A stretch of DNA of 64,000 bases from the IMG/VR virus record IMGVR_UViG_3300036886_000043, positions 33,231 through 97,230 of that record; one strand, given 5' to 3'. Positions 1-64,000 of this stretch are shown piece after piece. This stretch comes from a virus. The position numbers and the translations under genes were made by a program. The notes under the pieces were generated by a model. It saw only the letters and a list, made by a program, of their open reading frames with translations. It made no database searches and was not told the DNA's origin. Within the stretch, counting starts at the first letter, position 1. The number at the start of each line of letters is the position of its first letter.

Positions 1-302
1 CGAAGAGGCCAGGAGAATCTCCAATCGGTCCTACAAACGAGACCAGCGAGCAAAAGAAAAGGCCGAAGCGTTACAGTCGTGACATTCAGCATTACGTCCA
101 GTACACGTTGCTGACTGTCCAGTACAGTCGGCGGATGTCAGCACAGGAAGAAGCAGAGGAAGAAGCAGAGGGAGATATAGAATCAGAAGAAGAAAATCCC
201 CCGCAAGGCCGCTACGAAGTAGCGAGACTTGCAAGCTCAGCGCAGCGTAAAAGCCAGTATAGTGAAATACGCGAGACACATTAGGAAAAACGGAGGGAAG
301 AA

Positions 303-455
303 ATGAAGGTCCGGGTGATAAACAAGTTCAGCAACAACTACGACAAGGTTGGAATCGCGGACGTAGCCGCATGGGATCGAGACGATTTCTGGATTCCTGT
401 AACCATCAACGGGGAAAGACACTTGGTTGCCAAGAGGGATTTGGTGGAAGCGTAG
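303..455 (+). CDS. small hypothetical protein (50 aa, MKVRVINKFS...)
   Basis: GGAGG RBS, then ATG 303 to TAG 455; below the ORF-track cutoff. Confidence 0.55.
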   Translation: MKVRVINKFSNNYDKVGIADVAAWDRDDFWIPVTINGERHLVAKRDLVEA

Positions 456-485
456 CCATTCCAAATTTTTGAATTTGCTACCCTC

Positions 486-513
486 TTGACGAAAACTGCC
501 AACGTGGTACGCT
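486..513 (+). promoter_or_regulatory. sigma70-type promoter upstream of the LexA-like gene
   Basis: TTGACG-16 nt-TACGCT. Confidence 0.5.
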
Positions 514-533
514 TGTCAGGTGAAGGGGAATAA

Positions 534-839
534 ATGGCGGCTGTCACGAAGAGTCAAAGACGGGTTCTCGACTTCATCAAGGAGTTCATCGAGAAGAGGC
601 AATACTCTCCATCGTTTCAGGAAATCGCGGATGGGCTCGGGCTGAAATCATTAGCAACGGTTTTCAAGCACGTTGGGCACCTGAAGAAGAAGGGGCTGTT
701 GAAGGATTCTTTCAATCGTTCGCGGTCTTTGGAGATCGTGGAGCCGGGATCTTTAGAGGCTCGGTTTGTTCTTAATGCTACCCACTCGCATCTTTGGGAC
801 AATGTTGAGAAGTGCTGGTGGGTGAGGGAGAAGCGGTGA
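534..839 (+). CDS. LexA-type winged-helix DNA-binding domain protein lacking the peptidase domain
   Basis: TKSQRRVLDFIKEFIEKRQYSPSFQEIADGLGLKSLATVFKH...NRSRSLEI matches the LexA N-terminal domain; only 101 aa. Confidence 0.85.
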   Translation: MAAVTKSQRRVLDFIKEFIEKRQYSPSFQEIADGLGLKSLATVFKHVGHLKKKGLLKDSFNRSRSLEIVEPGSLEARFVLNATHSHLWDNVEKCWWVREKR

Positions 840-1450
840 TGAAGAAAATCGATGTGACAGAAGAGCGAGAACTGAAGTGGCCGGATGGTTGTGACCGCAC
901 GCGGATTCAGGATCGCAAGGGTCAACCGGCATGGAAGAAGAACTTGGCGCAGTACAAGGATGCGCTAGTGACGGAATTGGGAAGGCTAGGCGCAACCTCT
1001 GTTCTGGTTTGCCGCGGCCCGAATGAGCGACTGGACCCCGGCGTAGCTGTATGGTTCTCAATGGCAACGGCCGACTTTGGTTGGCAGCAAGGATTAGGCA
1101 TTGACAATCCCGCCCCGCGCTTGGAGGAGATTGACGCTGCCTTCCGTGAAAAAACGCGCTCTTGTCATCCTGACCGGCCTGACGGTGGGGACAGTGAACT
1201 ATTTAAGCGGCTCGTGGACTGGCGCCAACAGGCAAAGGCTTGGGTGATGGGTACTCACGACCAGAAGCATGACTACGTGATGGCGATTGACCAGTACACG
1301 GAGCAGCGGCTTAATCTGTGCGCCCTGCGTCTGGCCTTCAGTTATATTCGTGGGCTCAAGCGCGTGGGGGCGCCGGCGATTGTGACGCAGACCCTTGGAG
1401 CGTTCCGGGCGAAGTTGACAGGAGGTTCCAGTGCCGCAGCTACAGCTTGA
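839..1450 (+). CDS. phage J-domain (DnaJ-like) protein
   Basis: EIDAAFREK...HPDRPDGGDSELFKRL with the HPD motif; ATG overlaps the upstream TGA. Confidence 0.8.
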   Translation: MKKIDVTEERELKWPDGCDRTRIQDRKGQPAWKKNLAQYKDALVTELGRLGATSVLVCRGPNERLDPGVAVWFSMATADFGWQQGLGIDNPAPRLEEIDAAFREKTRSCHPDRPDGGDSELFKRLVDWRQQAKAWVMGTHDQKHDYVMAIDQYTEQRLNLCALRLAFSYIRGLKRVGAPAIVTQTLGAFRAKLTGGSSAAATA

Positions 1451-1889
1451 AGGCCGTGTTGACGATCCCTATCAGACCATCGAATCTCTGACGGAAGAAC
1501 TGAGCCAAAGGGACGCAGAGTTACGTGCCGAGCGCAGAAAGAACGCTGGAGTTGAAGCGGGAGTCCGTGACCTGAGAGGGATCCTCGGGCCTCTTTACAA
1601 GGCTCTGCGGCTTGTGTTTGGCGAGATCGAGGCGATGGGCGTTACAGATGGTGCGAATGGGGCGGCAAGTCCGCGAAACAGCGCCGCGTGGGAGCAGTGG
1701 AAGCAGCGGCTTGGCGGAGCGACGGCACGGGCAATCGATGCGCTGATGGTGCATGGAGAGATGAATCAGACCCAACTCCGCATCATTCTTGGATGCGCTA
1801 CGCGGACTGTTACGAATGTAGTGGCTGCGTTGAACCAGGCGAAGCTCATTGATAAGAACGGCGGAAAAATCAGCCTCAAGCAACTGTGA
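1431..1889 (+). CDS. coiled-coil plus C-terminal winged-helix protein
   Basis: N-terminal heptads; C-terminal MNQTQLRIILGCATRTVTNVVAALNQAKLI is HTH-like. Confidence 0.6.
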   Translation: MPQLQLEGRVDDPYQTIESLTEELSQRDAELRAERRKNAGVEAGVRDLRGILGPLYKALRLVFGEIEAMGVTDGANGAASPRNSAAWEQWKQRLGGATARAIDALMVHGEMNQTQLRIILGCATRTVTNVVAALNQAKLIDKNGGKISLKQL

Positions 1890-1913
1890 TTCCAAATTTT
1901 GGAGAGAGTAAGA

Positions 1914-3125
1914 ATGTCGCGCACCCCGGTTCTCATCATTTCCGATAACCCAAACGGATCAACGGGTTTGGGCATGATTGCGCGAGAGATCGCAACCCGC
2001 GTTCAAAAGCACCTGTCTGACGTGTGCTATGTCGGAGTAGCGGGATACGGCGGGGATAACGAGAACAAATTGCCTTTTCCTGTCTACCCATTTAGCGAAT
2101 TGAGGAACTTGACAATCCCATCCTTACCGTGGATTTGGAGGCAGTTCGCCGGCGAACGCAAGGGAATCATCATGACGATCTGGAACATTGCATGGCTTCC
2201 TTGGTTTGCGAACCCTGAAAATCTTCAAGTGAAAGACCGCAAAGACTTAAAACTCAAAGACTTTCTGATGTCAGAAAAGTTCAAGCTCTGGTCCTACGTT
2301 CCGGTTGATTCCGTGGGTCCGAACGATAGGCTATCGGTGCATGAAGAGAGGATTCTGAAGGGACTGAACAGGGTTCTGGCATACACGAAGTTCGGAGCCG
2401 ACGCGATTGACCGAACTCTTGGAAATGATTTAGGGACGACTCCGCACATCTCGCACGGAACGGACCCGTCGATCTTCTATCCGCGGGACCGCAAGGAAGC
2501 CCGGAAGACGCTTTTGAGCCGCATTGGAAGGGGGAACGGCGTTGTATCCGACGACATCATCCTCGTAGGTATTTTTGCCACAAACACTCCTCGAAAAGAT
2601 TGGGCGTTGGGGATTGAAATCTGCGGGCGATTGGTCGAGAAGGGCTATAACATTGGCTTGTTGATTCACGTCAATGCTATGCAGGGGAACTGGAACCTCA
2701 CAGAGTTGTGCTTAGGTTTTGGTTTACAGGGCAGGACGATTGAATCAACACGGCCGCTAGACCGCGAAGACGTTGCGTGGCTCTATGCGGCTTGCGATGT
2801 GACATTGGGCATCGGCTCTGGAGAGGGATGGGGTCTGCCTCTCTCGGAGAGCATGGCGATGGGGGTTCCGGTTGTGCATGGCCGGTATGCGGGCGGGACC
2901 GGGTTCATGCCTGAAGAGTGGACCGTGGAACCCTGCGGGTGGAGATACGAAGGGCCGTTCTCGAACAAGCGGCCAGTGTTCAATCCCGACGACTGGGCAG
3001 AGGTTGTAGGAAAAATCATGATTCCAAACAACAATCCTCGCACATCGTTTCTCGGAAAAGAGTTGATGTGGAACGTGGTTTGGTCACAGTTTGAGAGGTG
3101 GATCAGGGATGGGCTCAATGGATAG
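1914..3125 (+). CDS. GT-B (GT4-like) glycosyltransferase
   Basis: NTPRKD and LYAACDV...GEGWGLPLSESMAMGVPVV motifs. Confidence 0.9.
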   Translation: MSRTPVLIISDNPNGSTGLGMIAREIATRVQKHLSDVCYVGVAGYGGDNENKLPFPVYPFSELRNLTIPSLPWIWRQFAGERKGIIMTIWNIAWLPWFANPENLQVKDRKDLKLKDFLMSEKFKLWSYVPVDSVGPNDRLSVHEERILKGLNRVLAYTKFGADAIDRTLGNDLGTTPHISHGTDPSIFYPRDRKEARKTLLSRIGRGNGVVSDDIILVGIFATNTPRKDWALGIEICGRLVEKGYNIGLLIHVNAMQGNWNLTELCLGFGLQGRTIESTRPLDREDVAWLYAACDVTLGIGSGEGWGLPLSESMAMGVPVVHGRYAGGTGFMPEEWTVEPCGWRYEGPFSNKRPVFNPDDWAEVVGKIMIPNNNPRTSFLGKELMWNVVWSQFERWIRDGLNG

Positions 3126-3678
3126 AAACTTCGAGTCTCTTTGGGAGCCAATTGCAGGCATCAAAGGAGAATACGCCATCTCCAAGGAATCCTTGCGCTA
3201 CGTGCATTCCAAAGCAGCCATCCCTCTCAATCCGGTGTTTTTGGAAATAGGCGTCTGTCATGGACGGACCTTGGCTTTTCTTAGTCAGTGGGCCGCGTCT
3301 GTCAGCGGACGAGCCTACGGAATAGATAACTTCCTTATGGTGGAGGGAAGCCTTGAAGGGGTATTTGTAGAGTTCGAGTCAAGAAAATTGACGAACTGGA
3401 TAGTCATTGCGTCCGACACGCAGACGGCCCATTGGCGCTTGCCTATTGATCTTCTTATTGTCGATGGTGGTCACGCCGAAGAAGTTGTTTCAAGAGATAT
3501 TGAAAAATATCTTCCATTTGTGAAATTCGGTGGGTATGTGTTTTTCCATGATTATGACGACCCTTACACGCGGGACAGTTGCCATTGGGCGATACGGTAC
3601 TATGCGGATCAAGCCTGCAAAAAATGGGAAGATTTAGGCGCCAGAGTCGAGGGCCTGAAAGGATGGAGAAAGCCATGA
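3118..3678 (+). CDS. class I SAM-dependent methyltransferase (Methyltransf_24-like)
   Basis: LEIGVCHGRT; IDLLIVDGGH; GGYVFFHDY. Confidence 0.88.
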   Translation: MDRNFESLWEPIAGIKGEYAISKESLRYVHSKAAIPLNPVFLEIGVCHGRTLAFLSQWAASVSGRAYGIDNFLMVEGSLEGVFVEFESRKLTNWIVIASDTQTAHWRLPIDLLIVDGGHAEEVVSRDIEKYLPFVKFGGYVFFHDYDDPYTRDSCHWAIRYYADQACKKWEDLGARVEGLKGWRKP

Positions 3679-4232
3679 TTCCAATTCCTTATTATCCGAA
3701 GTTCTATCGTGTTCCGCTCCGCTTGGCCGATGTCCCTACGGCTTGGGGTCCGAACGAGTCTATCCTCATGGATATGATTCAGCGGTTCGATATTCCCACA
3801 AACAGAGCCCTTGAGTTTGGGGTGGACTATGGGTATTCCGCGTCGGCGCTGGCAAACTACTTCGATGAAGTAATCGCTGTAGACCACTTCCAGGGAGATC
3901 CGCAGACCGGGGAACGGGACAACTTGTATGAGCAGGCTTTGAAGGCCCTTCAGAACTTTCCTAACATTCGTTTGGTCTGCCAAGACTATCGAGAGTTCAT
4001 TAAGGTCGATAAAGACGAATACGGACTTATCCATGTAGACATGTTCCACGATTACGAATGTACCTACGGTGCCGGCCGGTGGGCCGCAGATCATGCCAGG
4101 GTAGTGATCTTCCACGATACTGAAGGGTGGGTAGAAGTGAAGGACGCGGCAGGGAAGATTTCTGAGGAGACAGGGATGAAGTTCTACAACTACGCCGTGA
4201 ACTTTGGTCTCGGAATTCTAGTGAGGCAATAA
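3675..4232 (+). CDS. class I SAM-dependent methyltransferase (Methyltransf_24-like)
   Basis: LEFGVDYGYS; LIHVDMFHDY; VIFHD. Confidence 0.85.
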   Translation: MIPIPYYPKFYRVPLRLADVPTAWGPNESILMDMIQRFDIPTNRALEFGVDYGYSASALANYFDEVIAVDHFQGDPQTGERDNLYEQALKALQNFPNIRLVCQDYREFIKVDKDEYGLIHVDMFHDYECTYGAGRWAADHARVVIFHDTEGWVEVKDAAGKISEETGMKFYNYAVNFGLGILVRQ

Positions 4233-4750
4233 TGCACCCCTCGGCGCTGAAGAGCGGAAAGCAGTTTTTCGAGAAGTACGCCATCCGCGGCTCTATCGTG
4301 GAGATCGGAAGTTGCGTGGTCGGTGGGGGGAGCCTTCGGGATGTTTCTCCCGCCGGCTGTAAATATCTTGGCTTGGATATATGTGAAGGCCCTGGGGTAG
4401 ACGTGGCGATGCCAGACCCGTACAGCTTTCCTATTCTTGACGGCTGTGCGGATTGTGTGGTTTGCTCCTCGGTTTTTGAGCATGTTGAGTTCTTTTGGCT
4501 GACCTTCTTGGAAATGGTCAGGGTCGTTAAAGTCGGGGGATTGATCTACGCGAACGCCCCAAGTAACGGCATAGTTCACGGTTACCCTGTAGACTGTTGG
4601 AGGTTTTACCCTGATGCTGGACAGGCTTTGGCAAAATGGGCATTGAGGAGTGGTCTTCCGGTCGAAGTGGTGGAAACGTGGATAGGTCCGCCCGACGGGG
4701 CAGATTCCGCAAGGTGGGAAGACTGGGTGTGCGTGTGGAGGAAACTGTGA
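4232..4750 (+). CDS. SAM-dependent methyltransferase (type 11-like)
   Basis: IVEIGS; YLGLD; SSVFEHV; HGYPVDCWRF. Confidence 0.88.
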   Translation: MHPSALKSGKQFFEKYAIRGSIVEIGSCVVGGGSLRDVSPAGCKYLGLDICEGPGVDVAMPDPYSFPILDGCADCVVCSSVFEHVEFFWLTFLEMVRVVKVGGLIYANAPSNGIVHGYPVDCWRFYPDAGQALAKWALRSGLPVEVVETWIGPPDGADSARWEDWVCVWRKL

Positions 4751-5784
4751 TGGAAAACATTCTAGTAACGGGCGGCGCGGGGTTCATCGGGAGCCATTTG
4801 ACGGACTACCTGCTCAACCAAGAACACAATGTTGTAGTCCTCGACGACCTCAGCGGAGGGTTCAAGAAGAATCTCGAATTTCTACTTTCCGGCAAGTCGT
4901 CTGACGAGCCAATTGTGAGGAGGGACTGCATTTTTGTTAAAGGGTCCATCCTCGACGTTCCGCTGGTGGACAAGTTGTTCGACCAGTATCGTTTTTCTCG
5001 TGTCTACCATCTTGCAGCATACGCAGCGGAGGGGCTTTCTCACTTTATCAAGCGGTTCAACTACCAGAACAATCTTATCGGTTCGGTGAACCTCATCAAC
5101 GCGGCCGTAAAATACGGGACGGAATGTTTTGTGTTCACTTCTTCAATGGCCGTGTACGGGTCGGCCCAAGTTCCATTTGATGAAAGCATGAGGCCGGCGC
5201 CGGAGGACTCCTACGGAATTGCCAAGTATGCGGTAGAGCAGGAATTGGCAATCAGCAAAGATGTGTTCGGATTGGACTATGTGATATTCCGTCCGCACAA
5301 CGTAATTGGAGAGAGGCAGAATATCGGCGACCCCTACCGAAACGTAGTCGGAATTTTCATGAATAAAACTCTCTTAGGGGAGCCCATGACCATCTTTGGC
5401 GACGGAGAGCAGGCCCGAGCTTTCAGTTACATCGGGGACATCGTTCCCACGATTGCGGACTCCCCCTCTATTTCGGCGGCAAGGGGGAATATCTTCAACA
5501 TTGGCGGAGACACGCCCTGCACCATCAATGAACTGGCGAATCTTGTTGCGGAGGCTATGGGTGTTGAAAAGAAAGTGGTTCACCTGGAAGAGAGGCATGA
5601 GGTAAAGTACGCCTACTGCAATCATGACCGAGCCGCCGAAACATTCAACTATGCGCCGCGAACATCGTTGCGCGATGGGATCTCTCTGATGGCGGAGTGG
5701 GTTAAGAGGCATGGTTCGCGGCGGGGAAAGGATTTTGACGGCATTGAAATTACAAAGAATTTACCGACTTTCTGGAGGAGATAG
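4750..5784 (+). CDS. NAD-dependent nucleotide-sugar epimerase/dehydratase
   Basis: ILVTGGAGFIGSHL; TSSMAVYG; YGIAK (YxxxK). Confidence 0.93.
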   Translation: MENILVTGGAGFIGSHLTDYLLNQEHNVVVLDDLSGGFKKNLEFLLSGKSSDEPIVRRDCIFVKGSILDVPLVDKLFDQYRFSRVYHLAAYAAEGLSHFIKRFNYQNNLIGSVNLINAAVKYGTECFVFTSSMAVYGSAQVPFDESMRPAPEDSYGIAKYAVEQELAISKDVFGLDYVIFRPHNVIGERQNIGDPYRNVVGIFMNKTLLGEPMTIFGDGEQARAFSYIGDIVPTIADSPSISAARGNIFNIGGDTPCTINELANLVAEAMGVEKKVVHLEERHEVKYAYCNHDRAAETFNYAPRTSLRDGISLMAEWVKRHGSRRGKDFDGIEITKNLPTFWRR

Positions 5785-5786
5785 GG

Positions 5787-6614
5787 ATGGAAATACTGCA
5801 AATGTCAGATAGGCCGCTAAGTAGTCGTATGCTGCTTGGAAGACCATCTGCGCGTTGGTTGGGTCAGTCAGAAAAAACCGGGGAAGGCTGGGGGTATCAG
5901 TCATGCTGGTTCTCGCATGATGTAACGGCCGCTAACAGGTATCCCATCTGCGAAGTGTATGACACTCCCATGATGGAGGCGTACCAAAAGTGCTTTGAAG
6001 CGTCGTTTCGGGAGGGCTGTGAATTCGTTGGAATGATCCACGATGACCTCTCGATTTATGAAATGGGATGGGACTTGCGCGTTCTGGAAGAATTCGAAGA
6101 TCCCGAGGTCGGAGCGGTGGGATTCTTTGGGGCGTTCTCTCATTGCCAGCCGCAACTTTATGATGAGCCATGCAAGCCGGTGAACTTTACTCGCTCTGGG
6201 GTGGTTTCCAACCTGCGCCGCGACGCTCATTTTTGTGGGGAGAGGTACACGGGGTCGTGTGATGTGGCGGTGTTCGATGGACTGGCCTTGTTCATCCGGC
6301 GAGACGCATTAGTTAAGATCAACGGTTGGCCGGTTGGTACTGCAATTCAATACTGGGCGTATGATTATTGGCTGTCTATGGAGCTTCGACGTATAGGGTA
6401 TCGCCTGCGCGTGGTTGGAATCGATTGCGACCATTGGAGCGGAAAGGGAATGCCGATCGCTAAACAACTGGCCGAAGCTGTCGGTAAAATCAACCCCTGC
6501 GGCGATGAGGCACACATTCTCGCTCATCAGTATCTCTACGACCTCTACAAAGGAACAGGCGTTATTCCGTACACGGTTGTGGACCAACATCGAAAGGAGA
6601 AATCTCTTGGATAA
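5787..6614 (+). CDS. GT-A (family 2-like) glycosyltransferase
   Basis: MIHDD, VAVFDGLAL, YDYWLS motifs. Confidence 0.75.
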   Translation: MEILQMSDRPLSSRMLLGRPSARWLGQSEKTGEGWGYQSCWFSHDVTAANRYPICEVYDTPMMEAYQKCFEASFREGCEFVGMIHDDLSIYEMGWDLRVLEEFEDPEVGAVGFFGAFSHCQPQLYDEPCKPVNFTRSGVVSNLRRDAHFCGERYTGSCDVAVFDGLALFIRRDALVKINGWPVGTAIQYWAYDYWLSMELRRIGYRLRVVGIDCDHWSGKGMPIAKQLAEAVGKINPCGDEAHILAHQYLYDLYKGTGVIPYTVVDQHRKEKSLG

Positions 6615-7296
6615 TCAGGACTACGCAATCTTTTGCCCAGTAGTCAATCGATTTGACTTACTTGACGCGGCGGTAGCCAGCACTGCGCCATACAACATGA
6701 CCGTCATCGACAACTCGAACGGGAAGTTAGGTGACCGCTACAAGGGCGCCGAGCATGTCACTGTCTATATTCCGTCGGTTCCTCTTACGTTTCAACAGAC
6801 CTCAAATCTTGAATGTTGGTTGGCGAAACAGCGTGGTGCGAAGTATTACGTTCACATGCACTCTGATGCTCAGTTCCCGACAGAGCGCATTGGCGAACTA
6901 CTGGATATTGCACGCAGGGCCGATGGAAAGCGGTGGCTGGTAATCTTCACGCTCTATGACATTCTCTGCGTCTACAATGTCGCCGCGATGGAAGACCTGG
7001 GGGGCTATGACGCGCATCTCTTCCATCTTTACCACGGGGACAACGATCTTTGGCGAAGGGCGAAACTTTCCGGGTATGAGCGCATCGAGGCCGGTGGGGA
7101 AGGCATCATTCACAATGGAGGAGGGTCGGCAACAATCAACTCCGATTCGCGTTGGAAAATCTGCAACGACAATCAATTTCCGTTATCGGCGGAAATTTTC
7201 AGGCGCAAGTGGGGAGGCAATCCCGAGCATGAGACTTACACTGCTCCCTTCAACCGGCCAGACGTATTTACCGACATGAAGCCTGTCATCCCATAG
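6607..7296 (+). CDS. GT-A (family 2-like) glycosyltransferase
   Basis: PVVNRFDLL, VIDNS, MHSDA, LGGYD...YHGDNDL; AAGGAG RBS before TTG 6607. Confidence 0.8.
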   Translation: MDNQDYAIFCPVVNRFDLLDAAVASTAPYNMTVIDNSNGKLGDRYKGAEHVTVYIPSVPLTFQQTSNLECWLAKQRGAKYYVHMHSDAQFPTERIGELLDIARRADGKRWLVIFTLYDILCVYNVAAMEDLGGYDAHLFHLYHGDNDLWRRAKLSGYERIEAGGEGIIHNGGGSATINSDSRWKICNDNQFPLSAEIFRRKWGGNPEHETYTAPFNRPDVFTDMKPVIP

Positions 7297-8017
7297 GGTT
7301 CCAAAATTTGGAGTGGACGTTGAATCTTCAGAGAATGACAAACCGGGATCTATGGAACGAATGGACTGAAGCCCTGGAGTCCGCGGCATTGGATGAGAGC
7401 AACGACTCCGCGAAGCGCCGGGAAGAGCAGTGCTTGAACGAGATCATCAGACGGATGCAGGAAGCGTCCACGAGGCCGCTGGTGCGGCAGGAGGCATGAT
7501 GGGAAATGAAGTCATTGTCGAAGAGCACGAGAACATACGGCCTACGTGGAAGGTGTCCTGTAATATCGGGACATTGTTGTTTACTGGATGGAAAAAGGGG
7601 TGCGCTCAGTTACAATGGACTCCGCCTGATGATATTCATTGCTTGCAGTGTTACGTGAATTTCTCTCCGGCGCCGAAAATGTGGAGGATTGTCGAAATTC
7701 TGAATCGCTTTATACGCCAAGAGTCGCACAGAGAAGACATCGTGGTAAAGGCTCAGGAGGTGCAGGCGTGAGTCGTGAAGTTATAGTCCGCGACGAGTTC
7801 TATCGGTTAGGGAAAGAGGTTCGGCAACGCCGATGGATAGGCGGTGTGCTGATATTTGATATTGGTTCTCCGGTTGTCGCCGTGGACTGCTGGAACCTCC
7901 AGAGCGCGTGGACTACTCTTGTGAAGCTGCCAGCCGCTCTTATGAAAGAGGGACCAAAGTCCCTGATGATTAAGAAATCTGTAGCATCTACGGCTTAGAC
8001 AGCGGTACGATACACCT

Positions 8018-11000
8018 ATGCCGGACGCTGTTTACAAAGAGTACCCTCTCATCTTCCAAAGCAAGGGAATCTTCGCCCGCCAGGTCGATGACCTTGTGGA
8101 CCCGCAAGGGCTTTTGAATGAGGATAATGTTGAGGAGTTGGCAGAAGGCGCTTATGCTCAAAAATTGGGCAGTGTCCTCGTAAACGCCCAGGGGACCATC
8201 GGCCAGCCGGTCTACCCGTTATCGGGGAAAGTGGTCAGCCTATCCAAATTAGGCCAGTTGGCGGGGGCATACGCAAGATATGCGGTTACGGCAGACGGGG
8301 CTCTCTGGCGCAGATCGTTGCTTTCGGCGGGGCAGTTCACAAAGATTTCTACATCCTTCAGCGGGAGCCCTTGCTCGATTCAGTCTTACTGCAACACGGA
8401 TTTTACCTCAGTATCGACGGAATTTTTTGCAGACGCCGCAGGGATGTTCAAGGACGACGGAACCTTTGCGGCTCCACAGCAGATGGGCATCTTCCAGCCC
8501 CAGTTTCCAGTGCAGGCGCAGGCGCAGCCGCCCTCATCCGTGATACTTGACAACTATGTGACCTCGGCGGGGAGCTATTCATACACCGGGATCTCTGGAG
8601 GAACCAACGCAGGATACGTGAATACGACGATCCCTGCTGGAGTTCCCGCCGCAGGGCTTCAATCGGTAACGGTGGTCGATCCTACGCAGCCGGGCCTATT
8701 CCAGCTTTTGACTGTTGACTCAGGCGGAAATGCGGAGACGGTCCTTGTCCTCTTAGTGACTCCCACGGGGTTTGTGGCGAACTTCACAAAGATTCACTCA
8801 AGTGGAGTCACGGTCACGAGCGCAGACCTCTCGGTTTCGGTTCCTGCAAGCACTACGGCAACAATAAGTGCCTCATTCGGCATCCTTCCATGTGGGGCTA
8901 AACCGATACTTGTGAACTGGCCCGTTACAAACCAGCCACTACAGCAAGCGGACTACCTTGGCTTGTATCTTTTTGTCAGTGATCCAACCCAGATACAGAG
9001 CATCACGCTCAAGCTCGATTGCGGGGATGGTTCATTCGATAGTGATTATTTCTACAAGGTCATTGCTCAAGGTCCACTCCAAAATTTGGTATCTTCGGCA
9101 ACCTCTTCAACAGACCCAACAACTGCATTGACGGACGCGCTCCTGTCAGACAGCCTCAATCTCTACGGCAACCAAGCCGGAGGGATCGGTGAACTGAATA
9201 CCGGGCTCGACAACTGGACACCGCTCCTCTTTCAACTCTCCGACTTTGCCGGCTCAGGCCGTGCGGACTTCAACGATCCGGTCTACAACTGGGCCAACGT
9301 CAACGGCTACCAGATTCAGATTGTCACCAACGACAACACGAGCGTGACGGTCAATCTTGCGGCCCTGGTGCTCTTTGGCGGAGCCGGTCCAGATACGCTC
9401 GGAGGCGTAGCTTACGACTACGTGTGGACGTTTTTCAATCCGGTGGATGGAACAGAGTCAAACCCGTCAATGATTGTGACGAACCAGAACCCGCCGAATC
9501 AGACGAACCGGGTCTATCCGCGGCGCCAGCCGGTGTTGTTGAACATGGACGTTACCACTTACGGACCATTAGGGCAGTTGCAAGACGGTCAGATCGGGTA
9601 TCTGAGAATCTACAGGCGAGGTGGAACACTCGGGGACAACTTCCGAAGGGTAGATCAAATTCCGGTCAACATAGCGGCCGGGGGAATCGTCCAGTACATC
9701 GACACAGCGCCGGACTACCTAGTAGCCGGAGCAGATATTGTCTCGTTTACCAACGATGTTCCGGTCCCGAGCCTACTCCCGGTCCCGGTCAACACGACAT
9801 TGATGACTCCGATCTATACAGAAAATCAGGTGACGAACGTCTTCCCTGTGTCGATGGCAAACATCTCTGTGCGCCAGCAGGTAACAATCGGAAGTCCTAC
9901 TGCAATAGCAAACAACTTTGAAACCGTAATTGTTCTAACCCTCGACGAAGCAAGTTTTACTGCGTTTGTGCAAAACGCTCATGCGGCTGGAGAGCCGGTA
10001 CAGGCAAGCTATCAGGTAGGCCAGCCGGTTTATGGAATGGTCATAGCCTTCAACAAGGCATGGTATTGGGGAGATCCGAATAACCCGTCTACCCTCTACT
10101 TCAGCACCGGAAATGCTCCGCAGTACGTGGGAGAGGCGAACAACGTCATTGTCTCCACCCCGGACGACTACATCACAACAGTTAAGCCTTACAAGGGAAA
10201 CATCTTCGTCAGTTGCGTCAAAAGCGGGTGGTGGATGATTCCTCCGGGCTCTCCTGCCAGCCAGCCGCCGTATCCTACGGCCTGCGTACATGGCTGCGTG
10301 GCTCCGTTCGGGGCCGTGGCGACAGAGGAAATGATTCTCTATCAGGCGGCGGACGGAATACGCGCTTTCGCTGGAGGGGCATCGGAGTATATGAGTCTCC
10401 CGATTGAATTCATTTTTCAAGGCGTGGGTTCTACTCCGATTGTCGAAGCGGATCAAACGAAGTTGTCTCAGACGGTGGCCGCGTATTGGAACTCGATGGT
10501 ATTTTTCAGCTACATCGGGACGGATGGGAACCGGCATCGAGTGATTGCCCACGCTCAATACAAGAGGTTCAGGAATGACGACGTGGACGCTCAATGCCTC
10601 TTGCTTGAGGCCGACACGAATCAGTTGCTCTATGGAGACTCAAACGGACTGGTTCACATCGACCGTCAGAACCTTCCCTATGACCAGGTAAACAGCGGCG
10701 GTGTGCTGGCCGCGGGACCGATTGCGATCAATTTGCAAACAGCCTATAGCTTCCAAGGAAGCCCCGCGAACCAGAAACAGTATCAGGCCGTTCAGATCGA
10801 CTGCAACACAGGGGGCCAAACGCTCAACGTCAACCTTCTCTTCAATGATGGAGAGATCACAGTCGCGCTCGGAACGATCAGCAATGCACAGCGCGGCAAG
10901 ATCAATCTGCCAGTGAACTTAGGGTTGGGCCAACAGGCGTATAAGATTTCGCTTCAGATCACCGGCAACGTGTCTGCCTTCGCGTACCTCTATCAAGCCG

Positions 11001-11359
11001 CAGTTGAGGCTCTGGTGCTGCCGAGGACGCGGAAAACCGTAGATACCTACGACCTGAATTGCGGATTTGCAGACTCGAAATACTGCAAGGATTTTTGGGC
11101 ACAGTACACGGCTACGGCTCCGATCAACGTGCAAGTGTATTATGACGACAACGCAACCCCAGGGTTCACTTTCACGATGCCTCAAGCCGGAGGCGTCAGG
11201 AACCCTCTTAGGGTAAGATTACCGGCAGTCTCATTCAGGACGATCCGCGTGGTAGCGGAATCGACAGGGGACTTTCTCTGGTGGCCCGATACCTGTCTTT
11301 GGGTCAAGCCCCAGTGCGCTTCGAGGGGCTATGAGAAGGTGTTGATTGTTGAGAACTAA
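8018..11359 (+). CDS. large virion protein, probably tail nozzle / packaged-DNA stabilisation type
   Basis: 1113 aa, beta-rich, propeller-like motifs (PSTLYFS, GCVAPFG, LLYGDSNG); lies upstream of GNAT and ejection genes as in podoviruses. Confidence 0.6.
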   Translation: MPDAVYKEYPLIFQSKGIFARQVDDLVDPQGLLNEDNVEELAEGAYAQKLGSVLVNAQGTIGQPVYPLSGKVVSLSKLGQLAGAYARYAVTADGALWRRSLLSAGQFTKISTSFSGSPCSIQSYCNTDFTSVSTEFFADAAGMFKDDGTFAAPQQMGIFQPQFPVQAQAQPPSSVILDNYVTSAGSYSYTGISGGTNAGYVNTTIPAGVPAAGLQSVTVVDPTQPGLFQLLTVDSGGNAETVLVLLVTPTGFVANFTKIHSSGVTVTSADLSVSVPASTTATISASFGILPCGAKPILVNWPVTNQPLQQADYLGLYLFVSDPTQIQSITLKLDCGDGSFDSDYFYKVIAQGPLQNLVSSATSSTDPTTALTDALLSDSLNLYGNQAGGIGELNTGLDNWTPLLFQLSDFAGSGRADFNDPVYNWANVNGYQIQIVTNDNTSVTVNLAALVLFGGAGPDTLGGVAYDYVWTFFNPVDGTESNPSMIVTNQNPPNQTNRVYPRRQPVLLNMDVTTYGPLGQLQDGQIGYLRIYRRGGTLGDNFRRVDQIPVNIAAGGIVQYIDTAPDYLVAGADIVSFTNDVPVPSLLPVPVNTTLMTPIYTENQVTNVFPVSMANISVRQQVTIGSPTAIANNFETVIVLTLDEASFTAFVQNAHAAGEPVQASYQVGQPVYGMVIAFNKAWYWGDPNNPSTLYFSTGNAPQYVGEANNVIVSTPDDYITTVKPYKGNIFVSCVKSGWWMIPPGSPASQPPYPTACVHGCVAPFGAVATEEMILYQAADGIRAFAGGASEYMSLPIEFIFQGVGSTPIVEADQTKLSQTVAAYWNSMVFFSYIGTDGNRHRVIAHAQYKRFRNDDVDAQCLLLEADTNQLLYGDSNGLVHIDRQNLPYDQVNSGGVLAAGPIAINLQTAYSFQGSPANQKQYQAVQIDCNTGGQTLNVNLLFNDGEITVALGTISNAQRGKINLPVNLGLGQQAYKISLQITGNVSAFAYLYQAAVEALVLPRTRKTVDTYDLNCGFADSKYCKDFWAQYTATAPINVQVYYDDNATPGFTFTMPQAGGVRNPLRVRLPAVSFRTIRVVAESTGDFLWWPDTCLWVKPQCASRGYEKVLIVEN

Positions 11360-11385
11360 GGTGTATGCTGTATCTGAGGTGATTT

Positions 11386-11553
11386 ATGCTCAACATCATT
11401 TTGGTAATTCTGATGTTTCTGTGCGGATTTGGCGGATATGCGATCCCAGTTACGCAGCCGGCCGGTTTCCGGTATGGCGTCGGTCTTCTCGGCGCTGTGC
11501 TTTTTATCTTGTTTTGCCTCATCAACCTTGGCCTGATTCACCCAGGGCTATAA
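11386..11553 (+). CDS. small two-helix membrane protein
   Basis: MLNIILVILMFLCGFGG...LLGAVLFILFCLINLGLIHPGL; GAGGTG RBS. Confidence 0.7.
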   Translation: MLNIILVILMFLCGFGGYAIPVTQPAGFRYGVGLLGAVLFILFCLINLGLIHPGL

Positions 11554-11556
11554 GCG

Positions 11557-11721
11557 ATGATTATCTTGCTCATCATTGTTCTAGTTCTGCTCTTTGGCGG
11601 CGGCTTCGGTTACTACGGCCACACTCAATGGGGCGCGAATAACGTCTATGCAGGGCCGGGAATCGGCCTTGGAACCATCCTGATTATCCTGCTGATTCTG
11701 TTCCTGCTCGGCGTCATTTGA
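11557..11721 (+). CDS. DUF3309-like small membrane protein
   Basis: MIILLIIVLVLLFGGGFGYYGHTQWG...GIGLGTILIILLILFLLGVI. Confidence 0.75.
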   Translation: MIILLIIVLVLLFGGGFGYYGHTQWGANNVYAGPGIGLGTILIILLILFLLGVI

Positions 11722-11816
11722 GTCGTGTCCGCATGTGCATGTAGGACAGTGTTTAGTCGTTCCCGCTCTGTGGAAATCTCTCCGGTTGTCGAGAAGGGGT
11801 TACTATTCAGGTAGCC

Positions 11817-11845
11817 TTGACGCAAATCATTTTCCGTGCGATGAT
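11817..11845 (+). promoter_or_regulatory. promoter P1 of tRNA block 1
   Basis: TTGACG-17 nt-(TG)GATGAT, 6 nt before the leader ATG (leaderless). Confidence 0.7.
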
Positions 11846-11851
11846 TTTGAT

Positions 11852-11923
11852 ATGAGATTTGACCGCAACAGTTTATGCCTCTCCTATTCACTCCTGTCGA
11901 GTGACGGGGAGGCTGCGGTCTGA
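11852..11923 (+). CDS. attenuator leader peptide 1 MRFDRNSLCLSYSLLSSDGEAAV
   Basis: 11 consecutive S/L/C/Y codons matching the downstream tRNAs; lies between promoter and terminator. Confidence 0.85.
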   Translation: MRFDRNSLCLSYSLLSSDGEAAV

Positions 11924-11950
11924 TTCCAAAGTTTGGAATTTCAGCGAAGC

Positions 11951-11974
11951 GGCCTCCAGAAATGGAGGCTTTTT
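11951..11974 (+). terminator. attenuator 1 intrinsic terminator
   Basis: GGCCTCCA-GAAA-TGGAGGC-TTTTT. Confidence 0.9.
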
Positions 11975-11979
11975 GTTGT

Positions 11980-12063
11980 GCGGGATTGGCGAAACGGCAG
12001 CCGCGCCCGATTTAAGATCGGGTGTCTTAGGACGTGGGAGTTCAAGTCTCCCATCCCGCACCA
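11980..12063 (+). tRNA. trnL: tRNA-Leu(TAA)
   Basis: GCGGGAT/ATCCCGC; CCCGA-TTTAAGA-TCGGG; long variable arm; CCA. Confidence 0.95.
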
Positions 12064-12064
12064 T

Positions 12065-12141
12065 GTATCGGAAGGTAAAGTTTTGGAACCAGTGGTCCGC
12101 AAAACCACTTTTAGCCGGTGGGACTCCGGCCCGGTACTCCA
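12065..12141 (+). tRNA. trnC: tRNA-Cys(GCA), atypical
   Basis: GTATCGG/CCGGTAC, U73, GTGGT-CCGCAAA-ACCAC; T-loop TGGGACT; C33. Confidence 0.8.
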
Positions 12142-12153
12142 AAGTTTAGTAGT

Positions 12154-12232
12154 GCTCGCGTAGCCCAATTTGGCAGGAGGCACTTCATTCAAAACGAAGA
12201 CAGTGCTGGTTCAAATCCAGCCGCGAGTACCA
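12154..12232 (+). tRNA. trnL: tRNA-Leu(CAA), short variable loop
   Basis: GCTCGCG/CGCGAGT; loop TTCAAAA; variable region ACAGT. Confidence 0.9.
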
Positions 12233-12240
12233 AAATATGT

Positions 12241-12319
12241 GCCCCGTTAGCCCAATTGGCAGGAGGCGTCTGACTTAGGATCAGAACAGTGATGAGTTCG
12301 AATCTCTCACGGGGTACCA
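12241..12319 (+). tRNA. trnL: tRNA-Leu(TAG), short variable loop
   Basis: GCCCCGT/ACGGGGT; TCTGA-CTTAGGA-TCAGA; variable region ACAGT. Confidence 0.92.
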
Positions 12320-12328
12320 AAATTTAGA

Positions 12329-12357
12329 TTGCAACGGGTACCAATCTACTGTAAAAT
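12329..12357 (+). promoter_or_regulatory. promoter of the inserted endonuclease gene
   Basis: TTGCAA-17 nt-TAAAAT, 6 nt before ATG 12364. Confidence 0.75.
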
Positions 12358-12363
12358 ATTGGT

Positions 12364-12963
12364 ATGAATGGTGATTCGAGTATTTGCAATGGATGTGGTT
12401 TAAGTGAGCCAGAAGTGAGATTTCGATTGCGGAAGGCGAACGGGAAAACTTACAGAAAACACTTGTGTACAAAATGTGATGATGAATATCAAAAGAAGTA
12501 CACTAAACCTCAAGGCGTAAAAGATAGGAATAGAAAATCGTATCTGAAAAGAAAGGAGAGAAGAGCACGGGGAGAAATAGTCGAGATTTTCCTTCTTGAG
12601 GACTGTCGAAGAATTGACAGAAAAAAAGGTATCAAATCCGATTTAGACTCTGAATATATTGCGGAGATAATAAAGGATGGATGCGCGTATTGCGGAGATA
12701 TAGAATCACGCATTGGGCTTGATCGGATAGATAATTCACTGGGCCACATGAAGGGAAATGTTAACGCCTGTTGTATGAGATGTAATCTTATTCGTAGGGA
12801 TATGCCATACGAAGCATGGCTGATTGTAGCGCCCACGATGAAGATTGCGAGAGAATCAAAAGCGTTTGGGAATTGGAATGTGCTTTTTGGAAACAAGAAG
12901 AAAACGGAGCGCGGGCCGGACGATAAGGCAACGGGTTGCTACCCCGCACAGCCGCAAGGCTGA
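12364..12963 (+). CDS. HNH/His-Me-type homing endonuclease
   Basis: CxxC pairs; CAYCG...GLDRIDNSLGHMKGNVNACCMRCN; AT-rich insertion between tRNA genes. Confidence 0.85.
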   Translation: MNGDSSICNGCGLSEPEVRFRLRKANGKTYRKHLCTKCDDEYQKKYTKPQGVKDRNRKSYLKRKERRARGEIVEIFLLEDCRRIDRKKGIKSDLDSEYIAEIIKDGCAYCGDIESRIGLDRIDNSLGHMKGNVNACCMRCNLIRRDMPYEAWLIVAPTMKIARESKAFGNWNVLFGNKKKTERGPDDKATGCYPAQPQG

Positions 12964-12991
12964 CTGAGTTTGACTCTCAGGCGCTCCGCCA
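12906..12991 (+). tRNA. trnS: tRNA-Ser(GCT)
   Basis: GGAGCGC/GCGCTCC, G73, loop TTGCTAC, variable arm CAGCC-GCAA-GGCTG. Confidence 0.88.
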
Positions 12992-12995
12992 GTTC

Positions 12996-13080
12996 GGAAG
13001 GTACCGCTGAAAGGTCGGCAAACGGTCCTGAAAACCGTGGCTCCTTCGGGATGGGCGTTCGATTCGTCTACCTTCCGCCA
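12996..13080 (+). tRNA. trnS: tRNA-Ser(TGA)
   Basis: GGAAGGT(A)/(T)ACCTTCC; ACGGT-CCTGAAA-ACCGT; variable arm; C33. Confidence 0.9.
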
Positions 13081-13085
13081 AGTTT

Positions 13086-13172
13086 GGGAGTGATGCTCTG
13101 TAGGGAGAGCAGCAGGCCGTAACCCTGCCGTCACTTGTGGCATAGGGGGTTCGATTCCCTCCACTCCCACCA
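13086..13172 (+). tRNA. trnY: tRNA-Tyr(GTA)
   Basis: GGGAGTG/CACTCCC; GCAGG-CCGTAAC-CCTGC; variable arm; C33. Confidence 0.9.
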
Positions 13173-13175
13173 TAC

Positions 13176-13204
13176 TTGTCAACACGGAAGAGTAGTGGTA
13201 TACT
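13176..13204 (+). promoter_or_regulatory. internal promoter without leader peptide, upstream of the initiator tRNA
   Basis: TTGTCA-17 nt-(TG)TATACT. Confidence 0.8.
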
Positions 13205-13209
13205 GAAAT

Positions 13210-13284
13210 CGCGGGTTGGTAGCGCAGCGTCATACGTCAGGCTCATACCCTGAAGATCCGGTGCAAATCCGGTACCCGCAACCA
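13210..13284 (+). tRNA. trnfM: tRNA-fMet(CAT), initiator type
   Basis: C1.A72 mismatch (CGCGGGT/ACCCGCA); TCAGG-CTCATAC-CCTGA. Confidence 0.85.
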
Positions 13285-13285
13285 A

Positions 13286-13361
13286 GGTCACGTCGTCTAA
13301 CTGGAAGGATACTTCCCTGTCTAGGAAGCTGGCGCGGGTTCGATTCCCGTCGTGATCGCCA
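13286..13361 (+). tRNA. trnD: tRNA-Asp(GTC)
   Basis: GGTCACG/CGTGATC, G73; CTTCC-CTGTCTA-GGAAG. Confidence 0.93.
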
Positions 13362-13367
13362 AGTTTA

Positions 13368-13446
13368 GCCGATGCACTCTGTACTGGATTCGGAGCACTC
13401 CCCTTCAAGGAGTTGGATGCGAGTTCGATTCTCGTCGTCGGCGCCA
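13368..13446 (+). tRNA. trnE: tRNA-Glu(TTC)
   Basis: GCCGATG/CGTCGGC; ACTCC-CCTTCAA-GGAGT; C33. Confidence 0.88.
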
Positions 13447-13454
13447 AGTTTTAC

Positions 13455-13531
13455 GGGGTCACCGTCTAATTGGTCTGGACGCCAGATTCTCAATCTGGAA
13501 ACTGTGAGTTCGATCCTCACTGGCCCTACCA
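13455..13531 (+). tRNA. trnE: tRNA-Glu(CTC)
   Basis: GGGGTCA/TGGCCCT; CCAGA-TTCTCAA-TCTGG. Confidence 0.93.
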
Positions 13532-13540
13532 GAAAATGAT

Positions 13541-13569
13541 TTGACAGAAATTGCGAACGGCGGTACAGT
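13541..13569 (+). promoter_or_regulatory. promoter P2 of tRNA block 2
   Basis: TTGACA-17 nt-TACAGT. Confidence 0.85.
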
Positions 13570-13579
13570 AGAAAACGAG

Positions 13580-13648
13580 ATGAAAAACCGAGTCAATCAC
13601 GGATTTACACCAGCGACGGCGCAACCGACGCAGGGTAATCCTATGTAG
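13580..13648 (+). CDS. attenuator leader peptide 2 MKNRVNHGFTPATAQPTQGNPM
   Basis: contains a cognate codon for all 12 block-2 tRNAs; lies between promoter and terminator. Confidence 0.88.
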   Translation: MKNRVNHGFTPATAQPTQGNPM

Positions 13649-13674
13649 CGGCTCGTGGAGTTTGAAGCAAAGCG

Positions 13675-13705
13675 CCCACCGAGCCAATCAGCCGGTGGGT
13701 TTTTT
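13675..13705 (+). terminator. attenuator 2 intrinsic terminator
   Basis: CCCACCG...CGGTGGG-TTTTTT. Confidence 0.88.
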
Positions 13706-13713
13706 GTTGATGT

Positions 13714-13789
13714 TCCAGCGTAGCAAAAAGGTAATGCGCCGCACTGTTAATGCGGAAATGTGCAGGTTCGAGTCCTGCCGCTGGAGCCA
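13714..13789 (+). tRNA. trnN: tRNA-Asn(GTT)
   Basis: TCCAGCG/CGCTGGA; CCGCA-CTGTTAA-TGCGG. Confidence 0.95.
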
Positions 13790-13798
13790 GTTTGAAGT

Positions 13799-13873
13799 TG
13801 CCCGTTCGTTCATGTGGCAGGACGGCTGACTCTGGATCAGCGGAGCGAGGTTCAAGTCCTCGACGGGCAGCCA
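13799..13873 (+). tRNA. trnQ: tRNA-Gln(CTG)
   Basis: TGCCCGT/ACGGGCA; GCTGA-CTCTGGA-TCAGC. Confidence 0.95.
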
Positions 13874-13881
13874 AGTTTTAC

Positions 13882-13957
13882 AGGGAGATGGCCGAGCGGC
13901 TTAGGCGACAGCCTTTGGAACTGTCTCAGGTAGGTTCGACTCCTACTCTCCCTGCCA
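13882..13957 (+). tRNA. trnQ: tRNA-Gln(TTG)
   Basis: AGGGAGA/TCTCCCT; loop CTTTGGA. Confidence 0.93.
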
Positions 13958-13958
13958 T

Positions 13959-14034
13959 GCGGACGTAGCTCAATTGGTAGAGCACAGCGTTGCCAATGCT
14001 GAGGTTGCCGGATCGTTGCCGGTCGTTCGCTCCA
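13959..14034 (+). tRNA. trnG: tRNA-Gly(GCC)
   Basis: GCGGACG/CGTTCGC, U73; loop TTGCCAA; T-loop ATCGTTG. Confidence 0.93.
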
Positions 14035-14119
14035 AATTTTGGAGGTTGACATGCCGCACAGGTATCATTTCAATGCCGATCTCCGAGAAGTGTACAGAAG
14101 GCTGGCGGGACAATTTCGA

Positions 14120-14194
14120 GCACCGTTAGTTGAGTCGGCACAACACGACACTCGTAACGTCGAGGCTCCGGTTCGAGGCCGGGACGGTGCTCCA
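14120..14194 (+). tRNA. trnT: tRNA-Thr(CGT)
   Basis: GCACCGT/ACGGTGC; loop CTCGTAA. Confidence 0.9.
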
Positions 14195-14208
14195 GAATTG
14201 GAAGGTGA

Positions 14209-14748
14209 GTGATGAATTTGATGCGGAAGCCGGTATTGCAGTTGAATGCAAGCTACGAGCCGCTTCGCATCATCGCGGCAAGAAGGGCATTGACGCTCAT
14301 AACCAAGGGCGTAGCCGTGGTGGAAGTGCCAACCAGCACAGTAGTCTATCCTGGCATCTACTTGCCCTCAGTGATTCGGTTGCGGACTTACCGGCATGTG
14401 CCTATTAGGATGCAGGTGATGAGCCGCAAGAACATTCTCCTTCGGGATGGCGGCCGCTGCATGTATTGCGGACAGAGGTCAAACGAATTGACGCTTGACC
14501 ATGTGATTCCGCGTTCCCGTGGCGGATTGAATACGTGGGACAATCTTGTGGCTTGCTGCAAACGCGACAATCACAAGAAGAACGACAGGACTCCAGAGGA
14601 AGCGGGAATGAACTTGATTCACAGGCCGCTTCCGCAAACGATCCACACGCCGCGGTTTGTTCTACGGTCTATGGGTTTGGAAGTAAATGAGTGGAGCCCG
14701 TACTTGTGGGCCGACTCCGAAGGCGACAAGAAGTATGCGTTTAACTGA
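14209..14748 (+). CDS. HNH endonuclease (McrA/HNH_5-like)
   Basis: VLQLNASYEPL...LPSVIRL...RDGGRCMYCG...TLDHVIPRSRGG...WDNLVACCKRDNHKK. Confidence 0.93.
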   Translation: MMNLMRKPVLQLNASYEPLRIIAARRALTLITKGVAVVEVPTSTVVYPGIYLPSVIRLRTYRHVPIRMQVMSRKNILLRDGGRCMYCGQRSNELTLDHVIPRSRGGLNTWDNLVACCKRDNHKKNDRTPEEAGMNLIHRPLPQTIHTPRFVLRSMGLEVNEWSPYLWADSEGDKKYAFN

Positions 14749-14820
14749 GCCGGGTGAACATCGAATGTTGCGGGCGCTTGTATCGCTTGCTAGTGGGTTC
14801 GACTCCCACATCCGGCCCCA
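14749..14820 (+). tRNA. trnT: tRNA-Thr(TGT), compact fold
   Basis: GCCGGGT/ATCCGGC; D arm AACA-TCGAA-TGTT; 6-7-bp anticodon stem, loop CTTGTAT. Confidence 0.82.
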
Positions 14821-14830
14821 ACAAGTTCAT

Positions 14831-14905
14831 GGGGAATATCGTTCAGCGATAGGACGCTAAGTTGTGGCCTTAGTCACCGCAGTTTGATTCTGCGTATTCC
14901 CCCCA
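14831..14905 (+). tRNA. trnH: tRNA-His(GTG)
   Basis: G-1:C73; CTAAG-TTGTGGC-CTTAG. Confidence 0.92.
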
Positions 14906-14918
14906 AGTTTTAAGTAGT

Positions 14919-14993
14919 GGGCGTGTGGTGCTAATGGGAACACATCCGGCCTGCACCCGGAAGTTGAGAGTTCGATTCTCTCCATGTCCACCA
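14919..14993 (+). tRNA. trnA: tRNA-Ala(TGC)
   Basis: G3:U70; TCCGG-CCTGCAC-CCGGA; C33. Confidence 0.93.
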
Positions 14994-14999
14994 AGTTTT

Positions 15000-15075
15000 G
15001 CCGACTTAGCTGATGAGGTCATAGCGGTCGCCTGAAGAGCGATAGAAGCCCGCTCGATACGGGCAGTCGGCACCA
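15000..15075 (+). tRNA. trnF: tRNA-Phe(GAA)
   Basis: GCCGACT/AGTCGGC; loop CTGAAGA. Confidence 0.92.
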
Positions 15076-15076
15076 T

Positions 15077-15154
15077 CGGTGTGTAGCGTAGTCTGCTTAA
15101 CGCGCTCCGTTCGGGACGGAGAGATCGCAGGTCGAAATCCTGCCACGCCGACCA
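15077..15154 (+). tRNA. trnP: tRNA-Pro(CGG)
   Basis: CGGTGTG/CACGCCG; CTCCG-TTCGGGA-CGGAG. Confidence 0.93.
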
Positions 15155-15160
15155 GTTTAC

Positions 15161-15234
15161 CGGGGTGTAGTGTAAAGGAAACATCCGTGGCCTGGGACCA
15201 CGTGTTGGGCTTTCGAGATGCCCCACCCCGACCA
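15161..15234 (+). tRNA. trnP: tRNA-Pro(TGG)
   Basis: CGGGGTG/CACCCCG; CGTGG-CCTGGGA-CCACG; C33. Confidence 0.88.
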
Positions 15235-15240
15235 ATTTAC

Positions 15241-15315
15241 GGCCCGTTCGTTCAATGGACAGGACTTCGGATTACGAATCCGACAATCAGAGTTCGACTC
15301 TCTGGCGGGCTACCA
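15241..15315 (+). tRNA. trnR: tRNA-Arg(ACG)
   Basis: GGCCCGT/GCGGGCT; TCGGA-TTACGAA-TCCGA; A20. Confidence 0.95.
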
Positions 15316-15316
15316 C

Positions 15317-15345
15317 TTGCAAGAAAAGAAAAGTTGATGTACAGT
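15317..15345 (+). promoter_or_regulatory. promoter P3 of tRNA block 3
   Basis: TTGCAA-17 nt-TACAGT, 7 nt before the leader ATG. Confidence 0.82.
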
Positions 15346-15352
15346 GGAATTC

Positions 15353-15421
15353 ATGCAGATCAGGACCAAACACGGAATAACCAGAATGACCAAGCGGGTC
15401 ATTTGGGGGATCGTGTGTTGA
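15353..15421 (+). CDS. attenuator leader peptide 3 MQIRTKHGITRMTKRVIWGIVC
   Basis: contains a cognate codon for all 12 block-3 tRNAs; lies between promoter and terminator. Confidence 0.9.
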   Translation: MQIRTKHGITRMTKRVIWGIVC

Positions 15422-15447
15422 GGGTCTGAGCATTTTGGTACGCACAG

Positions 15448-15472
15448 ACCTTCGCTCAGGCGAGGGTTTTTT
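15448..15472 (+). terminator. attenuator 3 intrinsic terminator
   Basis: ACCTTCGC-TCAG-GCGAGGG-TTTTTT. Confidence 0.9.
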
Positions 15473-15488
15473 ATTGCTCTTTGAAAAT

Positions 15489-15563
15489 AGGGGAGTGCTG
15501 GCGGCACAGCGGTTGGTCTCCAAAACCAACGTCACGGCGGTTCGAGTCCGCTCTCCCCTGCCA
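15489..15563 (+). tRNA. trnW: tRNA-Trp(CCA), compact fold
   Basis: AGGGGAG/CTCCCCT, G73; GTTGGT-CTCCAAA-ACCAAC. Confidence 0.9.
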
Positions 15564-15568
15564 TTTTT

Positions 15569-15637
15569 GGCACGTACCCAAGGCGGGAAGCGATCCTCAT
15601 AAGATCGTAAACTGGTTCGAGTCCAGGCGTGCTACCA
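15569..15637 (+). tRNA. trnM: tRNA with CAT anticodon (probably elongator Met), 69 nt
   Basis: GGCACGT/GCGTGCT; GCGATC-CTCATAA-GATCGT; minimal D arm. Confidence 0.8.
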
Positions 15638-15642
15638 GTTTT

Positions 15643-15736
15643 GGGCGATAGCACCGGCCGTGCGGCGGAGTCTTATAAACTCTGGAGAGCGCCAGATTAG
15701 CGCAACGGGAAGGATCGACACCTTCATCGCCTACCA
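15643..15736 (+). tRNA. trnI: tRNA-Ile(TAT) with long variable arm
   Basis: GGGCGAT/ATCGCCT; CGGAGT-CTTATAA-ACTCTG; GCGC-CAGATTA-GCGC arm. Confidence 0.8.
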
Positions 15737-15739
15737 TGT

Positions 15740-15814
15740 GGGTCGCAGATGTTTTTGGCGGCATACCCGGCTCTTACCCGGAATGGCGGGGTTCGACTCC
15801 CCGGCGACCCACCA
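15740..15814 (+). tRNA. trnK: tRNA-Lys(CTT)
   Basis: GGGTCGC/GCGACCC; CCGG-CTCTTAC-CCGG. Confidence 0.9.
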
Positions 15815-15823
15815 TCTGTTTTC

Positions 15824-15897
15824 GGACTGCGAGTGTGATGGTGCATAACGCCCTTTTAAGGCGTTTGGATAGAGTTCGATTCTCTAGCGGTCCACCA
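15824..15897 (+). tRNA. trnK: tRNA-Lys(TTT)
   Basis: GGACTGC/GCGGTCC; ACGCC-CTTTTAA-GGCGT. Confidence 0.9.
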
Positions 15898-15898
15898 T

Positions 15899-15973
15899 GG
15901 CCCTATAGCTCAAGGGGATAGAGTGCGGTCTTCTAAGCCGTCGATCACCGTTCGACTCGGTGTAGGGCTCCCA
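15899..15973 (+). tRNA. trnR: tRNA-Arg(TCT)
   Basis: GGCCCTA/TAGGGCT; loop CTTCTAA; A20. Confidence 0.92.
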
Positions 15974-15978
15974 GTTTT

Positions 15979-16055
15979 GCCGCTGTATCTCTCCGGTTTC
16001 CTAAACCGGCAAGAGTAGTTGGATGACGCCGGTTCGACTCCGGCCAGCGGCCCCA
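15979..16055 (+). tRNA. trnR: tRNA-Arg(CCT) with no 5' D arm (rearranged core)
   Basis: GCCGCTG/CAGCGGC; CCGGT-TTCCTAA-ACCGG; perfect T arm; CCA. Confidence 0.8.
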
Positions 16056-16060
16056 GGTTT

Positions 16061-16138
16061 GCTGCCGTATTCGGTTCTGGTTCCGAACCAGAGGGCCGTA
16101 GATGGAGAAGGCAGGTTCGAGTCCTGTCGGCAGCGCCA
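16061..16138 (+). tRNA. trnR: tRNA-Arg(CCG) with no 5' D arm (rearranged core)
   Basis: GCTGCCG/CGGCAGC; TCTGG-TTCCGAA-CCAGA; canonical T arm; CCA. Confidence 0.8.
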
Positions 16139-16143
16139 GTTTA

Positions 16144-16219
16144 GCCGGGTTCGCCCAAAGGCTTAGGGCCGATGGTCTACACCCATCTGATAGGGGTTCG
16201 AGTCCTCTACCCGGCACCA
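16144..16219 (+). tRNA. trnV: tRNA-Val(TAC)
   Basis: GCCGGGT/ACCCGGC; GATGG-TCTACAC-CCATC; C33. Confidence 0.92.
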
Positions 16220-16224
16220 AGATT

Positions 16225-16298
16225 GTCGATGTAGCTCAGTGGTAGAGCACCGCAATGGTAATGCGGCGACGAGGGTCCGATTCCCTCCTTCGGCTCCA
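16225..16298 (+). tRNA. trnT: tRNA-Thr(GGT)
   Basis: TAGCTCAGTGGTAGAGC D arm; CCGCA-ATGGTAA-TGCGG. Confidence 0.92.
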
Positions 16299-16302
16299 TT
16301 TT

Positions 16303-16377
16303 GCCGATGTAGCTCAATGGCAGAGCATTCGCTTGATAAGCGAAAGGTCAGTGGATCAGTACCACTCATCGGCACCA
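16303..16377 (+). tRNA. trnI: tRNA-Ile(GAT)
   Basis: GCCGATG/CATCGGC; TTCGC-TTGATAA-GCGAA. Confidence 0.93.
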
Positions 16378-16383
16378 AGTTGA

Positions 16384-16458
16384 GCGGGATTAGCCAAGTG
16401 GAAAGGCAATGGGCTTCCAACCCATTATGCGTCGGTTCAACCCCGACATCCCGCTCCA
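16384..16458 (+). tRNA. trnG: tRNA-Gly(TCC)
   Basis: GCGGGAT/ATCCCGC, U73; ATGGG-CTTCCAA-CCCAT. Confidence 0.94.
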
Positions 16459-16489
16459 CTTTTCTGCCAACAAGCGTTATACTACTTTC

Positions 16490-17425
16490 ATGCCGAAGTC
16501 GCCCAAACTCGGAAAGATTACATTCTCCTCTTTGTCTCTTCCAGAGCAAATCCAGATGAGCAACTTGCAGGATGCCGTGAACATCCTCGGCGGTCATTCG
16601 GGGGAAGTCGAGTTAAGCAATCATCTAAACCTCGGCGGGAACAAAATAACGAACGTGGCGGCGCCGGCCGCGGATAGCGATGTGTTGACGAGCGGAGCGG
16701 CAGAAACAAAGTATTCCGCGGCGGCTTTACGTCCGCAGCTTGAGTCGAGCGGGACGCATCCATTCGTAGGCTACAGACAAGTCAATAATCAAGGACAGCG
16801 CGAAAAAACCTCAAGCTGGCTCAACGAGCTTCTCTCTACCCCTCCGAACTCCAACAACATCAATCCCATCGTCAGTTCTTCGGGAGGCTCAACGAGCGTC
16901 ACGATCCCGGCCAGCATCTTGCAGATGGGGGATGGAACCACGCGATACCTTCCTTCGCGGACGGACACGTTGACCAACCCGGCAAGCTACTCCATTACCT
17001 CGTTTACGATTGCTTTGGGAGTGGCAACGGTGGTTTTGTCCTCGACTCCATCGCCGGCTTTGGCTGCGCCTACGGTGGTGTACATTTCAGGGACGAGTGA
17101 GATTGACGGGACGTTCCCGATTGCAAGCATTGTCAGCCCGACGACGTTCACGATCAACGTAAGCAGTGGGGTGTCTGGCACTGGAGGGACGGTAGAGACG
17201 GGAGGAATCTGCTACTATTACCTCAACAAGTCATTCCAGAAGGTGATGCTATCCGTCCTTCCGTCATCTTCAGACACCCCGTTTAGGCGTCTCGGAATTT
17301 CTGGAGACGGATACCAGTTGCTTGCGGTTGTCAGCATCAATTCGAGCGGAACTGTCCAAGTGGGGACGGCCGGAGGGGGAACGCCGAGCGTCGTTAGCAC
17401 AGCCAATGCAGGAAGCAGGTTCTAA
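16490..17425 (+). CDS. probable virion/tail-associated protein
   Basis: LNLGGNKITNVAAP fibre-like motif, S/T/G-rich; true start probably ATG 16490, 6 nt after TATACT. Confidence 0.6.
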   Translation: MPKSPKLGKITFSSLSLPEQIQMSNLQDAVNILGGHSGEVELSNHLNLGGNKITNVAAPAADSDVLTSGAAETKYSAAALRPQLESSGTHPFVGYRQVNNQGQREKTSSWLNELLSTPPNSNNINPIVSSSGGSTSVTIPASILQMGDGTTRYLPSRTDTLTNPASYSITSFTIALGVATVVLSSTPSPALAAPTVVYISGTSEIDGTFPIASIVSPTTFTINVSSGVSGTGGTVETGGICYYYLNKSFQKVMLSVLPSSSDTPFRRLGISGDGYQLLAVVSINSSGTVQVGTAGGGTPSVVSTANAGSRF

Positions 17426-17630
17426 TGGGAATTCGAATTACAAAAGAACAAGAAGTCCATGATGGAGAAAAGCTATGGCGCATCAAAGCAACATGGGACT
17501 CTAAGCATGGAGGAACTGAATCTCATGTACGTTTTGCCAAAACTCTAGTTGCGCAGCGAAGGATAGTCTACGGATTTAAGATGAAGTTCCGTATGGGGGA
17601 GTACGACTGATCCAAAAATCAGGAGGAAAT

Positions 17631-18275
17631 ATGGAAACGAAAATTCTCGAAGCGGTTGAAACGAGTAAGATGTCAGTTTGTTCACCAGTCAAAGTATGGA
17701 AGTTCCCAGAACCGGGAAAGAACTACATCTTGTCGGCAGACCCCTGCTTGGGGACTGAAACAGATAGCTCCAATGCCGCAATCGAAGTAATTGATGCGGA
17801 GACTGGGGAACAGTGTGCAGAGTTTGCTCAGGTGGTGTCTCCTGAAAACCTAGCACCGATAATCTTCGATTTGGCGAAGAGATACAATAATGCGGAAGTG
17901 GCGGTAGAGGTAAACAGTGTCGGCATGTTGACGAACAAACTCCTGATTCACAAGTTTAATTACGAAAACATCTACCGCTTCAAACGGCTTGATCGCCTTC
18001 AAAATACCATGACGGACATCGTTGGATGGTGGACCGATTACAAGTCTAAGGCGCAAATGGAAGCCATATTCAGGGATTTTTTGGGGAATAATATAGGATT
18101 GATCCACAGTAAAAAATTGCTAAATGAGATTCTTTTCTACAACGAAGATAGTCCTAAACCGAATGATCGGTTTGCAGCCATGATGATTGCTCTGGCCGTT
18201 CGGGACGAGTTACTGAAGTCTAGGGCTTCTATTCTGAAGGCAGAAGAGAAGATGAGGAATAGGGGAGTGGATTGA
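17631..18275 (+). CDS. stand-alone terminase large-subunit nuclease-like domain
   Basis: YILSADPCLG, GEQCAEF, LAKRYNNAEVAVEVN, GWWT, NDRFAAMMIAL; no ATPase domain. Confidence 0.75.
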   Translation: METKILEAVETSKMSVCSPVKVWKFPEPGKNYILSADPCLGTETDSSNAAIEVIDAETGEQCAEFAQVVSPENLAPIIFDLAKRYNNAEVAVEVNSVGMLTNKLLIHKFNYENIYRFKRLDRLQNTMTDIVGWWTDYKSKAQMEAIFRDFLGNNIGLIHSKKLLNEILFYNEDSPKPNDRFAAMMIALAVRDELLKSRASILKAEEKMRNRGVD

Positions 18276-18476
18276 CGAACTGGAAGCGATCTGCCGAGCA
18301 GATGGATTGGAGCTTCCGACAATGTACGTGGCGTGGAATCCACGTTGCCCAGTCCACGGCTTTCCTGAAGGTTCCGAGGAATATCAGAACGCTGCAATCT
18401 TGTCTGAAACTAAGGTAATGGAGACGAAGTGGTATCAGCGTTGGCGTGACCTGATGGCAAAGGAAATGGAAGCCCA

Positions 18477-18731
18477 ATGAAAATCATCGTCAAAGACGTG
18501 AAGGTTCATCCGGTAACCGGCTACATGGAAGTGGACGTGGTGGCCGTGAACGATAAGGGCGTGGAGGGTCCGAAGAAGACGTATGGAACGGACGCTCATC
18601 AACTTCAATCGGCATACAGTGGGGACATTAACTTGTGGCTGGCATCGGTGAAGGGGACTCACGAACAGCACCATGGGCACCACGAGGTTTTGGCCGCGCA
18701 GTTGTTGGGGATGAAAGGGAAGGAACTATGA
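18477..18731 (+). CDS. hypothetical protein
   Basis: 84-aa ORF in the + strand gene run. Confidence 0.55.
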   Translation: MKIIVKDVKVHPVTGYMEVDVVAVNDKGVEGPKKTYGTDAHQLQSAYSGDINLWLASVKGTHEQHHGHHEVLAAQLLGMKGKEL

Positions 18732-18948
18732 AGAAGTTTAGAGGCAAGCCGAATCCAACACGAACAAATAGGGCATTTGAGGCTTTAGCTAAAAACTTCT
18801 ACACGGACACTCCAATGTGGAGGTTTGTTGCGAGGGGTGGTAGGGGGCGTAGGTTGATGATCTTGTATCGGCGGCTGAAGGGGAGTCGGAGGCCGCAGTG
18901 CTTTCGGCAGGATGTTTGGTGATTCCAAAATTTGGAATGGAGGGTGAT

Positions 18949-19419
18949 ATGGGATTGATTTTCAAAGACGAAGTAACGTCATCGGAGCCGCTGGATATGC
19001 CTCCTGTCAATCGACGGATTGCAAAGAACTCCGTTACAGGCGAGGACTACATCCCTGGATATGTGATTGGCCGCGGCGTAAATGTTGGCACAGAAACCTG
19101 TATTTACAGTCTTGAACAAGTGGACGGTCAGCCGCCAATGACCGCGGCGCAGAAAGCATTCGGAGTTCTTTGGTATGGGGATCTAAAACCAGACCTCATA
19201 CTTTCTTCTGAGGTATACATGAAGAAGATGGTCCGCCGCATAATTCCGAATCAGCGCAAGGCGGGGATGTACGGCTGTAATTTTGGCTTCTTTCTTAACG
19301 GGGCAATATGGTCCTATAGCGAAGAGGTTGATTGCAGTGAAGGATGGGTGTTTATTTTGAACACGAAATACCCGACAGCACCGCATCTCAATGGGTGCTA
19401 TAAGGCGATGGAGGAGTGA
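18949..19419 (+). CDS. hypothetical protein
   Basis: GGAGGGTG RBS; stop overlaps the next start. Confidence 0.6.
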   Translation: MGLIFKDEVTSSEPLDMPPVNRRIAKNSVTGEDYIPGYVIGRGVNVGTETCIYSLEQVDGQPPMTAAQKAFGVLWYGDLKPDLILSSEVYMKKMVRRIIPNQRKAGMYGCNFGFFLNGAIWSYSEEVDCSEGWVFILNTKYPTAPHLNGCYKAMEE

Positions 19420-20027
19420 TGGACGGCTGGAAGTACATGACGAAGAATGCAGCGGTGGTTCCGTTCTCCCCCGGAACCGTGGTCTATCAAGATGGGATGC
19501 TCTCGACGCTTTACTACCGCAGCAAGGAACTTGGGCGTCTGGAGTATATGTTCTGTGGCGACAAGCCAGGTCATGACCAGTTCATCCGAATGTTCGACGA
19601 GTCCAAAAGGATTACTCAGATACTTTGCGAGGTTGAGAATCAGGGCACACCGCAGGAGGTTTGTCATCCGGCTGGATGTTCTTGGGTTGAGCTTTCAAAG
19701 GGCGTCGATGGCGAGAGAGCCGCAATGTGCGGGTTTGCGTTTATCAAGCGAAGCCGCTACATGGTTGATTTGGGGATGCTTGGAATTGCATATTGGATGG
19801 AGGGGCTGAAGATCGACGTTCTTCATGGCGTTTTGCTTGAGGAGAACAAGGCGGCGCAACACTTTGCTGAAAGGCTCGGGTTCAAAAAAGAAGGCGTAGT
19901 CCGACGTTTTCACTCCTACCGAGGCAAGTTGGTTTCTGCGGTTGCCATGATGATTGAGAAGGAATTTTTCCTCCCCGGATACGAAGAATGGTATGAATCG
20001 AAGAAAGTTGTAGAAACTGTAGAGTGA
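19416..20027 (+). CDS. GNAT (RimJ/RimL-like) acetyltransferase-fold protein
   Basis: ENKAAQHFAERLGFKKEGVVR; sits just before the ejection genes. Confidence 0.8.
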   Translation: MMDGWKYMTKNAAVVPFSPGTVVYQDGMLSTLYYRSKELGRLEYMFCGDKPGHDQFIRMFDESKRITQILCEVENQGTPQEVCHPAGCSWVELSKGVDGERAAMCGFAFIKRSRYMVDLGMLGIAYWMEGLKIDVLHGVLLEENKAAQHFAERLGFKKEGVVRRFHSYRGKLVSAVAMMIEKEFFLPGYEEWYESKKVVETVE

Positions 20028-20061
20028 TTTAACGTAACCTCCCATTTAGGGAGAGACTTCC

Positions 20062-20619
20062 TTGAGCAAGCCAACAGGCGAGGACCAGCAACTTCAGGCC
20101 AGTCAGGCGAATCTTGCCGACGTAATGAGTGCAACCGGCAAGCAATCGGCCCAAGAGGGTGCAACTCTCTTCAATCTCGGTCTGCCTGGATTAGAGAAGT
20201 CGGAATCGTATTATGGCAAACTGGCCAGCGGCGACCCGAACGCATTGGCAAGGGCAAACGCGCCAGCTATCCAGTCGATTACCGGACAATCCGATCAACA
20301 ACTCAAAAACATCATGCAGAACTCCCCGAGGGGGGGAGCGCGAGACCTTGCGGCCTCGGAAGCGGATTTGTCTAAGGGCGCTGGTATCAGCAACCTTACG
20401 ACAGGCTCGTACACAAATGCCTTTCCGTCCCTCGCCAGCCTTGGAGGGCAGAACGTGGGGCAGGGGAATCAGGCTACGTCCACGGGCATTTCTGGTATGA
20501 ATGCCGCGGCTAACCAGTACGGACAGTTGCAGCAGTTGAATAACGAGCAGAAGGCGACTCAGCTTGGTCTGTTCTCGTCCTTGGCCGGAGCCGGTGCATC
20601 GGCAGCGGGGGCGATGTGA
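20062..20619 (+). CDS. probable DNA ejection (internal virion) protein
   Basis: A/G/Q/S-rich helical protein with a hydrophobic Gly/Ala C-terminus. Confidence 0.6.
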   Translation: MSKPTGEDQQLQASQANLADVMSATGKQSAQEGATLFNLGLPGLEKSESYYGKLASGDPNALARANAPAIQSITGQSDQQLKNIMQNSPRGGARDLAASEADLSKGAGISNLTTGSYTNAFPSLASLGGQNVGQGNQATSTGISGMNAAANQYGQLQQLNNEQKATQLGLFSSLAGAGASAAGAM

Positions 20620-20620
20620 T

Positions 20621-22681
20621 ATGCCAGTAAACGCCGATCAGTTCGCAGTGACCCCGTACACCTCGACGGTGCCTCTTCTCCAGATCCCGCCAGGGGCGAT
20701 AGAGCAGCAGAGCCGACCGGCGCAGCCGCTACAGGGGCAATTTGGCCGGAAGGGGACCGGCGCTCTTGCAATCGGGGACTCTCTACTCAAGGGGTTTATG
20801 CTCGGCCACGAACAGAAGGAGCAGAGGAAAAACGAGCAGGCCAAGGCGACAATCAACGCGGCCGATGCCGCAAGCGAAGCGGCCTACCGGGCATACCAGG
20901 ATGCGCTTACGAAGGTTGGAGGCAAGCAGGACGATCCGGCGGCTCAGTCTGCGTATGAGGCGTATAAGGCTACCTTTAATGCCGGAAAGCAGGCCAAGGC
21001 GCAGTTTGTCATTCCAGAGAAGGGGCAGAAGGGGAAGAAGAGTTCTTCAGATAGTGTTGGCTCAACGGGAACTGGCGGCAAAGGCGGCAAAGACAAGAAA
21101 CAGGCCAGTGCGGGCTTCAACAATATCAGGGAATTCTTTGAGGCGAACCCTCATATCGTTCCTCAGATTGCATTGATGACTATGCAGCCAAAGCCGCAGG
21201 GGCTTGAGCCGCAGCGTCAAGTCCAAAGTTTGGAATTGGATACAGCCCAGCGCCAGAACAACGACTTGAAGCAAAAAGATTCTGACCGAAACATGATCGC
21301 CATGTACGGCAAGCTGACCCCAGAGGAGATAGCCAAACTACCGGCAGACGTACAAAAGCAGATCAATGACCCGCAGAATGGTCTTAAAGTTGCTCAGTCC
21401 CGGTATGCGATGGAGGCTCCTCAGAAGGGCAAGGACCGCATCTGGACGAACGGAAAGGGAGATTTTAGCTCTCTTCCTGAAGGGGAAGCTCCTCCAGTTA
21501 ATTCTGGATACTACCCGTATGAGAAGACTCCAGCAAACGGCCCGAAGGGCGAGGAAGCGTTCGTTGCCGAATATGCCACGAAGAACAATATCAGTCCTGC
21601 TTCGATGGACCCGGCAACCCGGAAGTACCTGCACGATGTTTGGACGTATCGGAACCCGCAGACGACTTCATCGGTAAGCGGGGCTACGGTTGATGCGCAA
21701 GGAAACCGCACCGCTACGAACAGGTCTACTCGTGGCTCTGCCGAGCCTAGACCGCCATCGGGTGTGGCTCCTGTTAGCGGGATGGGCATACAGCCTCCAC
21801 CGGGGGCAGCAGCGGCCCCTACAGCCCAAGGAGTACCACCCACAGCGCCTCAAGGATCGACTCAGTACACGGTTGGAGAGAAGCCGCAAGGAATTGTCGA
21901 GGAAGGCAACCTACCGATTTGGAATCGTCCTACGGTACAGAATTCCGATGGTAAGCACAGCACTGAATATTCGACATCGATGGAGGAGGACGGTAAAGAG
22001 GTTCTTGTCCCAACGGTGGTCAACGGGAAGTTTCTTACTCCAGACGGAAAGAAACCGAAAGAAGGTTCTCCGGAAGAGAAAGCCATGTTCAAGTCAGCAT
22101 GGCAGCACTATAAGGACACCGGAGAAAATCTCGGAAAGTTCAAGAGCGCAAAGGATGCCAATGCATACGCGGACACTTTGCATAATCGGGGATCGGCAAA
22201 GTCTGATTCAAGGGGAGGTATCCCCCATCCTCCAACAGTGAAGTCGGCCTCTAGCGGGCAAGGAATTACTCGTCCTCCGCAGGCTGGAAAGACCGCAAAG
22301 GCTGGAATGACACCGCCGCCAAGAGGCAAGGAAACGGCCCTCACGGCTTCAGTGACCCGGCAGGCAGTCAAGGCTCAGCAGGAAGGCTACCGGAAGGCGG
22401 AAGCACAGTACACGAAGGATATTGCCGACGCGGACAAGGCATTTGCGACGATTCAGGAGAATGCTTCCAAGAACACCGATCCGACGATTCTCCAAGCCGC
22501 CCAACAGGCCAAGGATGCAGCCTACGCCAGAGCAAAAACCTTTCTTGAAGGAGCAAAGGCCAGTGTTGCAGAGGAGTACGATGCTGCCGTAAAGTCGATT
22601 AGGGGGACGCCGGGAGGCCAATCTGGAGGAACGGCGGGAGGGCAGCAACCGAGCGGTAATTTACCTCCAGGGTGGCAATGA
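20621..22681 (+). CDS. probable DNA ejection (internal virion) protein
   Basis: 686 aa, A/P/Q-rich, ends LPPGWQ; synteny. Confidence 0.55.
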   Translation: MPVNADQFAVTPYTSTVPLLQIPPGAIEQQSRPAQPLQGQFGRKGTGALAIGDSLLKGFMLGHEQKEQRKNEQAKATINAADAASEAAYRAYQDALTKVGGKQDDPAAQSAYEAYKATFNAGKQAKAQFVIPEKGQKGKKSSSDSVGSTGTGGKGGKDKKQASAGFNNIREFFEANPHIVPQIALMTMQPKPQGLEPQRQVQSLELDTAQRQNNDLKQKDSDRNMIAMYGKLTPEEIAKLPADVQKQINDPQNGLKVAQSRYAMEAPQKGKDRIWTNGKGDFSSLPEGEAPPVNSGYYPYEKTPANGPKGEEAFVAEYATKNNISPASMDPATRKYLHDVWTYRNPQTTSSVSGATVDAQGNRTATNRSTRGSAEPRPPSGVAPVSGMGIQPPPGAAAAPTAQGVPPTAPQGSTQYTVGEKPQGIVEEGNLPIWNRPTVQNSDGKHSTEYSTSMEEDGKEVLVPTVVNGKFLTPDGKKPKEGSPEEKAMFKSAWQHYKDTGENLGKFKSAKDANAYADTLHNRGSAKSDSRGGIPHPPTVKSASSGQGITRPPQAGKTAKAGMTPPPRGKETALTASVTRQAVKAQQEGYRKAEAQYTKDIADADKAFATIQENASKNTDPTILQAAQQAKDAAYARAKTFLEGAKASVAEEYDAAVKSIRGTPGGQSGGTAGGQQPSGNLPPGWQ

Positions 22682-22684
22682 TAA

Positions 22685-25600
22685 ATGGCAGACCAACAGA
22701 CTTGGAATCCAGTACCGGAACTCAAGCAGAAGTATCCGGGCTTGAAGGACTGGTCGGATGAGAAAATCTACAATAATTTGTCGGACCCGAATAAGTTTCG
22801 GTCTGCTTTCCCGCAGTACGCCAATCTTGGCGACGATGTAATCAAGCGGAACATTGACCATCTGAAGCCCTCAATCCAACCACAGGCCGCGCCAGCGAAT
22901 GTACAGGCTCCGGTTATGCCTTCAAAGGCGCCTGAGCAACGCCCACCGGATGAATTGAGGGCATGGACTCCCACTCCGCTTCAAGAAGCGTCTATCTGGT
23001 TTCGCAACACTCAGACCGGCAAGACTCTGGCGAATTCTTTTAACGATATTCGCCAAATGGCAAGCAGCGCGTGGACTAAAGCTCAAGAGCCGTTCGGCGG
23101 TGATCCTGAAGATGTTGAAAACTTGCGTAAGAAGCAAAACCAGTTCATTGATGACTATTTTCCAGAGAGTATTGCGGGAAGCAAAAAAGTCGCCTCTGCT
23201 GTAAGAGGAGGAGCTAAAGGGGCGCTCCAGTTTGGAGAAGAGCTGACCTCTCCGGTCCAGATCGGATTGATGGTCGGGACGTTTGGCGAGAGTGCTCTTG
23301 CTCGGACTGCGGCTTCGATGGGACTACCGAAGTTGGTCCCAGCGGCTCGGGTAATGGGAAAGCTAATTCAGGCTCAGTTCATCTCTCAGATGGTCGAAGG
23401 TGGATACACGAGCATTCGTGATTCCGTGAAGACCTATATTAGCGGGGATTGGGACACGGCGACACAGCAGGCGGTAGTCGGATTGGGTAGCCTACTGATG
23501 GCAAGGGCTGGCATCAGCCACGCTGAGGCTACAGAGAAAATACACGCCGACTTGGACAAGACCGCTGTCGAAAAGCACGGCCAGAAATTCAATAAGCTCT
23601 CTCCAGAAAATCAAGGTCTGGTTATCGAAGAAACTGTCAATCGTTCGCCAGAGTACAAGGCGATGATGGAGACGGTTGACGCCAAGAACGCCGAAGTCGC
23701 AGACAGCATTCAGAAAAAGCGGCAGATGCAAGTTGCACGCTACTCTGGAATCGCATGGGATCAGGCGTGGAATCCAGATGCCGCGCATCGGGCGGTAGAT
23801 GCTCTCCACGCGGAACGCGCTGAAACTGCGAGGAAGGAACAAGTACAAAAAGTCGTCGGAACAATCAGGGCCAGGGTCAAGCAGCGCACCGACGAGATCA
23901 AAGCGGAAAACGAGGAACGTCTGGCCGCTGCCCGTGAGGGTCGCGAAGAGAAGCGCAAGGCCGCGGCTGAGGATCGTGAATCCGTACAGCAAACCGCAGA
24001 GGAAATCATCAAAGGCAGAGATGAGACCTTCGCTGGACGACAGGCAATCGGTGAAATCCCAACTGAAGAGGAAATGTCGCGCCCAGTCGAGGCCGCAGTT
24101 GACAACTCAGGCCACGTCAGCTACCCGGTCCAATACTGGGGAGAGGAAAACAGGTTCGGAGTCGGAACTGACGGAGAGAGGCATTCGGTTTACCGTCAGA
24201 CTCCACGCGGAGTCGAGTGGCTGGACCGCAGCGGCAATTTCACTGAAACTCCAGAGGCGCTTTACTTCAATACCGACGACAAGACTTCAGATACAGTTGC
24301 AAGACTCTCTTCGCTGAAACTTGAGTCCGACGGCGTAGCAGCGCAGCCGGAAGCTACTGCCGAGCAAGTTAAGGACGCTGAGACGCTGGGCGAGATTCGC
24401 CGGCAGTTGATTGAAGGGGAGATCAACGCAGCCGAAGCGCAGAAACGCGCCGGCATCGCAGAGAAGACTACTCTTCCAGACGTGTATGCGGCGGCTCGGG
24501 AAGGCCGTCTCAGTGGACCCTTCAGTGAGAAGTCTGCAACGGATTACGAACATGAAGTTGTGTTGGAACTACTCAACAACGGCGCCAGCGAAGAAGAAGT
24601 CCAGGCGACACTTGAAAGCCTGCCAGCACTCGCAAGGGTGGACATCGAAAGAAACCTTCATCACGTCTACCAGCCGGGAGACTATATCATCTCGAAGCGT
24701 GACGTGAAGTGGACACTTGACGCAAAAGGCTTGTTGCATCCTTCGGATGGTGGAATATCTGTACCTTTAATGAAGCGGGGAACGTACTCGAATCAAGCTA
24801 TGCAACTTGCGGCTTCGGGCAGGGTTGGGTATGGTACGAAGACCCGGCTGGAGCGGAGAGCCGACTTCTCAAGAAACCGCGACATCAAGAGGCAAATCGC
24901 AGTCCGGCAAGAAGAGTTTGACCGGGAGATGCGGGTTGCTCAACAGAACGCCGGCCTGGAAGCAATTCCACAGGAAGGCGACGTTCACTACGAAGGGGAG
25001 CGTGAAGAACGCCGCAAGCAGTTCCTTGGCAGACCTCCGGTTCCCGAGGAAACTCACAAGGCAAGAGTAGAACGCAGGGCGGCTTACAAAGCCTCGAACG
25101 ATCCAAACAACATCATCAACCAACTGGCAAAGCAGTTTGGAGTGACACCGGATGAAGTGATGCGGATTGGACTGTCTGAGAGGACTCCGACCATCGAGGC
25201 AAAGGTGGCTTCGCTTGAAGTCGGGGACAGGGTTTCAGATCCATTCAGGCCGGACAGACCTTGGATTGTCGAGGAGAAGAATGGCCAAACCTACCTGCGG
25301 TCTGGACAGGCCAACCCGATTCCGTTTGACAGGCTGAATCCGAGCCCTCGCGTTTTCCAAATTTTGGAAAAAGGCGACATCACGCATGACCGCGACTGGA
25401 CCGCAGAGGAGAAGGAAAAAGTCGCGTTTGAGAAACCGTACCTGGTTCACCAAAGATTCCTCGTAGATGGCGTTCGGGACCGGATGGAGGGCAAAGTCGT
25501 TGACCCAGAGCCGAAGACACAGGTGCAGGCCGAAACGCAGGCGGCCGCGGCAGAGAGCCGGAAAGCCGCAGCCCACTCAGTGGCAGTGGAAGCCGCGGAG

Positions 25601-28600
25601 AAGGCCACAAATCCAGAGATTGCCCATGACGACACTCCAGAGAAGGCAGTAGCCAAGGCAGAAGAACTCGCAAGGAAGGCCGAAGACGCGAAGAAGGTAG
25701 CGAAGGAAGCTGTAGCTCAATCCGCGGAAGCAAAGGCTAAAACTGGACCGAAGGGGAACTTCCCGCAGCGTTATGTCCCAAATTATCCTCTTGGGAAACC
25801 GACGACTATAGATCAAAATGGCCGTCAGTTAAAAGCGCACTATCGTCTTGTTCCAGTGGGGGCGGTAATCATTTCGCATACTTGGAAGGGTGACACATTG
25901 GTGCGGACGCCGGAGAATGAATATCCGAAGGTCTTGCAGCCAAGGGAGCCAAACGAAAGAACGATTCTCCAAAGACGCATCGACGCGCAGCGGTTTTCTC
26001 GATCTGAAGATGGAAGAATTTCTGGTTACAACTTCGACAAGTACGCAAACAAGACGATTGATGCTATGTCGGGGCCGACAGTAGTTGAGCATGGTCTCCG
26101 GTCGGTAGCTGGTACGGGTAGATTCCAGCGGTTCCTGATGCACATTCAAGTTCTCAAAGAGATACCAGACGTTGAAGAGAGGGAGGGCGCCCTTGCCGTC
26201 CTGAAGGAAAGGTTAGTTAAACTCGCCGAAGATTCAGGATTTAGGGTTTATCCAGAGGACGGACAATTTCACATTGTTGTTAGAGAATTAGACGATCCAA
26301 TTCAGACAATGGAAGAGGCAACCAAACTCGGACTTCTCTTTAACGAATCAGAAGCCGACAACATCAGCGACTCACAGAAAGGATTGGTCTACAGCCGCAG
26401 TTTCGATCAGGATGTAATCAACAAAATCGGTCGCATGGTGGAAGGCTCTGAAGGCGGAATGAACGCGGCCATGCGTGACAATCCTCTCTTCTTCGCGGAG
26501 GTTGTCGCGTCGAGATTCGATATTCCGGTATCGCAGGCGTCCGCATGGTTCGTGAAAGATAAGATGGGCAACGACGTTCTTACTGAAGAGGGAGAACGTC
26601 TGTTCCGCAGAGCCATGAACGGGTACGTCATACAAGACCCGGACTTACTGGCCGGCGTGGAGAATGAGGTTGCTTACAGGGCTTTTGAGAATGCCATCGG
26701 GTACATCTCGCGGCTGAAGGCGTTCCCCGAGTTGGACCTTACCGGAAAGATCAAGGAGTCTCTCGAAGCGGCGCGGTTGACAGGGAGCGTCAATCGGGAT
26801 TTGGCGGCAAGCGGCGATCCTTGGGATGCGGTCTATCAGCCGAGCCAGATTGACTTGGCTGGAATGGAAGAAGAACCGCCGCCGGAACCGGATCGAATGA
26901 CGGAGACTTTATGGAGATCACTCAATGCCTCTAAGGTGGCGGCTCCCCGCGTATTCAGCGACCGGATGAAGCGGTGGATTTCAGATGAAGATACTCAGGC
27001 CGGTATGTTTGATTCAACAGAGAAGGCGCTGGAGAAACCAGTTGACAAGTTCAACAGGGTATTCGCTCCAGAGTTGAAGCAAGTCGCTCTACGGCGCAAT
27101 AAGGGGACGCCCAGAGAGGGAACACCGGACGGATGGATGCTTTCTCAGACCGAGTACGATGCGGCTATGCAGGGCCGTGAAGTGAGCGACGAAGAGAGGG
27201 TAGAGGAGAAGCCGGAAGCGACTCCAAAATTCGAGCACATGGATCTCGTGACGGTAGTTCGTGGGCCTGGAGATTTGACCACGAACGTACCGGGATGGGT
27301 CTCCGATGTCCTTCCAGACGGAAGATTGAAAGTTGTCCCCGACAGTAAACTTCACGGCGGAATGATGACCGTTCCGGCTGAGTGGGTCGTTAAGAGGGAA
27401 GAGACTCCAAAATTTGGACCTCCGCCCAAGGCCGCATCCACCGTTGAAGTTGGGAAGCGTGTTACGTTCACCCCGACAAACTTTAATCACAATGAAATAG
27501 TCGGCGTAGTGCGAGATACCATTACCAGTACGTCTGGAGCCAAAGGCTATCAAATTGTCGATGATGCAGGCATCGAGCATAGGGTGTGGGAGAAAGATGG
27601 GACAATCGGCGCAGAGACGAAGGCGGTAGATCAAAAAGCGATCAACGGTCTCAATGACGAAGAAAGAAGTTTGCGGAAGCGGCAGGCGGTTTTGGAGGCC
27701 CAAGTCAAGAAGCCTTCTGGAATGATTCCTCCAGCTATTACGTCCGAACTAAACGTCAAGCGTAGCGCCGAGTTACATGATATTCAGAAGCGCCTCGATG
27801 CGATTATCGATGAACGGCGAAAGTTAATGAAGGGCGGCATCAAACCCCCGCCCGAGGCCGCATCTCCAGCGGTTGTCGCAGACCGCAAGATAGCAGCAGA
27901 GAAGACAGAGCAGGGGTACATCACCCCTCACACCTTTAAGGAAATGTTGAATGCTTTCCCGGTAACCAAGGAGAATGCTGGAACTATATACGACACTGCT
28001 AAGGCTTTGGCGGCAGCGAGATGGGAGCGCCGCAAACCGGAGGGAGTGGAGCATAAAGACGCCCTAGCATGGGTATTGAAAGAAATTGGCTTCAAGGGTA
28101 TCGAAAAGGGAGACGACCCTCGTCATCGCGGGGAATATGACTTTGCGACCGGGGTTATGCGGCTAAACAAAGCCGCAGACAAAACGACGGCTATTCACGA
28201 GTTCATCCATGCAATTTCTCCCCTTCTCGACGAAGAGGAGTGGGAACAAATCGATACAATCAAGGTCAATAAGGCTGCTTACAAGAGGGAATACGGAAAA
28301 GATTGGGCCTACACAGGTCAAAACGAAAGGATGGAAAAACTGGCTTATGGAAGCGAGAAATTCTTTCGTGACGAAAATGCGGTGGACTTTCAGCCAGGAT
28401 TTGAACTGCGGAAAGTCCTCAAAGACATCAAAGAAATGTTCATCTCCGTCTATCGTAAACTGCAAAGTGATCCTCTATCTCCGTTCAAACTCAGCGACGA
28501 CTTCAGGCAGTGGATGGCAGACAACCTCGGAATTACCGGCTTCGATGTCGCGGACGATTGGCGTGAGGAAGTTAAGAAGGCCAGAGCAGCAGAGAAAAAG

Positions 28601-31600
28601 ATTGTTAGGCCGGAAGAGCAGCCGCATCCCGTGGTCACATTGGCAAGAGAGCTTGGAGGAACGGGACTAAGGGAATCAATCGATGGAAAAGTTGTCGATG
28701 AGGTTGGGGACCGCGTAGACCCGAAGAAGCCGGTTGTGGTAATCATGTTCCCATCCGAAGAGGAGGCGACTTCGGCAGTGAGCCGAATTGCCGATGGCAA
28801 GGACAAGATTAACGGCGCCGAACTGATTCATGGGAAAGACGGAACCTGGGCGATGAAGATCAGCGCTGCGACGAAGATTCCGCGGGGAAGTTTGTTCCAA
28901 GAGTTGCCAAAAAGTGAAATTATGCTGGCAAACAGACGGCCAAATGTCGTTGTTCGCCAACTGAAAGACATCGATGGCAATGTACTTGGACAAATTGTTG
29001 AACCCTATGATGGGACAGAGGAAGGAGCAATTAAAGCTGCTCGTATAACATACGACAAAATGATTAGACTGCCACGTTACGGTATGTCGGGGATGAGTAG
29101 AGTTGCGGCTACAGATGCAGAAGGAACCCCGAAATGGATGATTTCTCCCTATAGCAGTTCCGCCTACAAAGAAAGCATAGCGGAAATTGGCACAGATGAA
29201 GCTCGTGAGATGTTCGATTTTCCAGAGAAGGTAGGATCGAGAACAAGACGTGTTGATACACGCGCTTTACTGGCTAAGTGGGACGAAGAAGCAAAACAGG
29301 CAATAGAAGCGAAGAAAAAAGATTTTCTCGAAAAGACGGCGCAGCGTTCACCGATTGCTCCGCCTTCTGCTCATCCATCTGCGGATGTTATGACGATTGC
29401 CGAGCGTCATCCCGGCCTTCAACTCGAAGACCTTGAGAAGCGGCTGCGCGAAACACCATCGTACAAAACATTTGAGCGCCGGTTGGTTCAAGGCCAGATT
29501 GACAGACTCAAGGCGAGAATCAGGAACGAAGCAGGGCTCAATGAACCGGAGCCGCAGCGTGATCCTGAATTGCCAAAACAAGTATTGCAAGAGGTGAAAA
29601 ATGCCCAAGCATCCGACAGAGGAAGAACAGCGAATGATGACGCTCCTGGGATTTCAAAGCCTCCGCGAGTTGGAGGAATTCCTAAACCTCCCCAGTTGGG
29701 GGTGTCAGGATATGCAGGAGCCAAGCGTGGAGGGCCAACTCCAAGAAGCAGCGTACCAAGAGCGCCAGTAAACCTTGAGAACGTCAAGCCGGTGACTCTG
29801 GAGCCGCTGGCAGGCGTCCGCGGTGAGCCGGTAGGAATGACCACTGGCGAGAAGTTCGACCAGAAGGCGTGGGTTGAGAGAAAGAAAAAAGGTGGTATAG
29901 CTGAGGGCACGCCGTATCCTACGTGGGCACTTGAGCATAAGACTGCATCGCAATTGATGAGCGGACAGCCAGTAGTTGTCCAGACCGTGATGAGTGCGTT
30001 GGAACAAGGAGATGGTGTTGTCGTCGTGACGCCTCCTGGCACGGGGAAATCGAAATATGTTGGTCCGGCTATCATCAAGGAATACTTGCGTAAGAAACCA
30101 GACGCGAACATCCTAAATGTGTCGATGAATAAGCGTCTGCTTAAAGAAGCAAAGAAGAGTGCTGCAAACAATTTCGGACTTGACTATGATCTTGATCCCC
30201 CAAGTGGTGAGCCGGGAATCTATTGTGTGAGTTTTATGGGGATGCTAAACAACGAGATTTACAAGAATACGAAGTGGGATTTGGTGTTAGTAGACGAGAG
30301 CGGTGGGGCTCGAAGGGCGCATGACGAAAATACGCAGTGGGGTCCAATGTTGATGGATGTGGTTGCTAACTCAGAGAAGGCTGTCTACATGAGCGCCACT
30401 CCCTTCCACTCCCCAAATGAATACTTTTATATCTACGATAAGCTGAATCTCGGGCCGAAGGGACAGTTCGACAAGTGGATTCAGGAGAACTTCGCTCACG
30501 AGAAGATTGGAGACAAGATCGTTGCGCGTCTCGACCCCGGCAAACAGGCGAAGTTGAGAGAGCAGTTAATCGCGGATGGCCGGTTTGTTTCTCAGGCAAT
30601 CTCGTATGACGGCTATAACGCGCATTTTGGAGTAGTGCCGGTCACTGACCACATGAAGCGCGGCCTCGACCGCATCAGAGAAGGGTTTGACAGGGCCAGG
30701 GATCAGTTTGTGCGGATGGGCAAGCAGGGGCTCGCAAGGAAAGCCGCAGCGTTTGAGGCGGTTTACACGAAGAACTTCCTTGAGCGCGAGAGACTGCCGC
30801 AAGCGATCGAACTCGCAAAACAGGCAAGAGAGCAGGGCTGGAGAGTCCTCTTCTTCTCTGAGCACACGGCAGATGATTTGTTCCGCAGAGAGAGAACCGA
30901 AGGGGAAGAACCGGGCACCTACCAGCAACTTGACGATGCGATGGGAGGACAACTCTCGAAGATCATTCCTGCGTACCCGAGCATCTACAACGAACTCTAT
31001 GCGGAGTTTGGCGATAAGGTTGGAGACTACAGCGGCCGTGGAAATACCGATGCGGCTCGTGAAAAGACTCGCACTGATTTCCTCAAGGGCGAAGTTCCTA
31101 TGATGTATACCTCGTATGCCGGCGGCGGCATTGGGGTTGATATGCACGATGCGGACTACCCCGAGTTGAACGTCAAGGGCGGAAGCAAGCCGATAGTCGC
31201 AATCTACCTTGGACCGCCGTACTCGGGCGTGTTGCTTGAGCAGGCGATGGGCAGGCCGTGGCGGTTTGGCGTCAAGAGCGACGTTCACGCTGTCTTCCTT
31301 GCAACGGACTCGGAGCCGGATATTCGCTTGATGCAGACGAAGGTTGGACCCCGCATGAAGGCGCTGAGGGCCGCAGTTTTGGGAGAGAGAGACTCTCTTG
31401 GAAATGTGATGTCCACATACACCGACGAAGAGAAAGTGAGGGAGCGTCAAGACCAGTTGGCTTATGCCGAAGGCAACGAAGTGAAGGTGAACGCGACTCA
31501 GTTCCAAGTCCGCAGCAAACAGAGGAACGTGGGCATTCAAGATTGGTCTGCAATCACTTTCCCATCGGCTGAAGAAGCAAAGAATAAAGGCATGAAATAT

Positions 31601-34117
31601 GGGGAGGCAGTAACAGGTGGGGATTGGAGCAGTCTCTACCAGTCGAAGTTTGAACTGCGGCCTCCAGACTCAACCGAATCCATAAGGGGCAAGGAAGAGA
31701 TCGACGCCATCGGGATTGGGGCGACATTCAATCCGCCGCCGTCACTCCAAAATTTGGAACCGGCAGACCGCAATGCGGTAGTGGGCGGAGCATCGGCAAT
31801 GGCGGCTGATGGGGTAGAACTGCCTGTGGACCGCGATAAAGAGGCTGTCGCAAGGCAGACGATGCAGTGGGCGCTTCACATCCCGAAGGGAATGGAACTT
31901 ACCTACGAGCGCCAAAGGACAAGATTCGGACTCAAGAAGGCAAAGGCGGTTTGGAAGTTCCCTGAAGGAAAAGAACCGTATAACCGGCCCATCGGTCCAT
32001 TTGGCGAAGGAGAAATGGAGGACAAGACAACCCGTTATATCGGATGGGGAAGCATGAAGGGCGGCATTGAATCAATGACCCGCCAGGCCGGTGTTCCTGA
32101 AATCGGCTTGCAGTTGACGGACATGATCGGCTCCGCGCAGCGAGACCAGGACGTGTTCAAGAGCATGTATCGCTACCATGCAGTTCATGCTTTTGAGGAC
32201 AACGGCTTGAAGAGGGATGGGAACACTGTTGCCGAAGTCCGTGATGTCGTAGAAGGAAAGACAAGTTCCGCAAATCCGGCAATCACCAAAGCCGCGGCCG
32301 AGATGCGCGATCTCAACGAATGGGCCGCGAGTGAAGTGCAAAAGGCAGGAGTCAAGAGGCATTTGTCTGGAGGAAATTGGGAGCCGTGGGTTCCGCGTGC
32401 AAATTATTTTACGCACCAGATCGACTGGGATGCCGATGTGGAGTATCAAGATCCACACACAGGGAATACGGAACGTCATCCACTCAAGGATGTGATGAAG
32501 CGGACCTTCCCTGAAGAGAAACATCGTGACATCATGGCGCGGTTGGCGTCAAGGGCGAGGAATTCGGATGGAACCGCTGTCAGCCCAGAGGCGATGGACA
32601 ATTGGCTGCGCCAGCACTATCGGCGCGGTACACCAGTTCAGCCGAACATCCAAGAGCAAAGGACAATCGAGTTCCCGGTTCTAAAAAACGATTGGGGCGT
32701 GATCGACAGCTACGGCGACCAGCTAGGAAAGGCTATTGGGATAGCGCGTAACTTTGGCTCAGAGAGAGAGAAGATCAACGAACTGGTAGCTAAGATCCCG
32801 AGCGCAGGCGCCCGTAGGGACATCACCACAATCTTTGACTCCATACTCTCTCCGCAGCAATTGAGCGGAAACTGGAGAAAGTTCACCAACGCATTCACGG
32901 CATTTACGGCTCTCACGAAGATGCCGCTTTCATTTGCCAAAGTTCCCTTTCACTCGCTGCACATGATCTACGCATTGCATGGCGACGTGCGACCGATGGT
33001 GAAGGCCGCAGCGAAGATGATGGTCGATTTCAAGAACGTGCATGACGAGAACGTGTACATGGGAACGCTTGCGCGACAGACGGACTTCACTGGCGCCATT
33101 GAAGGCTGGCAGAGTAAAGGAGCGCAACATTGGATGTTCGACGTGACTGGCTTCAACGCCATGTACAACGTGAGCCGCATCTTTGCTTCGGAGGCCGCAA
33201 GAATCCACATGGAGCAGTACGCTATGAACGATCTCTTGAAGGGAGGAAAGAGGGCAGAGGAAGCGAGACGGATACTCAATCATACGATGCTGATTGGTGA
33301 TGGAGACATCGACCAAGCAATTGCGAACAGGCGTTTCAGCGCAGAGGACATCAGGAGAGCTCAAGTCGCATTTGCCAACGAGGTGATGTTCACGGACAAT
33401 CCTACAGAAATGCCGAAGTGGGCTCGTGAGCCGATTACTAGGGAAACGGCAGGATCGGCGGCGAACGTCTTTAAGGCAATGCGGCTGGCGTATTCGATGG
33501 CTTCGTTCACGGTCAAGACGAGAATGTTCCTGCGGAAGCATATTTGGGATGAGACGTTCCGCTACCACAATCCGAAGATGCTTGCTCTGTTTGCGGTGAT
33601 GGAGCCGATAATCGGAGCCGGAGTAACGACCGTGGGATCTACGCTGAAGTCTGGCATCCAACGTTCAATCGGAGGGATTACAGGCCAGCCGAAGAAAGAA
33701 GATGCTCTCGACCGCGAGAAATTGTTATTTGAGAACGCATGGAAGGGCGGATGGGGCAAGAAGGGGCTGGCGGAAAAGGCGGAACTGTACATCGACTTGT
33801 TGACCTGGGGAACGGCTCAGGAGCAAGTCCGTTTGTGGGGGGATATGCTTCTGAACGTAGCGGCCAGCCCGAAGAAAGCCATAGCGGAAGCGCGGTACTT
33901 TGGTCCCGACTTGCTGGAAGGGGCGGTTGGTCCTATCTGGAACAGCACGGTCATCAGGCCGCTTGGATGGGCCACAGACGAAGTGGCAATCTGGGCTCGT
34001 GGCGGGCCGAAGGAAAACAAACGTGCATGGGCACGCCTGTGGAAAGAGATTTTCGGAGAGTCGTCAATCTCCTCAAACATCCCGCAAGTGAAGAAGTTGG
34101 AAGCACCACCGAAGTAA
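22685..34117 (+). CDS. 3810-aa polyvalent virion protein (ParB-like, HExxH and SF2 strawberry-notch-like helicase domains)
   Basis: YRLVPVGAVIISH...LQPRE...GTGR (ddrB-like ParB); AIHEFIH; PPGTGKS, LVDESG, MSATP, EQAMGRPWR. Confidence 0.8.
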   Translation: MADQQTWNPVPELKQKYPGLKDWSDEKIYNNLSDPNKFRSAFPQYANLGDDVIKRNIDHLKPSIQPQAAPANVQAPVMPSKAPEQRPPDELRAWTPTPLQEASIWFRNTQTGKTLANSFNDIRQMASSAWTKAQEPFGGDPEDVENLRKKQNQFIDDYFPESIAGSKKVASAVRGGAKGALQFGEELTSPVQIGLMVGTFGESALARTAASMGLPKLVPAARVMGKLIQAQFISQMVEGGYTSIRDSVKTYISGDWDTATQQAVVGLGSLLMARAGISHAEATEKIHADLDKTAVEKHGQKFNKLSPENQGLVIEETVNRSPEYKAMMETVDAKNAEVADSIQKKRQMQVARYSGIAWDQAWNPDAAHRAVDALHAERAETARKEQVQKVVGTIRARVKQRTDEIKAENEERLAAAREGREEKRKAAAEDRESVQQTAEEIIKGRDETFAGRQAIGEIPTEEEMSRPVEAAVDNSGHVSYPVQYWGEENRFGVGTDGERHSVYRQTPRGVEWLDRSGNFTETPEALYFNTDDKTSDTVARLSSLKLESDGVAAQPEATAEQVKDAETLGEIRRQLIEGEINAAEAQKRAGIAEKTTLPDVYAAAREGRLSGPFSEKSATDYEHEVVLELLNNGASEEEVQATLESLPALARVDIERNLHHVYQPGDYIISKRDVKWTLDAKGLLHPSDGGISVPLMKRGTYSNQAMQLAASGRVGYGTKTRLERRADFSRNRDIKRQIAVRQEEFDREMRVAQQNAGLEAIPQEGDVHYEGEREERRKQFLGRPPVPEETHKARVERRAAYKASNDPNNIINQLAKQFGVTPDEVMRIGLSERTPTIEAKVASLEVGDRVSDPFRPDRPWIVEEKNGQTYLRSGQANPIPFDRLNPSPRVFQILEKGDITHDRDWTAEEKEKVAFEKPYLVHQRFLVDGVRDRMEGKVVDPEPKTQVQAETQAAAAESRKAAAHSVAVEAAEKATNPEIAHDDTPEKAVAKAEELARKAEDAKKVAKEAVAQSAEAKAKTGPKGNFPQRYVPNYPLGKPTTIDQNGRQLKAHYRLVPVGAVIISHTWKGDTLVRTPENEYPKVLQPREPNERTILQRRIDAQRFSRSEDGRISGYNFDKYANKTIDAMSGPTVVEHGLRSVAGTGRFQRFLMHIQVLKEIPDVEEREGALAVLKERLVKLAEDSGFRVYPEDGQFHIVVRELDDPIQTMEEATKLGLLFNESEADNISDSQKGLVYSRSFDQDVINKIGRMVEGSEGGMNAAMRDNPLFFAEVVASRFDIPVSQASAWFVKDKMGNDVLTEEGERLFRRAMNGYVIQDPDLLAGVENEVAYRAFENAIGYISRLKAFPELDLTGKIKESLEAARLTGSVNRDLAASGDPWDAVYQPSQIDLAGMEEEPPPEPDRMTETLWRSLNASKVAAPRVFSDRMKRWISDEDTQAGMFDSTEKALEKPVDKFNRVFAPELKQVALRRNKGTPREGTPDGWMLSQTEYDAAMQGREVSDEERVEEKPEATPKFEHMDLVTVVRGPGDLTTNVPGWVSDVLPDGRLKVVPDSKLHGGMMTVPAEWVVKREETPKFGPPPKAASTVEVGKRVTFTPTNFNHNEIVGVVRDTITSTSGAKGYQIVDDAGIEHRVWEKDGTIGAETKAVDQKAINGLNDEERSLRKRQAVLEAQVKKPSGMIPPAITSELNVKRSAELHDIQKRLDAIIDERRKLMKGGIKPPPEAASPAVVADRKIAAEKTEQGYITPHTFKEMLNAFPVTKENAGTIYDTAKALAAARWERRKPEGVEHKDALAWVLKEIGFKGIEKGDDPRHRGEYDFATGVMRLNKAADKTTAIHEFIHAISPLLDEEEWEQIDTIKVNKAAYKREYGKDWAYTGQNERMEKLAYGSEKFFRDENAVDFQPGFELRKVLKDIKEMFISVYRKLQSDPLSPFKLSDDFRQWMADNLGITGFDVADDWREEVKKARAAEKKIVRPEEQPHPVVTLARELGGTGLRESIDGKVVDEVGDRVDPKKPVVVIMFPSEEEATSAVSRIADGKDKINGAELIHGKDGTWAMKISAATKIPRGSLFQELPKSEIMLANRRPNVVVRQLKDIDGNVLGQIVEPYDGTEEGAIKAARITYDKMIRLPRYGMSGMSRVAATDAEGTPKWMISPYSSSAYKESIAEIGTDEAREMFDFPEKVGSRTRRVDTRALLAKWDEEAKQAIEAKKKDFLEKTAQRSPIAPPSAHPSADVMTIAERHPGLQLEDLEKRLRETPSYKTFERRLVQGQIDRLKARIRNEAGLNEPEPQRDPELPKQVLQEVKNAQASDRGRTANDDAPGISKPPRVGGIPKPPQLGVSGYAGAKRGGPTPRSSVPRAPVNLENVKPVTLEPLAGVRGEPVGMTTGEKFDQKAWVERKKKGGIAEGTPYPTWALEHKTASQLMSGQPVVVQTVMSALEQGDGVVVVTPPGTGKSKYVGPAIIKEYLRKKPDANILNVSMNKRLLKEAKKSAANNFGLDYDLDPPSGEPGIYCVSFMGMLNNEIYKNTKWDLVLVDESGGARRAHDENTQWGPMLMDVVANSEKAVYMSATPFHSPNEYFYIYDKLNLGPKGQFDKWIQENFAHEKIGDKIVARLDPGKQAKLREQLIADGRFVSQAISYDGYNAHFGVVPVTDHMKRGLDRIREGFDRARDQFVRMGKQGLARKAAAFEAVYTKNFLERERLPQAIELAKQAREQGWRVLFFSEHTADDLFRRERTEGEEPGTYQQLDDAMGGQLSKIIPAYPSIYNELYAEFGDKVGDYSGRGNTDAAREKTRTDFLKGEVPMMYTSYAGGGIGVDMHDADYPELNVKGGSKPIVAIYLGPPYSGVLLEQAMGRPWRFGVKSDVHAVFLATDSEPDIRLMQTKVGPRMKALRAAVLGERDSLGNVMSTYTDEEKVRERQDQLAYAEGNEVKVNATQFQVRSKQRNVGIQDWSAITFPSAEEAKNKGMKYGEAVTGGDWSSLYQSKFELRPPDSTESIRGKEEIDAIGIGATFNPPPSLQNLEPADRNAVVGGASAMAADGVELPVDRDKEAVARQTMQWALHIPKGMELTYERQRTRFGLKKAKAVWKFPEGKEPYNRPIGPFGEGEMEDKTTRYIGWGSMKGGIESMTRQAGVPEIGLQLTDMIGSAQRDQDVFKSMYRYHAVHAFEDNGLKRDGNTVAEVRDVVEGKTSSANPAITKAAAEMRDLNEWAASEVQKAGVKRHLSGGNWEPWVPRANYFTHQIDWDADVEYQDPHTGNTERHPLKDVMKRTFPEEKHRDIMARLASRARNSDGTAVSPEAMDNWLRQHYRRGTPVQPNIQEQRTIEFPVLKNDWGVIDSYGDQLGKAIGIARNFGSEREKINELVAKIPSAGARRDITTIFDSILSPQQLSGNWRKFTNAFTAFTALTKMPLSFAKVPFHSLHMIYALHGDVRPMVKAAAKMMVDFKNVHDENVYMGTLARQTDFTGAIEGWQSKGAQHWMFDVTGFNAMYNVSRIFASEAARIHMEQYAMNDLLKGGKRAEEARRILNHTMLIGDGDIDQAIANRRFSAEDIRRAQVAFANEVMFTDNPTEMPKWAREPITRETAGSAANVFKAMRLAYSMASFTVKTRMFLRKHIWDETFRYHNPKMLALFAVMEPIIGAGVTTVGSTLKSGIQRSIGGITGQPKKEDALDREKLLFENAWKGGWGKKGLAEKAELYIDLLTWGTAQEQVRLWGDMLLNVAASPKKAIAEARYFGPDLLEGAVGPIWNSTVIRPLGWATDEVAIWARGGPKENKRAWARLWKEIFGESSISSNIPQVKKLEAPPK

Positions 34118-34151
34118 AATGATTTATACTGCTAACAAGGAGGAAAAGACG

Positions 34152-34385
34152 ATGAAAGCATTGCTTACGAAAAAGATCGCAACCGAAAAAGCCATGGGCG
34201 GTATTAAATCCGCAGTGGAATCATTTGTAAATTGGGAGCTTGAATTTAATACAAGGAATGTCTTAAATGGAACTCCTGAGTTCGTGCTTGACGTTGACGA
34301 GGATACATTCAATCGGGTGAAGGTTGGACAACACTACCAGATCAACATTGAACCAATCGGTTCTGAGGCATTTCCCACCGTTTGA
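34152..34385 (+). CDS. hypothetical protein
   Basis: AAGGAGG RBS; AT-rich. Confidence 0.6.
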   Translation: MKALLTKKIATEKAMGGIKSAVESFVNWELEFNTRNVLNGTPEFVLDVDEDTFNRVKVGQHYQINIEPIGSEAFPTV

Positions 34386-34428
34386 GGATGCGTTTGGCAT
34401 CAAGCCGCCACCGAAATGAGAAGGAGAT

Positions 34429-34692
34429 GTGATGGGGAAAGAAATGGTATGCGAGGGATGCGGGGAACCGCTAGGTCTATTCCTTAATGGGAGATGTCAC
34501 CCCGACGCGCTTGTAGAAATCTTCATGGTGGGGTCAATGAAGGTTCCAGGGAAGTTGATAGCGCGTTGCGGCGAGTGCAAAAAGGAGTTTGCGGAGTTTG
34601 CTGTGTCTGAGATCGTAGACCTTGAAAAGCATCCGAAGATCAGTAGAAAACTTCCAAGGTGCTCACATCACGCTGAGCCGCCACCGAAGTAG
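34429..34692 (+). CDS. small zinc-binding protein
   Basis: CEGC...CHP...CGEC; AAGGAG RBS. Confidence 0.6.
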   Translation: MMGKEMVCEGCGEPLGLFLNGRCHPDALVEIFMVGSMKVPGKLIARCGECKKEFAEFAVSEIVDLEKHPKISRKLPRCSHHAEPPPK

Positions 34693-34705
34693 GAGGTAAA
34701 CCGCA

Positions 34706-34897
34706 ATGCCAATGAAGAGGGGAACGAGTAAGCGAACCACGGAAGAGAACTTCCACGAGTTCCGTCACGGCAAGACGTTCAAACGCACCGCAGCAAAGTC
34801 CGGCAAAGAGAAAGCACACAAGCAGATGATCGCGGCGGTTTTGACGAATAAACGGAAGGCGAAGCGCAAAGCGAAGACCCGCAAAACCTCAAGGTGA
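34706..34897 (+). CDS. small basic phage protein
   Basis: MPMKRGTS...NFHEFRHGK...KQMIAAVL; AGGAGGT RBS. Confidence 0.7.
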   Translation: MPMKRGTSKRTTEENFHEFRHGKTFKRTAAKSGKEKAHKQMIAAVLTNKRKAKRKAKTRKTSR

Positions 34898-34911
34898 TGT
34901 AAACTGCGTAC

Positions 34912-35289
34912 ATGGCCTTTAAGGACATCCCGCCTTATAAGATTCCATGCCCGACGTGTGGGGCGCAGATAGGGAAACCGTGTTTCTTCAATGAGCTACC
35001 GGGGGAGCATAAATACAAAATTGCTCATCATGAACGATGGAATGCTGCGCCGAAAGCGTGTAGGGTTCCGCAGAGTCGTTCGCTAGATCCTCCGAAGATC
35101 AAAAAAATTAAGAAGGAGCGGCTACTAGGAATTCCGAGAGGCAACAAATCCGTATCGGGTGCGTGTTCAAGGGAAAAGCATACGATATGTTTTAGCAGTC
35201 AGTGCAAGTGCTGGTGTCATCCGGGGAACGTAAAGCCTCTACAACCTGTTTCGCCAACTCCATCTTGTCCAGAAAATCTGCAAGCATGA
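34912..35289 (+). CDS. zinc-finger protein
   Basis: IPCPTCGAQIGKPC...HHER. Confidence 0.55.
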   Translation: MAFKDIPPYKIPCPTCGAQIGKPCFFNELPGEHKYKIAHHERWNAAPKACRVPQSRSLDPPKIKKIKKERLLGIPRGNKSVSGACSREKHTICFSSQCKCWCHPGNVKPLQPVSPTPSCPENLQA

Positions 35290-35875
35290 CTTCTCTCTGG
35301 GGGGATGGCTGGCGCATCATCCACTGAATCTTCTTTTGGAGTTCGGCGTCTTCCTTGAAAGCCGCATCTGTGGGGACGATGGCTTCCTCTGTGGCCTGAA
35401 ACCTTCTGTAGAACAAAATTACGTCACTGAGAAGAATTGGGGCTAGTTGTTTCGAGTATCGGCCTCGGCCATTCCTCTTGAAAATCATATCTCTAACCGC
35501 AGAGACGGAAAAGAGCAATGCGCGTTTTTTAGAATTCTCAAACCTAAAGCATGGAATCTTTTTTTCTGCCAAGTATACTTTGGCGTACCGTGGGCTCCAC
35601 CCCATGATCTCTGCGACTTCTCGGCTGGTGAGCAGGAAGGTTGTGGGGAGGTCAATTTTGAAAGTTACGGCAGCGTTTCGAGAGAGCAGGACGGCGGCAA
35701 GCCGCAGTCTTTCTGCGTACTCAGGGGTGGGATCTAGGTAGCGATAGTCGGGTGGATTCTTCCCGATCCGCACGAGGTACTTCTGCTTGTAGAGAGACTT
35801 CACTTGGGACGGGGTGAGGTTGAGGACCGTGCAGATTCCAGAGAGGGAGAGCCAGCGTTGGGGGAGATCAGGCAT
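35192..35875 (-). CDS. excisionase/MerR-like HTH protein
   Basis: LLTSREVAEIMGWSPRYAKVYL. Confidence 0.6.
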   Translation of the reverse strand: MPDLPQRWLSLSGICTVLNLTPSQVKSLYKQKYLVRIGKNPPDYRYLDPTPEYAERLRLAAVLLSRNAAVTFKIDLPTTFLLTSREVAEIMGWSPRYAKVYLAEKKIPCFRFENSKKRALLFSVSAVRDMIFKRNGRGRYSKQLAPILLSDVILFYRRFQATEEAIVPTDAAFKEDAELQKKIQWMMRQPSPQREVMLADFLDKMELAKQVVEALRSPDDTSTCTDC

Positions 35876-36119
35876 TCTCGGCGTCTACCTTCTTCTTGCG
35901 GCCTCCGTGGTAGCCGCCTGGACGATGGCCGGCGCCGTGACTTAGCTTCGCCATTTCGGAGAAATAGTCTGACTTGAGCTTCCTTTTTGCCGCGGAGATA
36001 GCGCCGATCTTCGCGTAGTAGCCGGGATCGGCCTTGGTGAGCTTCACTTTGACCGCCTGGGCCTTCTGGACCTTCTTGGGGACTACGGCTTTGGGCTTCT
36101 TTATTGTCAGTTTCTTCAT
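35868..36119 (-). CDS. small basic protein
   Basis: K-rich, YYAKIGAIS repeat-like motif; overlaps the downstream start. Confidence 0.6.
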   Translation of the reverse strand: MKKLTIKKPKAVVPKKVQKAQAVKVKLTKADPGYYAKIGAISAAKRKLKSDYFSEMAKLSHGAGHRPGGYHGGRKKKVDAENA

Positions 36120-36212
36120 AGAAATCATTATCCTATATGCCTACATGATGTTTCCACTGCCAAATTTGGGGTCGATTTGACAACTCTAAACGACTGTGCA
36201 ACGATAGTGTGC

Positions 36213-36506
36213 ATGGGAAACAAGACACGACAATACAGCGCAAACAACCTGTTGACTATCGATGGGGCGGCTTTGACTCGGGCTAGAATCAAGTCGCAGC
36301 TTTCGATGGAAGACTTGGTGCAGGGTTTCCCTGGGTGCAACAAAAGCACAGTCAGCCGATGGGAGCAGGGGGTTCTATCGCCTTCGACCGAAAGATTATT
36401 CATGCTGGTGGACCTGTTGGGGACGCATGATTTTGTCCGGTTGAACGGCAAGGCCGTATTGACGGCTGAGGAGATCGAGGTAGTCAGGAAGTTGAGGGAG
36501 GGGTGA
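36213..36506 (+). CDS. XRE/Cro-like HTH regulator
   Basis: ARIKSQLSMEDL...NKSTVSRWEQG...PS; divergent from the minus-strand pair. Confidence 0.85.
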   Translation: MGNKTRQYSANNLLTIDGAALTRARIKSQLSMEDLVQGFPGCNKSTVSRWEQGVLSPSTERLFMLVDLLGTHDFVRLNGKAVLTAEEIEVVRKLREG

Positions 36507-36507
36507 A

Positions 36508-37905
36508 ATGGCAGAAAAAGGACTGGCAGTAGTCGAACATCGTGAAAGTCAACTTGCGCATCCGGTTGAATTCAGCAATGAGCAGGTGCGGCTCCTCGCA
36601 GAAACTATTGCGAGGGGATGCGACCAAAATGAACTGGCGTTCTTTTTGAACGTCTGCAAACTGAAGCGGCTCGATCCGTTTACCGGACAGGTCCACTGCG
36701 TCAAGCGGTGGGATTGGGACTTGGGTCGAGAAAAGATTACCGTCCAGGTGGGCATTGATGGTCTGCGTGTGATCGCAGCGAGGACGGGAGAATTGGCCGG
36801 CAACGATGAGCCAATCTTTGACACCGAAGAAGGGGAACATCCCAATAAAGCAACTGTCACTGTTTATCGGTGGAGCCAAGGGAAGGGTCTTGGAGAACGC
36901 ATCACGTATACGGCGTCGGCTCGTTACAGCGAGTATGCGCAACTGAAAAAGGATGGAAATCCGAACATCATGTGGGCCACAAAGCCTTACATCATGCTCG
37001 GAAAGTGCGCAGAGGCCCTTGCTCTCAGGAAGGCTTTTCCAGACGAACTCAGCGGTATGTATTCTGACGAGGAGATGGATCAGGCTGATAATGATGGCGG
37101 CGTGACCCCTGCATCCTTGGCTAAGAAACCCGTCACTCAGCCGCAGCGTGCCAGCGAACGGGCCGCAAAGGAGGCGGACACGAAGATTTCGCCCGCATCG
37201 ACGACGACTGGTTCAACGACTGGTGGGAACGCAGCCGAGACTAGAGCCGCAGAGAAGCCGGGCGAGAAGGAAGTCTCCGGCATCATCGAAAGCGCAAAGC
37301 AAGCCAAGAGCGGAACCTTGTGGGTCATAGTCAAGGGCGAACCGTTGGTAGTGGCCGTGGACGGGAAGGACATCGACGGCGACATGGTAGCCGGGAACTT
37401 CATCAAGTTCCGCGGCTTGCACAAGTGGAATGACAAGCTGAAGACCGAGCAGAATCCGCATGGAGATTTCTGGTCTCTTGTCGGCTTGATTGAGCTATCT
37501 CCGGTTCAAGAGGCAGAGGTAACGAAGGCCGATGATGGGAAGATGGCTCCTGATGCCTCGGCTACGGCCGATGAGATGTTTGGCAAGCAGGCGCCAGCTG
37601 GCAATGCCGCAATCGAGGACTTGAAGAACAAGGGGCAGGTCACAACTGCTGCGCAGTTGCCGGAGGGGAGCGGGAAGAAGCCGGGAACCATCGGGATCAA
37701 CAGGGCAAAACGGCTTTATGCTATCGCCGGCCAGAATAAGAAAACGACAGGCTTCACCGACGACGACATCAAGAAGGTGTTGGCGAAGTTTCCTCCGCCT
37801 GTTGGTCCTCTCGAACATCTTCGGGATCTCCCGATGGACCTTTACGAGACGTTCGAGAAACTCTGCACAGGAGAAGTGGACTGGAAAGAATACTTGGCTG
37901 ACTGA
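36508..37905 (+). CDS. bet: phage single-strand annealing protein (Bet/RecT family)
   Basis: LDPFTGQVH...QVGIDGLRVIAARTG...MWATKPYIMLGKCAEALALRKAFP...GMYSDEEM. Confidence 0.93.
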   Translation: MAEKGLAVVEHRESQLAHPVEFSNEQVRLLAETIARGCDQNELAFFLNVCKLKRLDPFTGQVHCVKRWDWDLGREKITVQVGIDGLRVIAARTGELAGNDEPIFDTEEGEHPNKATVTVYRWSQGKGLGERITYTASARYSEYAQLKKDGNPNIMWATKPYIMLGKCAEALALRKAFPDELSGMYSDEEMDQADNDGGVTPASLAKKPVTQPQRASERAAKEADTKISPASTTTGSTTGGNAAETRAAEKPGEKEVSGIIESAKQAKSGTLWVIVKGEPLVVAVDGKDIDGDMVAGNFIKFRGLHKWNDKLKTEQNPHGDFWSLVGLIELSPVQEAEVTKADDGKMAPDASATADEMFGKQAPAGNAAIEDLKNKGQVTTAAQLPEGSGKKPGTIGINRAKRLYAIAGQNKKTTGFTDDDIKKVLAKFPPPVGPLEHLRDLPMDLYETFEKLCTGEVDWKEYLAD

Positions 37906-38390
37906 GCGGTTTCCAAAATTTGGAATGAGGTAGAGGATGCGCAAGCCGCAGAGCAGCGAAGAGATTAGGTGGACGCTCTACTTTTGGGCGGTGGTAATCA
38001 TTGTGGGCGGTGGAACGGTTGTGGGAGCCTTTTTCATCGCCAGAGCCGCAGTAAGACTTTTGTCACACAGTTTTGGTTTACCGATGTGAGGAGGGAACGG
38101 GGATGAACGCACAGGAAATACGCAAACGGCAAGAGATCATTGAAAAGGTGATTCTCAAGCGGAATGATTCAATGAACGACGCGCAAGGGATGGGGTATGG
38201 CCTTTGCTTCTGGCTCTCCGAGCTTGCCTTGCAGTTTGCCGAAGCCAATGAGCACCTGGCGAAGATCGCCAACCCGCCGATGGTGGTGGAAAATCAAGAG
38301 GTAGTCCAATGCGCGTTTTGCAATGATCCTGCTACGACAACTACGCAGACATGCGAAAAGCACCAACCGCAGTAAAGGAGGGAAAGTAAC

Positions 38391-38636
38391 ATGGCAGATG
38401 AAAGCGGTTTTGAGGTAATTCCGTCGCAGTCAAGTTCACAGATCGACGGAGTTCAGTTCAACGCAGAAACCAGCCAGGGGAGAATTTCGTTCATCAAGAA
38501 CGGCTCGCTCTATGAGTACGACGACTGCACCCAGGACGAAGCGACTCAGATCGCCAGCGGCGCTATCGGCGGCTCGGTGGGGATTACTTTCGGTCAACTG
38601 TGGAAGGGCGTCAAGCCGTTTCGCAGGATAAGCTGA
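38391..38636 (+). CDS. KTSC domain protein
   Basis: SSQIDGVQFN...F.KNGSLYEY...SVG. Confidence 0.75.
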   Translation: MADESGFEVIPSQSSSQIDGVQFNAETSQGRISFIKNGSLYEYDDCTQDEATQIASGAIGGSVGITFGQLWKGVKPFRRIS

Positions 38637-38881
38637 TGGCCTACTTGGAATTCATCCTCGGCAAGCGTCCCAAGGGCAGGAAGACCGATGTTTGGAAAGT
38701 AGTATCGGCAGGCAAGACTAATGATCTTCTTGCTTCTAGTGGGATAGGTACGGTTGGTTGGTACTCGCATTGGAGACGCTACGTGTTCGAGCCGCGCGTC
38801 GAAACCATCTTCGATCCGGCGTGTCTGCGGGAACTGGCAGACTTTGTGGAGCGGCAAACCGTAGCGCAGAAGGCGAAGTAG
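38636..38881 (+). CDS. hypothetical phage protein
   Basis: RKTDVW...GTVGWYSHWRRYVFEP...CLRELADF. Confidence 0.65.
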   Translation: MAYLEFILGKRPKGRKTDVWKVVSAGKTNDLLASSGIGTVGWYSHWRRYVFEPRVETIFDPACLRELADFVERQTVAQKAK

Positions 38882-38891
38882 GGAGGGTGAC

Positions 38892-39539
38892 GTGGGGAAT
38901 AGCGAATGGGGCGTCGAAATTCCGGGAGGTTCCTTTAGGGAAAAGGACCATGCCTATTTCAACGAGCGGCACACGCGAGTTCCGTCAACGACCCAGGTTT
39001 TCTCCATCCTTGGCTGTAATGATTTTGATGGGGTTCCGCCGGATGTTTTGGAGTGGAAGCGAAACTACGGAATCGCGGTTCACCGGGCCATTGAATTTCT
39101 AGTTGCCGGGGATCTGGATTGGGACTCGCTCGATGAAGCGATCATTCCGGCCGTGACCGGGTTGGAGCAGAAGCTCAAGGCGATGCAATTCAAGTACGAA
39201 GCCGCAGAGGAAATGAAAATCCACTCGCTTTACGGAATGGAATTTGGACTGACGGTTGACTTGCGGGGAACCATCGTTCATCAGGGAAAGACGCGGAACG
39301 CTGTGATCGACCTGAAGAGCGGAGTGAAGTTCTCTCCAACGTGGCGCTGGCAGTTAGGCGGCTACACCGTGGCTCAGGAGAAGATAAACGGTGGCTGGAT
39401 GGGGGTAGTCCTCCAGTTCGACAAACTTGGAGAGGTCCATCCGCATTACATCGACTTGTTGCCGGCACAGAGGGAATTTCAGACATTGCTTGCGGCTTCG
39501 ATTTTGAAGCTCAATGCGGGATTGGCGAAGTTGGGGTAG
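38892..39539 (+). CDS. PD-(D/E)XK exonuclease, probable partner of Bet
   Basis: HAYF...VPSTTQV...GIAVH...TVDL...VIDLKSG...QLGGY. Confidence 0.82.
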   Translation: MGNSEWGVEIPGGSFREKDHAYFNERHTRVPSTTQVFSILGCNDFDGVPPDVLEWKRNYGIAVHRAIEFLVAGDLDWDSLDEAIIPAVTGLEQKLKAMQFKYEAAEEMKIHSLYGMEFGLTVDLRGTIVHQGKTRNAVIDLKSGVKFSPTWRWQLGGYTVAQEKINGGWMGVVLQFDKLGEVHPHYIDLLPAQREFQTLLAASILKLNAGLAKLG

Positions 39540-39576
39540 TATTGTTCATGTAGGCAGATTCAAATTGGAGGGTGAA

Positions 39577-40326
39577 ATGGGAACAACAACGATTAACGGC
39601 GCATTGGTTTTGAAGGTTCCGGCCGAGCTTCTTGGACCGGGTGGGGAGTACGACCGCAGAAGGATCGCACTTCAGAAAGACATCAATCAACTTGTTCTGG
39701 ACGCCAGCAAGATCGTGCAGGTGACGACGCCGGAAGAGTTGGAAAACGCCAACAACGCCGGCCGCGTACTTCAAGCCTCGACGAAGGAAGTCGAGTTGTT
39801 TTACAAGCCGCTGAAGCAGCAGGTGGACGCTTTCAAGGCCCCTCTGTTGGCACACGAGAAGGAGTTCGCAGGGCCGATTGACGCGGAGAAGCGGCGGCTT
39901 GGGGGGCTCATCACCGGCTTCATGCAGGAGCAGGAGCGCAAGCGTCAGGAAGCGGAGCGGATTGCTCGTGAGGAAGCGGACAGGGTTGCCCGCGAGGAGC
40001 AGTTGGCGAGGGCAGTTGAACTGGAGCAGGCTGGAGACACCGAGGCCGCGGAGCAAGTTCTGAATGAGCCTACCATGGCGGCGCCGGTTGTGATTCAGCA
40101 GGAAGCACCTGTGCGGATGGTCGGGCAGGTGGAGACCACGCGATTTGTAGTGACGGTGACGGACGCAAAGGAGATATACAGGGCCATCGCCGAAGGAAAG
40201 TTGTCGATGGAATGTGCGCCGATCAACGTGGCTTGGCTGAATAAGAAAGCCAACCTGGAGAAGCAGGGCTTCGATGTTGTCGGGTGCGTGGCGAAACCGG
40301 AATCAAGCACCCATTTCAGGGCATAG
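39577..40326 (+). CDS. coiled-coil phage protein of the recombination module
   Basis: long E/A/R-rich helix; GGAGGGTG RBS. Confidence 0.65.
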   Translation: MGTTTINGALVLKVPAELLGPGGEYDRRRIALQKDINQLVLDASKIVQVTTPEELENANNAGRVLQASTKEVELFYKPLKQQVDAFKAPLLAHEKEFAGPIDAEKRRLGGLITGFMQEQERKRQEAERIAREEADRVAREEQLARAVELEQAGDTEAAEQVLNEPTMAAPVVIQQEAPVRMVGQVETTRFVVTVTDAKEIYRAIAEGKLSMECAPINVAWLNKKANLEKQGFDVVGCVAKPESSTHFRA

Positions 40327-40615
40327 CAGTTTAGGTTCCTTGGGTGTTGCCTCCCAAGGGAAACGGCAAGGGAGCGAATCCCACTGCCGGTGGCGGCAGG
40401 TAACAGGTATGGCCGGATGGCCTATCCCTGAGCCGAGCCTGGGGGACGCCTTGGGATGCCGCCACGAAGATTTAGCTTTCGGCCGCGACATGCTCTGGCG
40501 AGGCTGAAGGATGCGCGGGTCATTCTGAGGGAAGCGTGACGGGAGTTATCCCAAACAGTCCACACCCCGAACGCATAGAGGAACGGCCCGCGCATTGAAG
40601 ATTGAGGAGGAAAGC

Positions 40616-40852
40616 ATGGACGTTGAAGCAAAAGTGAAGACCATCATCGCCGAACAGTTAATGGTGGATGAAAGCGAAGTGACTCCCGGCTCGAACCTTG
40701 TGGACGACCTCGGGGCTGACTCTCTCGATGTAGTCGAGATTGTCATGCAGGTTGAAGAGGATCTCGACCTTGAAATTTCCGATGAGGAAGCCGAGAACGT
40801 CAAGACCGTGCAGGACATCATTGACGGCATCAAAAGGAAACTGAATCTGTGA
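40616..40852 (+). CDS. acpP: acyl carrier protein
   Basis: [10 protein letters not shown]...[18 protein letters not shown]...ISDEEAE.VKTVQD with the phosphopantetheine Ser intact. Confidence 0.95.
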
Positions 40853-41219
40853 GCGGCGAGAAGGAAGCGGCGTGCTTGCGGCTTTGCGGCGATTCAGCGA
40901 CTCGCGGCATCCACTTCCAAGGGTGTCCTATTCTGCGGGACATCTGGCTTGGGAAAAAGAGGCCAACACAGAAATTCCAAAATTTGGAAAGTGGAGAGAA
41001 GAAACCATGAGCAAATGGCTTTACGAGCGGTGGATGGAAGGGGGGTGGGAGATTCTGCCTGTTTACAAGAGGGCCATATTCGTCCACACTCCGTCAGCAC
41101 CAGGAGCCCATGACGACATGGTGATGGCAGCGGCTTTGGCAACGAAGATGTTTATGGACAGAATGCCGTGGTGGAAGAAGTTGTTACGCAAGATCAAAAT
41201 CTTTTTCAAGGAGAGAATC

Positions 41220-41600
41220 ATGAAGCGAATTGCAATCATTTTCGGATTAACGGCGCTGATGCTTGGAGCAGCGGTAGCGCAGCAGCCACCGGCTCAACCG
41301 CCTGCTCGACCGCAGGTCGTAACCCCGAAGGCCCCTTACGACAGCGACAAGGCTCAGTTGGCAGTCAAGCAGGAGACGATTCTTCAGTTGACGGCTACTG
41401 CCGATCAGACGGCATTCCAGGCCCACATGAAAGACCTTCAGCAGCAGTATCAAGCCGAGGAAGCCAAACTCATTGCATGGATTGCGGATGTGAAGAAGGT
41501 CAACGCCTGGGACGACAGCTACACCTACGACCGTGTCGGCGACAAGTGGACGCACGCGCCGAAGGCAGAACCCAAACCGGCTGAGACGCCGAAGAAGTAA
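41220..41600 (+). CDS. secreted hypothetical protein
   Basis: AAGGAG RBS; signal peptide MKRIAIIFGLTALMLGAAVA; in frame with the ORF from 41007. Confidence 0.6.
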   Translation: MKRIAIIFGLTALMLGAAVAQQPPAQPPARPQVVTPKAPYDSDKAQLAVKQETILQLTATADQTAFQAHMKDLQQQYQAEEAKLIAWIADVKKVNAWDDSYTYDRVGDKWTHAPKAEPKPAETPKK

Positions 41601-41956
41601 TGCCCACTAACCTCCAGCGCACGATAGAGCGGCAACGGGCGGTGTACGAAACACTAGCTACGCCGCTCTTGTACCAGTTAGCTCGGATACACGGGTTGAG
41701 CATCAGGGAGTTTGCGGACATCTTTGGGATATCGAAGAACCACGCCGAAGCGGTTTTGAAGCATCGGACATCGCCTTCACTGGAGTTGGCATTTCAGATC
41801 GCGCGGTACTTTGATGTGAAGGTGGACGAATTGTTTGGGTGGATGTTCGACGACACTGGGAACCGCAGGCCGTTGGTTGTGGAAGTGAAGGGAAAAGCGT
41901 TCAGGGTGAAGTCTACGGACTCTCCGCTGGAATTGGTGGAGGTTGAGAAGGGGTGA
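41600..41956 (+). CDS. XRE-family HTH regulator
   Basis: GLSIREFADIFGIS...PSLELAFQIARYFDVKVDELF. Confidence 0.85.
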   Translation: MPTNLQRTIERQRAVYETLATPLLYQLARIHGLSIREFADIFGISKNHAEAVLKHRTSPSLELAFQIARYFDVKVDELFGWMFDDTGNRRPLVVEVKGKAFRVKSTDSPLELVEVEKG

Positions 41957-42681
41957 GTGATGGTTGAGGACAAGGCAGGGAAGGCGACGGCGTTCGAGGT
42001 CACGAGAAAACGCCGCTCACCTGTATTTGGGATGAAGCGCCCACTTAAACCAAAGCCGCACGACTGTCCCAACGCTGGCAAGCGGTTCAAGGTGGCTACT
42101 GTTCAATTGGAGGAGTTATGAGCTATAGAAGCCGTCGTATGATCCGTCGCTATAGGCGAAAGCAAGAAGCGCGTCGGGAGGCATGGGGGGATTTTTGGTA
42201 CGGCGTGTTGGTCTTTGTGTTGCATCCCGTAAAAGTGATGCGACGGTTGCGGCGGGTGGCTACCGTGGAACTGGAGGAACTAGCGTGAAGTGTCCAAAGT
42301 GCGGCGGGAGCCTTTACCGGGGTCTGAGTACAGGAACCCTTATATGCCGCAACAGAAAGTGTGGCTACAGGGTTAAGGGAGGGAAGCGATGAGTCATCAA
42401 GGGTTGCCGTCAAGGAGAATGGGAGGTCGCATGGCTGAAGACAAGATGAGAGCGATGAGCGAGATCGAAAAAGGTATTCCGATTCCAGGAGAGAAGCGTC
42501 TTAATCTCGAAGACAAATTCCCGCAATTCCTGAAACTAGAAGTTGGCGATTCCTTTGTCATTTCTGAAAAAGACTTTAGTGCTACCTGCTTTATAGAGAT
42601 AGCCAACTTTGGGACCAGAAACAGACAGTGCCATGAAGTTCGGGAATTAAGCAACAAGAATTTTCGGGTGTGGAGGACAGC

Positions 42682-43176
42682 ATGACGCAACGCTACGCAG
42701 TACCGGAAGACGGCTTGAAGGCAATCTCCGTCGTATTCGATGAGTTTTTAGACAAGCTCGAAGATGCTGATCCTTTTCTCAAGTCAACTATAGAGCGCGA
42801 AGAATTTAAGCGCAAAACTGCCGAAGCCTTGATCCGCTGGCAGTCGGAGAACCCGCAGGTGCCAACTTGGGAACAAAAGAAAGCGTTGCGCTGTCACCTT
42901 CACCCGGCAGAATCTAAAGGCAATGGTGCATGGATGGGAACAACCGACATCGAAGATGGTGCTGTCGAGTGGCAGCGCCGGATGTACCTTGCCCCGGAGC
43001 CGGAAGTGCCGAAGGATGCCAATCGCTTCGGTGCTTTCAATCCCGAGGAGCGCAGCATTTTGCTTGTGCTACTTCAGGAGCGTGCTAACGCAGTGAGCCA
43101 GATTGCATCTGGAGAGCACAGGGTATCAGCCTACCTATTGGCGATTGAACGGCTAGAAGCGGAGGCCCAAGGATGA
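42682..43176 (+). CDS. hypothetical protein
   Basis: GGAGG RBS; overlapping stop/start junctions. Confidence 0.55.
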   Translation: MTQRYAVPEDGLKAISVVFDEFLDKLEDADPFLKSTIEREEFKRKTAEALIRWQSENPQVPTWEQKKALRCHLHPAESKGNGAWMGTTDIEDGAVEWQRRMYLAPEPEVPKDANRFGAFNPEERSILLVLLQERANAVSQIASGEHRVSAYLLAIERLEAEAQG

Positions 43177-43721
43177 GTGTATTTTTAGGAATTGACCCAG
43201 GGGCATTGGGGGCAGTGGCGCTTATCAGACGGGATGGTTCTGTGACCTTTTGGGATACGCCGGTCGTGCATATCAAGAGCGGAAAGAAGACAAGAACGGA
43301 GATGAACGCGGTCGCGGCATCGATGCTACTTTCTGACATCCGAGACGGCAACAAGGATAGCGTATTTGTGACGATTGAAAAGGTCGGAGCAATGCCTGGG
43401 CAGGGGGTCACTTCGATGTTCTCCTTTGGGAAAAACTTTGGAACATGGCTGGGAATCTTGGCGGCCCTCAAGCTCCCCCATCAGCAAGTAGCGCCTGTCA
43501 GTTGGAAGAAAAGGATGATGACCGACATGGGGAAGGACAAGGACGCGAGTCGGGTTCGCGCTATGCAGTTATTTCCAAACGCTCAACGCGATTTGTACCT
43601 GAAGAAGCATCATGGAAGAGCGGACGCATTGTTGATCGCAGAGTACGGAAGGCGGCAACTGGGCGAACCTCAGTGGGAACCGGCAGCGGAAGTTGCCGGG
43701 GCAAGAACGCTGTTTCAATAG
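43173..43721 (+). CDS. RuvC-like Holliday junction resolvase
   Basis: FLGIDPG...IEKV.AMPGQGV.SMFSFG...P..WKK...GRADALLIA. Confidence 0.88.
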   Translation: MSVFLGIDPGALGAVALIRRDGSVTFWDTPVVHIKSGKKTRTEMNAVAASMLLSDIRDGNKDSVFVTIEKVGAMPGQGVTSMFSFGKNFGTWLGILAALKLPHQQVAPVSWKKRMMTDMGKDKDASRVRAMQLFPNAQRDLYLKKHHGRADALLIAEYGRRQLGEPQWEPAAEVAGARTLFQ

Positions 43722-43730
43722 GAGAAACTC

Positions 43731-44309
43731 ATGGCAAAGCAACTCGCACGTCTCAAGGACTTCTTTGAAGGCAAGCGGCGCAGGTGTACGCTCGACGACT
43801 ACCACCAACTGAAGAGCGTCGGCAACGAGAACCGGATGAAGTTGATGATCTCGATGCCGCTCTCGAATCACCCAGTCAGCGGACTCCCTGATGAATTCGT
43901 GGAAGAGTACGCGCTGATGGAGAAGGGAAACTCGGCCGCGAACTTCAAGAAGATTTCGGTTGAGGTCAAGGCCGCAAAGTTCACGATCTTCACCACCGAC
44001 ACGATTAAGAGCCATGTGGTGCGGACGGACGGATGCACATTGAACAGCTTCCGTCTTATCGGCGCCGGCGTGGAAGAGAAGCGAACGGTGTCTCTGGACT
44101 TCATCGTGTATATTCCCTGGAGCGACAACCTGCACAAGTGGTGCGCGGAAAATCTTCATGCTGACTTCTTCTGTGAGACAGTGCCATCACAGATGGAGTT
44201 GGTTGAAGAGGAGCTGGAAAAGCCGAAGGGGAAGAAGAAAGACAAGCGAACAGAGTTTGATCCAGAGGCCATTCAGAAAGCCGCAAAGCAGGGCGATTTG
44301 ATCCAGTAG
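43731..44309 (+). CDS. hypothetical protein
   Basis: AGGAG RBS, 192 aa. Confidence 0.65.
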   Translation: MAKQLARLKDFFEGKRRRCTLDDYHQLKSVGNENRMKLMISMPLSNHPVSGLPDEFVEEYALMEKGNSAANFKKISVEVKAAKFTIFTTDTIKSHVVRTDGCTLNSFRLIGAGVEEKRTVSLDFIVYIPWSDNLHKWCAENLHADFFCETVPSQMELVEEELEKPKGKKKDKRTEFDPEAIQKAAKQGDLIQ

Positions 44310-44458
44310 TTGCGGCTGTATGCAAATTGGGGTAGTCTGTAGTTGCCTGGTCATGTTGGCCGGGAAGTGACCGCAGAATGCAGGCTGCGAGTTGCGCCCT
44401 CCAGCGGCGGGTGGACCCCATCCACCCGCTGCCCTCCGAATGGGGCGGAAAGGGAATC

Positions 44459-45088
44459 ATGGAAGTGACAATCGACACATTGATTATTGAGAAGCTGTCG
44501 TCCAAAGGCATCTTAGCGTATATCGCTGTGTCTCTGGCAGAGGATACAGAGGCCACCACCGCAGCCTTGGCGGGGCTTGTACGGGCTCAGACGGGGGTAA
44601 TGCTTGAGGGGCTGAAGGAACTCGCTGTAGCGGCTCCTGAGTTTATTGCGAAGGCTCCCAAGAATAAGTGGCGGTGTGGGGTAGTGAAAGCCGGCGAGGG
44701 CGTCATACTCCAAAGTTTGGAATCGGAGCGGTACAGGGTTTTCGTGGACGACCTGAAAAAGTATTGGGACTTCCTGAATCCTGGGTTACCGTTTGAGATG
44801 GGCGGCAAAGACGGTGTGCAGATCCGGCGGTTCCTTGCGGACCATCGGCAGTGGACTCAGGAGCAGTGTTTGATAGCCTTGCGGCATCGGGCAATCAGCG
44901 TAGTAAAGTTCGGAGCGGAAAGCCGGACTAGGCCGTTGTGGACCTGGGTGGGACAATTAGACAACTACGCAGCAGGGCCGCTAGACAGGTTCAACAAGCC
45001 GGTGGAGGGGAATGGGAATGGCAAAGCCGCAATCAGAGAGCAAAGCAATCGTCAAGGTGACGAAGCCTACATTGCTAGTCATCTGTGA
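44459..45088 (+). CDS. putative replication initiator-like protein
   Basis: position upstream of a small loader-like ORF and DnaB. Confidence 0.4.
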   Translation: MEVTIDTLIIEKLSSKGILAYIAVSLAEDTEATTAALAGLVRAQTGVMLEGLKELAVAAPEFIAKAPKNKWRCGVVKAGEGVILQSLESERYRVFVDDLKKYWDFLNPGLPFEMGGKDGVQIRRFLADHRQWTQEQCLIALRHRAISVVKFGAESRTRPLWTWVGQLDNYAAGPLDRFNKPVEGNGNGKAAIREQSNRQGDEAYIASHL

Positions 45089-45319
45089 AGACTACGAGGC
45101 GAAGGGCGTAGCGATTCTCGGATACCTGAGACAATTTGCTGCAATCGACCGGCGAGAAGTGACGGACGAACTCCGCGACTCGTACATCAAGGCGATTTGC
45201 GGTCGTAAGCCGGAGTTGTCTTTGCGGCAGGTGGAGAAGGGGTTGGCGGCTTACCTGGAGAGCGGGGACCGTTGGCCGTGGCCGGGGACGTTGATAGAGA
45301 TGATGGAGGAAGAAGTCTG

Positions 45320-45604
45320 ATGCCAGTCAGAATTCAACGCAAGCGCACTAAAGGCTGGAGGGCACCTACGGGTGTTGTGAACTGCACACGACCGGGGAAG
45401 TGGGGAAACCCGTTTCGAGTAGGCATCGATGGCACTGCCGAGGAATGTGTTGCCAAATATCGCGCTAAAATTGACAGCAATGTGTGGACGTTCCCCACGA
45501 AGAAAGACATTCAAGAGCAACTGCGCGGCAAAGACCTGATGTGCTTTTGCGGACCAGACTCGGTGTGTCATGTAGATATTCTTCTGGAGATAGCCAACAA
45601 GTGA
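45320..45604 (+). CDS. DUF4326-family protein
   Basis: RIQRKRTKGWRAP...RPGKWGNPF...LRGKDLMCFC...CHVDILL. Confidence 0.88.
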   Translation: MPVRIQRKRTKGWRAPTGVVNCTRPGKWGNPFRVGIDGTAEECVAKYRAKIDSNVWTFPTKKDIQEQLRGKDLMCFCGPDSVCHVDILLEIANK

Positions 45605-46959
45605 CGCAATCATACGAAGACTCCCCACTCCCGGCCAGTGTTGACGCTGAGAAAGCAATTCTCGGGGGGATCCTTTTAGATAATGAAGCCTTCTTTGATG
45701 ACTCCCTAGACCTTACAGCCGAAGATTTCAGTTTAGACTCGCACCGCCGCATTTTTCTGCGGATGAGCGAGATCATGTTTGGGCTTACACCGGATGCTCA
45801 CCACGTAGACATCGTTACGCTGGCAAACGAATTGGCCCGGAACAAGGAAATCGAATCCATCGGCGGAGTTGCTTACTTGGCCTCGTTGACGGAAGGATTA
45901 CCGCGGCGCCCGGTGATCGAAGAATATGTACGGATCGTCAAGGACAAGGCGCGGCTGCGCAAGCTCATGCTTGTCTGCTCGACAACCATTGCCCGTGCTG
46001 CCGACCAAAGCGAGAGTTCTCTTGGAGTCCTCGGTGAACTGGAAAACAAGCTCATGGAGATCAGCGCCGATGGGCCAGAGCATTCGACACCGATAGGGTC
46101 TATCGACGTTGAATCGGGAATCAGGGGGAAGCGGACCATCTCCAATGAGCGGACGGCCTTGGAAATGACATGGGGAGTGAAGGGCTTGGACGAGTTCACA
46201 CACGGCGCGTTCAAAGGGGAGTTCACGATTGTTGGCGGAGAAGAAAGTTCTGGAAAATCGGCGTTCCTTTTGCAGATGCTCGTTGCGAATGCTCTGGAAG
46301 GTACTCCCTGCGGACTGTTTTCTTTAGAGATGTCGAAGGATCAGGTCAAGCGGAGATGCTACCCGCTGTTGAGCGATATTCTGACCAGCGGCCAAATCCG
46401 CGATCCACGGTTGATGAACCTCCACACTCACGTACCGGAAATGGAGCGGGTGACGGAGGAACTGGCAAAGCTCCCCATCTACATCGACGACACGCGAGAG
46501 TTGCGGATCGACAAGCTGATCGTCAGGATGCGGATGATGCGACGGAAATTTGGGGTGAGGCTGTTTGGAGTAGATTTTATGCAGTTGATAAAAGTCATGC
46601 CGAAGATGCAGCACTTGGAAGCGTTCATCGACATGGTAATCAAGCTCAGGGATTTTCCAGCGATGATCGAGCCGGACTGCCATCTGGTAGCACTCAGTCA
46701 ATACTCGAATCAGGACAACTTTTTGAAGTCGAAGAAGCGAGGGACGAGCAGTTATTATGGTGGATCAGTGATCCGGTATGCGGCTCAGAACCTTCTAATG
46801 ATTTCGGTTGAAGATCCAGAGAAAACCGAGAATGACTTGTTGGAAGCCGCATTCAGAATCGCAAAGCAACGCGACGGCAAGCGCGGAACGGTGAAGTGTT
46901 CTTATGACAAAAATCACTACAAGTTCACGTACCCAACTCCATACCTGAAAGGAACATGA
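45601..46959 (+). CDS. dnaB: replicative DNA helicase DnaB
   Basis: AEKAILGGILLDN; DF...HRRIF; GGVAYLASL; GKS; FSLEMS; IYIDD; VDFMQL; ALSQ; IAKQRDG. Confidence 0.93.
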   Translation: MTQSYEDSPLPASVDAEKAILGGILLDNEAFFDDSLDLTAEDFSLDSHRRIFLRMSEIMFGLTPDAHHVDIVTLANELARNKEIESIGGVAYLASLTEGLPRRPVIEEYVRIVKDKARLRKLMLVCSTTIARAADQSESSLGVLGELENKLMEISADGPEHSTPIGSIDVESGIRGKRTISNERTALEMTWGVKGLDEFTHGAFKGEFTIVGGEESSGKSAFLLQMLVANALEGTPCGLFSLEMSKDQVKRRCYPLLSDILTSGQIRDPRLMNLHTHVPEMERVTEELAKLPIYIDDTRELRIDKLIVRMRMMRRKFGVRLFGVDFMQLIKVMPKMQHLEAFIDMVIKLRDFPAMIEPDCHLVALSQYSNQDNFLKSKKRGTSSYYGGSVIRYAAQNLLMISVEDPEKTENDLLEAAFRIAKQRDGKRGTVKCSYDKNHYKFTYPTPYLKGT

Positions 46960-46960
46960 G

Positions 46961-47740
46961 ATGGCAACAATCAGTATTTTGCAGCCAATATCCGAAGACG
47001 CAGAGCTTCGGAAGAAGGAAGCCAAAGAGCATTGGAAGGCGATCCAGCAGTCGGGACCGCTGGTATCCACTAACAGCCTGCGGATTGGGTTTCATGCTGC
47101 GGCTTTGAAACGAAACAATCTCTTCGGTCTACTCGGTTACGCCAGCGAGAAGGACGCCCAGGAAGCATCAGGAATCAAACAGGCGACTTGGTACAACGTC
47201 ATGCGGATAGCTGAAGCGTTCCCGAACGTCGAGGAAAAGCTCTTCATCGCCATGAAACTCACGAACGCAGAAGCCGCTATGGACTTGCCCGAGTCGAAGC
47301 GGTTTACGGAATACTGGCTGCGCCGGGCTGCAACCGATCCGATTGACCTCTTTCAAGCCGCTGTGGATACAGAACTGGACGGCAAAGCAAAGGAATCGGA
47401 CGGCAAAGAGCGAGTGGTTTCCTACAGCGTTCGGATGCCGAAGTCGAGGAAGACGGCGGTCGATGCCGGCCTGAAGGAGTACGCCAAAGAAGTTGGGTGT
47501 GAAGGTGACGATAGCAAAGCTCTGGAACTTATGGTGGCAGAGCATACTGGCGGCGGCGTTTCTCTTGTTGGCAGTGTGCATTTCGCACTTCGTAAGATTG
47601 CGGAAATCAAGAAACTAAATAAGACCAACATGAGTGCGTCCGAGATGTTGGAAATGTCGTATGAGATGCTGGACGAGGTGGTTGAGCATTTCAGGAAGGC
47701 GCTGGAAGGATTCCAAAATTTGGAATCGAGTGGAAAATGA
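46961..47740 (+). CDS. hypothetical protein
   Basis: 259-aa ORF in the operon. Confidence 0.65.
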   Translation: MATISILQPISEDAELRKKEAKEHWKAIQQSGPLVSTNSLRIGFHAAALKRNNLFGLLGYASEKDAQEASGIKQATWYNVMRIAEAFPNVEEKLFIAMKLTNAEAAMDLPESKRFTEYWLRRAATDPIDLFQAAVDTELDGKAKESDGKERVVSYSVRMPKSRKTAVDAGLKEYAKEVGCEGDDSKALELMVAEHTGGGVSLVGSVHFALRKIAEIKKLNKTNMSASEMLEMSYEMLDEVVEHFRKALEGFQNLESSGK

Positions 47741-48072
47741 ACCTGCCTGCCTTCCCAAAACCCAGTCAAGTGAAGAAGCCCCCTGTGGCTGTCCGCGTTT
47801 TCAGGGGCGGCCGCGAAGTTTGCAACCACCTGATAAAAGCCGGGAGGGACGAATACGAACGCCGGAAACGGAAGGCTTGGGAGGACCAAAAGCACATCTG
47901 TGCAATTTGCCATAAGCCTTTGAACTGGGCAGATACGACAGCAGACCATATTAAGGTTCGCGGCATGGGCGGCGGCTCCCGTGATGACAGACAGGAGAAC
48001 TTGGCGGCGGTTCATTGGACCTGCAATACGCAACGTGGCTCAAGAACAAAGGGATTCTATGGGGTAGATTGA
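47737..48072 (+). CDS. small HNH endonuclease
   Basis: CAICHKPL...TADHIK...GG...ENLAAVHWTCNTQRG. Confidence 0.85.
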   Translation: MNLPAFPKPSQVKKPPVAVRVFRGGREVCNHLIKAGRDEYERRKRKAWEDQKHICAICHKPLNWADTTADHIKVRGMGGGSRDDRQENLAAVHWTCNTQRGSRTKGFYGVD

Positions 48073-48117
48073 AAATGTTGTGGCAGAACGGGGCCGATTT
48101 CCCTTACCATTGGGGAT

Positions 48118-49479
48118 ATGAAGCGTCTCTGGATAATCATTTGCGCTCTGGTTCTGTCTCCGCTCGGGTGGGCGCAGTCCATCCCAATCTCAGGGTTCGT
48201 CGTGGACCAGTACGGAAGTCCGGTAGCTGGGGCACAGGTTTTCATTTGCTCCGCGGCCGGATCGAGCGGCCTTCCCTGTACCCCGCCAGCGTCGATCTTT
48301 CAGGACTACGACCTCGCAACGCCGGCGCCGAACCCGACGCAAACCGATGCAAACGGGAATTTCAACGTCTACGTTGGGCCGCTGGCCTTCCCAAACACCT
48401 ATGTCGTCAACATGGTAACGCCATCGGGTCCGACTTACACCCAACTCTACCCTGGTCCGAGTTGCCCTTTGGGCGGCTGCACCTTCACGGGGCCGATAAC
48501 GGGAACACTGTTTAACGCCACGGCGAGTCCGTATTTTGAAGTGAATGGGACGCAGCTTGCCAGCACGAATCTCTTGGATACGGCCAATATCGCCTACCTC
48601 AACGCTCAAAACACCTTCACGGGCAGCAAGCAGACGGCGCCGATTTGGAACGCGACGACGGGGTTTCAGGTAGGCGGAGTGGCTCTAGCCTCGGCAAACT
48701 TGTCGGACACCGCAAATCTTGCTTACTTGAATCTCTCGAACACGTTTACGGGGACCACCAACACGTTCAAAGCCGTAGTGGGGACAACGATCACAGGGAC
48801 CACGATCAACGCCACAACGGGCTTTCAAGTTGGCGGGGTCGCACTATCAGCCGCGAACCTGAGCAACGGCGTCTCGGGAACCGGCGCTGTTTGCTTGGCA
48901 TCTGGTAGCATTTGCTCGACTTCTTCTTCGGAGTATTACCAGACGGTAGCGGCGAACGGTGTAGCGCAGACTCAACGCCCTACATTGAATTTCTCGCCAC
49001 GCTTTACTCTTACGGACTCGGCTTCTCCTGCTAAGACCACTGTTGACCTTGCGACAAGCGGAGTGACAGCGGGGAGCTACACACTTGTCAGTATTATTGT
49101 AGATGCTTACGGACGCATCACAACGGCAACGAATGGGAGCATCGCAACAAGTCAAAAGAACTGTCTGAGTGTAGCTTGCGCGGGAGGAAGCACTTACACA
49201 ACTGGAGTGACATACACCAACTCAAGCGGCGTGCCGGTGATGGAGGAAGTGACGTATTCAACACTTGCCGCATCGGAGTGTACTGGGGCGAACTCTTACA
49301 TCACAGCATATGTAAATAGCAGCATCGTAGGGGCAGCCGGCGTGTCCAATGAGTGTCAAGGCACCAATTCCACATCTTTCATTGTTCCGCCAGGCTCCAC
49401 GTTCGAGGTTGTCTACGGAACTTTTGGTACGGCCCCTAGCTCTTGGGCGATTTCTGGTTGGGCAGAGGTGTCTCTATGA
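48118..49479 (+). CDS. fibre-like protein with N-terminal signal peptide
   Basis: MKRLWIIICALVLSPLGWA; repeats ANIAYLNAQNTFTG and NATTGFQVGGVAL; SGVTAGSYT...VDAYGRIT. Confidence 0.7.
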   Translation: MKRLWIIICALVLSPLGWAQSIPISGFVVDQYGSPVAGAQVFICSAAGSSGLPCTPPASIFQDYDLATPAPNPTQTDANGNFNVYVGPLAFPNTYVVNMVTPSGPTYTQLYPGPSCPLGGCTFTGPITGTLFNATASPYFEVNGTQLASTNLLDTANIAYLNAQNTFTGSKQTAPIWNATTGFQVGGVALASANLSDTANLAYLNLSNTFTGTTNTFKAVVGTTITGTTINATTGFQVGGVALSAANLSNGVSGTGAVCLASGSICSTSSSEYYQTVAANGVAQTQRPTLNFSPRFTLTDSASPAKTTVDLATSGVTAGSYTLVSIIVDAYGRITTATNGSIATSQKNCLSVACAGGSTYTTGVTYTNSSGVPVMEEVTYSTLAASECTGANSYITAYVNSSIVGAAGVSNECQGTNSTSFIVPPGSTFEVVYGTFGTAPSSWAISGWAEVSL

Positions 49480-49490
49480 GAGGGACAAGT

Positions 49491-52400
49491 ATGAAAAAGA
49501 TTTTAGCTGTAGTGTCACTAGCAATAGCGGCTTCGGCGACCTATGGGCAGACGATCTCAAATGTTTATGTGAGCGCCAGTACGTCAACGACGGCAACGAT
49601 TGTCTGGACGACCAGCACGCCGGCCAAGTCTCAGATCCGCTACGGCCTCGACAACACGCTGCCATTTTCTAACAACACAAACTACGCGCTCGTCACTTCG
49701 CACTCGATGACGTTGACGCTGTTGAACGCTGCACAGCCGTACTATTTCGCGGTAGTCTCGGTGGATGGCGGGGGGCACTCAACGCAGTCCTCGACCTACG
49801 AGTTTGCTCTTTGCGGTCAAGGAATTGTTCCTGCGACGGGGACTGTGAATCTCTTTTACGGATTTGGGACAGCGACGTTGACGTGGGTTCCACCGGCCGG
49901 CGCCAGCGGAAGTCCGACGATCTGTGGGCAACCAGTGCAAACTACCATGACCGCGACTCTGAGCCAAATGGGAAGTTTCTCAACAAGCGTAGCGGATGCT
50001 TACAAGGTAACGCCGGGACCGGGGACGTGGACAGTGGCGGTAGCGGACATAGGGGACATTGCCCCAATCAGCATCACGGAGCCGCTGTCAGTTGCCAACC
50101 AAGATGTATCTGTACCTTTGCAGGCCGCAGCCGCGGGGGCGGGGCTCACGTGGTTTTATGGAAACATGATCACCCATGCAACCTATCCGTCGATTGCGCC
50201 CTTGTTCGGTTTGCCGACAAATAATCCCACATTCACGGGAACGATAACAGGGCCGCAATATGTTCTTGGGACATCTCCTTTCGTGTCGAGTACGGATGGG
50301 ACGGGATCTCAGGTTGTCACAAAGACTCCGAGTGGAGCATGTGCAATTGCAAGTGGTTGCACGGGCGCAACCACGCCATCCGCGGCGTTGGCGAACCTAT
50401 TTGCTGGCCCGGTTATCAGCATCCATAACTCGCAATGCGGCGGCGTGGTAAACGGGACGACGGACGATACAGCGGCATGGACAGCTTGCATTGCAATAGC
50501 GTCGGCGCAGAATGGTACCGTCACGACGGATGGGTTGTCGCTGCTGAAAAGCACGCCAACGATTCCGAGTGCGGGAAACTTCCGCATCCAAGGCACAACT
50601 CCCGGCGCGGGGATGTACTTCTCGAATCCGGCCGGATTTCCAAACACGACTGTATCTCCCTGGCTCTACGGCTCGGTTATCAACGCGGGGCTGTTTTTTC
50701 CGACTGGAACCTCCAATGTAGAGATCGACCACATGAATCTGACCTGCGACCCTTCGACTTCTACCGGATGCAGGCAGGTGGTGTTCCTGCTGGACGACAA
50801 TAATATCAATCTGCACGACAACCATTACAGCGGAGGTTGGGGCGGAACAGGCAGCAACATCGACCTACAGGGCGGCCACGACCTTACTTTCAAGGACAGC
50901 ACGGGGACCGGCTATTACACGGCGGCAGTGTTGACGAACGATAGTAGCGGCTTGGTCGGGGCACCGCTGCGCGTGCATGTGCAGAACTTTACGGCTTCTG
51001 GCGGAAACCCCGCCAGCACAAATGACCCCACTCCATTTATATTCTTTGACACGCAGTTCAGCGATCTGACGGACAGCACTATAGACCAAGGCAACGTACC
51101 AGTTCAACCCGGCACGGGCGGGTCATACGGCGCTGGATTTTACACCGTGAGCAACACTTCCTTGCGCATCTTGTCACTGACAGGCAAGGGGCCGACGATG
51201 GCAGCAACGGTGCCGGGAAGCGCACCAGTCTCAGTGAGCAGCGCCAGCGGAAACGGCACCACTCTCACCCTTAATCTTGGCACACCTATCTTTGCGGGGG
51301 TGCCTTCGCCGGCGGCGAGTCCGGTGGGCGGCATTTCAGGGATTACCTGCGGAAGCGGATCGTTGCCGAGCGGAGCCTACTACACGATTACAGGAACAAG
51401 CCAAGTAACCATTCCGGCCAGTTGCGCATCCCCGACTTTGAGCAGCGCGGTGTTTTGGATGTACGGCTATTTGCCAGACATCGGCCAGTCTTTCTATGTA
51501 AACTTGCTTGGCGTTCTCAACGGCACTGGCGCGCCGATCAGCAGTCTTTCCTACACTTATCCCTACATCACATCGACCATTTCTACAGGACACTTCTCAC
51601 CGCTTAATGCAGGGATATTCTCCTGCTCCCTGGCCGGAATCACAGTACCGACCGTGCCGACCGTCACAGCAAATATAGTTGCCGGGGCAATCACCAGTTA
51701 CACCGTGAACACCGGGGGGGCCAATGCCACCATCGACTACACAATTGTAGTTACCGATCCTACAGGAACGGGAGCTACAGTCGGAGCGCAGACTTTCAAT
51801 TCCAGCGGAGCGTTGACCGCACTGGGGACTGGACTGATTACCGGCACTGGCTATACAAACCCCACCGTGACCTTAACCGGGGGCGATGGGTTGTCTGGAG
51901 CCTATGGATGCCAGATTGCCAGCGTCGCGCCAGACACGTTTACAGTGCAGGCACAGCTTGGATTACACGCTACGATCCCCGCCGGAGCGGTTTCTTCCGC
52001 CGTGATGCAGACCACCTTGAGCGGCCCTGTGATGGCGACCGTCACGGGATATGGCGCGTTCAGCTTCGATCTTGAGGGCGGGGACTCGGCTGGAGTGAAT
52101 CTGTCGAACGCGATCACGGCAATCAGCGGCACGACGACGATCACGGTGACAGTAGGCGCAGGCTTGCTTCCCCCTGTAGGAACACAGTTCAGAGACTTAA
52201 TTACCGGGGTGACCGGGGGGAGCCTCCTGAATGGCGGGTGGGTCGTAACGGTCACGTCGCCGACGACATTCACATTCACCAATGCAGGGTCTACTGCGGT
52301 GGGCGCATCTGTCTCAGGTGCGTACTCTGTTGCGGAAGCGTATATCTATTCTGCTTTCGATGTCTCTAAGGGAAACACCTACAAGAACACGGGGGGCAGC

Positions 52401-55400
52401 GGGCTTTACCTGCAAGGATGCGATTACTGCTCTTCTAAGAATGACCAGTTTTTTAATATAGACCAACAAGAGCAAGATACTACGCTGCCTGCTGGTGGTG
52501 TCGCAATCAACAACGGCATCGGCGCTCAGATCGTTGGAGACAGCGTAGTCGGCTCTGGGCAGAACTGCTATGAGGCGGAAAGTGTCTACGGCCTTGTATT
52601 CTCCGGGAATTACTGTGAGAACCCGAAGGAAGCGGGGATTAAGTTATCTGTCGTCTTTGGCTATACGATTGGGGACTACAAGCAGCGCGGAACCTCCAGG
52701 TATGGCTTCTACGCCACTGGTCCAGTCAGCGGCACGACAGGCTTGATGGACATTGAAGGATCGAGCGCAATAGCGATTAACCCTGCTGGAAGCGGGTCAA
52801 CCCTCTTGAAGTTTGGAGGGCCAACCAGGGTGGCGAATGGCAGCGGGTACTGCCTGATGGACGATACGACCGGCTCAAGTTATGCGAACCTCGACTGCAA
52901 CGGACTGCCGATTCTACTCAGCGGTGTCAATCAGGCCTTTGACAGCCTGCATATCGAGAACATCGCCAGGGGCTTTGCCATCGCGTTGCAAGGTGCGACC
53001 AGTCCCCATTTCAACAATCTCACTGCGGCAAATATCTGGAGTCTGTTTTACACGCAAGGTAATACGACCGATCTGGAAGTCAACGTGGCGAACCTGTCTG
53101 GTATCCTTGGCGGAACCTATCAAGATCAAGGTCCGGGCTATGTGATTGGGACAACGACGAACAACTCCTACGTCATTAGTTCCATGCCCTCGGCAAGTAC
53201 CCTAACCGTTGGAGATATTGTCTCTGATTCTGTAAGTTTCAGTGGAAGCGGATATATCCCGGCAGGCACTACCGTTATGTCTATCAACTCCGGGTCTGGA
53301 TGCTCGTCAAACTGTGTGGTCATGTCGCAAAAGGCAACTGGTGCCGCGTCGGGCGAAACCATCGCCGTTTTCGGTTCCATTCTCACCGGCCTGAAATGGT
53401 ACAACGTGACAACGAGCGGTACTGCGGGTCAGGGTTTTGTCTCGTATTCCACGCAGGGAATCGACATGCAGGGTGGAAGTTTCACAGGATTCGCGGGGGC
53501 GTCCAATGGGTCTGTTGACTTTAGCGGGGTTTCTGGGGTACTGGCTGGAAACAGCGTTCAAGGTGTAACCATCGTGGGCGGTTACATCGGCCTCGGTGTT
53601 GCGCAGCAGGTATCCAACCTGACGGCTTTCAACAATACGATTTCAGGCGCAATCCTGACAGGAATCAGCGACCAAACATCCAATCTGGGCAACAGCTACT
53701 TAGGCAACATCCTAAAAGGTAATCCAACTCCCACGACGATCACGAATGTCAACGCTGTAGTCGGCGGGAACGTGGCCGGGGAAGGTACCGGGACACCCAC
53801 ATCGGCGGGCATCCCTTGCAATGCGGCCTCAGTTACGAATCTCTACTATCAGGCGTCGAGTGGGAGCGGAAGACAGTCGTGGATGTGCGACCCGGTGACC
53901 GTGGCGTGGGTCCAGGTGCCGGCGCCGAGCGCGGCTACATCAGGTACAGTGACCAGCGTGGATGGCTCGGCTTCTGAAGGAGTAGAAACGGCAGTCGCCG
54001 GCGCCGTGGCTGCGATTACTACCTCTGGCATCGTTCGAGGAGCGTTTCCCTATCTAGTCGAGACTGGCGGTGTAACGCTGACCGAGGCTATGCGCGGACA
54101 CTTCATCGTCACCAGCGATTCAGGAAATGACGTTTACGTGCTACCCACACCCAGCGGGACAAGTCTCCAGAATGGCTGGTACATAGAGGTCAAGAACACC
54201 GGCACAGGAACGGTGACACTAACTCCGGCGGGCAGTACAACAATCGACGGACAGACCACTGTGGTGCTGCCAGCGAAGACTTCTATCAAGTTTCAGAGTG
54301 ATGGGACAAACTACCACTCGATGATGATTTCGCCGGGGAGTAGTAATGCGCAGAATCTTGTTTATGCTAGTCCCGCCGCCGCTACTGGTCCGCCCAGCAT
54401 GAGGGCATTGGTAGGGACAGACATTCCAGCTATCAATCTCGCGGCAAGCGGCCCAGGGGGTGTTACCGGGACTTTGCCGACAGGTAACGGAGGAACTGGC
54501 GAGGCCGGAACCATCACCGGCGTCGCGTTCCACAACGGAGCCTCAGCCGACACCGCAGCCACAACTGCGCAGCTTCAGACGGCGATTGGCTCTGGTGTCT
54601 ACGCGCCGATCACCAACGCGCCCTCTGCTTTAATCTCTGTCGCTCCAACCAGCGATATACTCTGCGCGTCAGGGAATAACTCATGGCCGAACAGCAAGAA
54701 CGTCAGCATCGCGCCATTGGCGGTCAGCAATATCATTTACAGTGCGCCCACTTTCACGTTTACAGTCGCTAGTGGGTTGAAGACGGACGGGTATATTGTC
54801 GGGCAGACAGTGCAAATTACCAGCACGACAGGCGGCACGGGAAACTTCAACGTCTCCGACTACGCAATTACCGCAGTTACCAGCCAAACATCCTTCACGG
54901 CAACCTCTGCCACAGCGACAGGCACAGCCTATGGAAGCGGCGGGACGCTTTCGATGGTCTGCAATAACAGCAGCGATGATCTGACCGTGGCACCCTTTGC
55001 TTCGACGCTTCCGTTGCCCATCATGTCCACCTACACGAGGTTTGCTGTCGAAGCGGATTTCTCTGTATTCACAGCTGCCACTGCGCCGAACGTTCAGGTT
55101 CCCAGACTATATTACAACAACAATGTATTAGTGATAGGCAGTGCAGCCCTGACTCTTCCCGCGAGTTCGGTTGCAAACCTGGGCGGCTCTTACTATACAT
55201 TTACATCGCAAAGTTCCGGGCTGGTGGATGGCGTCTTTAAAAGCCAGACGTTATCTACAACTCCGGAGTATTCCAACAGCTATGGAGTTCAATACATTTC
55301 CACTGCGGCCAGATATAATCTGGCGTTGGAAGACTTCTTCTCGGCGAGTGGCTTAGGCGGGACACTGGCGCTGACTTACAGCACTGGCGGGTTAACCTGT

Positions 55401-55652
55401 ACGAACGGCACGCAGACGGTAGGAACCTTCAATGGCGCGGGAACCGGCGGGACGGGAACGATTACGGTATCTGGCAATATCCCAAGCGGCGCGATTACAT
55501 TCACGAATCCAGGGTATGGCTACACTAGCATCCCAACCACGGCGCAAGTGGCAACGTGTACGGGCCTCACGACATTCACCAACACAGGAGCCTTGGGTGG
55601 AGCGGGACAGACGGCGCTGAGGCTGATTTCATTCACAGCGAAGCAGCAGTAG
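49491..55652 (+). CDS. about 2050-aa tailspike/adhesin-like protein (signal peptide, FN3-like domain, pectate-lyase-like beta-helix)
   Basis: MKKILAVVSLAIAASATYG; TATIVWTT...S.IRYG...H...L..L; GVVNGTTDDTAAW; G/T/S-rich. Confidence 0.75.
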   Translation: MKKILAVVSLAIAASATYGQTISNVYVSASTSTTATIVWTTSTPAKSQIRYGLDNTLPFSNNTNYALVTSHSMTLTLLNAAQPYYFAVVSVDGGGHSTQSSTYEFALCGQGIVPATGTVNLFYGFGTATLTWVPPAGASGSPTICGQPVQTTMTATLSQMGSFSTSVADAYKVTPGPGTWTVAVADIGDIAPISITEPLSVANQDVSVPLQAAAAGAGLTWFYGNMITHATYPSIAPLFGLPTNNPTFTGTITGPQYVLGTSPFVSSTDGTGSQVVTKTPSGACAIASGCTGATTPSAALANLFAGPVISIHNSQCGGVVNGTTDDTAAWTACIAIASAQNGTVTTDGLSLLKSTPTIPSAGNFRIQGTTPGAGMYFSNPAGFPNTTVSPWLYGSVINAGLFFPTGTSNVEIDHMNLTCDPSTSTGCRQVVFLLDDNNINLHDNHYSGGWGGTGSNIDLQGGHDLTFKDSTGTGYYTAAVLTNDSSGLVGAPLRVHVQNFTASGGNPASTNDPTPFIFFDTQFSDLTDSTIDQGNVPVQPGTGGSYGAGFYTVSNTSLRILSLTGKGPTMAATVPGSAPVSVSSASGNGTTLTLNLGTPIFAGVPSPAASPVGGISGITCGSGSLPSGAYYTITGTSQVTIPASCASPTLSSAVFWMYGYLPDIGQSFYVNLLGVLNGTGAPISSLSYTYPYITSTISTGHFSPLNAGIFSCSLAGITVPTVPTVTANIVAGAITSYTVNTGGANATIDYTIVVTDPTGTGATVGAQTFNSSGALTALGTGLITGTGYTNPTVTLTGGDGLSGAYGCQIASVAPDTFTVQAQLGLHATIPAGAVSSAVMQTTLSGPVMATVTGYGAFSFDLEGGDSAGVNLSNAITAISGTTTITVTVGAGLLPPVGTQFRDLITGVTGGSLLNGGWVVTVTSPTTFTFTNAGSTAVGASVSGAYSVAEAYIYSAFDVSKGNTYKNTGGSGLYLQGCDYCSSKNDQFFNIDQQEQDTTLPAGGVAINNGIGAQIVGDSVVGSGQNCYEAESVYGLVFSGNYCENPKEAGIKLSVVFGYTIGDYKQRGTSRYGFYATGPVSGTTGLMDIEGSSAIAINPAGSGSTLLKFGGPTRVANGSGYCLMDDTTGSSYANLDCNGLPILLSGVNQAFDSLHIENIARGFAIALQGATSPHFNNLTAANIWSLFYTQGNTTDLEVNVANLSGILGGTYQDQGPGYVIGTTTNNSYVISSMPSASTLTVGDIVSDSVSFSGSGYIPAGTTVMSINSGSGCSSNCVVMSQKATGAASGETIAVFGSILTGLKWYNVTTSGTAGQGFVSYSTQGIDMQGGSFTGFAGASNGSVDFSGVSGVLAGNSVQGVTIVGGYIGLGVAQQVSNLTAFNNTISGAILTGISDQTSNLGNSYLGNILKGNPTPTTITNVNAVVGGNVAGEGTGTPTSAGIPCNAASVTNLYYQASSGSGRQSWMCDPVTVAWVQVPAPSAATSGTVTSVDGSASEGVETAVAGAVAAITTSGIVRGAFPYLVETGGVTLTEAMRGHFIVTSDSGNDVYVLPTPSGTSLQNGWYIEVKNTGTGTVTLTPAGSTTIDGQTTVVLPAKTSIKFQSDGTNYHSMMISPGSSNAQNLVYASPAAATGPPSMRALVGTDIPAINLAASGPGGVTGTLPTGNGGTGEAGTITGVAFHNGASADTAATTAQLQTAIGSGVYAPITNAPSALISVAPTSDILCASGNNSWPNSKNVSIAPLAVSNIIYSAPTFTFTVASGLKTDGYIVGQTVQITSTTGGTGNFNVSDYAITAVTSQTSFTATSATATGTAYGSGGTLSMVCNNSSDDLTVAPFASTLPLPIMSTYTRFAVEADFSVFTAATAPNVQVPRLYYNNNVLVIGSAALTLPASSVANLGGSYYTFTSQSSGLVDGVFKSQTLSTTPEYSNSYGVQYISTAARYNLALEDFFSASGLGGTLALTYSTGGLTCTNGTQTVGTFNGAGTGGTGTITVSGNIPSGAITFTNPGYGYTSIPTTAQVATCTGLTTFTNTGALGGAGQTALRLISFTAKQQ

Positions 55653-55725
55653 GCAGGACCGGCCTTACGCAGTAATGGCTCCGTGGAATCGGGACGGCTG
55701 GACGAAGGGAACGAGGTAAGATGAA

Positions 55726-56166
55726 ATGGACAGACAAGACGCGGATGACCTTCGAGAACTTCGGAAGGATGTCGGAGAAATGGAACATCAAGTTGCCGAA
55801 TTAAAACCGCAAGTAGCTGTCGCGCTGGCGGGCGTCTCGAACTTCCGCGACTTCCAGGAGGAGGAGAGGGGGAACTGGTCTGAACTCAAGGCGGAACGCA
55901 AGGTTGTAGCGGATCGCCTATGGACGCGGATGCAGAAGATTGCCTTAGCCGCAATCATAGTTCCCATTGCCGTCACACTCTTAGTTTGGGGGATACGCAG
56001 CGCCTATTATTTCATCAAAGATGTGAGCCAAGCCATTCAACAAATACGTGAGCTTCACAAGGGCAATCTCGACAAGAAAAACGTGATACCGCCAACCACC
56101 GGAGAAGTCTATACTGTACGTATGAACCCGCCGCAGGACGCGGCTCTCAAACCGCACTACCAGTAA
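55726..56166 (+). CDS. single-TM membrane protein (holin/antiholin-like)
   Basis: coiled coil followed by IALAAIIVPIAVTLLVWGI. Confidence 0.55.
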   Translation: MDRQDADDLRELRKDVGEMEHQVAELKPQVAVALAGVSNFRDFQEEERGNWSELKAERKVVADRLWTRMQKIALAAIIVPIAVTLLVWGIRSAYYFIKDVSQAIQQIRELHKGNLDKKNVIPPTTGEVYTVRMNPPQDAALKPHYQ

Positions 56167-56348
56167 AGGAGAATCATGGGAACCACATGGCCAGACCCTC
56201 CACCGCCCGATCCGCCAGGAAAGAAGCCAACACCCCCGCAGCAGCCGTGCGCCGTCATCACCGACCCGCCGCCGGAAGCTACCGCAGACGATTTGGACGC
56301 CGTGGCTAGGGAGCGACAGGCCGCGCAGGACACCGCCGAAAATACCGC

Positions 56349-56377
56349 TTGACAGGCTCAGCGTGTGATGGGACAAT
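56349..56377 (+). promoter_or_regulatory. leaderless promoter
   Basis: TTGACA-17 nt-GACAAT, 6 nt before ATG 56384. Confidence 0.7.
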
Positions 56378-56383
56378 GTCCAC

Positions 56384-56578
56384 ATGAGCAAACCGCGCGT
56401 AATCGAGATTCGCCCCTTCCGCAACCTGCCGTCCGGAGAACTCAAAAGGATTTTGGTCGCGGCGGCTGAGTGCGGAGTACGCCCTAGTGAATTCTGTCGC
56501 AGCGCGGTCTCGGACTGGTGCAGGAAACACGAAGCAGAGCAGAACGCGGCCAAACGCCTCACAACGAAGGAGCCGTAA
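56384..56578 (+). CDS. ribbon-helix-helix-like small regulator
   Basis: IEIRP...ELKRILVAAAECGVRPSEFCRSAV. Confidence 0.6.
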   Translation: MSKPRVIEIRPFRNLPSGELKRILVAAAECGVRPSEFCRSAVSDWCRKHEAEQNAAKRLTTKEP

Positions 56579-56799
56579 CCGTGACTCAAACAGGGCATGA
56601 ACAGCAGAGACTGCGCATCGCAGCGGCGCGGCGGTTTTTACACTGCTCCATAGCGGAGTCTGGTGGACGTAGGGACTCAGCCTTGAACGCGGCAGCACGC
56701 GAGAACAATGCTATCGCACTCTTCGAGATACGCTTGCAAGACATGGACAAGCTGGAAGCGGAACTCAGGGCTGCGAAAATCAAGAAGGAGAAGTAACCC

Positions 56800-57189
56800 A
56801 TGCAATTCATCCAACACGTAAACCTGTACTGGTTGGTGTTTGAACTGCTTGCGGGATTGGCGGTAATCGCGCTGGTGTGGCGATACTTCGACGTAATCCT
56901 GGCATGGCTCAAGAGCAAGAACTGGACCACGCATACCGTCGGTGCCGCGTGTATATCGGCAGCCATCTATATTTCTGCCAGCCAGCAAGCGCAGCAGTTC
57001 CTTTTAGACTTGCTCAAAGCGCATCCTGCTTTGGCTGCGGACGCAATTCTCTTGGCGACGTTGATTGCCAAGGCCAGTCGCTCCAGTTCACCTGCTGGCA
57101 CGATGGCAGCGGCAAGGGCTATACGGGCCGATGGCGACCAGCCGACAACCAAACAGGTAGACGAGGCAGACACGGCCATCACCAAGTAG
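56800..57189 (+). CDS. holin-like membrane protein
   Basis: 2-3 hydrophobic helices; AAGGAG RBS. Confidence 0.55.
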   Translation: MQFIQHVNLYWLVFELLAGLAVIALVWRYFDVILAWLKSKNWTTHTVGAACISAAIYISASQQAQQFLLDLLKAHPALAADAILLATLIAKASRSSSPAGTMAAARAIRADGDQPTTKQVDEADTAITK

Positions 57190-57366
57190 CGCATCCAGCA
57201 GCGAGAGGACGGCTATGCCTTTTATCAAAGACCCCGAAATGCCGAAAATCCGACCTTGGTGGCTAAACTTTCTAGTCTATTGGCGGCTCATCTTCATGGG
57301 CGGAAAATGGGTAGACCCGCGAGACGGTCAAGAATGGATGATTTGGTATTAGCGCATCCAGCAGCG
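57187..57366 (+). repeat. 17-bp direct repeat TAGCGCATCCAGCAGCG flanking a 45-aa ORF (57215-57352)
   Basis: copies at 57187-57203 and 57350-57366. Confidence 0.85.
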
Positions 57367-57598
57367 GCAGAGGAGATGAAGATGCTTAATCCCGTTTATT
57401 GTAGGCAGTTGGAAGATCACAGCGGTTTCGGCATATTCCAGGGAATCGTCAAGTGGAGTAAGCACTTGTCCGCAGAAGTTCTTGATGAGAAATGGGAAGT
57501 ATGCCTGGGCTTAGGAAGCACAAGAAAGGCCGCTTGGAAAGATTATCGCAACCAGTAACCGCACCATCAACCCGCAGGACACGCCATAGGAGGCGCAC

Positions 57599-57961
57599 AT
57601 GAAACGAATCGCAATCGCCGCAGTTCTGGCGCTGGTCGCAGTTGGGATGGTAGGATGCGCGAATTGGGAGCGTACCACTTTCCAAACGCTATCGACCAGC
57701 CAAGCCGTTATCAACCAAGCGCAGGCCGACTACACGACCGGGACTGCCATTCCACGCAGCACCGCCGCCTACAATGCCATCAACACAGCCAAGACCGCAC
57801 AGAACACCGCTGTGAACCTGATGGTCACTTACGAGGAAATCAAGGCCGCTGGCGGGACTACTGCCAGTCTGACCGCCGCGCAGAATGACGTGACAATCGC
57901 GCTGACAAATCTTCCAACCATCATCGCCAACGTGAAGGCGCTCTATTCGGGGGTGAAATAA
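57599..57961 (+). CDS. lipoprotein
   Basis: MKRIAIAAVLALVAVGMVG-C lipobox; AGGAGG RBS. Confidence 0.8.
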   Translation: MKRIAIAAVLALVAVGMVGCANWERTTFQTLSTSQAVINQAQADYTTGTAIPRSTAAYNAINTAKTAQNTAVNLMVTYEEIKAAGGTTASLTAAQNDVTIALTNLPTIIANVKALYSGVK

Positions 57962-58206
57962 TGGTAACCGTCGGACAAGTTCTCACTGTTGTACAGCAAG
58001 TTCAAGCAGCCGCCAACATAATTCTGGCCGAAGCCGAAACGCTTGACCCAGGGCTGGCCCTTCCTGTCGGAATCGAGCAAGCTGTTGAGGCGATGGCAGT
58101 AACGGCGCTGACCGCGTGGACAACCTCAGCCGGTACTCCTGTCACTGTGGCATCGGTGCAGGCACTACTGGCAAACCCTGCGCCCTTGCCGCTGCCCACG
58201 AGCTAA
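57961..58206 (+). CDS. hypothetical Ala-rich protein
   Basis: TAATG coupling to the lipoprotein gene. Confidence 0.6.
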   Translation: MVTVGQVLTVVQQVQAAANIILAEAETLDPGLALPVGIEQAVEAMAVTALTAWTTSAGTPVTVASVQALLANPAPLPLPTS

Positions 58207-58208
58207 CC

Positions 58209-58457
58209 ATGCCCACTCAACTGACAATCATCGACGCTGATCTCGCCGCGCTTATACAGGCGGCGAAGGCCACTCTAGCGAAGATTGACGCGCTGGCGGA
58301 TTCCCTTTCTTCCTCCGTTATATCGATTCGGCAGGATGTACAGGATGTAGCGAATACTATCACTGCGGCTATCCCAGCGATTCAGGCCGATGTGAAGCAA
58401 GCGGCCGACGCAGTGACGGCGTTCCACATCAAGGGGCCGCTTGGGATAAGCAGCTAA
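58209..58457 (+). CDS. hypothetical helical protein
   Basis: follows directly in the operon. Confidence 0.55.
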   Translation: MPTQLTIIDADLAALIQAAKATLAKIDALADSLSSSVISIRQDVQDVANTITAAIPAIQADVKQAADAVTAFHIKGPLGISS

Positions 58458-59248
58458 CCAGTTTGCGCGGGCCTCGTGGTAGGTAATACGCGGTGCAGGC
58501 TCGAAGGCGTGCATAGTTCTGAGCACAGGACGGCCCGCGCGAAGCCTGTCGTTTGAACTACAAATCATGTGCGCGGCGGTGTCCAAGACCACGGTAGCAT
58601 GAGCAGGCGCAGGAGACAGGCGCAATTCATCTCGTCCACCACAGCAGCTAAATGCGTGGAAGGAGTCACGGGGCCGTTCACCAGAGCGGCTTCAGTTCAT
58701 TCAGGAGGACAAACATGGTTAAACCTGTTTGGTATAAGCCTGCCCATGCACGATTGTTTCATGCTTTCCGTGACGGGGTAAGTCTTTGCAGATCATGGAA
58801 GATTACACGGCCTTTGCAGCCAATGAAGGCGGGGGCTAAGGCTAATAGCCAATGCGGAAAGTGCTTTTTGGAATACGCTAAGAGCCTTACCTGTCTATGC
58901 AAAGACGGGAAGCCTGCAAATCCAAGGTGCCGTCTTCATGGCAGGAACCCGCTTGTGCCTATACCTGCTATTCAGGAGGACAACCAGCAATGACCCTTAT
59001 AGGCTCTGATTTTGTCGCCGTGTTCCAAAAGAAGAGAACGCGCTGCTCTGAATGTCAAAGCGTGATTGAAACTGGAGAAGCGGCTTTTGAGTCCATCCGT
59101 GACGGCAAATGCAAGAAGCGTGTCTGCTCCGAGCGTTGCCGCCTTGCTTTCGATGATGCGTTCTGGCAGGCAGCGGCACAGAGAAACCACCCGCAGGAGG
59201 CCCAATGAATAGCATCCCCTACACGGCTCCCCACGCAGGTCTGCTCCA

Positions 59249-59635
59249 ATGAATATGGCCGTCCATTTCAGTTCCGCGAGTGAGCATTGGGGCACACCAA
59301 AGGCTGTCTATGCTGCATTGGACGCCGAGTTTCACTTTGATTATGACCCGTGTCCTCTACGTTCTGAGGTTGATGGCCTAGAGGCAAATTGGGGAGGGCA
59401 TAGAGTTTATTGCAATCCGCCTTATGGTCCTGCGATTCGGAAGTTTCTTGACAAGGCGTTAGAGGCTTCGGTCGCCGTGTTTCTCATCCCGGCTAGGACC
59501 GATACGCGCTGGTTCCATGAGATTGTTCTGCCGTTTGCAAACGAGATCCGATTCATCAAAGGAAGACTCAAGTTCGGAGACGCGAAGAACTCAGCGCCAT
59601 TTCCGAGCATGATCGTGGTCTTCAAGGAGAAATAA
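59249..59635 (+). CDS. phage DNA N6-adenine methyltransferase (Dam-like family)
   Basis: WGTP...EFHFDYDPC...VYCNPPYG...LIPARTDTRWFH...RFIKGRLKF...APFPS. Confidence 0.93.
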   Translation: MNMAVHFSSASEHWGTPKAVYAALDAEFHFDYDPCPLRSEVDGLEANWGGHRVYCNPPYGPAIRKFLDKALEASVAVFLIPARTDTRWFHEIVLPFANEIRFIKGRLKFGDAKNSAPFPSMIVVFKEK

Positions 59636-60204
59636 TGGTTTCAGCCTACTCAATCCCGTATGCGGTGGTTTCCCCTGTACATCCTGGCCTGCTCTACTCG
59701 AGTGGGCGACGTGGGCCTTATACGCCATAGTCGGGCTTGCGGCCCTATTCCTCATGCCAAGCCAGCTACGGGAGTCTGTGGCGCGGCTGTGGGCACCGCT
59801 GAGCGCGTTCCTAGCCTGTCTGTGCTGGCCGCTGGCCGTGGCAGGCTGTTGGGCATGGGTACGGCTCTCCGGGGCCGTCCTGGGGCAGATATGGAGCGTT
59901 CTGTGGCCTGTTGAGGACGAATATACAGGGCCACAGGACCAGGAGAGCCGGAAATGGGGCGAGTGGCTGCGGTGGCAGCCGAGGACGTGAAAGGGTAGAA
60001 TTGAGTTTGCGCGGCGGTCTACAGGATGCCGGGACGGGAGTCAAGCGCCCGGAATACTGCAAGACCTAAGCTGCGAATGAGCAGCCCACGTAAAGCGTCT
60101 TGGTCCGCAGTAGGCCAAGTGGACGCCGGGGACGTGGGCTTGCTAGTCAATCTGGCAGGCCCACGCAATTCACTTTAGACCGGCCCACACACACGGAGGC
60201 ATGA

Positions 60205-60576
60205 ATGGCTTGGACATATCAGCAATCGACAGGCGATTTGACAGACCCGCAAGGGGTCGTTATCGGGCAAGGCTATGCGGGCCATGGGGCAGGCGTGGAC
60301 AATCCCGCCGATGAGCGGATTCACGATGTAGGACCGCTCCCAACCGGAAATTATACTATAGGGCCGTTCTACAATGACCCTGGCGGCAAGGGGCCGATTG
60401 TCGCACACTTGATTTCAGGCCCATCAAATGAGATGTTCGGACGTTCCGGCTTTATGATTCACGGCGACACTACTATCTGCAATCACACGGCCTCTGAGGG
60501 TTGCATTGTGCTGGCCCATGCGCTCCGCCAAGCGATTGCGTCAAGCGACGATAGTGCCCTGATTGTCGTCCCATAA
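60205..60576 (+). CDS. DUF2778/Tlde1-like L,D-transpeptidase-fold peptidoglycan enzyme
   Basis: WTYQQSTG...GYAG...VGPLPTGNY.IG...GRSGFMIHGD...ASEGCIV. Confidence 0.88.
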   Translation: MAWTYQQSTGDLTDPQGVVIGQGYAGHGAGVDNPADERIHDVGPLPTGNYTIGPFYNDPGGKGPIVAHLISGPSNEMFGRSGFMIHGDTTICNHTASEGCIVLAHALRQAIASSDDSALIVVP

Positions 60577-61120
60577 TTCCACACTAGGAAACCGGGCCAT
60601 CGTCGCCGCGCACCCGGAGAAGCAAGAATATCTCGCGGGCTGGATTGCCCGCGCCCGGAAGTAAATCCCGCAACGATTACGAAGTCCAGATCCCCGGTCA
60701 CATCGGCCGGGGTTTCGTGCGTTTGAGGATCTCGGGCGCCGGCTACTCCCCTATTTTGCGTAAAAGGTGTAAACTGCCTACATCGCCAATAAATCTGATT
60801 CGTCAGATTAAGGCGTATTGGAGGGAAGCGTGACGCCAAAAGAGAAAGCATAAGCCATCGACGCTGTTACAAAGGGCGATGCGACAGCCGTGGAAACCTT
60901 GGAAAAGTTGTCTCGGTCCAGTTCCACGCTCAAGAGGGCTGCGGCATGGACGCTGGCTATCGGTGCATCACCTATGCCGGGAACATCGAAAGAAGATGGT
61001 GAGCGTGTCCGTGAGCAGATGGCGCAGTTGGTAGTGGACTGTTACAGCGCGGGATTCATTGCCGCACTTGAAATCAAGTAACCCGCGCTGGCTGTGCTGG
61101 CGCCGTGAAAGGACAGGATA

Positions 61121-61519
61121 ATGGACATCGGAAATGTAACAAATGACATTATGCGCGAAGCGGCTGTGGATAAGGAAATGATGTACTGCTTCGACACGCT
61201 ACTAAGGCCAGAACACCAAGGCGAATCCTTGTCTAAGGCTATGTATAAGGCAAAGACCATCGCACGCAAGGGCATGGTGCCGATTGAGGCGGTGGAGAAG
61301 GCGATACGGGATGAAATCGAAATATGGCTCAACCAGAATGGGAGAAACATCAACACCATTCCTGATGCTGTGATCGCCCGCCTGACCGCGCCGCCCAAGC
61401 CCACGAGGCAGGAGCGCATTGAGGCGATACTAATTGGGAACAATCTCTGGAACGGCCAGACGAAGAAAGTCGCCGCTGAGATCGTAGCGGAACTGGACAA
61501 GGAGGCGCACCATGAATAA
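61121..61519 (+). CDS. hypothetical protein
   Basis: RBS; ATGA overlap with the next gene. Confidence 0.6.
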   Translation: MDIGNVTNDIMREAAVDKEMMYCFDTLLRPEHQGESLSKAMYKAKTIARKGMVPIEAVEKAIRDEIEIWLNQNGRNINTIPDAVIARLTAPPKPTRQERIEAILIGNNLWNGQTKKVAAEIVAELDKEAHHE

Positions 61520-61775
61520 GCCGTGTCCGTTTTGTGGTGGAAAAGCGCGAAAGACAAAGAATCCGTATCCGCATTATGTATATTGCGTAAAATGCGGCGC
61601 GTCAAGTGACGCTTGGAAGGACATGAAAGATTCCATTGCCGCATGGAACACACGCAAGCCAACCAACGCCCTGGTTGCCGCGCTGAGAATCATTGCAAAG
61701 ATTGGCGGCATGAACGAGCGAGACGTGGCACTTGAGGCCCTACGCGCTGCCGGAGAACTGGAGGAAACGAAATGA
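61512..61775 (+). CDS. Lar-family restriction-alleviation-like zinc protein
   Basis: KPCPFCGGKA...C.KCGA...AAWNTR. Confidence 0.8.
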   Translation: MNKPCPFCGGKARKTKNPYPHYVYCVKCGASSDAWKDMKDSIAAWNTRKPTNALVAALRIIAKIGGMNERDVALEALRAAGELEETK

Positions 61776-62899
61776 GTGAGCCGATTTATGACAGCGAATT
61801 TGCGGAATATAACGAGTCCTGCGTAACTGACCTAAAAGCGGAGAACACTCGTCTTGAGGCCGAGAGGGAAGCAATGCAGCGTCGTGCTGAATCGGCTGAG
61901 TCTGATTGGCAAACGTCCGAGGCTGAGAACGCCACGCTCCGGACGCAAGTGGAGCAACTGGAAACCGACAAATTCAATTTACGAGTGAGGCTCCGTATGG
62001 CTAATCGTGTGGTGAATGAACTTGAGGACGAATTGGAGCCACCGGGAGACTTTTAACGCAGCACGGAAGGAGGCCGGGAATGGCGTTTCCAAGACTGAGT
62101 AGTAAAGACGAACAGGACCGCATCGCCGAGCTAGAGCGGCAGCTTGCCAGTTTCGAAGAGATACGCAGAGCGGAAGAGAAAATCCTCATCGCAGAAATTG
62201 AGGCGGCGCACAGAAACGAAGCGCAGGGGCAAGGAGGGAACGAAGCCATGACAGCGGAACAGCAAGTGAAGGAGATTTACCCGAAGGCAAAGGCACAGTA
62301 CCATCCGGGGTTTCGCCTTTGGTATATCGTTAAGAGTTCCTACTCGAAGTTTGGGCTGGCAGAACCGAACTGCCGCGAATCGTGGGCATGGGCCGACGCT
62401 CTACGCCGCATCAAGTGAAGGAGAGAAGTCATGAAGTTGACCAAACTGGAACGGGAGATGTTTGAGGCGTTATGTGACGTTCTCTCTGCATGGCGCAGTT
62501 ACGGCGCAATAGCACTTCGCAGTACTGACGAGTACAAATCATTGTCAGCGGTTCGTCGCGCCCTGAAACACGCGAAAGAGAAGATGGAGAAGCCATGACC
62601 GACAGAGAGTTTGTTGAAAGCGTCGCCGAGATTGAGAAGTACGAGACGGCGCGCGAAATTATTATTTACTGGAAAGGAGAACCGCGCTTCTATACATGGG
62701 CCGGTGCTGCTCAGTATTTCCGCGTCGCGCTAGAGGAGATTCGGCAGGTCAAGGAAGCGGCTGAGTGGGTTCAGGATTGTATTGATATGTCTGGGATAAC
62801 CGAGCCAGAAAAGGGCATACCAGAACAGCGATTTATTCTCGCCCTGTTACGCGTCCATCTGGAAACGCTCAGCCGGGGCATCAAACCAGAGGTGCTGAA

Positions 62900-63205
62900 A
62901 TGACCACACATGAGCACCTTTACTTAAAGTTGATGGAGGAGTGTGCCGAGGTCCAGCAGAGAGCATCTAAGCTGTTACAATTCGGCAGCGAAGAATCACA
63001 GCCGGGAGACTATCAGACTAACGAGATGCGGCTACGTGAAGAACTCAACGATCTCCTGACTGTCATCGACATGGTGGAGCAACGCGGGTTTATGATGAAC
63101 GGGCCTGAACGCCTCCATCAGCACATGGATGAGAAGCGCCAAAAGATAGCAAAGTATCTTGCTTACTCACAGGAGCTTGGGCGCGTTGATAGGGGGCCAT
63201 CATGA
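62900..63205 (+). CDS. MazG-like all-alpha NTP pyrophosphatase-fold protein
   Basis: KLMEECAEVQQRASKLLQFG...LREELNDL. Confidence 0.7.
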   Translation: MTTHEHLYLKLMEECAEVQQRASKLLQFGSEESQPGDYQTNEMRLREELNDLLTVIDMVEQRGFMMNGPERLHQHMDEKRQKIAKYLAYSQELGRVDRGPS

Positions 63206-63642
63206 CCATACGCCGTATCGGTTTCATCAGCTTAGGTTGTGCAGCCTTCTATTTGGCGCTGTGCATGGCGATTGAGGCCCTGCCGCAGACGCCCTGCCAC
63301 GGCAAGACGGCGCGGGAGCAGTGCGCGTGCCTGGGGCAAGTCTACGATGCCAAGTTCAAGGGCTGTGTCATTACGCCTAAGACGCTAACGGGTTCACCTA
63401 TTGTGCTTCCCGCCTTGCTCATGCCAGAACCTTGCGCCCCGCCAAACTGGTGGACCCCAGACGGGCGCTGTCACATGAAGTTGATAGTCTACGGCCGCTG
63501 TTCGATAAGGGCCACGGCCGGCAAGACCACGGTGGAGTGTAGCTGGAAGCCGAAGGCGGAGTGAAATGACGCAAATGAGTGCATGTCGGTTCGCAGGATA
63601 TATTCTTATGGGAATTATGTATTTAACTTCCTTGGAGGATAA

Positions 63643-63927
63643 GTGATGCCGAAACATAAGGAATATCAGTGCGGGCGATGCGGATCGAGCATCATGTTCG
63701 AGGAATGCCCGGACTGCGGCGGTGAGGGGTTTTCTAGCCATGATTGCGGGGAAGATTGCTGTTGCTGCCTTTACCCAGAGGACAATGTGCCCTGCGATGC
63801 GTGCAACGGGGACGGAACATTTGCTCGTTGCTTGTCTTCGCCTGAATGGTGCGAGGCACATCCGATGCGTGGCCGCGAAACAACCGAACGGAGCACAGTG
63901 GAGAGCTTTTCGATAGGGGCGGTATGA
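63643..63927 (+). CDS. Cys-rich zinc-binding protein
   Basis: CGRCG, CPDCGG, HDCGEDCCCC, CDACNG. Confidence 0.7.
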   Translation: MMPKHKEYQCGRCGSSIMFEECPDCGGEGFSSHDCGEDCCCCLYPEDNVPCDACNGDGTFARCLSSPEWCEAHPMRGRETTERSTVESFSIGAV

Positions 63928-64000
63928 GCGAGGAAGTTAAGTACGTAAATCCCATTCTTATAGTGCTGGGTCTTGCGTTATGCACATGCCCTGCTGCCCA

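Follow-up and report, generated by a model that had tools for sequence, protein, structure and literature searches.

Candidate leader-peptide attenuators ahead of the three tRNA blocks of a peat phage, with leader codons matching the tRNAs of their own block

In the Caulobacter phage phiCbK, which belongs to an independent lineage, a promoter, a Gln/Phe/Val/Ile-rich short ORF and an annotated terminator stand before tRNA genes for Phe, Val, Ile, Ile, Val, Gln and Gln, and a Ser/Leu/Pro/Lys/Ala/Thr-rich small ORF with a terminator stands before Pro, Lys, Leu, Ala and Ser tRNAs. The same design of promoter, short ORF and terminator ahead of tRNA genes is found at the locus described here. A second point of comparison is the trp attenuator, whose logic resembles the 1:2 / 2:3 / 3:4 ribosome-position switch modelled for this locus, cleanly in leaders 1 and 3 and weakly in leader 2. 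No published account of codon-matched leader attenuation of tRNA genes was found in the literature, in line with an earlier note on this DNA which knew of none.

The window, that is the whole stretch of 64,000 nucleotides analysed, comes from a peat phage with a complete genome of 97 kb. Its tRNA array at 11980-16458 consists of 35 genes in three blocks on the plus strand and serves all 20 amino acids. ARAGORN with default settings detected 28 tRNAs (plus strand, 11980-16458), relaxed settings added Ser-GCT, Ser-TGA and Met-CAT, and four further tRNAs were recognised by visual inspection or a simple cloverleaf search, backed by homologous genes in relatives, which confirmed the number of 35 given previously.

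11980-13172, plus strand: tRNA block 1a (Leu-TAA, Cys-GCA, Leu-CAA, Leu-TAG, HNH endonuclease ORF, Ser-GCT, Ser-TGA, Tyr-GTA)
12065-12137, plus strand: tRNA Cys-GCA (eye or cloverleaf scan, homologues in relatives)
12364-12963, plus strand: HNH endonuclease ORF in block 1a
13210-13531, plus strand: tRNA block 1b (Met-CAT, Asp-GTC, Glu-TTC, Glu-CTC)
13714-15315, plus strand: tRNA block 2 (Asn, two Gln, Gly-GCC, Thr-CGT, HNH ORF, Thr-TGT, His, Ala, Phe, two Pro, Arg-ACG)
14209-14748, plus strand: HNH ORF in block 2
about 14750-14830, plus strand: tRNA Thr-TGT (eye or cloverleaf scan, homologues in relatives)
15489-16458, plus strand: tRNA block 3 (Trp, Met-CAT, Ile-TAT, two Lys, Arg-TCT, Arg-CCT, Arg-CCG, Val, Thr-GGT, Ile-GAT, Gly-TCC)
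15979-16051, plus strand: tRNA Arg-CCT (eye or cloverleaf scan, homologues in relatives)
16060-16135, plus strand: tRNA Arg-CCG (eye or cloverleaf scan, homologues in relatives)

The Arg-CCT and Arg-CCG genes have an atypical structure.

Each block is preceded by a sigma70-type promoter, a leaderless or nearly leaderless ORF of 22-23 codons and a strong intrinsic terminator, a cassette whose coordinates were verified in all three cases.

11817-11845, plus strand: promoter 1 (TTGACG, 17 nt, GATGAT; -35 at 11817, -10 at 11840, TG upstream of the -10; promoter scan)
11852-11923, plus strand: leader ORF 1, leaderless, 23 sense codons and stop
11877-11884, plus strand: attenuator 1 region 1 (minimum-energy fold)
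11906-11916, plus strand: attenuator 1 region 2, the antiterminator strand (minimum-energy fold)
11924-11938, plus strand: 15-nt palindromic hairpin between the leader 1 stop codon and terminator 1
11949-11979, plus strand: region 3 and intrinsic terminator 1 (stem 11951-11970, T tract to 11979)
13541-13569, plus strand: promoter 2 (TTGACA, 17 nt, TACAGT; -35 at 13541, -10 at 13564; promoter scan)
13580-13648, plus strand: leader ORF 2, 22 sense codons and stop
13649-13713, plus strand: attenuator 2 (antiterminator strand 13649-13659, terminator 13675-13699, T tract from 13700)
15317-15345, plus strand: promoter 3 (TTGCAA, 17 nt, TACAGT; -35 at 15317, -10 at 15340; read from the sequence)
15353-15421, plus strand: leader ORF 3, leaderless, 22 sense codons and stop
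15419-15477, plus strand: attenuator 3 (antiterminator 15419-15428, stop codon included; region 3 15445-15454; terminator 15449-15466; T tract from 15467)

Promoter 3 scored 8/12, which is under the threshold of the scan tool. Because the gap between the -10 and the ATG is only 6, 10 and 7 nt in cassettes 1, 2 and 3, the transcripts have little or no 5' leader; the terminator stems end 10, 14 and 22 nt before the first tRNA, respectively. In the minimum-energy fold, region 2 of attenuator 1 has either region 1 or 11949-11957 as its partner, and the leader RNAs fold far better than their shuffles (z = -7.4, -2.9 and -4.0 for leaders 1, 2 and 3). The hairpin at 11924-11938 is one copy of a palindrome over-represented genome-wide.

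The three cassettes are likely to be ribosome-mediated (leader-peptide) transcription attenuators gating the tRNA blocks, a conclusion reached in silico only, from the observed anatomy, codon statistics, conservation and covariation. The RNA polymerase would start at the sigma70-type promoter and a ribosome would load on the 5'-terminal or near-terminal AUG. A ribosome reaching the stop codon is predicted to mask the antiterminator strand, so that the terminator hairpin would form and transcription would end a few bases before the first tRNA; with no ribosome loaded, regions 1 and 2 should pair and the terminator would form too. A stall at any codon of the sensing window would instead cover region 1 and leave region 2 free to pair with the 5' arm of the terminator, resulting in readthrough into the tRNAs. 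Since the sensing window is built of codons read by the tRNAs of the same block, down to the isoacceptor level, each leader may act as an OR-gate that reads how fast its own tRNA set decodes, and negative feedback would arise because released tRNAs should relieve the stall. Both the gate and the feedback follow from the anatomy and were not demonstrated; leader translation, stalling and readthrough are likewise inferred. Probably, a tRNA set is made only when ribosomes decode the codons of its own block slowly; no expression data are available.

The earlier proposal that every tRNA of blocks 2 and 3 has a cognate codon in the leader of its own block proved correct: leaders 2 and 3 both cover 12/12, with 16 of 21 and 17 of 21 codons being cognate, respectively, and 4-5 non-cognate codons in each. 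Leader 1 covers 9 of 11 tRNAs with 11 of 22 codons, and just 1-4 codons per leader are cognate for other blocks. When the previously suggested randomisation of leader codons against block anticodons was run (Monte-Carlo, genome's codon usage), the match gave P~0.003 for leader 1 and P<5e-6 for leaders 2 and 3. Leader 1, described earlier as composed of the amino acids of its block, has its Ser/Leu/Cys/Tyr run at codons 6-16; two points not made in that description are the absence of TTG for Leu-CAA and the position of the Asp/Glu codons, which fall outside the sensing window of the model. The isoacceptor specificity was borne out: Thr is encoded by ACA/ACG in leader 2 and by ACC in leader 3, Arg by CGA in leader 2 and by AGG/AGA/CGG in leader 3, and 13 of 14 Thr/Arg/Gly codons fit their own block compared with 7.0 expected (P~0.001). 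As each tRNA is represented by 1-3 codons and not by a tandem run, a mild tRNA shortage may not register.

These statistics bear on whether the short ORFs are translated at all. Promoters together with leaky terminators or structured 5' leaders might set a fixed low tRNA transcription, the codon match being due to chance; expression evidence is lacking, there is no way of verifying the leaderless starts, termination is predicted to be strong, and leader 2 of the relatives shows no switch when modelled at equilibrium. However, the match is confined to the ORF frame, for leaders 2 and 3 it was reached in none of 20,000 composition-preserving shuffles, either of all bases or within codon positions (P<5e-5), and among 599 short ATG ORFs of the whole 97-kb genome, each compared with the three blocks, leader 3 ranked first and leader 2 second. 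Together with the relatives described below, this makes untranslated ORFs very improbable.

The attenuator switch was modelled by placing a ribosome at each codon, folding only the RNA 3' of the ribosome and calculating the probability of the terminator, P(terminator). For leader 3 it was 0.99 without a ribosome, fell to 0.00-0.14 when the ribosome stood at codons 1-18 and was again 0.99 from codon 20 up to the stop. For leader 1 the values were 0.99 without a ribosome, 0.02-0.04 at codons 10-14, which lie inside the Ser/Leu/Cys/Tyr run, and 0.90-0.99 from codon 15 to the stop. Leader 2, whose antiterminator is thermodynamically weak inside the sensing window, gave 0.97 without a ribosome, 0.16-0.90 at codons 1-19 and 0.99 at codons 20-22. 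In its counterparts from the relatives L005, L015 and L032 the antiterminator did not compete at all at equilibrium (P(terminator) 0.98-1.00); a switch there would need to be kinetic.

In bacteria, continued transcription is commonly coupled to translation, and the logic could be inverted, i.e. leader translation could be required for readthrough by opening the terminator or blocking Rho, giving positive feedback under healthy translation; a codon match would also be expected under such self-activation. We hold this to be hardly plausible, since the 5' arm of the terminator lies 27-30 nt downstream of the stop codon, out of reach of a terminating ribosome, the modelled P(terminator) was 0.99 in every leader with the ribosome at the last codons, and the element masked near the end is the antiterminator strand and not the terminator.

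Four relatives, three with full arrays and one fragment, were compared (L005, L001, L015 and L032; 52-78% identity in the neighbouring 1113-aa protein). The cassettes are kept in all of them despite diverged tRNAs and leaders. In all four, promoter 1 has kept its -35, its spacing and a start codon that follows after 6-7 nt; promoter 2 is conserved in L005, L015 and L032, and promoter 3 in L005. Leaders 1, 2 and 3 cover 8/11, 12/12 and 12/12 (by eye) of their own-block tRNAs in L005, 12/13, 11/11 and 9/10 in L015, and 7/7, 11/11 and 11/13 in L032. Differences in the terminator stems are compensatory pairs, and in L005 and L015 region 2 of attenuator 2 covaries with the arm of the terminator.

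The sequence changes also argue against untranslated ORFs: the ORFs are open in all four diverged relatives, leader 3 and its L005 counterpart are distinguished by an in-frame insertion of 3 nt and by substitutions confined to block-3 amino acids, a leader 1 variant on a contig in run X18 has all four differing sites at third codon positions, and leader 3 of L005 and L015 has lost the leaderless start and gained a Shine-Dalgarno-like motif. Covariation of codons with block content, a check proposed in the earlier note, was found in L032, where the Asp and Glu tRNAs are placed in block 3: among the versions of leader 3, only that of L032 contains GAA and GAT, both inside the modelled sensing window, and leader 1 of L032 contains no Asp/Glu codons. 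This relocation, along with the codon statistics, the position-dependent modelled switch and the conservation, supports in silico the attenuator reading first put forward there. The fit is not complete. Leader 3 of L015 and L032 retained ACC and ATA, and Thr-GGT and Ile-TAT tRNAs were not detected in block 3 of either; the Thr-GGT gene of L032 is located in block 2. L032 also has a TTA codon without a Leu-TAA tRNA.

The products of the cassettes could act in trans, the terminated RNAs of ~120 nt or the 22-23-residue peptides serving as small RNA, tRNA-binding decoy or small protein. Sinorhizobium attenuator-derived RNAs and leader peptides can do so (PMC6614838, PMC7298713), and in the 5' half of leader 3 not just the composition but also the sequence is conserved. 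In leader 2, though, codon and peptide order is reshuffled between relatives with the composition kept, which argues against a folded or binding peptide, and a function in trans leaves both the placement before the matching block and the ribosome-position switch unexplained. We regard it as remote.

For the attenuators, slow decoding could result from a host supply that does not match what the phage demands, from decay of the host pool late in infection, or from cleavage by tRNA-targeting defences. The ribosome would also stall under amino-acid starvation, a situation in which additional tRNA would not help. The third cause would make the attenuators mainly a counter-defence, sensing tRNA loss to host anticodon nucleases or tRNA-targeting immunity and then switching on nuclease-resistant replacements. 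This special case of attenuation is possible and can be held only tentatively. Phage tRNAs rescue infection from tRNA-cleaving defences (PMC10264068, PMC11555353, PMC11464382), and single sensor codons would, by inference, fit near-total tRNA loss better than a mild shortage. The array is an accessory cassette missing from close relatives and includes homing endonuclease genes, as anti-defence loci often do (PMC13096335). The only hint toward a cleavage trigger is an RtcB-type RNA ligase gene inside the L005 array, between blocks 2 and 3; however, no RtcB was found in the genome of this phage. Direct evidence for such a trigger is lacking, neither a defence system nor a host is known for the phage, and an array for all 20 amino acids extends beyond the usual nuclease targets, so that general supply-and-demand control fits equally well.

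The proposed leader control of the blocks is less complete than first stated: a cassette precedes all three, but tRNAs can also be fed unattenuated from two internal promoters, that of the HNH gene at 12329 and a fourth array promoter, absent from the earlier note, ahead of Met-Asp-Glu-Glu.

13176-13204, plus strand: internal promoter without leader ORF or terminator (TTGTCA, 17 nt, TATACT; 5 nt before tRNA-Met; promoter scan)

Both promoters bypass any attenuator, therefore control of the downstream tRNAs is incomplete. The promoter at 13176-13204 is conserved in L005 and L001, where it precedes Met-Asp-Glu and leader 1 is without Asp/Glu codons; L015 has no recognisable internal promoter and carries a GAT inside the sensing window. 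Relatives without the array have only a tRNA-Met with a plain promoter and no leader, and in one of them, L002, this promoter before the single tRNA-Met is the same.

The record of 97,230 bases has direct terminal repeats, the window being its 3' two-thirds, and DNA of this phage was detected in many peat and permafrost metagenomes, with no RNA data set on record for it. The tRNA array is flanked by two conserved protein genes and contains two ORFs for HNH homing endonucleases:

8018-11359, gene of a conserved 1113-residue protein, flanking the array
11852-11923, 13580-13648 and 15353-15421, the short ORFs termed leaders 1, 2 and 3
11980-16458, + strand, the tRNA array in three blocks
12364-12963, first HNH ORF, inside the array
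13176-13204, plain internal promoter within block 1
14209-14748, second HNH ORF, inside the array
16490-17425, gene of a conserved 311-residue protein, flanking the array
22685-34117, single ORF of 3810 residues downstream of the array

Relatives whose flanking proteins are 69-81% identical carry a single tRNA-Met at this site, and the array is therefore regarded as an accessory cassette. ARAGORN predicted 28 tRNAs with default settings, all on the + strand, and relaxed settings added Ser-GCT, Ser-TGA and Met-CAT. Cys-GCA, Thr-TGT, Arg-CCT and Arg-CCG were found by eye and with a simple cloverleaf scan, and are backed by ARAGORN-called genes at homologous sites in relatives. The total thus agrees with the 35 genes counted in the earlier note, and all 20 amino acids are covered.

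In tRNA-Arg (CCT) (15979-16051) and tRNA-Arg (CCG) (16060-16135) the acceptor, anticodon and T arms are normal. The spacing between acceptor and anticodon stems is only 7-8 nt, leaving no D hairpin, and a D-loop-like motif lies in the 17-18-nt segment 3' of the anticodon arm. Both genes were missed by ARAGORN and gave only a weak Rfam match, via the tRNA-Sec model; their architecture is kept in the related phage contigs L005 (there also in Arg-TCT) and L015. At 94 nt and with an extra arm, the tRNA-Ile (TAT) gene (15643-15736) is atypical of Ile tRNAs. The same form occurs in L005 (19758-19851), and no such gene was detected in L015 or in a further related contig, L032. The first HNH ORF, whose 3' end overlaps tRNA-Ser-GCT (12906-12991), has a promoter-like site of its own (12329-12357). 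Upstream of the second, a 53-codon ORF (14051-14211) with a strong Shine-Dalgarno sequence (GGAGG, 6 nt before the ATG) spans tRNA-Thr-CGT (14120-14194) and stops where the HNH ORF starts, in a different frame. Its 5' part is kept in L005, and it may represent a split or frameshifted endonuclease N-terminus. The array insertions in relatives differ from those of the window and sit at other positions. In L015 (17069-17624) a tRNA-Pro gene appears to be split after the anticodon arm by an insertion with a complete second tRNA-Pro (TGG) and an HNH-like ORF, its T arm and 3' acceptor strand lying at 17590-17624.

The gaps between the blocks measure 182 and 173 bases, and a third region of this kind precedes the array. 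As the earlier note had claimed, all three regions share one arrangement: a sigma70-type promoter comes first, then an ATG-initiated ORF with 22-23 sense codons, and finally a hairpin with a T tract. The -35 and -10 hexamers are 17 nt apart in every case. The ATG is located 6, 10 and 7 nt past the -10 hexamer in cassettes 1, 2 and 3, respectively. The -10-to-ATG spacing of leader 1 is the same in four relatives, and where the 5' UTR of leader 3 is longer (L005, L015) a Shine-Dalgarno-like motif precedes the ATG. The attenuator hallmark of a short ORF with a usable start near the transcription start is met, translation itself being inferred. The second hallmark, an intrinsic terminator separating the leader ORF from the genes under control, is met by GC-rich hairpins of -12 to -17 kcal/mol located 10-22 nt before the first tRNA and followed by T tracts that end 1-11 nt ahead of it.

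Comparison of the leader codons with the block anticodons was based on standard wobble rules, pairing G34 with C/U, C34 with G, U34 with A/G and A34 (as inosine) with U/C/A. Codons cognate to the leader's own block amounted to 11/22, 16/21 and 17/21 in leaders 1, 2 and 3, compared with only 1-4 per leader for the other two blocks; a few non-cognate codons are present in every leader. Leaders 2 and 3 each cover 12/12 tRNAs of their block, as proposed. For leader 1 the proposed match held for 9/11 tRNAs and failed for Leu-CAA, for which no TTG codon is present. When 200,000 codon strings were generated at random from the codon usage of the genome's long ORFs, the joint probability of the match was 0.0035 (leader 1) or <5e-6 (leaders 2 and 3). 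Shuffling of bases or within codon positions (20,000 trials) never reached the observed values of leaders 2 and 3, and reached those of leader 1 in 0.3-0.7% of trials. The match is specific to the reading frame, as the other two frames and the reverse complement gave 1-8 cognate codons. As a look-elsewhere control, every ATG-initiated ORF of 15-30 codons in the genome (599 in all) was scored against the three blocks; leaders 3 and 2 ranked first and second by both measures. Finally, Thr, Arg and Gly have isoacceptors in block 2 as well as in block 3. Of the 14 codons for these amino acids, 13 matched the block behind their own leader, where synonymous usage would give 7.0 (P~0.001), which bears out the claim that the match is isoacceptor-specific. 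The hallmark of a leader enriched in the sensed codons is met.

Array-bearing relatives were identified by scans with the 1113-residue neighbouring protein, including an alignment-based scan of viral contigs. About 120 homologues of this protein were found. L005 (78% identity in this protein), L015 (53%) and L032 (52%) carry complete arrays, and L001 (77%) carries the array start only. A further relative, L010, has no recognisable leader ahead of its first tRNA, on a contig that ends too early for a verdict. A blastn search of the array against a phage collection gave only short tRNA-level matches and no relatives, and the sole match of an exact-pattern scan of viral contigs for promoter 2 was the contig of L005. 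The order of the tRNAs is largely the same in the relatives and their sequences have diverged; the cassettes are kept in all. The codon match expected for other arrays was found in the three complete ones.

Own-block tRNAs with a cognate codon in the leader
L005: leader 1, 8/11; leader 2, 12/12; leader 3, 12/12 (by eye)
L015: leader 1, 12/13; leader 2, 11/11; leader 3, 9/10
L032: leader 1, 7/7; leader 2, 11/11; leader 3, 11/13

The three tRNAs missed by leader 1 of L005 are those for Asp and Glu, which lie behind the internal promoter. Across relatives leader 2 has kept its amino-acid composition with an altered order, and its region 2 (the antiterminator strand) covaries with the mimicked arm of the terminator. 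Compared with leader 3 of the window, that of L005 has an additional Gly codon, inserted in frame as 3 nt, and substitutions within the amino acids of block 3, and two double compensatory pairs differ between the terminator stems. Contigs from four peat and permafrost DNA runs yielded only sequence variants; a leader 1 variant from a permafrost run has four differences, all at third codon positions, three of them synonymous Leu changes and one Asp to Glu. There are signs in these comparisons, which rest on sequence alone, that selection may act on the translated codon content and not on the peptide or the RNA sequence.

Covariation of leader codons with block content was seen in L032, albeit among few genomes. 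Here the Asp-GTC, Glu-TTC and Glu-CTC genes are located in block 3 instead of block 1, and the Asp/Glu codons have followed them: leader 3 of L032 is the only one of the four with such codons (GAA at codon 14, GAT at codon 20), and its leader 1 has none. In L015, no internal promoter was recognisable and a GAT codon lies within the modelled window of leader 1. Not every codon follows its tRNA. ACC and ATA are retained in leader 3 of L015 and L032, with no Thr-GGT or Ile-TAT detected in that block (the Thr-GGT gene of L032 is in block 2), and L032 has a TTA codon and no Leu-TAA tRNA. The sequence of leader 3 is conserved in its 5' half, which also serves as region 1 and may be constrained by that role. 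Taken together, the codon match is real, highly non-random and conserved.

In each leader RNA a long hairpin encloses most of the ORF (regions 1:2) and is followed by the terminator (regions 3:4), with folding energies well below those of shuffled sequences. The switch was modelled with the ribosomal A site placed at each codon. The ribosome was taken to occlude 11 nt downstream, and folding was restricted to the RNA 3' of the ribosome. The model is an equilibrium and not a kinetic one, and its output is the probability that the terminator forms.

Modelled probability of terminator formation by ribosome position
Leader 1: no ribosome, 0.99; codons 6-9, 0.70-0.91; codons 10-14, 0.02-0.04; codon 15 onward, 0.90-0.99
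Leader 2: no ribosome, 0.97; codons 1-19, 0.16-0.90; codons 20-22, 0.99
Leader 3: no ribosome, 0.99; codons 1-18, 0.00-0.14; codon 20 to stop, 0.99

The modelled switch was clear for leaders 1 and 3 of the window, leader 1 of L005, L015 and L032 and leader 3 of L015, and partial for leader 3 of L005 and L032 and leader 1 of L001. In leader 1 of L032 the probability fell from 0.96 without a ribosome to 0.00-0.38 with one at codons 2-13 and was 0.86 or more from codon 14, and in leader 3 of L032 the GAA and GAT codons both fall within the modelled window (codons 1-20). The modelled window of leader 1 in this phage lies inside the Ser/Leu/Cys/Tyr run, with the Asp and Glu codons (3, 17 and 19) outside. 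This fits the plain promoter at 13176-13204, which has neither leader nor terminator, stands directly ahead of Met-Asp-Glu-Glu and is kept in L005 and L001. According to the model, leader 1 would in practice gate Leu, Cys, Ser and Tyr. For leader 2 the equilibrium model predicted only a partial switch in the window and none in L005, L015 and L032. Since real attenuators are kinetic, this weak result is taken as a caveat and not as a refutation. The hallmark of an antiterminator that excludes the terminator, is freed by a stalled ribosome and is masked at the stop codon is met as far as the modelling goes, and only partially for leader 2.

Among enterobacterial attenuators, the thr leader is multivalent for Thr and Ile, those of ilvGMEDA and ilvBN for Ile, Leu and Val, and those of trp, his, leu and phe respond to a single amino acid. 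The phage cassettes share with them the promoter-proximal short ORF, regions 1-4, the mutually exclusive antiterminator and terminator and the readout of ribosome position, and with thr and ilv the sensing of several codon families by one leader. Unlike those leaders, which have tandem runs for one to three amino acids, the phage leaders sample up to 12 tRNAs by 1-3 codons each at isoacceptor resolution, their transcripts are leaderless or nearly so, and the product would feed back directly on the sensor. Classical attenuators (trpL, hisL, thrL, ilvL, pheM) have biosynthetic or synthetase genes downstream. This criterion is not met: the genes behind the phage cassettes are tRNA genes and two HNH endonuclease ORFs and not biosynthetic enzymes, so that the cassettes work like this class without being members of it. 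The pheST and other aminoacyl-tRNA synthetase genes are likewise under leader-peptide attenuators, a control of a translation component responsive to charged tRNA supply; the pheST type regulates a synthetase for one amino acid, whereas the phage system would control the tRNAs themselves in sets of 11-12. The case of hisS paralogues has been covered before (PMC2965389). T-box riboswitches likewise respond to tRNA status through an intrinsic terminator that lies ahead of translation-related genes, but their specifier codon binds uncharged tRNA without a ribosome, whereas the phage codons lie in an ORF and would be ribosome-read. No T-box or other Rfam leader family was detected in 11500-16800 (cmscan, Rfam 15, E<=1), where only tRNA-clan and chance-level matches were obtained; the same search of L015 gave the same outcome, with no T-box. 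On this search, the features that would define a T-box (stem I with a specifier loop, T-box sequence in the antiterminator) are lacking.

Leaderless poly-cysteine short ORFs act as Cys-responsive attenuators in mycobacteria (bioRxiv 10.1101/834739). They resemble the phage leaders as leaderless 5' ORFs whose codon content sets downstream expression, but respond to a single amino acid and precede protein-coding operons of a cellular genome. The trn operon of Anabaena sp. PCC 7120, a long tRNA array induced by translational stress and co-regulated with rtcB (PMC8421152), is the nearest functional parallel: an accessory, horizontally mobile array that is silent by default, induced upon impaired translation and rtcB-associated. 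Unlike the phage cassettes it lacks both a leader ORF and a terminator, and what it responds to is translational stress in general, without codon resolution; its regulation involves direct repeats overlapping the promoter and a presumed repressor (PMC8421152). Direct repeats of this type were not noticed in the three phage promoters, inspected by eye only. No description of leader-peptide attenuation of tRNA genes was found in a full-text literature search, which left subscription journals mostly uncovered and is not proof of absence. The E. coli tRNA-Phe gene pheV, considered as a possible precedent with an attenuator-like leader, was rejected, because in K-12 it has a plain promoter directly before the tRNA. 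The mechanism is of a known kind; its target and multiplexing are, as far as we found, new.

The best-supported reading, which we consider probable, is that an attenuator of the trp type has been re-used to meter tRNA supply, with translation, stalling, readthrough and feedback being inferred. Slow decoding of any sensor codon would open the gate to the block encoding the matching tRNAs, and their arrival should close it again. The role of phage tRNA genes has been debated for 50 years, mostly between codon compensation and counter-defence, and to our knowledge almost nothing is known of their regulation. That counter-defence is the main driver, host tRNAs lost to anticodon nucleases being what slows decoding, is untested and seems rather unlikely to us. 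Single codons representing each tRNA make this version attractive, as do an accessory array with homing endonuclease genes, a combination that suggests mobility, and the RtcB gene within the array of L005; however, no RtcB gene was found in the 97,230-base genome of this phage. The L005 gene, of the RtcB-type RNA ligase family, is located at 18232-19415 between tRNA blocks 2 and 3, directly upstream of leader 3.

If the cassettes work as modelled, phages adjust tRNA output to real-time decoding speed, codon by codon. Leader-peptide attenuation would then extend to tRNAs themselves, each switch having up to 12 inputs and direct feedback. The leaders would reveal which tRNAs the phage expects to run short, and could serve as compact, ready-made reporters of the availability of single tRNA isoacceptors. 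In the cultured Caulobacter phage phiCbK the record annotates rho-independent terminators directly before tRNA blocks. Upstream of the tRNAs for Phe, Val, Ile, Ile, Val, Gln and Gln there is a -35-like TTGACA, without an identified -10, and an ORF of 32 codons with many Gln, Phe, Val and Ile codons in its first half. Moreover, gp083, a small ORF rich in Ser, Leu, Pro, Lys, Ala and Thr, precedes a terminator and the tRNAs for Pro, Lys, Leu, Ala and Ser. The design is thus present in a cultured phage and therefore directly testable. We can only tentatively suggest that codon-matched leader attenuators are a general, undescribed phage device that evolved repeatedly in unrelated lineages (peat phages, phiCbK-like Caulobacter phages). 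Such a device would monitor the host tRNA pool for many tRNAs at once, with isoacceptor resolution, and turn on replacement tRNAs when needed, also under attack by tRNA-targeting immunity.

The window contains 14 copies of a palindrome, CCAAANTTTGG, where 0.11 would be expected (at 1892, 7301, 9079, 11926, 14032, 18925, 21223, 25357, 27407, 31747, 37913, 40977, 44710 and 47713), and the whole 97-kb genome has 23; the palindrome is often part of a longer dyad of 15 nt. In many cases a start codon follows at a distance of 8-20 nt, and some copies are within long ORFs; one is located in leader 1 between the stop codon and the terminator, and another directly after tRNA-Gly-GCC. Possible roles are those of a protein operator, a processing site or an element of phage promoters. 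Most tRNAs in 13078-14998 encode the CCA end, followed by a similar short trailer. The sequence CCAAGTTT is present in 6 copies in the array and in one elsewhere in the window, and the trailer resembles one half of the genome-wide palindrome.

Follow-up and report, generated by a model that had tools for sequence, protein, structure and literature searches.

An accessory tRNA array in an uncultured phage is preceded by what we read as a ribosome-mediated leader-peptide attenuator, which would gate the first block of tRNA genes in the array by sensing the supply of the block's own tRNAs. We put the probability of this reading at about 0.7. The short open reading frame (ORF), its codon bias, the alternative RNA helices, their dependence on the ribosome footprint and the conservation in relatives with co-variation were all computed. 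From there we infer a start site, translation of the ORF and a response to tRNA supply.

The record is a 97,230-bp virus genome of IMG/VR with direct terminal repeats, rated complete, and the window, that is, the whole stretch of 64,000 nt analysed here, comprises its bases 33231-97230. Many peat and permafrost metagenomes hold near-identical DNA, and the source is an uncultured phage of peat soil. About 35 tRNA genes form an array at 11980-16458, between a gene for a 1113-aa protein (8018-11359) and one for a 311-aa protein (16490-17425). Since close relatives with both flanking genes carry one tRNA-Met only between them, the array is regarded as an accessory module. Its first block and the genes directly beyond it are as follows.

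11980..13172, + strand: tRNA block controlled by attenuator 1 in the proposed reading
11980-12063, + strand: tRNA-Leu(UAA), ARAGORN at default settings
12065-12141, + strand: tRNA-Cys(GCA), aligned to the ARAGORN-called tRNA-Cys of the relative L002
12154-12232, + strand: tRNA-Leu(CAA), ARAGORN at default settings
12241-12319, + strand: tRNA-Leu(UAG), ARAGORN at default settings
12364-12963, + strand: HNH-like ORF inserted in the block
12906-12991, + strand: tRNA-Ser(GCU), ARAGORN at relaxed threshold only
12996-13080, + strand: tRNA-Ser(UGA), ARAGORN at relaxed threshold only
13086-13172, + strand: tRNA-Tyr(GUA), ARAGORN at default settings
13176..13204, + strand: separate promoter TTGTCA-17-TATACT, with no leader, directly 5' of the fMet-Asp-Glu-Glu genes (pattern scan)
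13210-13284: tRNA-Met(cat), ARAGORN at relaxed threshold only

The Asp and the two Glu tRNAs that follow were called by ARAGORN at default settings, so that all tRNAs which a first-pass annotation of this DNA had listed downstream are present. The tRNA-Cys is missed by both ARAGORN and Rfam because of its odd T-loop; it is homologous to the tRNA-Cys of L002 and keeps the GCA anticodon. The HNH-like ORF is absent at this place in the relatives, and a promoter-like site at 12329-12357 belongs to it. As this ORF with its own promoter-like site splits the block, the two Ser tRNAs and the Tyr tRNA may have a second route of expression. The promoter at 13176-13204 is kept in L002 and L006 but not in L193, i.e. 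in three of four phages including the window, and it marks the end of what attenuator 1 would control alone.

Upstream of the block, the following elements make up attenuator 1.

11817..11845, + strand: sigma-70-type promoter, -35 box TTGACG (11817-22), 17-nt spacer, TGn-extended -10 box GATGAT (11840-45) (pattern scan)
11852..11923, + strand: leader ORF 1 of 23 sense codons, ATG at 11852 and TGA at 11921-23, without a Shine-Dalgarno sequence
11861-67 and 11877-84, + strand: segment 1, GACCGCA and GCCUCUCC, within the sensor codons (minimum-energy fold)
11906..11920, + strand: segment 2, GGGGAGGCUGCGGUC, ending 1 nt before the stop codon
11922..11940, + strand: middle hairpin with a copy of the palindrome TTCCAAANTTTGGAA / TTCCAAAGTTTGGAA at 11924-38, which begins directly after the stop codon
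11949..11958, + strand: segment 3, GCGGCCUCCA, both the 5' half of the terminator and a partner of segment 2
11952..11974, + strand: intrinsic terminator with stem GCCUCCA/UGGAGGC (11952-11969), loop GAAA and U5 (pattern scan and fold)

The first evidence comes from the codons of the leader. Direct reading confirmed codons 7-18 and codon 20 as they had been annotated. Codons 7-17 (11870-11902) are AGT TTA TGC CTC TCC TAT TCA CTC CTG TCG AGT, an unbroken run of 11 Ser, Leu, Cys and Tyr codons, and with a background frequency of 0.19 for these four residues in the long ORFs of the phage, none of 200,000 random peptides equals it (P < 5e-6). With strict wobble the tRNAs of the block read 8 of 22 leader codons (background 0.135, P = 0.006), and with four-way U34 wobble they read 12 of 22 (P = 0.001). 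The match to the other tRNA blocks is at or below chance (all P > 0.4), and among the six frames it is the frame of the ATG that scores highest for the match to the block. Six of the seven block tRNAs find a codon in leader 1, the exception being Leu(CAA). The strict match is modest, and no tRNA of the block is a standard reader of CTC or TCC; the caveats raised at annotation, namely the missing TTG codon for Leu(CAA) and the four-way wobble needed for CTC and TCC, are thus correct for this window. A longer in-frame ORF of 62 aa from the GTG at 11735 was considered and rejected: the relatives have in-frame stops 39-51 nt 5' of the ATG, so that the extension is not conserved, and the 62-aa product has no Pfam match.

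The annotation had also named Asp and Glu among the sensed residues, and this part finds no support, because codons 18 and 20 sit where a stalled ribosome masks segment 2 and because a separate promoter, with no leader, serves the fMet-Asp-Glu-Glu genes.

Regarding the start of the transcript, the promoter at 11817-11845 predicts a start at about 11852, which is the A of the leader ATG. No Shine-Dalgarno sequence is present in any of the four known versions of leader 1, and since the start predicted from the extended -10 box coincides with the A of the ATG, initiation would be leaderless. We infer this leaderless translation from the promoter-like match in the sequence, a class of match of which the region holds no excess (6 by pattern scan, 4.7 expected); its -35 box, its TGn and its spacing to the ATG are kept in L002, L006 and L193.

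The second evidence is the RNA itself. Left unconstrained, the RNA of 11852-11979 folds at -60.6 kcal/mol (z = -6.9), and none of 200 shuffles is as good. This minimum-energy fold holds helix 1:2, its UCACUC/GAGUGA cap, the middle hairpin and the terminator, and helix 1:2 pairs 11877-84 with 11906-13 and is extended by 11861-67 with 11914-20. Segment 2 has two possible partners, segment 1 and segment 3, and it reaches the second of them through 11908-16. The helix so made, 2:3, is formed by GGAGGCUGC (11908-16) with GCGGCCUCC (11949-57) and appears in the constrained folds. All of the helices 1:2, 2:3 and 3:4 and the cap that had been proposed at annotation therefore exist in the unconstrained and constrained folds taken together. 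As a duplex helix 2:3 reaches -20.1 kcal/mol, where dinucleotide shuffles of these bases give -11.3 +/- 2.4 (P = 0.002), and the terminator hairpin alone, at -12.2 kcal/mol, is weaker. The terminator stem is GC-rich and has 7-8 bp; it ends 10 nt, and the U5 ends 5 nt, before tRNA-Leu(UAA).

The effect of a ribosome on these helices was computed by masking 28 nt around each A-site codon and taking the ensemble probability of the terminator in an RNA that ends at the terminator stem, which gave the following probabilities.

No ribosome: 0.99
A site at codons 2-5: at least 0.97
A site at codons 6-7: 0.57-0.65
A site at codons 8-10: 0.85-0.90
A site at codons 11-13: 0.12-0.14
A site at codons 14-15: 0.52-0.75
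A site from codon 16 to the stop: 0.97-0.99 (0.98 at the stop)

The responsive window of codons 6-15 coincides with the Ser/Leu/Cys/Tyr run of codons 7-17. The footprint folds support the trp-type geometry suggested at annotation, in which a ribosome stalled on this run masks segment 1 and frees segment 2, and whether the terminator forms depends on the masking of 11870-11900, its probability falling from 0.99 to 0.12. In an RNA that ends before segment 4, stalls at codons 2-15 leave segment 3 83-86% paired, against 37% when the ribosome sits at the stop. At equilibrium, the switch is only weak for stalls at codons 8-10, hence any real switch would be partly kinetic and depend on the order of cotranscriptional folding.

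The third evidence is conservation. A search with the 1113-aa neighbour protein found the viral contigs L002 and L006, in which this protein is 77-78% identical, and the metagenome contig L193, in which it is 53% identical and which has a tRNA array with the position and order of that in the window. The leader 1 cassette is common to all three before tRNA-Leu(UAA), with a TTGAC -35 box, a TGn-extended -10 box, a start codon 7-8 nt further on, an ORF of 20-21 codons, a TGA, the palindrome hairpin and a terminator. The order of residues in their leader peptides is scrambled, and each still has Leu, Ser, Cys or Tyr at 11-13 of 20 residues (P = 1e-5 to 4e-4). The TTG codon missing from the window is present in leader 1 of L002, L006 and L193 as well as in a permafrost variant described below. 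The block of L193 has nine tRNAs, among them four Ser isoacceptors, and its 20-codon leader, with the codons AGT/AGC, TCC, TCA, TCG, TTA, TTG, CTG, TGC and TAT, samples all nine (P = 5e-4). By this comparison of sequences, L193 suggests that the TCC and TCG codons in the leader of the window date from a fuller set of Ser tRNAs.

The helices are conserved in a way that goes with compensatory change. The terminator of L006 and L002 is GCCGCCGGUC/GAUCGGCGGC, a different and longer hairpin than the GCCUCCA/UGGAGGC of the window, and segment 2 co-varies with it, from GGAGGCUGC in the window to GGGCCGGGGGCU in L006 and L002. The new 2:3 duplex of these two adjoins the stop codon and reaches -21.5 and -19.4 kcal/mol (P = 0.002 and 0.006), respectively. 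Footprint masking in L006 brings the terminator probability to 0.01 at codons 6-9; in L193 it is 0.00 up to codon 12, 0.02 at codon 13 and 0.88-0.99 from codon 14 to the stop. Helix 2:3 is found in all four homologues and helix 1:2 in three, being weak in L193, where the 2:3 read-through fold wins even without a ribosome; helix 1:2 is for this reason the least conserved part. RNAalifold applied to the four leader 1 versions set the terminators out of register, and terminators were therefore taken from per-sequence folds.

A natural variant gives a finer view. Among the 12 itemised of the 18 differences between a permafrost contig and the window, seven are substitutions in codons 2-18, four of them synonymous (including TTA to TTG and CTC to CTA) and the others N6S, S7D and D18E, while segments 2 and 3 are unchanged and one change falls in the palindrome, at its unpaired centre. 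The terminator stem has grown from 7 to 9 bp by the insertion of a G and a C that pair with each other. Judged from sequence, this pattern is as would be expected if selection acts on the helices and the codon set, not on the peptide.

One further relative, L188, has a tRNA-Leu after the same neighbouring gene and no recognisable leader, and its contig ends soon after. A search with a DNA pattern of the ATG region gave chance hits, among them L147, which lies inside a coding gene, and the search with a leader-3 DNA pattern found L193 as the sole contig. Among cultured phages, a scan of four unrelated phages and two chance loci, which is a small sample and no proof of absence, found no comparable cassette in the tRNA arrays of Streptomyces Daubenski, Cronobacter CR9, Gordonia Sixama and Pseudomonas 16Q.

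The array of the window has two more cassettes of the same kind.

13541..13705, + strand: sister attenuator 2 with promoter, ORF 13580-13648 and terminator 13675-13699 plus U-run, before the genes from Asn through Arg(ACG)
15317..15472, + strand: sister attenuator 3 with promoter, ORF 15353-15421 and terminator 15449-15466 plus U-run, before the genes from Trp through Gly(UCC)

The codons of leader 2 match its own block at 16 of 21 positions (P = 6e-5) and those of leader 3 at 17 of 21 (P = 5e-7). Each samples all 12 of its own tRNAs, and the cross-block matches are at or below chance. The fit extends to isoacceptors: ACA/ACG and CGA in leader 2 go with Thr(UGU, CGU) and Arg(ACG), and ACC, AGA, AGG, CGG and ATA in leader 3 with Thr(GGU), Arg(UCU, CCU, CCG) and Ile(UAU). 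The resulting three-by-three diagonal of leaders and blocks is, at the level of sequence, the strongest argument that the leaders would be read by ribosomes and linked to their own tRNAs.

Both sister leaders are conserved in L006 and L193. In these two contigs the 5' region of leader 3 is longer and includes a Shine-Dalgarno-like AGG(U/A)GG or AGGA, which speaks for translation. The antiterminator of attenuator 3 overlaps the stop codon. The helices are less uniform: the 2:3 duplexes of leader 2 in the window and of leader 3 in L006 are no better than shuffles, and leader 2 of L006 and L193 shows no equilibrium switch, its 11-bp terminators always winning, so that an antiterminator appears there by a kinetic proxy only.

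The middle hairpin of attenuator 1 deserves separate mention. Its palindrome has 21 copies in the genome against about 0.3 expected in the window, an over-representation of about 80-fold, and genome-wide a copy is typically found after a stop codon and ahead of the ribosome-binding site that follows. In all four phages (the window, L002, L006 and L193) a copy stands directly 3' of the leader 1 TGA, and its hairpin shows a compensatory change from U-A to G-C across the leader 1 versions. In the read-through fold the hairpin is enclosed by helix 2:3 and forms the tip of the 2:3 structure. Leaders 2 and 3 are without the palindrome, which may be a second layer of control.

Based on these results, attenuator 1 probably measures the speed at which codons for Leu, Ser, Cys and Tyr are decoded, with tRNAs made only when these codons are read slowly. 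Transcription would start at or beside the leader ATG, and a ribosome would load onto the leaderless 5' end. If this ribosome reaches the UGA, it would cover segment 2, the 3:4 terminator would form, and RNA polymerase would stop 5-10 nt before tRNA-Leu. When charged Leu, Ser, Cys or Tyr tRNA is scarce, the ribosome would stall in codons of about 6-15, covering segment 1 and leaving segment 2 free; the latter would pair with segment 3 around the palindrome hairpin, so that the terminator is blocked and the tRNA genes are transcribed. The tRNAs so made would relieve the shortage, which is a negative feedback. Without any ribosome, helix 1:2 would form and transcription would terminate. The three leaders together could go further, and we hold the chance to be even that they are codon indexes of their blocks, with nearly all tRNA species of a block sampled by its leader, such that shortage of any one species opens its own block alone and the array becomes a self-tuning, ribosome-sensed replacement for depleted tRNAs. 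The shortage in this case could come from a mismatch with host codon usage, from host shut-off or from an anticodon nuclease defence.

Several other readings have to be weighed against a sensor of the block's own tRNAs. A point against it is that amino-acid starvation would open the switch too, and extra tRNA would be of no help then. The cassette could be translated and switch, but report general translation capacity or amino-acid starvation, with all tRNA output raised when ribosomes slow; segment 2 becomes free with a stall at any of the first ~15 codons, and published work on Anabaena describes a tRNA array induced by translational stress in general (PMC8421152). We consider this unlikely, since each of the three leaders uses the codons of its own block and avoids the codons of the two remaining blocks, even between isoacceptors, which would be needless for a general gauge. 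Slightly less likely still is that the hairpin does no more than end one transcription unit constitutively, or insulate it from the next, after which a promoter restarts transcription, while the ORF goes untranslated and owes its composition to the helices. The lack of a Shine-Dalgarno sequence, the promoter-like sites that are not enriched and the constraint which GC-rich helices put on a sequence all agree with such an element. However, a terminator that separates a promoter from the only genes it serves would shut these off unless overridden, and the composition signal is specific to the frame, survives both the full replacement of the helices in L006 and L002 and the scrambling of residue order, and recurs with other amino-acid sets in leaders 2 and 3.

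The remaining two readings do without the ribosome as the main sensor. In one of them, whether the transcript continues is decided by a factor specific for the palindrome TTCCAAAGTTTGGAA, be it an RNase or a protein of the phage or the host, and the ORF is secondary. Its strong over-representation between stop codons and ribosome-binding sites genome-wide and its exact position kept in all four leader 1 versions would suit such a factor, but leaders 2 and 3 share the logic of the cassette without the palindrome, and the codon match and the complementarity of segments 2 and 3 would be left unexplained; we rate the idea as improbable, and the palindrome could be a second layer instead of a rival. 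In the other, which we regard as hardly credible, the leader RNA binds uncharged tRNAs directly in the manner of a T-box, with codon-like triplets as specifiers and no ribosome. T-boxes (RF00230) are 200-300 nt long, have conserved motifs, bind tRNA without a ribosome and control synthetase and amino-acid genes. Like attenuator 1 as we read it, they sense tRNA, and its status sets the choice between terminator and antiterminator. Here the region has 125 nt without a specifier loop or T-box motif, neither a T-box nor another Rfam leader family was found at E <= 1, and the eleven in-frame codons between ATG and stop point to decoding by a ribosome.

Known relatives of attenuator 1 in mechanism are the enterobacterial attenuators, trp, his, leu and pheA as well as the multivalent thr and ilvGMEDA, which are leader peptides of amino-acid operons. 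The likeness includes a short ORF rich in codons linked to the product, overlapping helices 1:2, 2:3 and 3:4, a terminator just 5' of the first controlled gene, and an antiterminator that would be blocked when the ribosome reaches the stop codon; one leader would sense several amino acids, which thr and ilv do too. Unlike in those operons, the targets are phage tRNA genes instead of proteins of biosynthesis or aminoacylation, so that the sensed molecule and the product would be of the same class. Four amino acids (at most 12 tRNA species in the sister leaders) are represented by one to a few codons each, not by a homopolymeric run, and leader 1 has neither a Shine-Dalgarno sequence nor an Rfam leader match. 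In fact, cmscan against Rfam over 9000-18000 at E <= 1 returned tRNA-type and chance hits only, with nothing at 11817-11979, and no match to Trp_leader, His_leader, Leu_leader, Thr_leader or T-box (RF00230) was among them. Attenuator 1 as proposed works as the leader-peptide family does, and extends it to a new class of targets, the tRNA genes.

A precedent for leaderless initiation of leader 1, by analogy, is found in mycobacteria, where leaderless polycysteine short ORFs are cysteine-responsive attenuators (bioRxiv 10.1101/834739). They share with leader 1 an ORF at the 5' end of the transcript (predicted here), the lack of a Shine-Dalgarno sequence and, in the proposed reading, the reporting of aminoacyl-tRNA supply. 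The mycobacterial ORFs have runs of Cys codons and genes of cysteine-related proteins as targets (10.1101/834739), whereas in leader 1 codon 9 is the sole one for Cys, amid codons for Leu, Ser and Tyr, the terminator is explicit and tRNA genes are the target. With respect to the array, the trn operon of Anabaena sp. PCC 7120, a long tRNA array that is silent until translation is impaired (PMC8421152), is the only regulated tRNA array that our literature search found in print. It resembles the present case as an accessory tRNA array that is switched on, as the one here would be, under translation trouble. Unlike here, it is under the ribbon-helix-helix repressor TrcR, whose binding sites are direct repeats that overlie the -10 box and the start site (PMC10272220), and has no attenuator; the Anabaena trn paper leaves attenuation, leader peptide and terminator unmentioned and reports no codon-specific sensing. 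A full-text literature search, with most subscription journals outside it, gave no report of attenuators on tRNA genes.

The finding touches the question of why phages carry tRNA genes and how these are timed and dosed. To our knowledge, there is essentially no description of phage tRNA arrays whose expression is regulated. An attenuator on tRNA genes would be a direct feedback loop in which the product is the very molecule that is measured, and if the proposed reading is true, the principle of the trp operon would be at work in viruses and outside amino-acid metabolism. If the leaders are indeed codon indexes of their blocks, this would be a type of control undescribed for tRNA genes in any organism. 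The cassette also yields a rule for searching metagenomes, that is, to look for a short ORF which spells out in its codons the tRNAs encoded beyond a terminator, and the idea that phage tRNAs answer the depletion or cleavage of tRNAs would become testable through a 130-nt element.

The array contains tRNA genes of unusual form, one tRNA-Thr gene that ARAGORN did not call, and two inserted ORFs. The features concerned in the array and just upstream of it, by window position, are the following.

11471-11501, terminator-like hairpin preceding the DUF3309 gene
11557-11721, gene for a 54-aa DUF3309 small membrane protein, directly upstream of attenuator 1
12364-12963, ORF within the tRNA array
14209-14748, ORF within the tRNA array
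14749-14825, tRNA-Thr(UGU)
15643-15736, tRNA-Ile(UAU), 94 nt
15978-16055, tRNA-Arg-like gene, anticodon CCU
16060-16138, tRNA-Arg-like gene, anticodon CCG

In both tRNA-Arg-like genes the acceptor, anticodon and T arms are normal and a CCA end is present. The position of the D arm is occupied by 7-8 nt only, and about 18 extra nucleotides lie 3' of the anticodon arm. The CCG gene is kept in the distant relative L193 (at 20346-20424 of that contig), and the cognate codons of the pair, AGG and CGG, are present in leader 3, the predicted leader ORF before the Trp through Gly(UCC) block. The tRNA-Thr(UGU) gene was not called by ARAGORN in the window, its homologue in the related contig L006 was called, and Rfam gave only a weak match to the tymovirus tRNA-like element; its cognate codon ACA occurs in leader 2, which precedes the Asn through Arg(ACG) block. 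The tRNA-Ile(UAU) gene of another relative (L202, 1921-2014) has the same length as that of the window. An additional hairpin, atypical for an Ile tRNA, was seen in the variable region of tRNA-Ile(UAU).

The codon index of a leader and the tRNA block behind it are sometimes out of step. In leader 3 of L193 (19713-19787) the codon ACC occurs three times and ACT once, but the search of the L193 block at 19863-20715 yielded no Thr(GGU) tRNA, whereas the window counterpart of that block has one.

As to the two inserted ORFs, Pfam identifies 14209-14748 as an HNH endonuclease and gives no match for 12364-12963. The latter ORF has abundant Cys motifs, its 3' end extends over the beginning of tRNA-Ser(GCU), and relatives have no corresponding insertion.

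At the genome-wide level, the palindromic sequence TTCCAAANTTTGGAA shows an over-representation of about 80-fold, with 21 sites in the whole genome, 15 of them in the window, for example:

1890, 7299, 18923, 25355, 37911, 40975 and 47711, palindrome sites

Most copies occupy a short interval that separates a stop codon from the ribosome-binding site following it, and several copies are also found on related contigs. The palindrome might serve as an operator, as a site of RNA processing or in translational coupling.

The close relatives L003, L004, L005 and L199-L201 share the flanking genes, but where the window carries the 35-gene array (11360-16489) they have a single tRNA-Met. The tRNA array and its three proposed attenuators form a module that has been gained or lost.

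Follow-up and report, generated by a model that had tools for sequence, protein, structure and literature searches.

Organization of the tRNA array and of unit 2

The window analysed here, a stretch of 64,000 nt, belongs to a viral record of 97,230 bp that carries direct terminal repeats and recurs in peat metagenomes; the sequencing runs listed as containing it include no RNA run. A same-strand tRNA array extends from 11.8 to 16.5 kb of the window, with 28 genes called by ARAGORN and about seven more, a Thr(TGT) candidate among them, added by relaxed settings and hand inspection. Three units, each preceding its own tRNA block, share a common order: a promoter, a short ORF, a terminator and, within 9-20 nt, a tRNA gene. 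Unit 1 (11817-11978, plus strand) carries a promoter, a leaderless ORF at 11852-11923 and a terminator at 11951-11970, followed by tRNA-Leu at 11980. Similarly, unit 3 (15317-15475, plus strand) carries a promoter, a leaderless ORF at 15353-15421 and a terminator at 15447-15468, followed by tRNA-Trp at 15489.

Relatives of this phage were found via the neighbouring 1113-aa virion protein. The comparison covers four genomes, namely the window and L006, L017 and L029, with amino-acid identities to the window of 78%, 53% and 52%, respectively, and one fragment, L002; about 100 further contigs carry a homologue of the 1113-aa protein. The three-unit layout is kept in L006, L017 and L029. A scan of genome contigs with the virion protein alignment returned no relative, and a pattern scan of viral contigs for unit 3 returned the three known relatives and two chance matches in coding DNA (L033 and L035). 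The corresponding unit 2 pattern gave 33 matches, of which just two, on already-known contigs, are real, the others being coding or devoid of tRNAs. A search of INPHARED revealed no close isolated phage, only tRNA-level similarity and a distant virion protein match. The virion protein shares 23% identity with phages of the acidobacterium Tunturiibacter, which provides the sole hint at the host and points to Acidobacteriota.

Unit 2 (13541-13705, plus strand) is composed of a sigma70-like promoter, a 22-codon ORF and an intrinsic terminator, and precedes a block of 12 tRNAs. The promoter (13541-13569, plus strand) has a -35 hexamer TTGACA at 13541-46, a 17-nt spacer and a -10 hexamer TACAGT at 13564-69, thus agreeing at 10 of 12 positions with the consensus; for promoters, terminators and leaderless initiation alike, the rules applied here are assumed ones. 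In L006, L017 and L029, the promoter retains its -35 hexamer, its spacer length and its placement with respect to the ATG, and 42 nt at the promoter are identical between the window and L006. The leader ORF (13580-13648, plus strand) comprises 22 sense codons and a TAG stop (13646-13648), exactly as quoted in the initial annotation. Its ATG lies 10 nt 3' of the -10 hexamer, which predicts a near-leaderless message with a 5' UTR of about 3-5 nt. Indeed, an ATG is found downstream of the predicted promoter in all 12 units of the four genomes and lies 6-10 nt after the -10 hexamer in nine of them, indicating leaderless or near-leaderless messages; the exceptions are unit 3 of all three relatives, with UTRs of 20-40 nt. 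The intrinsic terminator (13674-13705, plus strand) consists of a hairpin at 13674-13700 (-17.1 kcal/mol) and a run of six T, and ends 13 nt upstream of tRNA-Asn. Since no space is left for a second promoter between the terminator and this first tRNA, block 2 would be made only by read-through.

Block 2 (13714-15315, plus strand) encodes tRNAs for Asn, Gln (two), Gly(GCC), Thr(CGT), His, Ala, Phe, Pro (two) and Arg(ACG), together with the Thr(TGT) candidate. Eleven of these genes are called by ARAGORN, whereas the twelfth, Thr(TGT), is missed by default ARAGORN and by the Rfam tRNA model. This candidate (about 14750-14826) nevertheless adopts a cloverleaf fold with the anticodon at 14779-14781 and aligns with the Thr(TGT) gene of L006, itself called by ARAGORN under relaxed settings; the content of 12 tRNAs proposed initially for this block is thereby upheld. 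An ORF for an HNH endonuclease (14209-14748; Pfam HNH_5, E 1e-14) is also located inside the block.

Several other elements of the array are worth describing. Within block 2, a small ORF at 14051-14119, preceded by a GGAGG Shine-Dalgarno sequence and conserved in L006, has a frame that continues into tRNA-Thr(CGT) at 14120. A free-standing 46-codon homologue of this ORF is present at 13568-13705 of L012, a distant relative without the array, and the ORF may be either a gene remnant or part of an mRNA-tRNA hybrid transcript within block 2. Further upstream, between tRNA-Tyr and an initiator-like tRNA(CAT) gene (13210-13284), a promoter-like site (13176-13204; TTGTCA, 17 nt, TATACT with an extended TG) has neither a leader ORF nor a terminator; it is conserved at about 14990-15020 of L006. 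The fMet/Asp/Glu sub-block may have its own unattenuated start at this site. Together with the Shine-Dalgarno-led ORF at 14051, the site points to possible independent expression of some of the array. In unit 1, a perfect palindromic hairpin (11924-11940) separates the stop codon from the terminator; it is conserved in the four genomes, with counterparts at about 14333-14349 in L006 and, carrying paired changes, at about 13425-13439 in L017, and may act in pausing, in processing or in protein binding. Block 1 contains an ORF (12364-12963) with Cys-rich HNH-like motifs and no Pfam match. Finally, two Arg tRNA-like genes, at 15978-16052 (anticodon CCT, 16000-02) and 16060-16135 (anticodon CCG, 16083-85), are missed by ARAGORN and give just weak tRNA-Sec-like matches in Rfam. 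Their codons, AGG and CGG, are present in leader 3, and canonical homologues exist for both genes in L029 and for Arg(CCT) in L017.

The codon content of each leader is matched to its own tRNA block

Recounting of leader 2 under strict wobble rules shows that 16 of its 21 post-ATG codons are read by block 2 tRNAs, or 17 if U34 is allowed to read a whole box. From TTT to AAT, 12 codons in a row are matched, and each of the 12 block 2 tRNAs is sampled, in agreement with the counts given by the initial annotation. Such a composition is exceptional for this phage: 21-codon windows of its own long ORFs contain on average 6.9 block 2 matches and at most 15, none of 2635 reaching 16, and all 12 block 2 tRNAs are sampled in as few as 0.08% of 21-codon gene windows. 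Furthermore, leader 2 ranks first for block 2 match among the 353 short ATG ORFs of the window, and its other two frames contain 8 and 5 matches of 21. The five unmatched codons, AAA, GTC, GGA, CCT and ATG, count against a sensing function of the leader; of these, GGA is retained in three leaders, although Gly-TCC sits in block 3.

The two other leaders have distinct compositions. Leader 1 (11852-11923) is rich in Leu, Ser, Cys and Tyr codons and has 11 matches to block 1, 4 to block 2 and 2 to block 3. Leader 3 has 2 matches to each of blocks 1 and 2 and 17 to block 3, that is 17 of 21 codons, including ATA, AGA, AGG, CGG and TGG. For leader 2, the corresponding values are 1, 16 and 3. To assess this own-block match, the tRNAs were shuffled 20000 times among blocks, with only the default ARAGORN tRNA sets used; on this basis the summed own-block match in the window is 37/64, against a shuffle mean of 17.6 (sd 3.8), and none of the 20000 shuffles reaches 37. 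The relatives behave in the same manner, with 28 own-block matches in L006 (shuffle mean 14.2; 1 of 20000 reaching the observed value), 33 in L017 (18.4; 0 of 20000) and 38 in L029 (21.9; 0 of 20000).

The specificity extends to synonymous codons. Those for Thr, Arg and Gly are divided between the leaders according to the location of the corresponding isoacceptors: for Thr, ACR accounts for 11 of 15 codons in leader 2 and ACY for 13 of 13 in leader 3 (Fisher p 7e-5); for Arg, CGA/CGC/CGT account for 7 of 9 in leader 2 and AGR/CGG for 11 of 11 in leader 3 (p 5e-4); and the Gly codons show a similar split (p 0.009). The four genomes are related, so that these and other pooled p-values are inflated and overstate independence.

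Comparison of the relatives also revealed how the leaders change. Relative to the window, the central part of leader 2 is re-ordered in L006 but retains the same codon set, indicating selection on composition and not on the peptide. In L029, the Asp and the two Glu tRNAs are found in block 3 instead of block 1, and among the leader 3 sequences of the four genomes only that of L029 contains GAA and GAT. Comparison with four peat DNA runs gave other contigs, in runs X15, X17 and X18, that match only the core of leader 2 (13579-13640), with unlike flanks; these cores carry 1-5 differences or a 6-nt in-frame deletion, which indicates that further variants of the leader exist in peat.

Predicted RNA structures and the proposed switch

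Three alternative helices are predicted in the unit 2 transcript. Region 1 (13588-13594, plus strand), the anti-antiterminator strand covering codons 3-5, pairs with region 2 (at 13650-57) in the full-length MFE fold, and the sensor codons lying between them form an inner hairpin (13601-13641, plus strand). Region 2 (13650-13658, plus strand; GGCTCGTGG), the 5' strand of the antiterminator, begins 2 nt after the stop codon. Region 3 (13676-13685, plus strand) is common to the antiterminator, where it pairs with region 2, and to the 5' arm of the terminator. The full-length transcript folds as 1:2 plus 3:4, whereas a transcript cut before the 3' arm of the terminator folds as 2:3. The pairing of 13650-13658 with 13676-13685, which the initial annotation had put forward, is recovered as a helix with one bulged C (-17.9 kcal/mol, z -3.65); taken alone in a stricter duplex-versus-shuffle test, this helix is not significant (146/500), so that its support comes from its position and from the comparison between genomes.

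The same three helices are present in unit 2 of L006 and L017, though the sequences differ. The 1:2 helix, found in the unit 2 MFE folds of the window, L006 and L017, is not evident in unit 2 of L029; it is strong in units 1 and 3. In all 12 units of the four genomes, a GC-rich hairpin with a U-tail ends 7-37 nt upstream of the first tRNA. The strand that pairs best with the terminator 5' arm lies no more than about 22 nt from the stop codon in 10 of 12 units; with regard to the footprint of a terminating ribosome, region 2 is clearly inside in eight units, borderline in two and ambiguous in two. Moreover, the terminator arms differ between relatives, and the stop-proximal strand varies along with them. 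Accordingly, 2:3 duplexes formed within a genome are more stable than those formed across genomes (-17.6 vs -14.4 kcal/mol, p 0.001), and pairing with the own partner ranks first and second of 24 permutations for units 1 and 2, respectively, unit 3 being too conserved to be informative.

To examine how translation could influence these structures, a 30-nt ribosome mask was stepped along the transcript by A-site codon. For leader 2, the antiterminator is predicted with the A site at codons 2-19, while the 2:3 pairs fall to 0 at codons 22-23. These folds bear out the earlier proposal that region 2 lies within the footprint of a terminating ribosome. Each of the three units has its run of matched codons within the permissive A-site window. 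Truncated transcripts of units 2 and 3 adopt the antiterminator fold with no ribosome present as well, so that kinetics would decide which state a leader takes up when it is not translated.

Collectively, these sequence-based data make it probable that unit 2 is a ribosome-mediated leader-peptide transcription attenuator, which gates the tRNA block and senses the supply of the tRNAs encoded therein. This interpretation, already offered in the initial annotation, is supported by the presence of a promoter, a short ORF with its stop codon next to region 2, alternative 2:3 and 3:4 helices, a predicted 1:2 helix and a terminator that directly adjoins the first tRNA. It is further backed by the relatives, which keep the design, and by the own-block match, the synonymous codon choice and the Asp/Glu shift of L029.

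While the anatomy, the specificity of the codons for their block and the conservation with co-variation are directly observed, we infer where transcription starts, that the ORF is translated, that termination is conditional and in which direction the system responds. RNA polymerase would start at the sigma70-like promoter, and a ribosome would start on the leaderless or near-leaderless ATG. If all codons are decoded fast, the ribosome would reach the stop codon and cover region 2 (13650-58), so that the 3:4 terminator could form and transcription would end 13 nt before tRNA-Asn. If any of the sampled aminoacyl-tRNAs is scarce, namely Asn, Arg-ACG, His, Phe, Thr-TGT, Thr-CGT, Pro-TGG, Pro-CGG, Ala, Gln-TTG, Gln-CTG or Gly-GCC, the ribosome would stall with its A site in codons 2-19. 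Such a stall would leave region 2 free to pair with region 3, no terminator would form and the polymerase would enter the block. As the phage tRNAs accumulate, the leader would be translated faster and the block would be switched off again; because the block encodes the very tRNAs that are sensed, this constitutes a negative feedback. Units 1 and 3 would exert the same control over their own two blocks.

Other explanations of these data were considered. The codon-block match reveals selection on decoding alone and is silent on what a stall controls, the folds are thermodynamic predictions only, and tRNA precursors are heavily processed. The ORF could therefore be translated at a speed that matters, with an output other than intrinsic termination, for example shielding of the precursor against Rho or RNases, or control over how RNase P/E processes the first tRNAs, the hairpin and T-run being a processing or stability element. 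We regard this as unlikely, given that the hairpin and U-run have the canonical GC-rich form in 12 of 12 units, that the strand on the stop side co-varies with the 5' arm of the hairpin, as a terminator/antiterminator switch predicts, and that the hairpins of Caulobacter phage phiCbK, described below, were independently annotated as rho-independent terminators. It is still less probable that the units are plain punctuation, in which a constitutive promoter and a leaky terminator fix the tRNA level and the ORF is no sensor. It is indeed not rare for a frame to stay open over 20-30 codons from a given ATG (an estimated ~0.38 for 20 codons at this composition), and in simple scans the density of sites resembling promoters and terminators in the region is close to that expected by chance. 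However, punctuation would leave unexplained the block-specific codon match (0/20000) and the partition of synonymous codons, as well as the re-ordered L006 leader of equal composition, the gain of GAA/GAT in L029 leader 3 and the complement of the terminator arm found beside the stop codon in 10 of 12 units.

Direct sensing of tRNAs by the leader RNA, through codon-anticodon pairing and without a ribosome as in T-boxes, would also account for a leader that displays the cognate codons of the downstream tRNAs and for the alternative terminator and antiterminator helices. Nevertheless, cmscan of 11000-17000 at E up to 1 returned tRNA-type and a few weak unrelated matches, with no T-box or other riboswitch family. 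Direct sensing appears very improbable also in view of the conserved ATG, which in 9 of 12 units follows the -10 hexamer by 6-10 nt, of the location of the stop codon next to region 2 and of the confinement of the match to the reading frame (8 and 5 of 21 in the other frames); in addition, many sampled codons lie in a predicted hairpin rather than in a specifier-like loop. Equally hard to sustain is the idea that the ORFs encode small functional peptides whose composition reflects peptide function. Although the leader 3 peptide is well conserved between the window and L006, leader 2 of L006 keeps its composition and not its order, no motif is common to the peptides across units, and synonymous codon choice, beyond amino-acid choice, tracks the block.

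Comparison with known systems and with phage phiCbK

Leader-peptide attenuation is well known from amino-acid operons, with trpL, hisL, leuL and pheL and the multivalent thr and ilvGMEDA leaders. In E. coli, the pheST attenuator, with its pheM leader, controls a gene of the translation apparatus and senses charged tRNA-Phe; it acts on a synthetase and responds to one amino acid, and is not known to create a direct feedback from a tRNA gene to its product. Among these systems, the pheL attenuator has been described in PMC3082878. Like the trp, his and ilv leaders, the phage units combine a short ORF that lies close to the promoter and is rich in regulatory codons with predicted 2:3 and 3:4 helices that exclude each other, a stop codon that would let the terminating ribosome block the antiterminator, and an intrinsic terminator before the regulated genes; the 1:2 helix of those leaders is likewise predicted, though not evident in unit 2 of L029. 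In contrast to amino-acid leaders, they control tRNA genes and not biosynthetic enzymes. Leader 2 has no run of one codon; its codons represent about nine amino acids and twelve isoacceptors, most of them one or two times, with resolution of synonymous codons. The phage units are also viral, mostly leaderless and present in three copies, each matched to its own block.

As in T-boxes, a 5' leader would choose between terminator and antiterminator by using a codon to read the status of a tRNA. T-boxes, however, bind uncharged tRNA directly, use a single specifier codon, possess a conserved Stem I and T-box motifs, and operate without a ribosome.

Among published inducible arrays of accessory tRNAs, the closest is the trn operon of Anabaena sp. 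PCC 7120, whose 26-tRNA L-array is induced under translational stress (PMC8421152). Its repressor TrcR, of the RHH type, binds tandem 9-nt direct repeats that cover the -10 hexamer together with the start site (PMC8421152, PMC10272220). In the reading proposed here, the phage array resembles that operon in being an accessory tRNA array that is kept low and turned on when translation is impaired. An additional likeness concerns rtcB, which is associated with the Anabaena array; in L006, an RtcB tRNA ligase gene (18230-19414, E 2e-69) lies inside the array, just upstream of unit 3. On the other hand, the Anabaena operon is a single unit controlled by a protein repressor, with no translation of a leader and no codon-resolved sensing.

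An attenuator-like Phe leader ahead of the E. coli pheU and pheV genes was considered as a precedent and rejected, as pheV has a plain promoter directly upstream. Leaders of 3-4 nt are reported in PMC7049720, which also speaks against this precedent. Full-text literature searches returned no paper on attenuation of tRNA genes or of phage tRNA arrays.

A similar organization is observed in the Caulobacter phage phiCbK (NC_019405, 47.7-52.6 kb; L069 47300-52700), where a promoter, a short ORF, an annotated rho-independent terminator and a tRNA block follow each other at three places. The promoters are sigma70-like and the short ORFs partly leaderless. The own-block codon match is 37/94, against a shuffle mean of 21.9, and 0 of 20000 shuffles reach the observed value. 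PhiCbK is a cultured phage of an unrelated lineage and shares no sequence similarity with the window; its leaders, of 20-45 codons, exceed those of the window in length and are matched less densely. The phiCbK record annotates the terminators, and one leader as the hypothetical protein gp335, not as a regulator. Since the design is found in a cultured phage of a model bacterium, bench testing is possible now.

The recurrence of this arrangement in the peat lineage and, independently, in phiCbK suggests that codon-indexed leader-peptide attenuators may well be a general, so far undescribed, phage control of accessory tRNA blocks. Their logic and anatomy are those of known attenuators; what is new is the target genes, the breadth of sensing and the resolution of synonymous codons. 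In practical terms, such a leader could be used as a compact natural part that senses decoding speed at the level of individual isoacceptors.

The usual view of phage tRNA genes is that they patch codon usage constitutively or stand in for host tRNAs that have been cleaved. The present findings make it testable whether phages sense the host tRNA pool. If our interpretation is correct, unit 2 would be the first known attenuator of tRNA genes and would carry the most multivalent leader peptide known, and tRNA abundance would feed back directly on tRNA transcription. Each leader would then be a ribosome-read inventory of the isoacceptors encoded behind it. In this way, the phage would replenish precisely the tRNAs that the infected cell is short of, whether the shortage stems from codon-usage mismatch, host shut-off or defence by anticodon nucleases, and would silence the block as soon as the supply has recovered.

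Follow-up and report, generated by a model that had tools for sequence, protein, structure and literature searches.

Introduction

In the enterobacteria, leader-peptide transcription attenuators are found at the amino-acid operons trp, his, leu and pheA and, in multivalent form, at thr and ilvGMEDA. T-box riboswitches, which are marked by a stem I carrying a specifier loop and by a conserved T-box sequence, bind one uncharged tRNA directly, without a ribosome, and control synthetase or amino-acid genes. For arrays of tRNA genes, the closest described case is the trn operon of Anabaena PCC 7120, a cyanobacterial L-array that is silent until translation is impaired (PMC8421152). [quoted passage not shown] Phage-encoded tRNAs have been described as a means of countering tRNA-targeting immunity (PMC12409363). 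Full-text literature searches returned no description of attenuator-controlled tRNA arrays or of demand-sensing transcription of phage tRNAs, and attenuator control of tRNA genes appears to be an unpublished design.

Here we describe an analysis of a 64,000-nucleotide stretch of viral DNA (the window; bases 33231-97230 of one 97,230-bp IMG/VR virus record), in which three blocks of tRNA genes are each preceded by a short, putatively regulatory unit. As judged from its sequence, the last of these, unit 3, is probably a ribosome-mediated (trp-type) transcription attenuator controlling a 12-gene phage tRNA operon, a reading to which we assign a probability of roughly 80%.

Results

The tRNA array and its surroundings

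The long open reading frames (ORFs) of the window lie on the plus strand throughout, among them RecT, DnaB and glycosyltransferases as well as very large ORFs of structural type; plus-strand ORFs of 3810 and 2069 amino acids occupy positions 22685-34117 and 49443-55652. DNA of the window is contained in peat and permafrost metagenomes. Searching GenBank phages with blastn gave matches at the level of tRNAs only, and exact DNA patterns taken from leader 3 and from an odd tRNA-Arg gene matched just one IMG/VR contig.

The tRNA array spans 11980-16458. ARAGORN at default settings detected 28 tRNA genes in it, to which Ser(GCT), Ser(TGA), Met(CAT), Thr(TGT), Arg(CCT) and Arg(CCG) were added on the basis of relaxed settings, weak Rfam matches and a simple structural scan, the scan being used because ARAGORN at low thresholds was too noisy for the odd tRNAs. 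One more gene, Cys(GCA) at about 12064-12149, was assigned solely by visual inspection. Block 3 lies on the plus strand at 15489-16458 and comprises Trp(CCA), Met(CAT), Ile(TAT), Lys(CTT), Lys(TTT) and Arg(TCT) in its first half and Arg(CCT), Arg(CCG), Val(TAC), Thr(GGT), Ile(GAT) and Gly(TCC) in its second. Ten of these 12 genes were recovered by ARAGORN, and the other two, Arg(CCT) at 15979-16052 and Arg(CCG) at 16061-16135, by weak Rfam matches together with the structural scan; both have complete acceptor (7/7), anticodon (5/5) and T (5/5) stems. The block of 12 tRNAs that had been proposed at the outset, with the two unusual Arg genes included, was confirmed.

These two Arg tRNAs have only 7-8 nt between the acceptor and the anticodon stem, and so are without a D arm, and carry a long segment past the anticodon arm. 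A near-identical copy of the odd tRNA-Arg(CCT) is present in L005, one of the related loci described below. The tRNA-Ile(TAT) gene (15643-15736) is also unusual in being 94 nt long, with a long extra segment, and has the same form in L005, L024, L037 and L049.

An HNH endonuclease gene is located inside block 2 at 14212-14745 (and also at 12364-12963). It has more than 7000 homologues at E values below 1e-20, many of them on long contigs and one with the source name Candidatus Acidoferrales, and the gene serves as a marker of tRNA arrays on considerably more than 50 contigs of IMG/VR. The HNH gene of the window may be the counterpart of the one found in cyanobacterial L-arrays.

Organisation of the three units

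Unit 3 (plus strand) opens with a promoter-like site at 15317-15345, made up of a -35 hexamer TTGCAA (15317-15322), a 17-nt spacer and a -10 hexamer TACAGT (15340-15345). Its hexamers agree with the consensus at 8 of 12 positions, where the threshold of the scan tool is 9. Leader ORF 3 follows at 15353-15421, with an ATG, 21 sense codons and a TGA stop codon (15419-15421). The ATG stands 7 nt past the -10 hexamer, a position from which the mRNA is probably leaderless; since the ORF has no Shine-Dalgarno sequence, its translation would hinge on leaderless initiation.

The RNA of unit 3 can be divided into regions that are predicted to pair in mutually exclusive ways. Region 1 (15353-15367), the putative anti-antiterminator, pairs with 15420-15434 in the minimum-energy folds of untranslated RNA, both full-length and co-transcriptional. 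Region 2 (15419-15434), identified by folding and from homologues, is the 5' arm of the antiterminator and begins with the stop codon, while region 3 (15445-15455) serves both as the 3' arm of the antiterminator and as the 5' arm of the terminator. The antiterminator arms, 15419-15428 (G-rich) and 15445-15454, form 10 pairs, two of which are G-U. The intrinsic terminator detected by the scan tool (15446-15475) has a stem of 9-10 bp, the loop TCAG and a T-run, and its hairpin (15446-15469) has a folding energy of -13.6 kcal/mol. The coordinates and counts given in the original prediction for 15317-15472 all hold. Only about 15 nt separate the T-run from the start of tRNA-Trp at 15489, which leaves no room for a second promoter before block 3. 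From this gap and the order of promoter, ORF, terminator and tRNA genes, it follows that block 3 would be expressible only via readthrough of the unit 3 terminator.

A 7-bp hairpin internal to the ORF (AATGACC/GGTCATT, 15385-15403, plus strand) could possibly act as an RNA polymerase pause hairpin, and its GACC...GGTC arms are found again in most homologues of the unit. Between the T-run and the first tRNA gene a motif, TCTTTGA(C/A)A, is present at 15478-15486, and it recurs at the equivalent place in L021, L024, L029, L039, L064, L072 and L083, several of which are unrelated arrays. The motif resembles a -35 box, for which the matching -10 would lie within the tRNA; across the whole window no enrichment of it was found.

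Units 1 and 2, both on the plus strand, have the same components. Unit 2 (13541-13712) consists of the hexamers TTGACA and TACAGT spaced by 17 nt, a leader ORF at 13580-13648, an antiterminator and a terminator, and lies ahead of block 2 (13714-15315), which contains 12 tRNA genes. Unit 1 (11817-11978), with TTGACG and GATGAT spaced by 17 nt, a leader ORF at 11852-11923 and a terminator at 11951-11970, forms 1:2, 2:3 and 3:4 helices and stands before the Leu/Cys/Ser/Tyr block. A palindrome, TTCCAAAGTTTGGAA, at 11925-11939 makes up the loop hairpin of the unit 1 antiterminator; it is found at the same place in L005 and L001, and in a variant form in L016. Further into block 1, a strong plain promoter (TTGTCA-17-TATACT, 10/12 consensus positions, 13176-13204) lies directly 5' of tRNA-Met(CAT) at 13210, behind which come the Asp, Glu and Glu genes. 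With neither a leader ORF nor a terminator, this Met-Asp-Glu-Glu group looks like a constitutive sub-block within block 1.

Each leader matches its own block in codon content

The codons of leader 3 are drawn for the most part from those read by the tRNAs of its own operon. With wobble pairing applied strictly, 17 of its 21 sense codons fit a block-3 tRNA (18 when GTC is counted), the unread ones being CAG, CAC, GTC and TGT, and all 12 tRNAs are sampled; the match first reported for this leader was thereby reproduced. Only two codons of leader 3 fit block 1 and only two fit block 2. Leader 2 matches block 2 with 16 of 21 codons and samples 12 of its 12 tRNAs, and leader 1 matches block 1 with 11 of 22 codons under strict and 14 of 22 under relaxed rules, so that the matrix of three leaders against three blocks is diagonal, each leader fitting its own block.

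Given the codon usage of the phage itself, the chance that a random codon belongs to the block-3 set is p = 0.28; the probability of at least 17 matches among 21 codons is then 7.5e-7, and that of 21 random codons sampling all 12 tRNAs is about 2.5e-6. When the approximately 194,000 windows of 21 codons in the six frames of the 97-kb genome were scanned, leader 3 scored highest of all for the block-3 set and alone sampled 12 of 12, and leader 2 was likewise the sole 12/12 site for block 2.

The codons ATA, AGA, AGG and CGG of leader 3 had been labelled as rare. This is correct for ATA and AGA, but AGG and CGG are among the most-used Arg codons of the phage, each accounting for about 21-22% of the Arg codons in its genes. 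The codon content of leader 3 gives indirect support to the odd tRNAs with TAT, CCT and CCG anticodons being functional.

Promoters and terminators are common between the tRNA clusters of phages, and unit 3 could in principle be ordinary punctuation of this sort, a promoter and a leaky terminator between two tRNA blocks that happen to enclose a chance ORF. The sub-threshold score of its promoter would agree with that. However, the terminator stands downstream of the promoter and not upstream of it, the codon match has a P of about 1e-6 and is a unique genome-wide maximum, and the unit is both conserved and co-varying across lineages, as detailed below. We therefore consider punctuation extremely unlikely.

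Predicted behaviour of the leader RNA during translation

The action of a stalled ribosome was modelled by masking a 30-nt footprint codon by codon and folding only the RNA made before the 3' arm of the terminator. With the ribosome at any of codons 2-18 of unit 3, the predicted antiterminator (-16 to -17 kcal/mol) retained 8-10 of the 10 bases of the terminator 5' arm; with the ribosome at codon 19 onward or at the stop, the antiterminator 5' arm was covered and the helix was lost. Footprint folds of units 1 and 2 gave the same behaviour with similar stall ranges. Eleven of the 12 block-3 tRNAs have a codon in the effective zone, Val being represented there by GTC (codon 16) only. The strict Val codon, GTG, is codon 21, too near the stop for a stall to free the antiterminator, so that Val would be sensed only if tRNA-Val(TAC) also reads GTC.

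For the untranslated leader, a fold giving a default-off state had been proposed, and this is plausible. Ribosome-free growing RNA first gives the long hairpin in which 15353-15367 pairs with 15420-15434, and this 1:2 helix has the lowest energy in RNA reaching no further than nt 15450 and once more in full-length RNA. In RNA ending at 15454-15464, however, the antiterminator is more stable by 5.5 kcal/mol, and the combination of long hairpin and terminator is favoured again only from 15469 on. Untranslated unit 3 is thus probably off in these models, subject to the kinetics of folding.

Homologues of unit 3 in related arrays

The 1113-amino-acid protein encoded next to the array, on its upstream side, had no relative in a genome-contig search, and led to two related loci, the viral contig L005 (88.6 kb) and the contig L016 (55.6 kb), in which the order of the array is as in the window and all three units are present. 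In L005 the interval between block 2 and unit 3 contains a gene for an RtcB-like ligase (18236-19414), and in L016 the same interval contains a Ro60/Rsr-like ORF flanked by weak Rfam matches to YrlA, a Y RNA-like family (17928-19665). These genes fit a context of tRNA damage, although they do not prove it.

Scanning IMG/VR by alignment with the block-2 HNH gene gave 80 loci, mostly tRNA arrays, and in ten of them a homologue of unit 3 was found, at 8540-8611 in L021, 11745-11813 in L023, 11094-11168 in L024, 9588-9662 in L029, 12272-12340 in L034, 7745-7816 in L035, 2715-2810 in L036, 7336-7410 in L037, 7374-7448 in L039 and 9131-9199 in L049; the counts given below for terminators and antiterminators refer to 11 homologues. 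All ten have a frame that is open from the ATG to a stop codon adjoining a GGGTCTG-type arm, with 21-30 sense codons and length changes that stay in frame. A -35 and -10 pair with a 17-nt spacer occurs at the homologous place, the -35 being the consensus TTGACA in L023 and L037. The ATG is either 6-10 nt past the -10 hexamer or preceded by a longer 5' untranslated region (UTR), and the longer UTRs usually carry an AGGA-, GGAGG-, GGAAGGA- or AGGTGGG-like sequence, mostly 7-9 nt before the ATG; in L039 the sole Shine-Dalgarno-like sequence is about 24 nt upstream.

The terminators of the homologues fold at -12.6 to -17.9 kcal/mol. At stem positions 2-4 from the loop, 3-4 types of Watson-Crick pair are seen across the 11 homologues, which is the signature of compensatory change; the pairs were tallied from folds of the individual sequences because MAFFT alignments of the switch region were out of register over loops of 4 and 5 nt. 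When the ORF's final segment is paired with the terminator 5' arm, the best duplex in 9 of the 11 has a helix starting no more than 3 nt from the first base of the stop codon. The best antiterminator duplexes range from -13.5 to -18.9 kcal/mol, and their complementarity exceeds that of shuffled G-rich arms by a modest 1.3-3.5 standard deviations.

Three other related arrays, in L047, L050 and L051, do not have the attenuator unit and would offer natural controls. The tRNA-Trp gene of L047 begins 8 nt after Arg(ACG). L050 and L051 have only a plain promoter, 5' of the array, and their Val, Thr, Ile and Gly genes are shifted to a place beside Leu(TAA).

Two further explanations bear on what the leader ORF is for. 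A stretch of residues in leader 3 is partly conserved in most homologues, as might be expected if the short ORFs encoded functional micro-peptides whose composition mirrored the tRNA blocks for some other reason. The conserved stretch, however, coincides with the site of RNA helices, and a peptide function would have no need of a paired terminator and antiterminator. Moreover, leaders 1 and 2 of the relatives retain their vocabulary of codons and amino acids but not the order of residues, which speaks for selection on the tRNAs used rather than on the peptide. We judge the micro-peptide explanation highly improbable.

Alternatively, the leader RNA might bind tRNAs itself by codon-anticodon pairing, in the manner of a T-box and independently of ribosomes, in which case the reading frame would be incidental. 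That the leader has one codon for almost every downstream anticodon would be in keeping with such binding. Nevertheless, an Rfam E-value search of 11000-17000 found no T-box, only tRNA, tRNA-like and other weak sub-threshold matches, and the leader matched no other Rfam family. The matching triplets also share a single frame from ATG to stop, and indels inside it are multiples of 3: peat contigs differ from the window by two different 3-nt insertions within ORF 3, while the indels after the stop codon are of 2 nt and 1 nt. The usual gain of Shine-Dalgarno-like sequences in relatives with a 5' UTR and the conserved position of the stop codon relative to the antiterminator also speak against direct binding, and sensing without a ribosome is in our view very unlikely. 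The in-frame indels and the Shine-Dalgarno-like sequences lend indirect support to translation of the leader.

Leader codons follow tRNA genes that have moved

The related arrays differ in where their Asp and Glu tRNA genes are placed. In L039, block 3 contains the two Glu genes and block 1 the Asp gene. Two of the codons in leader 3 of L039 are for Glu and none is for Asp, whereas in leader 1 two are for Asp and none is for Glu. L035 and L036 have both Asp and Glu genes in block 3, and their leaders 3 contain codons of both kinds (3 and 6 in total, respectively), while leader 1 of L035 has neither. Asp and Glu codons are absent from leader 3 of the window and of L021, L023, L024, L029, L034 and L049, and neither gene was found in block 3 of these arrays, the block being cut by the end of the locus in L023 and L034. 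There are two exceptions to this correspondence. Leader 3 of L037 has two Glu codons with no Glu gene in the block, and that of L029 has kept Thr (ACC, ACT) and ATA codons although block 3 yielded neither a Thr(GGT) nor an Ile(TAT) gene.

The same layout in unrelated arrays

AT-rich arrays with a quite different gene order (L064, L072-L085, L082) have the same layout as the units of the window. In L072 a leader at 4179-4286 samples all 15 of the downstream tRNAs, and a second one at 2558-2647, rich in Glu, Asp and Leu codons, precedes a Glu-Asp-Met-Leu block. Comparable sampling is seen in L083 (17 of 18 tRNAs of the block), L085 (16 of 16), L082 (8 of 8) and the leaders of L064 (11 of 12 and 10 of 10). 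For 38 units with distinct leader DNA, the summed z was 95.7, compared with 20.3 +/- 9.0 when leaders were paired with the blocks of other units, and none of 2000 permutations reached the observed value. The automatic unit finder overlooks some units and at times takes the wrong frame, for which reason the best candidate ORF was taken in the observed and the permuted data alike.

These comparisons also bear on what a leader-peptide attenuator at this site would report. In the trp and his attenuators an absent tRNA is indistinguishable from an uncharged one, and the leaders described here span many amino acids; the units might accordingly be genuine attenuators that register the general speed of translation or amino-acid starvation, not how abundant individual tRNAs are, and have nothing to do with host defence. 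A sensor of that kind, however, would need neither three leaders with non-overlapping, block-specific vocabularies nor codons that follow tRNA genes when these move, and the genes under control are for tRNAs and not for biosynthesis. A general starvation sensor therefore seems unlikely to us.

Discussion

The diagonal relation of leaders to blocks, the genome-wide maximum at leader 3, the footprint folds, conservation in 10 contigs, the tracking of Asp and Glu genes by their codons and the recurrence of the layout in unrelated arrays together support the original prediction that unit 3 is an attenuator. We infer that the leader ORF is translated and that stalling in it would lead to readthrough. 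In the scheme that we propose, transcription would begin at the leader ATG or immediately beside it, with a ribosome translating the 22-codon ORF close behind RNA polymerase. If decoding is prompt, the ribosome would reach the last codons or the stop and cover 15419-15434, allowing the terminator (15446-15469) to form and leaving the block silent. A shortage of any single tRNA among those sampled would make the ribosome stall between codons 2 and 18; candidate causes are a poor supply from the host, host shut-off, a defence nuclease that cleaves the tRNA, and missing charging. With region 1 occupied and region 2 free, the latter would then pair with the 5' arm of the terminator and permit readthrough into the 12 tRNA genes. 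The fresh tRNAs would relieve the stall and so close a negative feedback loop. The logic would be that of an OR gate, as a single slow codon in the effective zone could switch on all of the block. Units 1 and 2 would act in the same way on their own blocks.

A more far-reaching proposal is that the three attenuators form a tRNA-pool sensor, one per block, for on-demand counter-defence with feedback shut-off. According to this proposal, loss of one host isoacceptor would turn on only the matching phage block, and the loss could come from an anticodon nuclease, from another tRNA-targeting immune effector or from the phage's own shut-off of its host. The design would have arisen in unrelated lineages of phages or spread through them, and relatives would have joined it with RtcB or Ro60/Y-RNA repair modules. 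We offer this tentatively, giving it appreciably less than even odds; the link of unit 3 to anticodon nucleases, in particular, is a reasonable guess.

If unit 3 acts as an attenuator, classical attenuation would gain a new kind of target in the tRNA genes and would reach a new scale, with one leader sensing a dozen or more isoacceptors. It would also account for the way in which large phages hold costly tRNA arrays silent until the need for them arises. The leaders would allow one to deduce, from sequence alone, which tRNAs a phage expects to run short and which of its odd tRNA genes are used, they might be adapted as compact, programmable switches responding to tRNA shortage in synthetic biology, and they would open to direct testing the link that has been proposed between the tRNA arrays of phages and host immunity aimed at tRNAs.

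Among known systems, the T-box riboswitch resembles unit 3 in acting through a leader RNA with alternative terminator and antiterminator structures and in responding to the status of tRNA, but the element of unit 3 is an ORF. With the phage tRNAs that counter immunity the locus shares a large set of tRNAs that could replace cleaved host tRNAs, although studies of those treat the tRNAs themselves, whereas here the control of their transcription is at issue. The Anabaena L-array is an extra tRNA array with an embedded HNH gene, co-regulation with rtcB and hence a link to RNA repair, and induction by slowed translation; the phage array likewise has an HNH gene, and its relatives have RtcB or Ro60/Y-RNA genes within the array. 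Unlike the TrcR-controlled array, the phage array seems to be controlled in cis by a leader ORF and a terminator, and the core motif of the TrcR box, TGTAGTAT, searched for as the exact core, is absent from the window.

By analogy, the nearest mechanism is the multivalent leader-peptide attenuator of thr and ilvGMEDA. Like the enterobacterial attenuators, unit 3 has a promoter, a short leader ORF rich in regulatory codons and a terminator before the regulated genes, with 1:2, 2:3 and 3:4 helices that are predicted to be mutually exclusive, the role of the 1:2 helix being subject to the kinetics of folding, and a stop codon placed such that a ribosome finishing the leader would mask region 2. 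It differs from them in that its targets are tRNA genes and not biosynthetic enzymes, and in that its leader covers 12 isoacceptors for 8 amino acids, usually with one or two codons each, where the enterobacterial leaders have runs of codons for 1-3 amino acids. It differs, finally, in being phage-borne, probably leaderless, and used three times in one genome with differing vocabularies.
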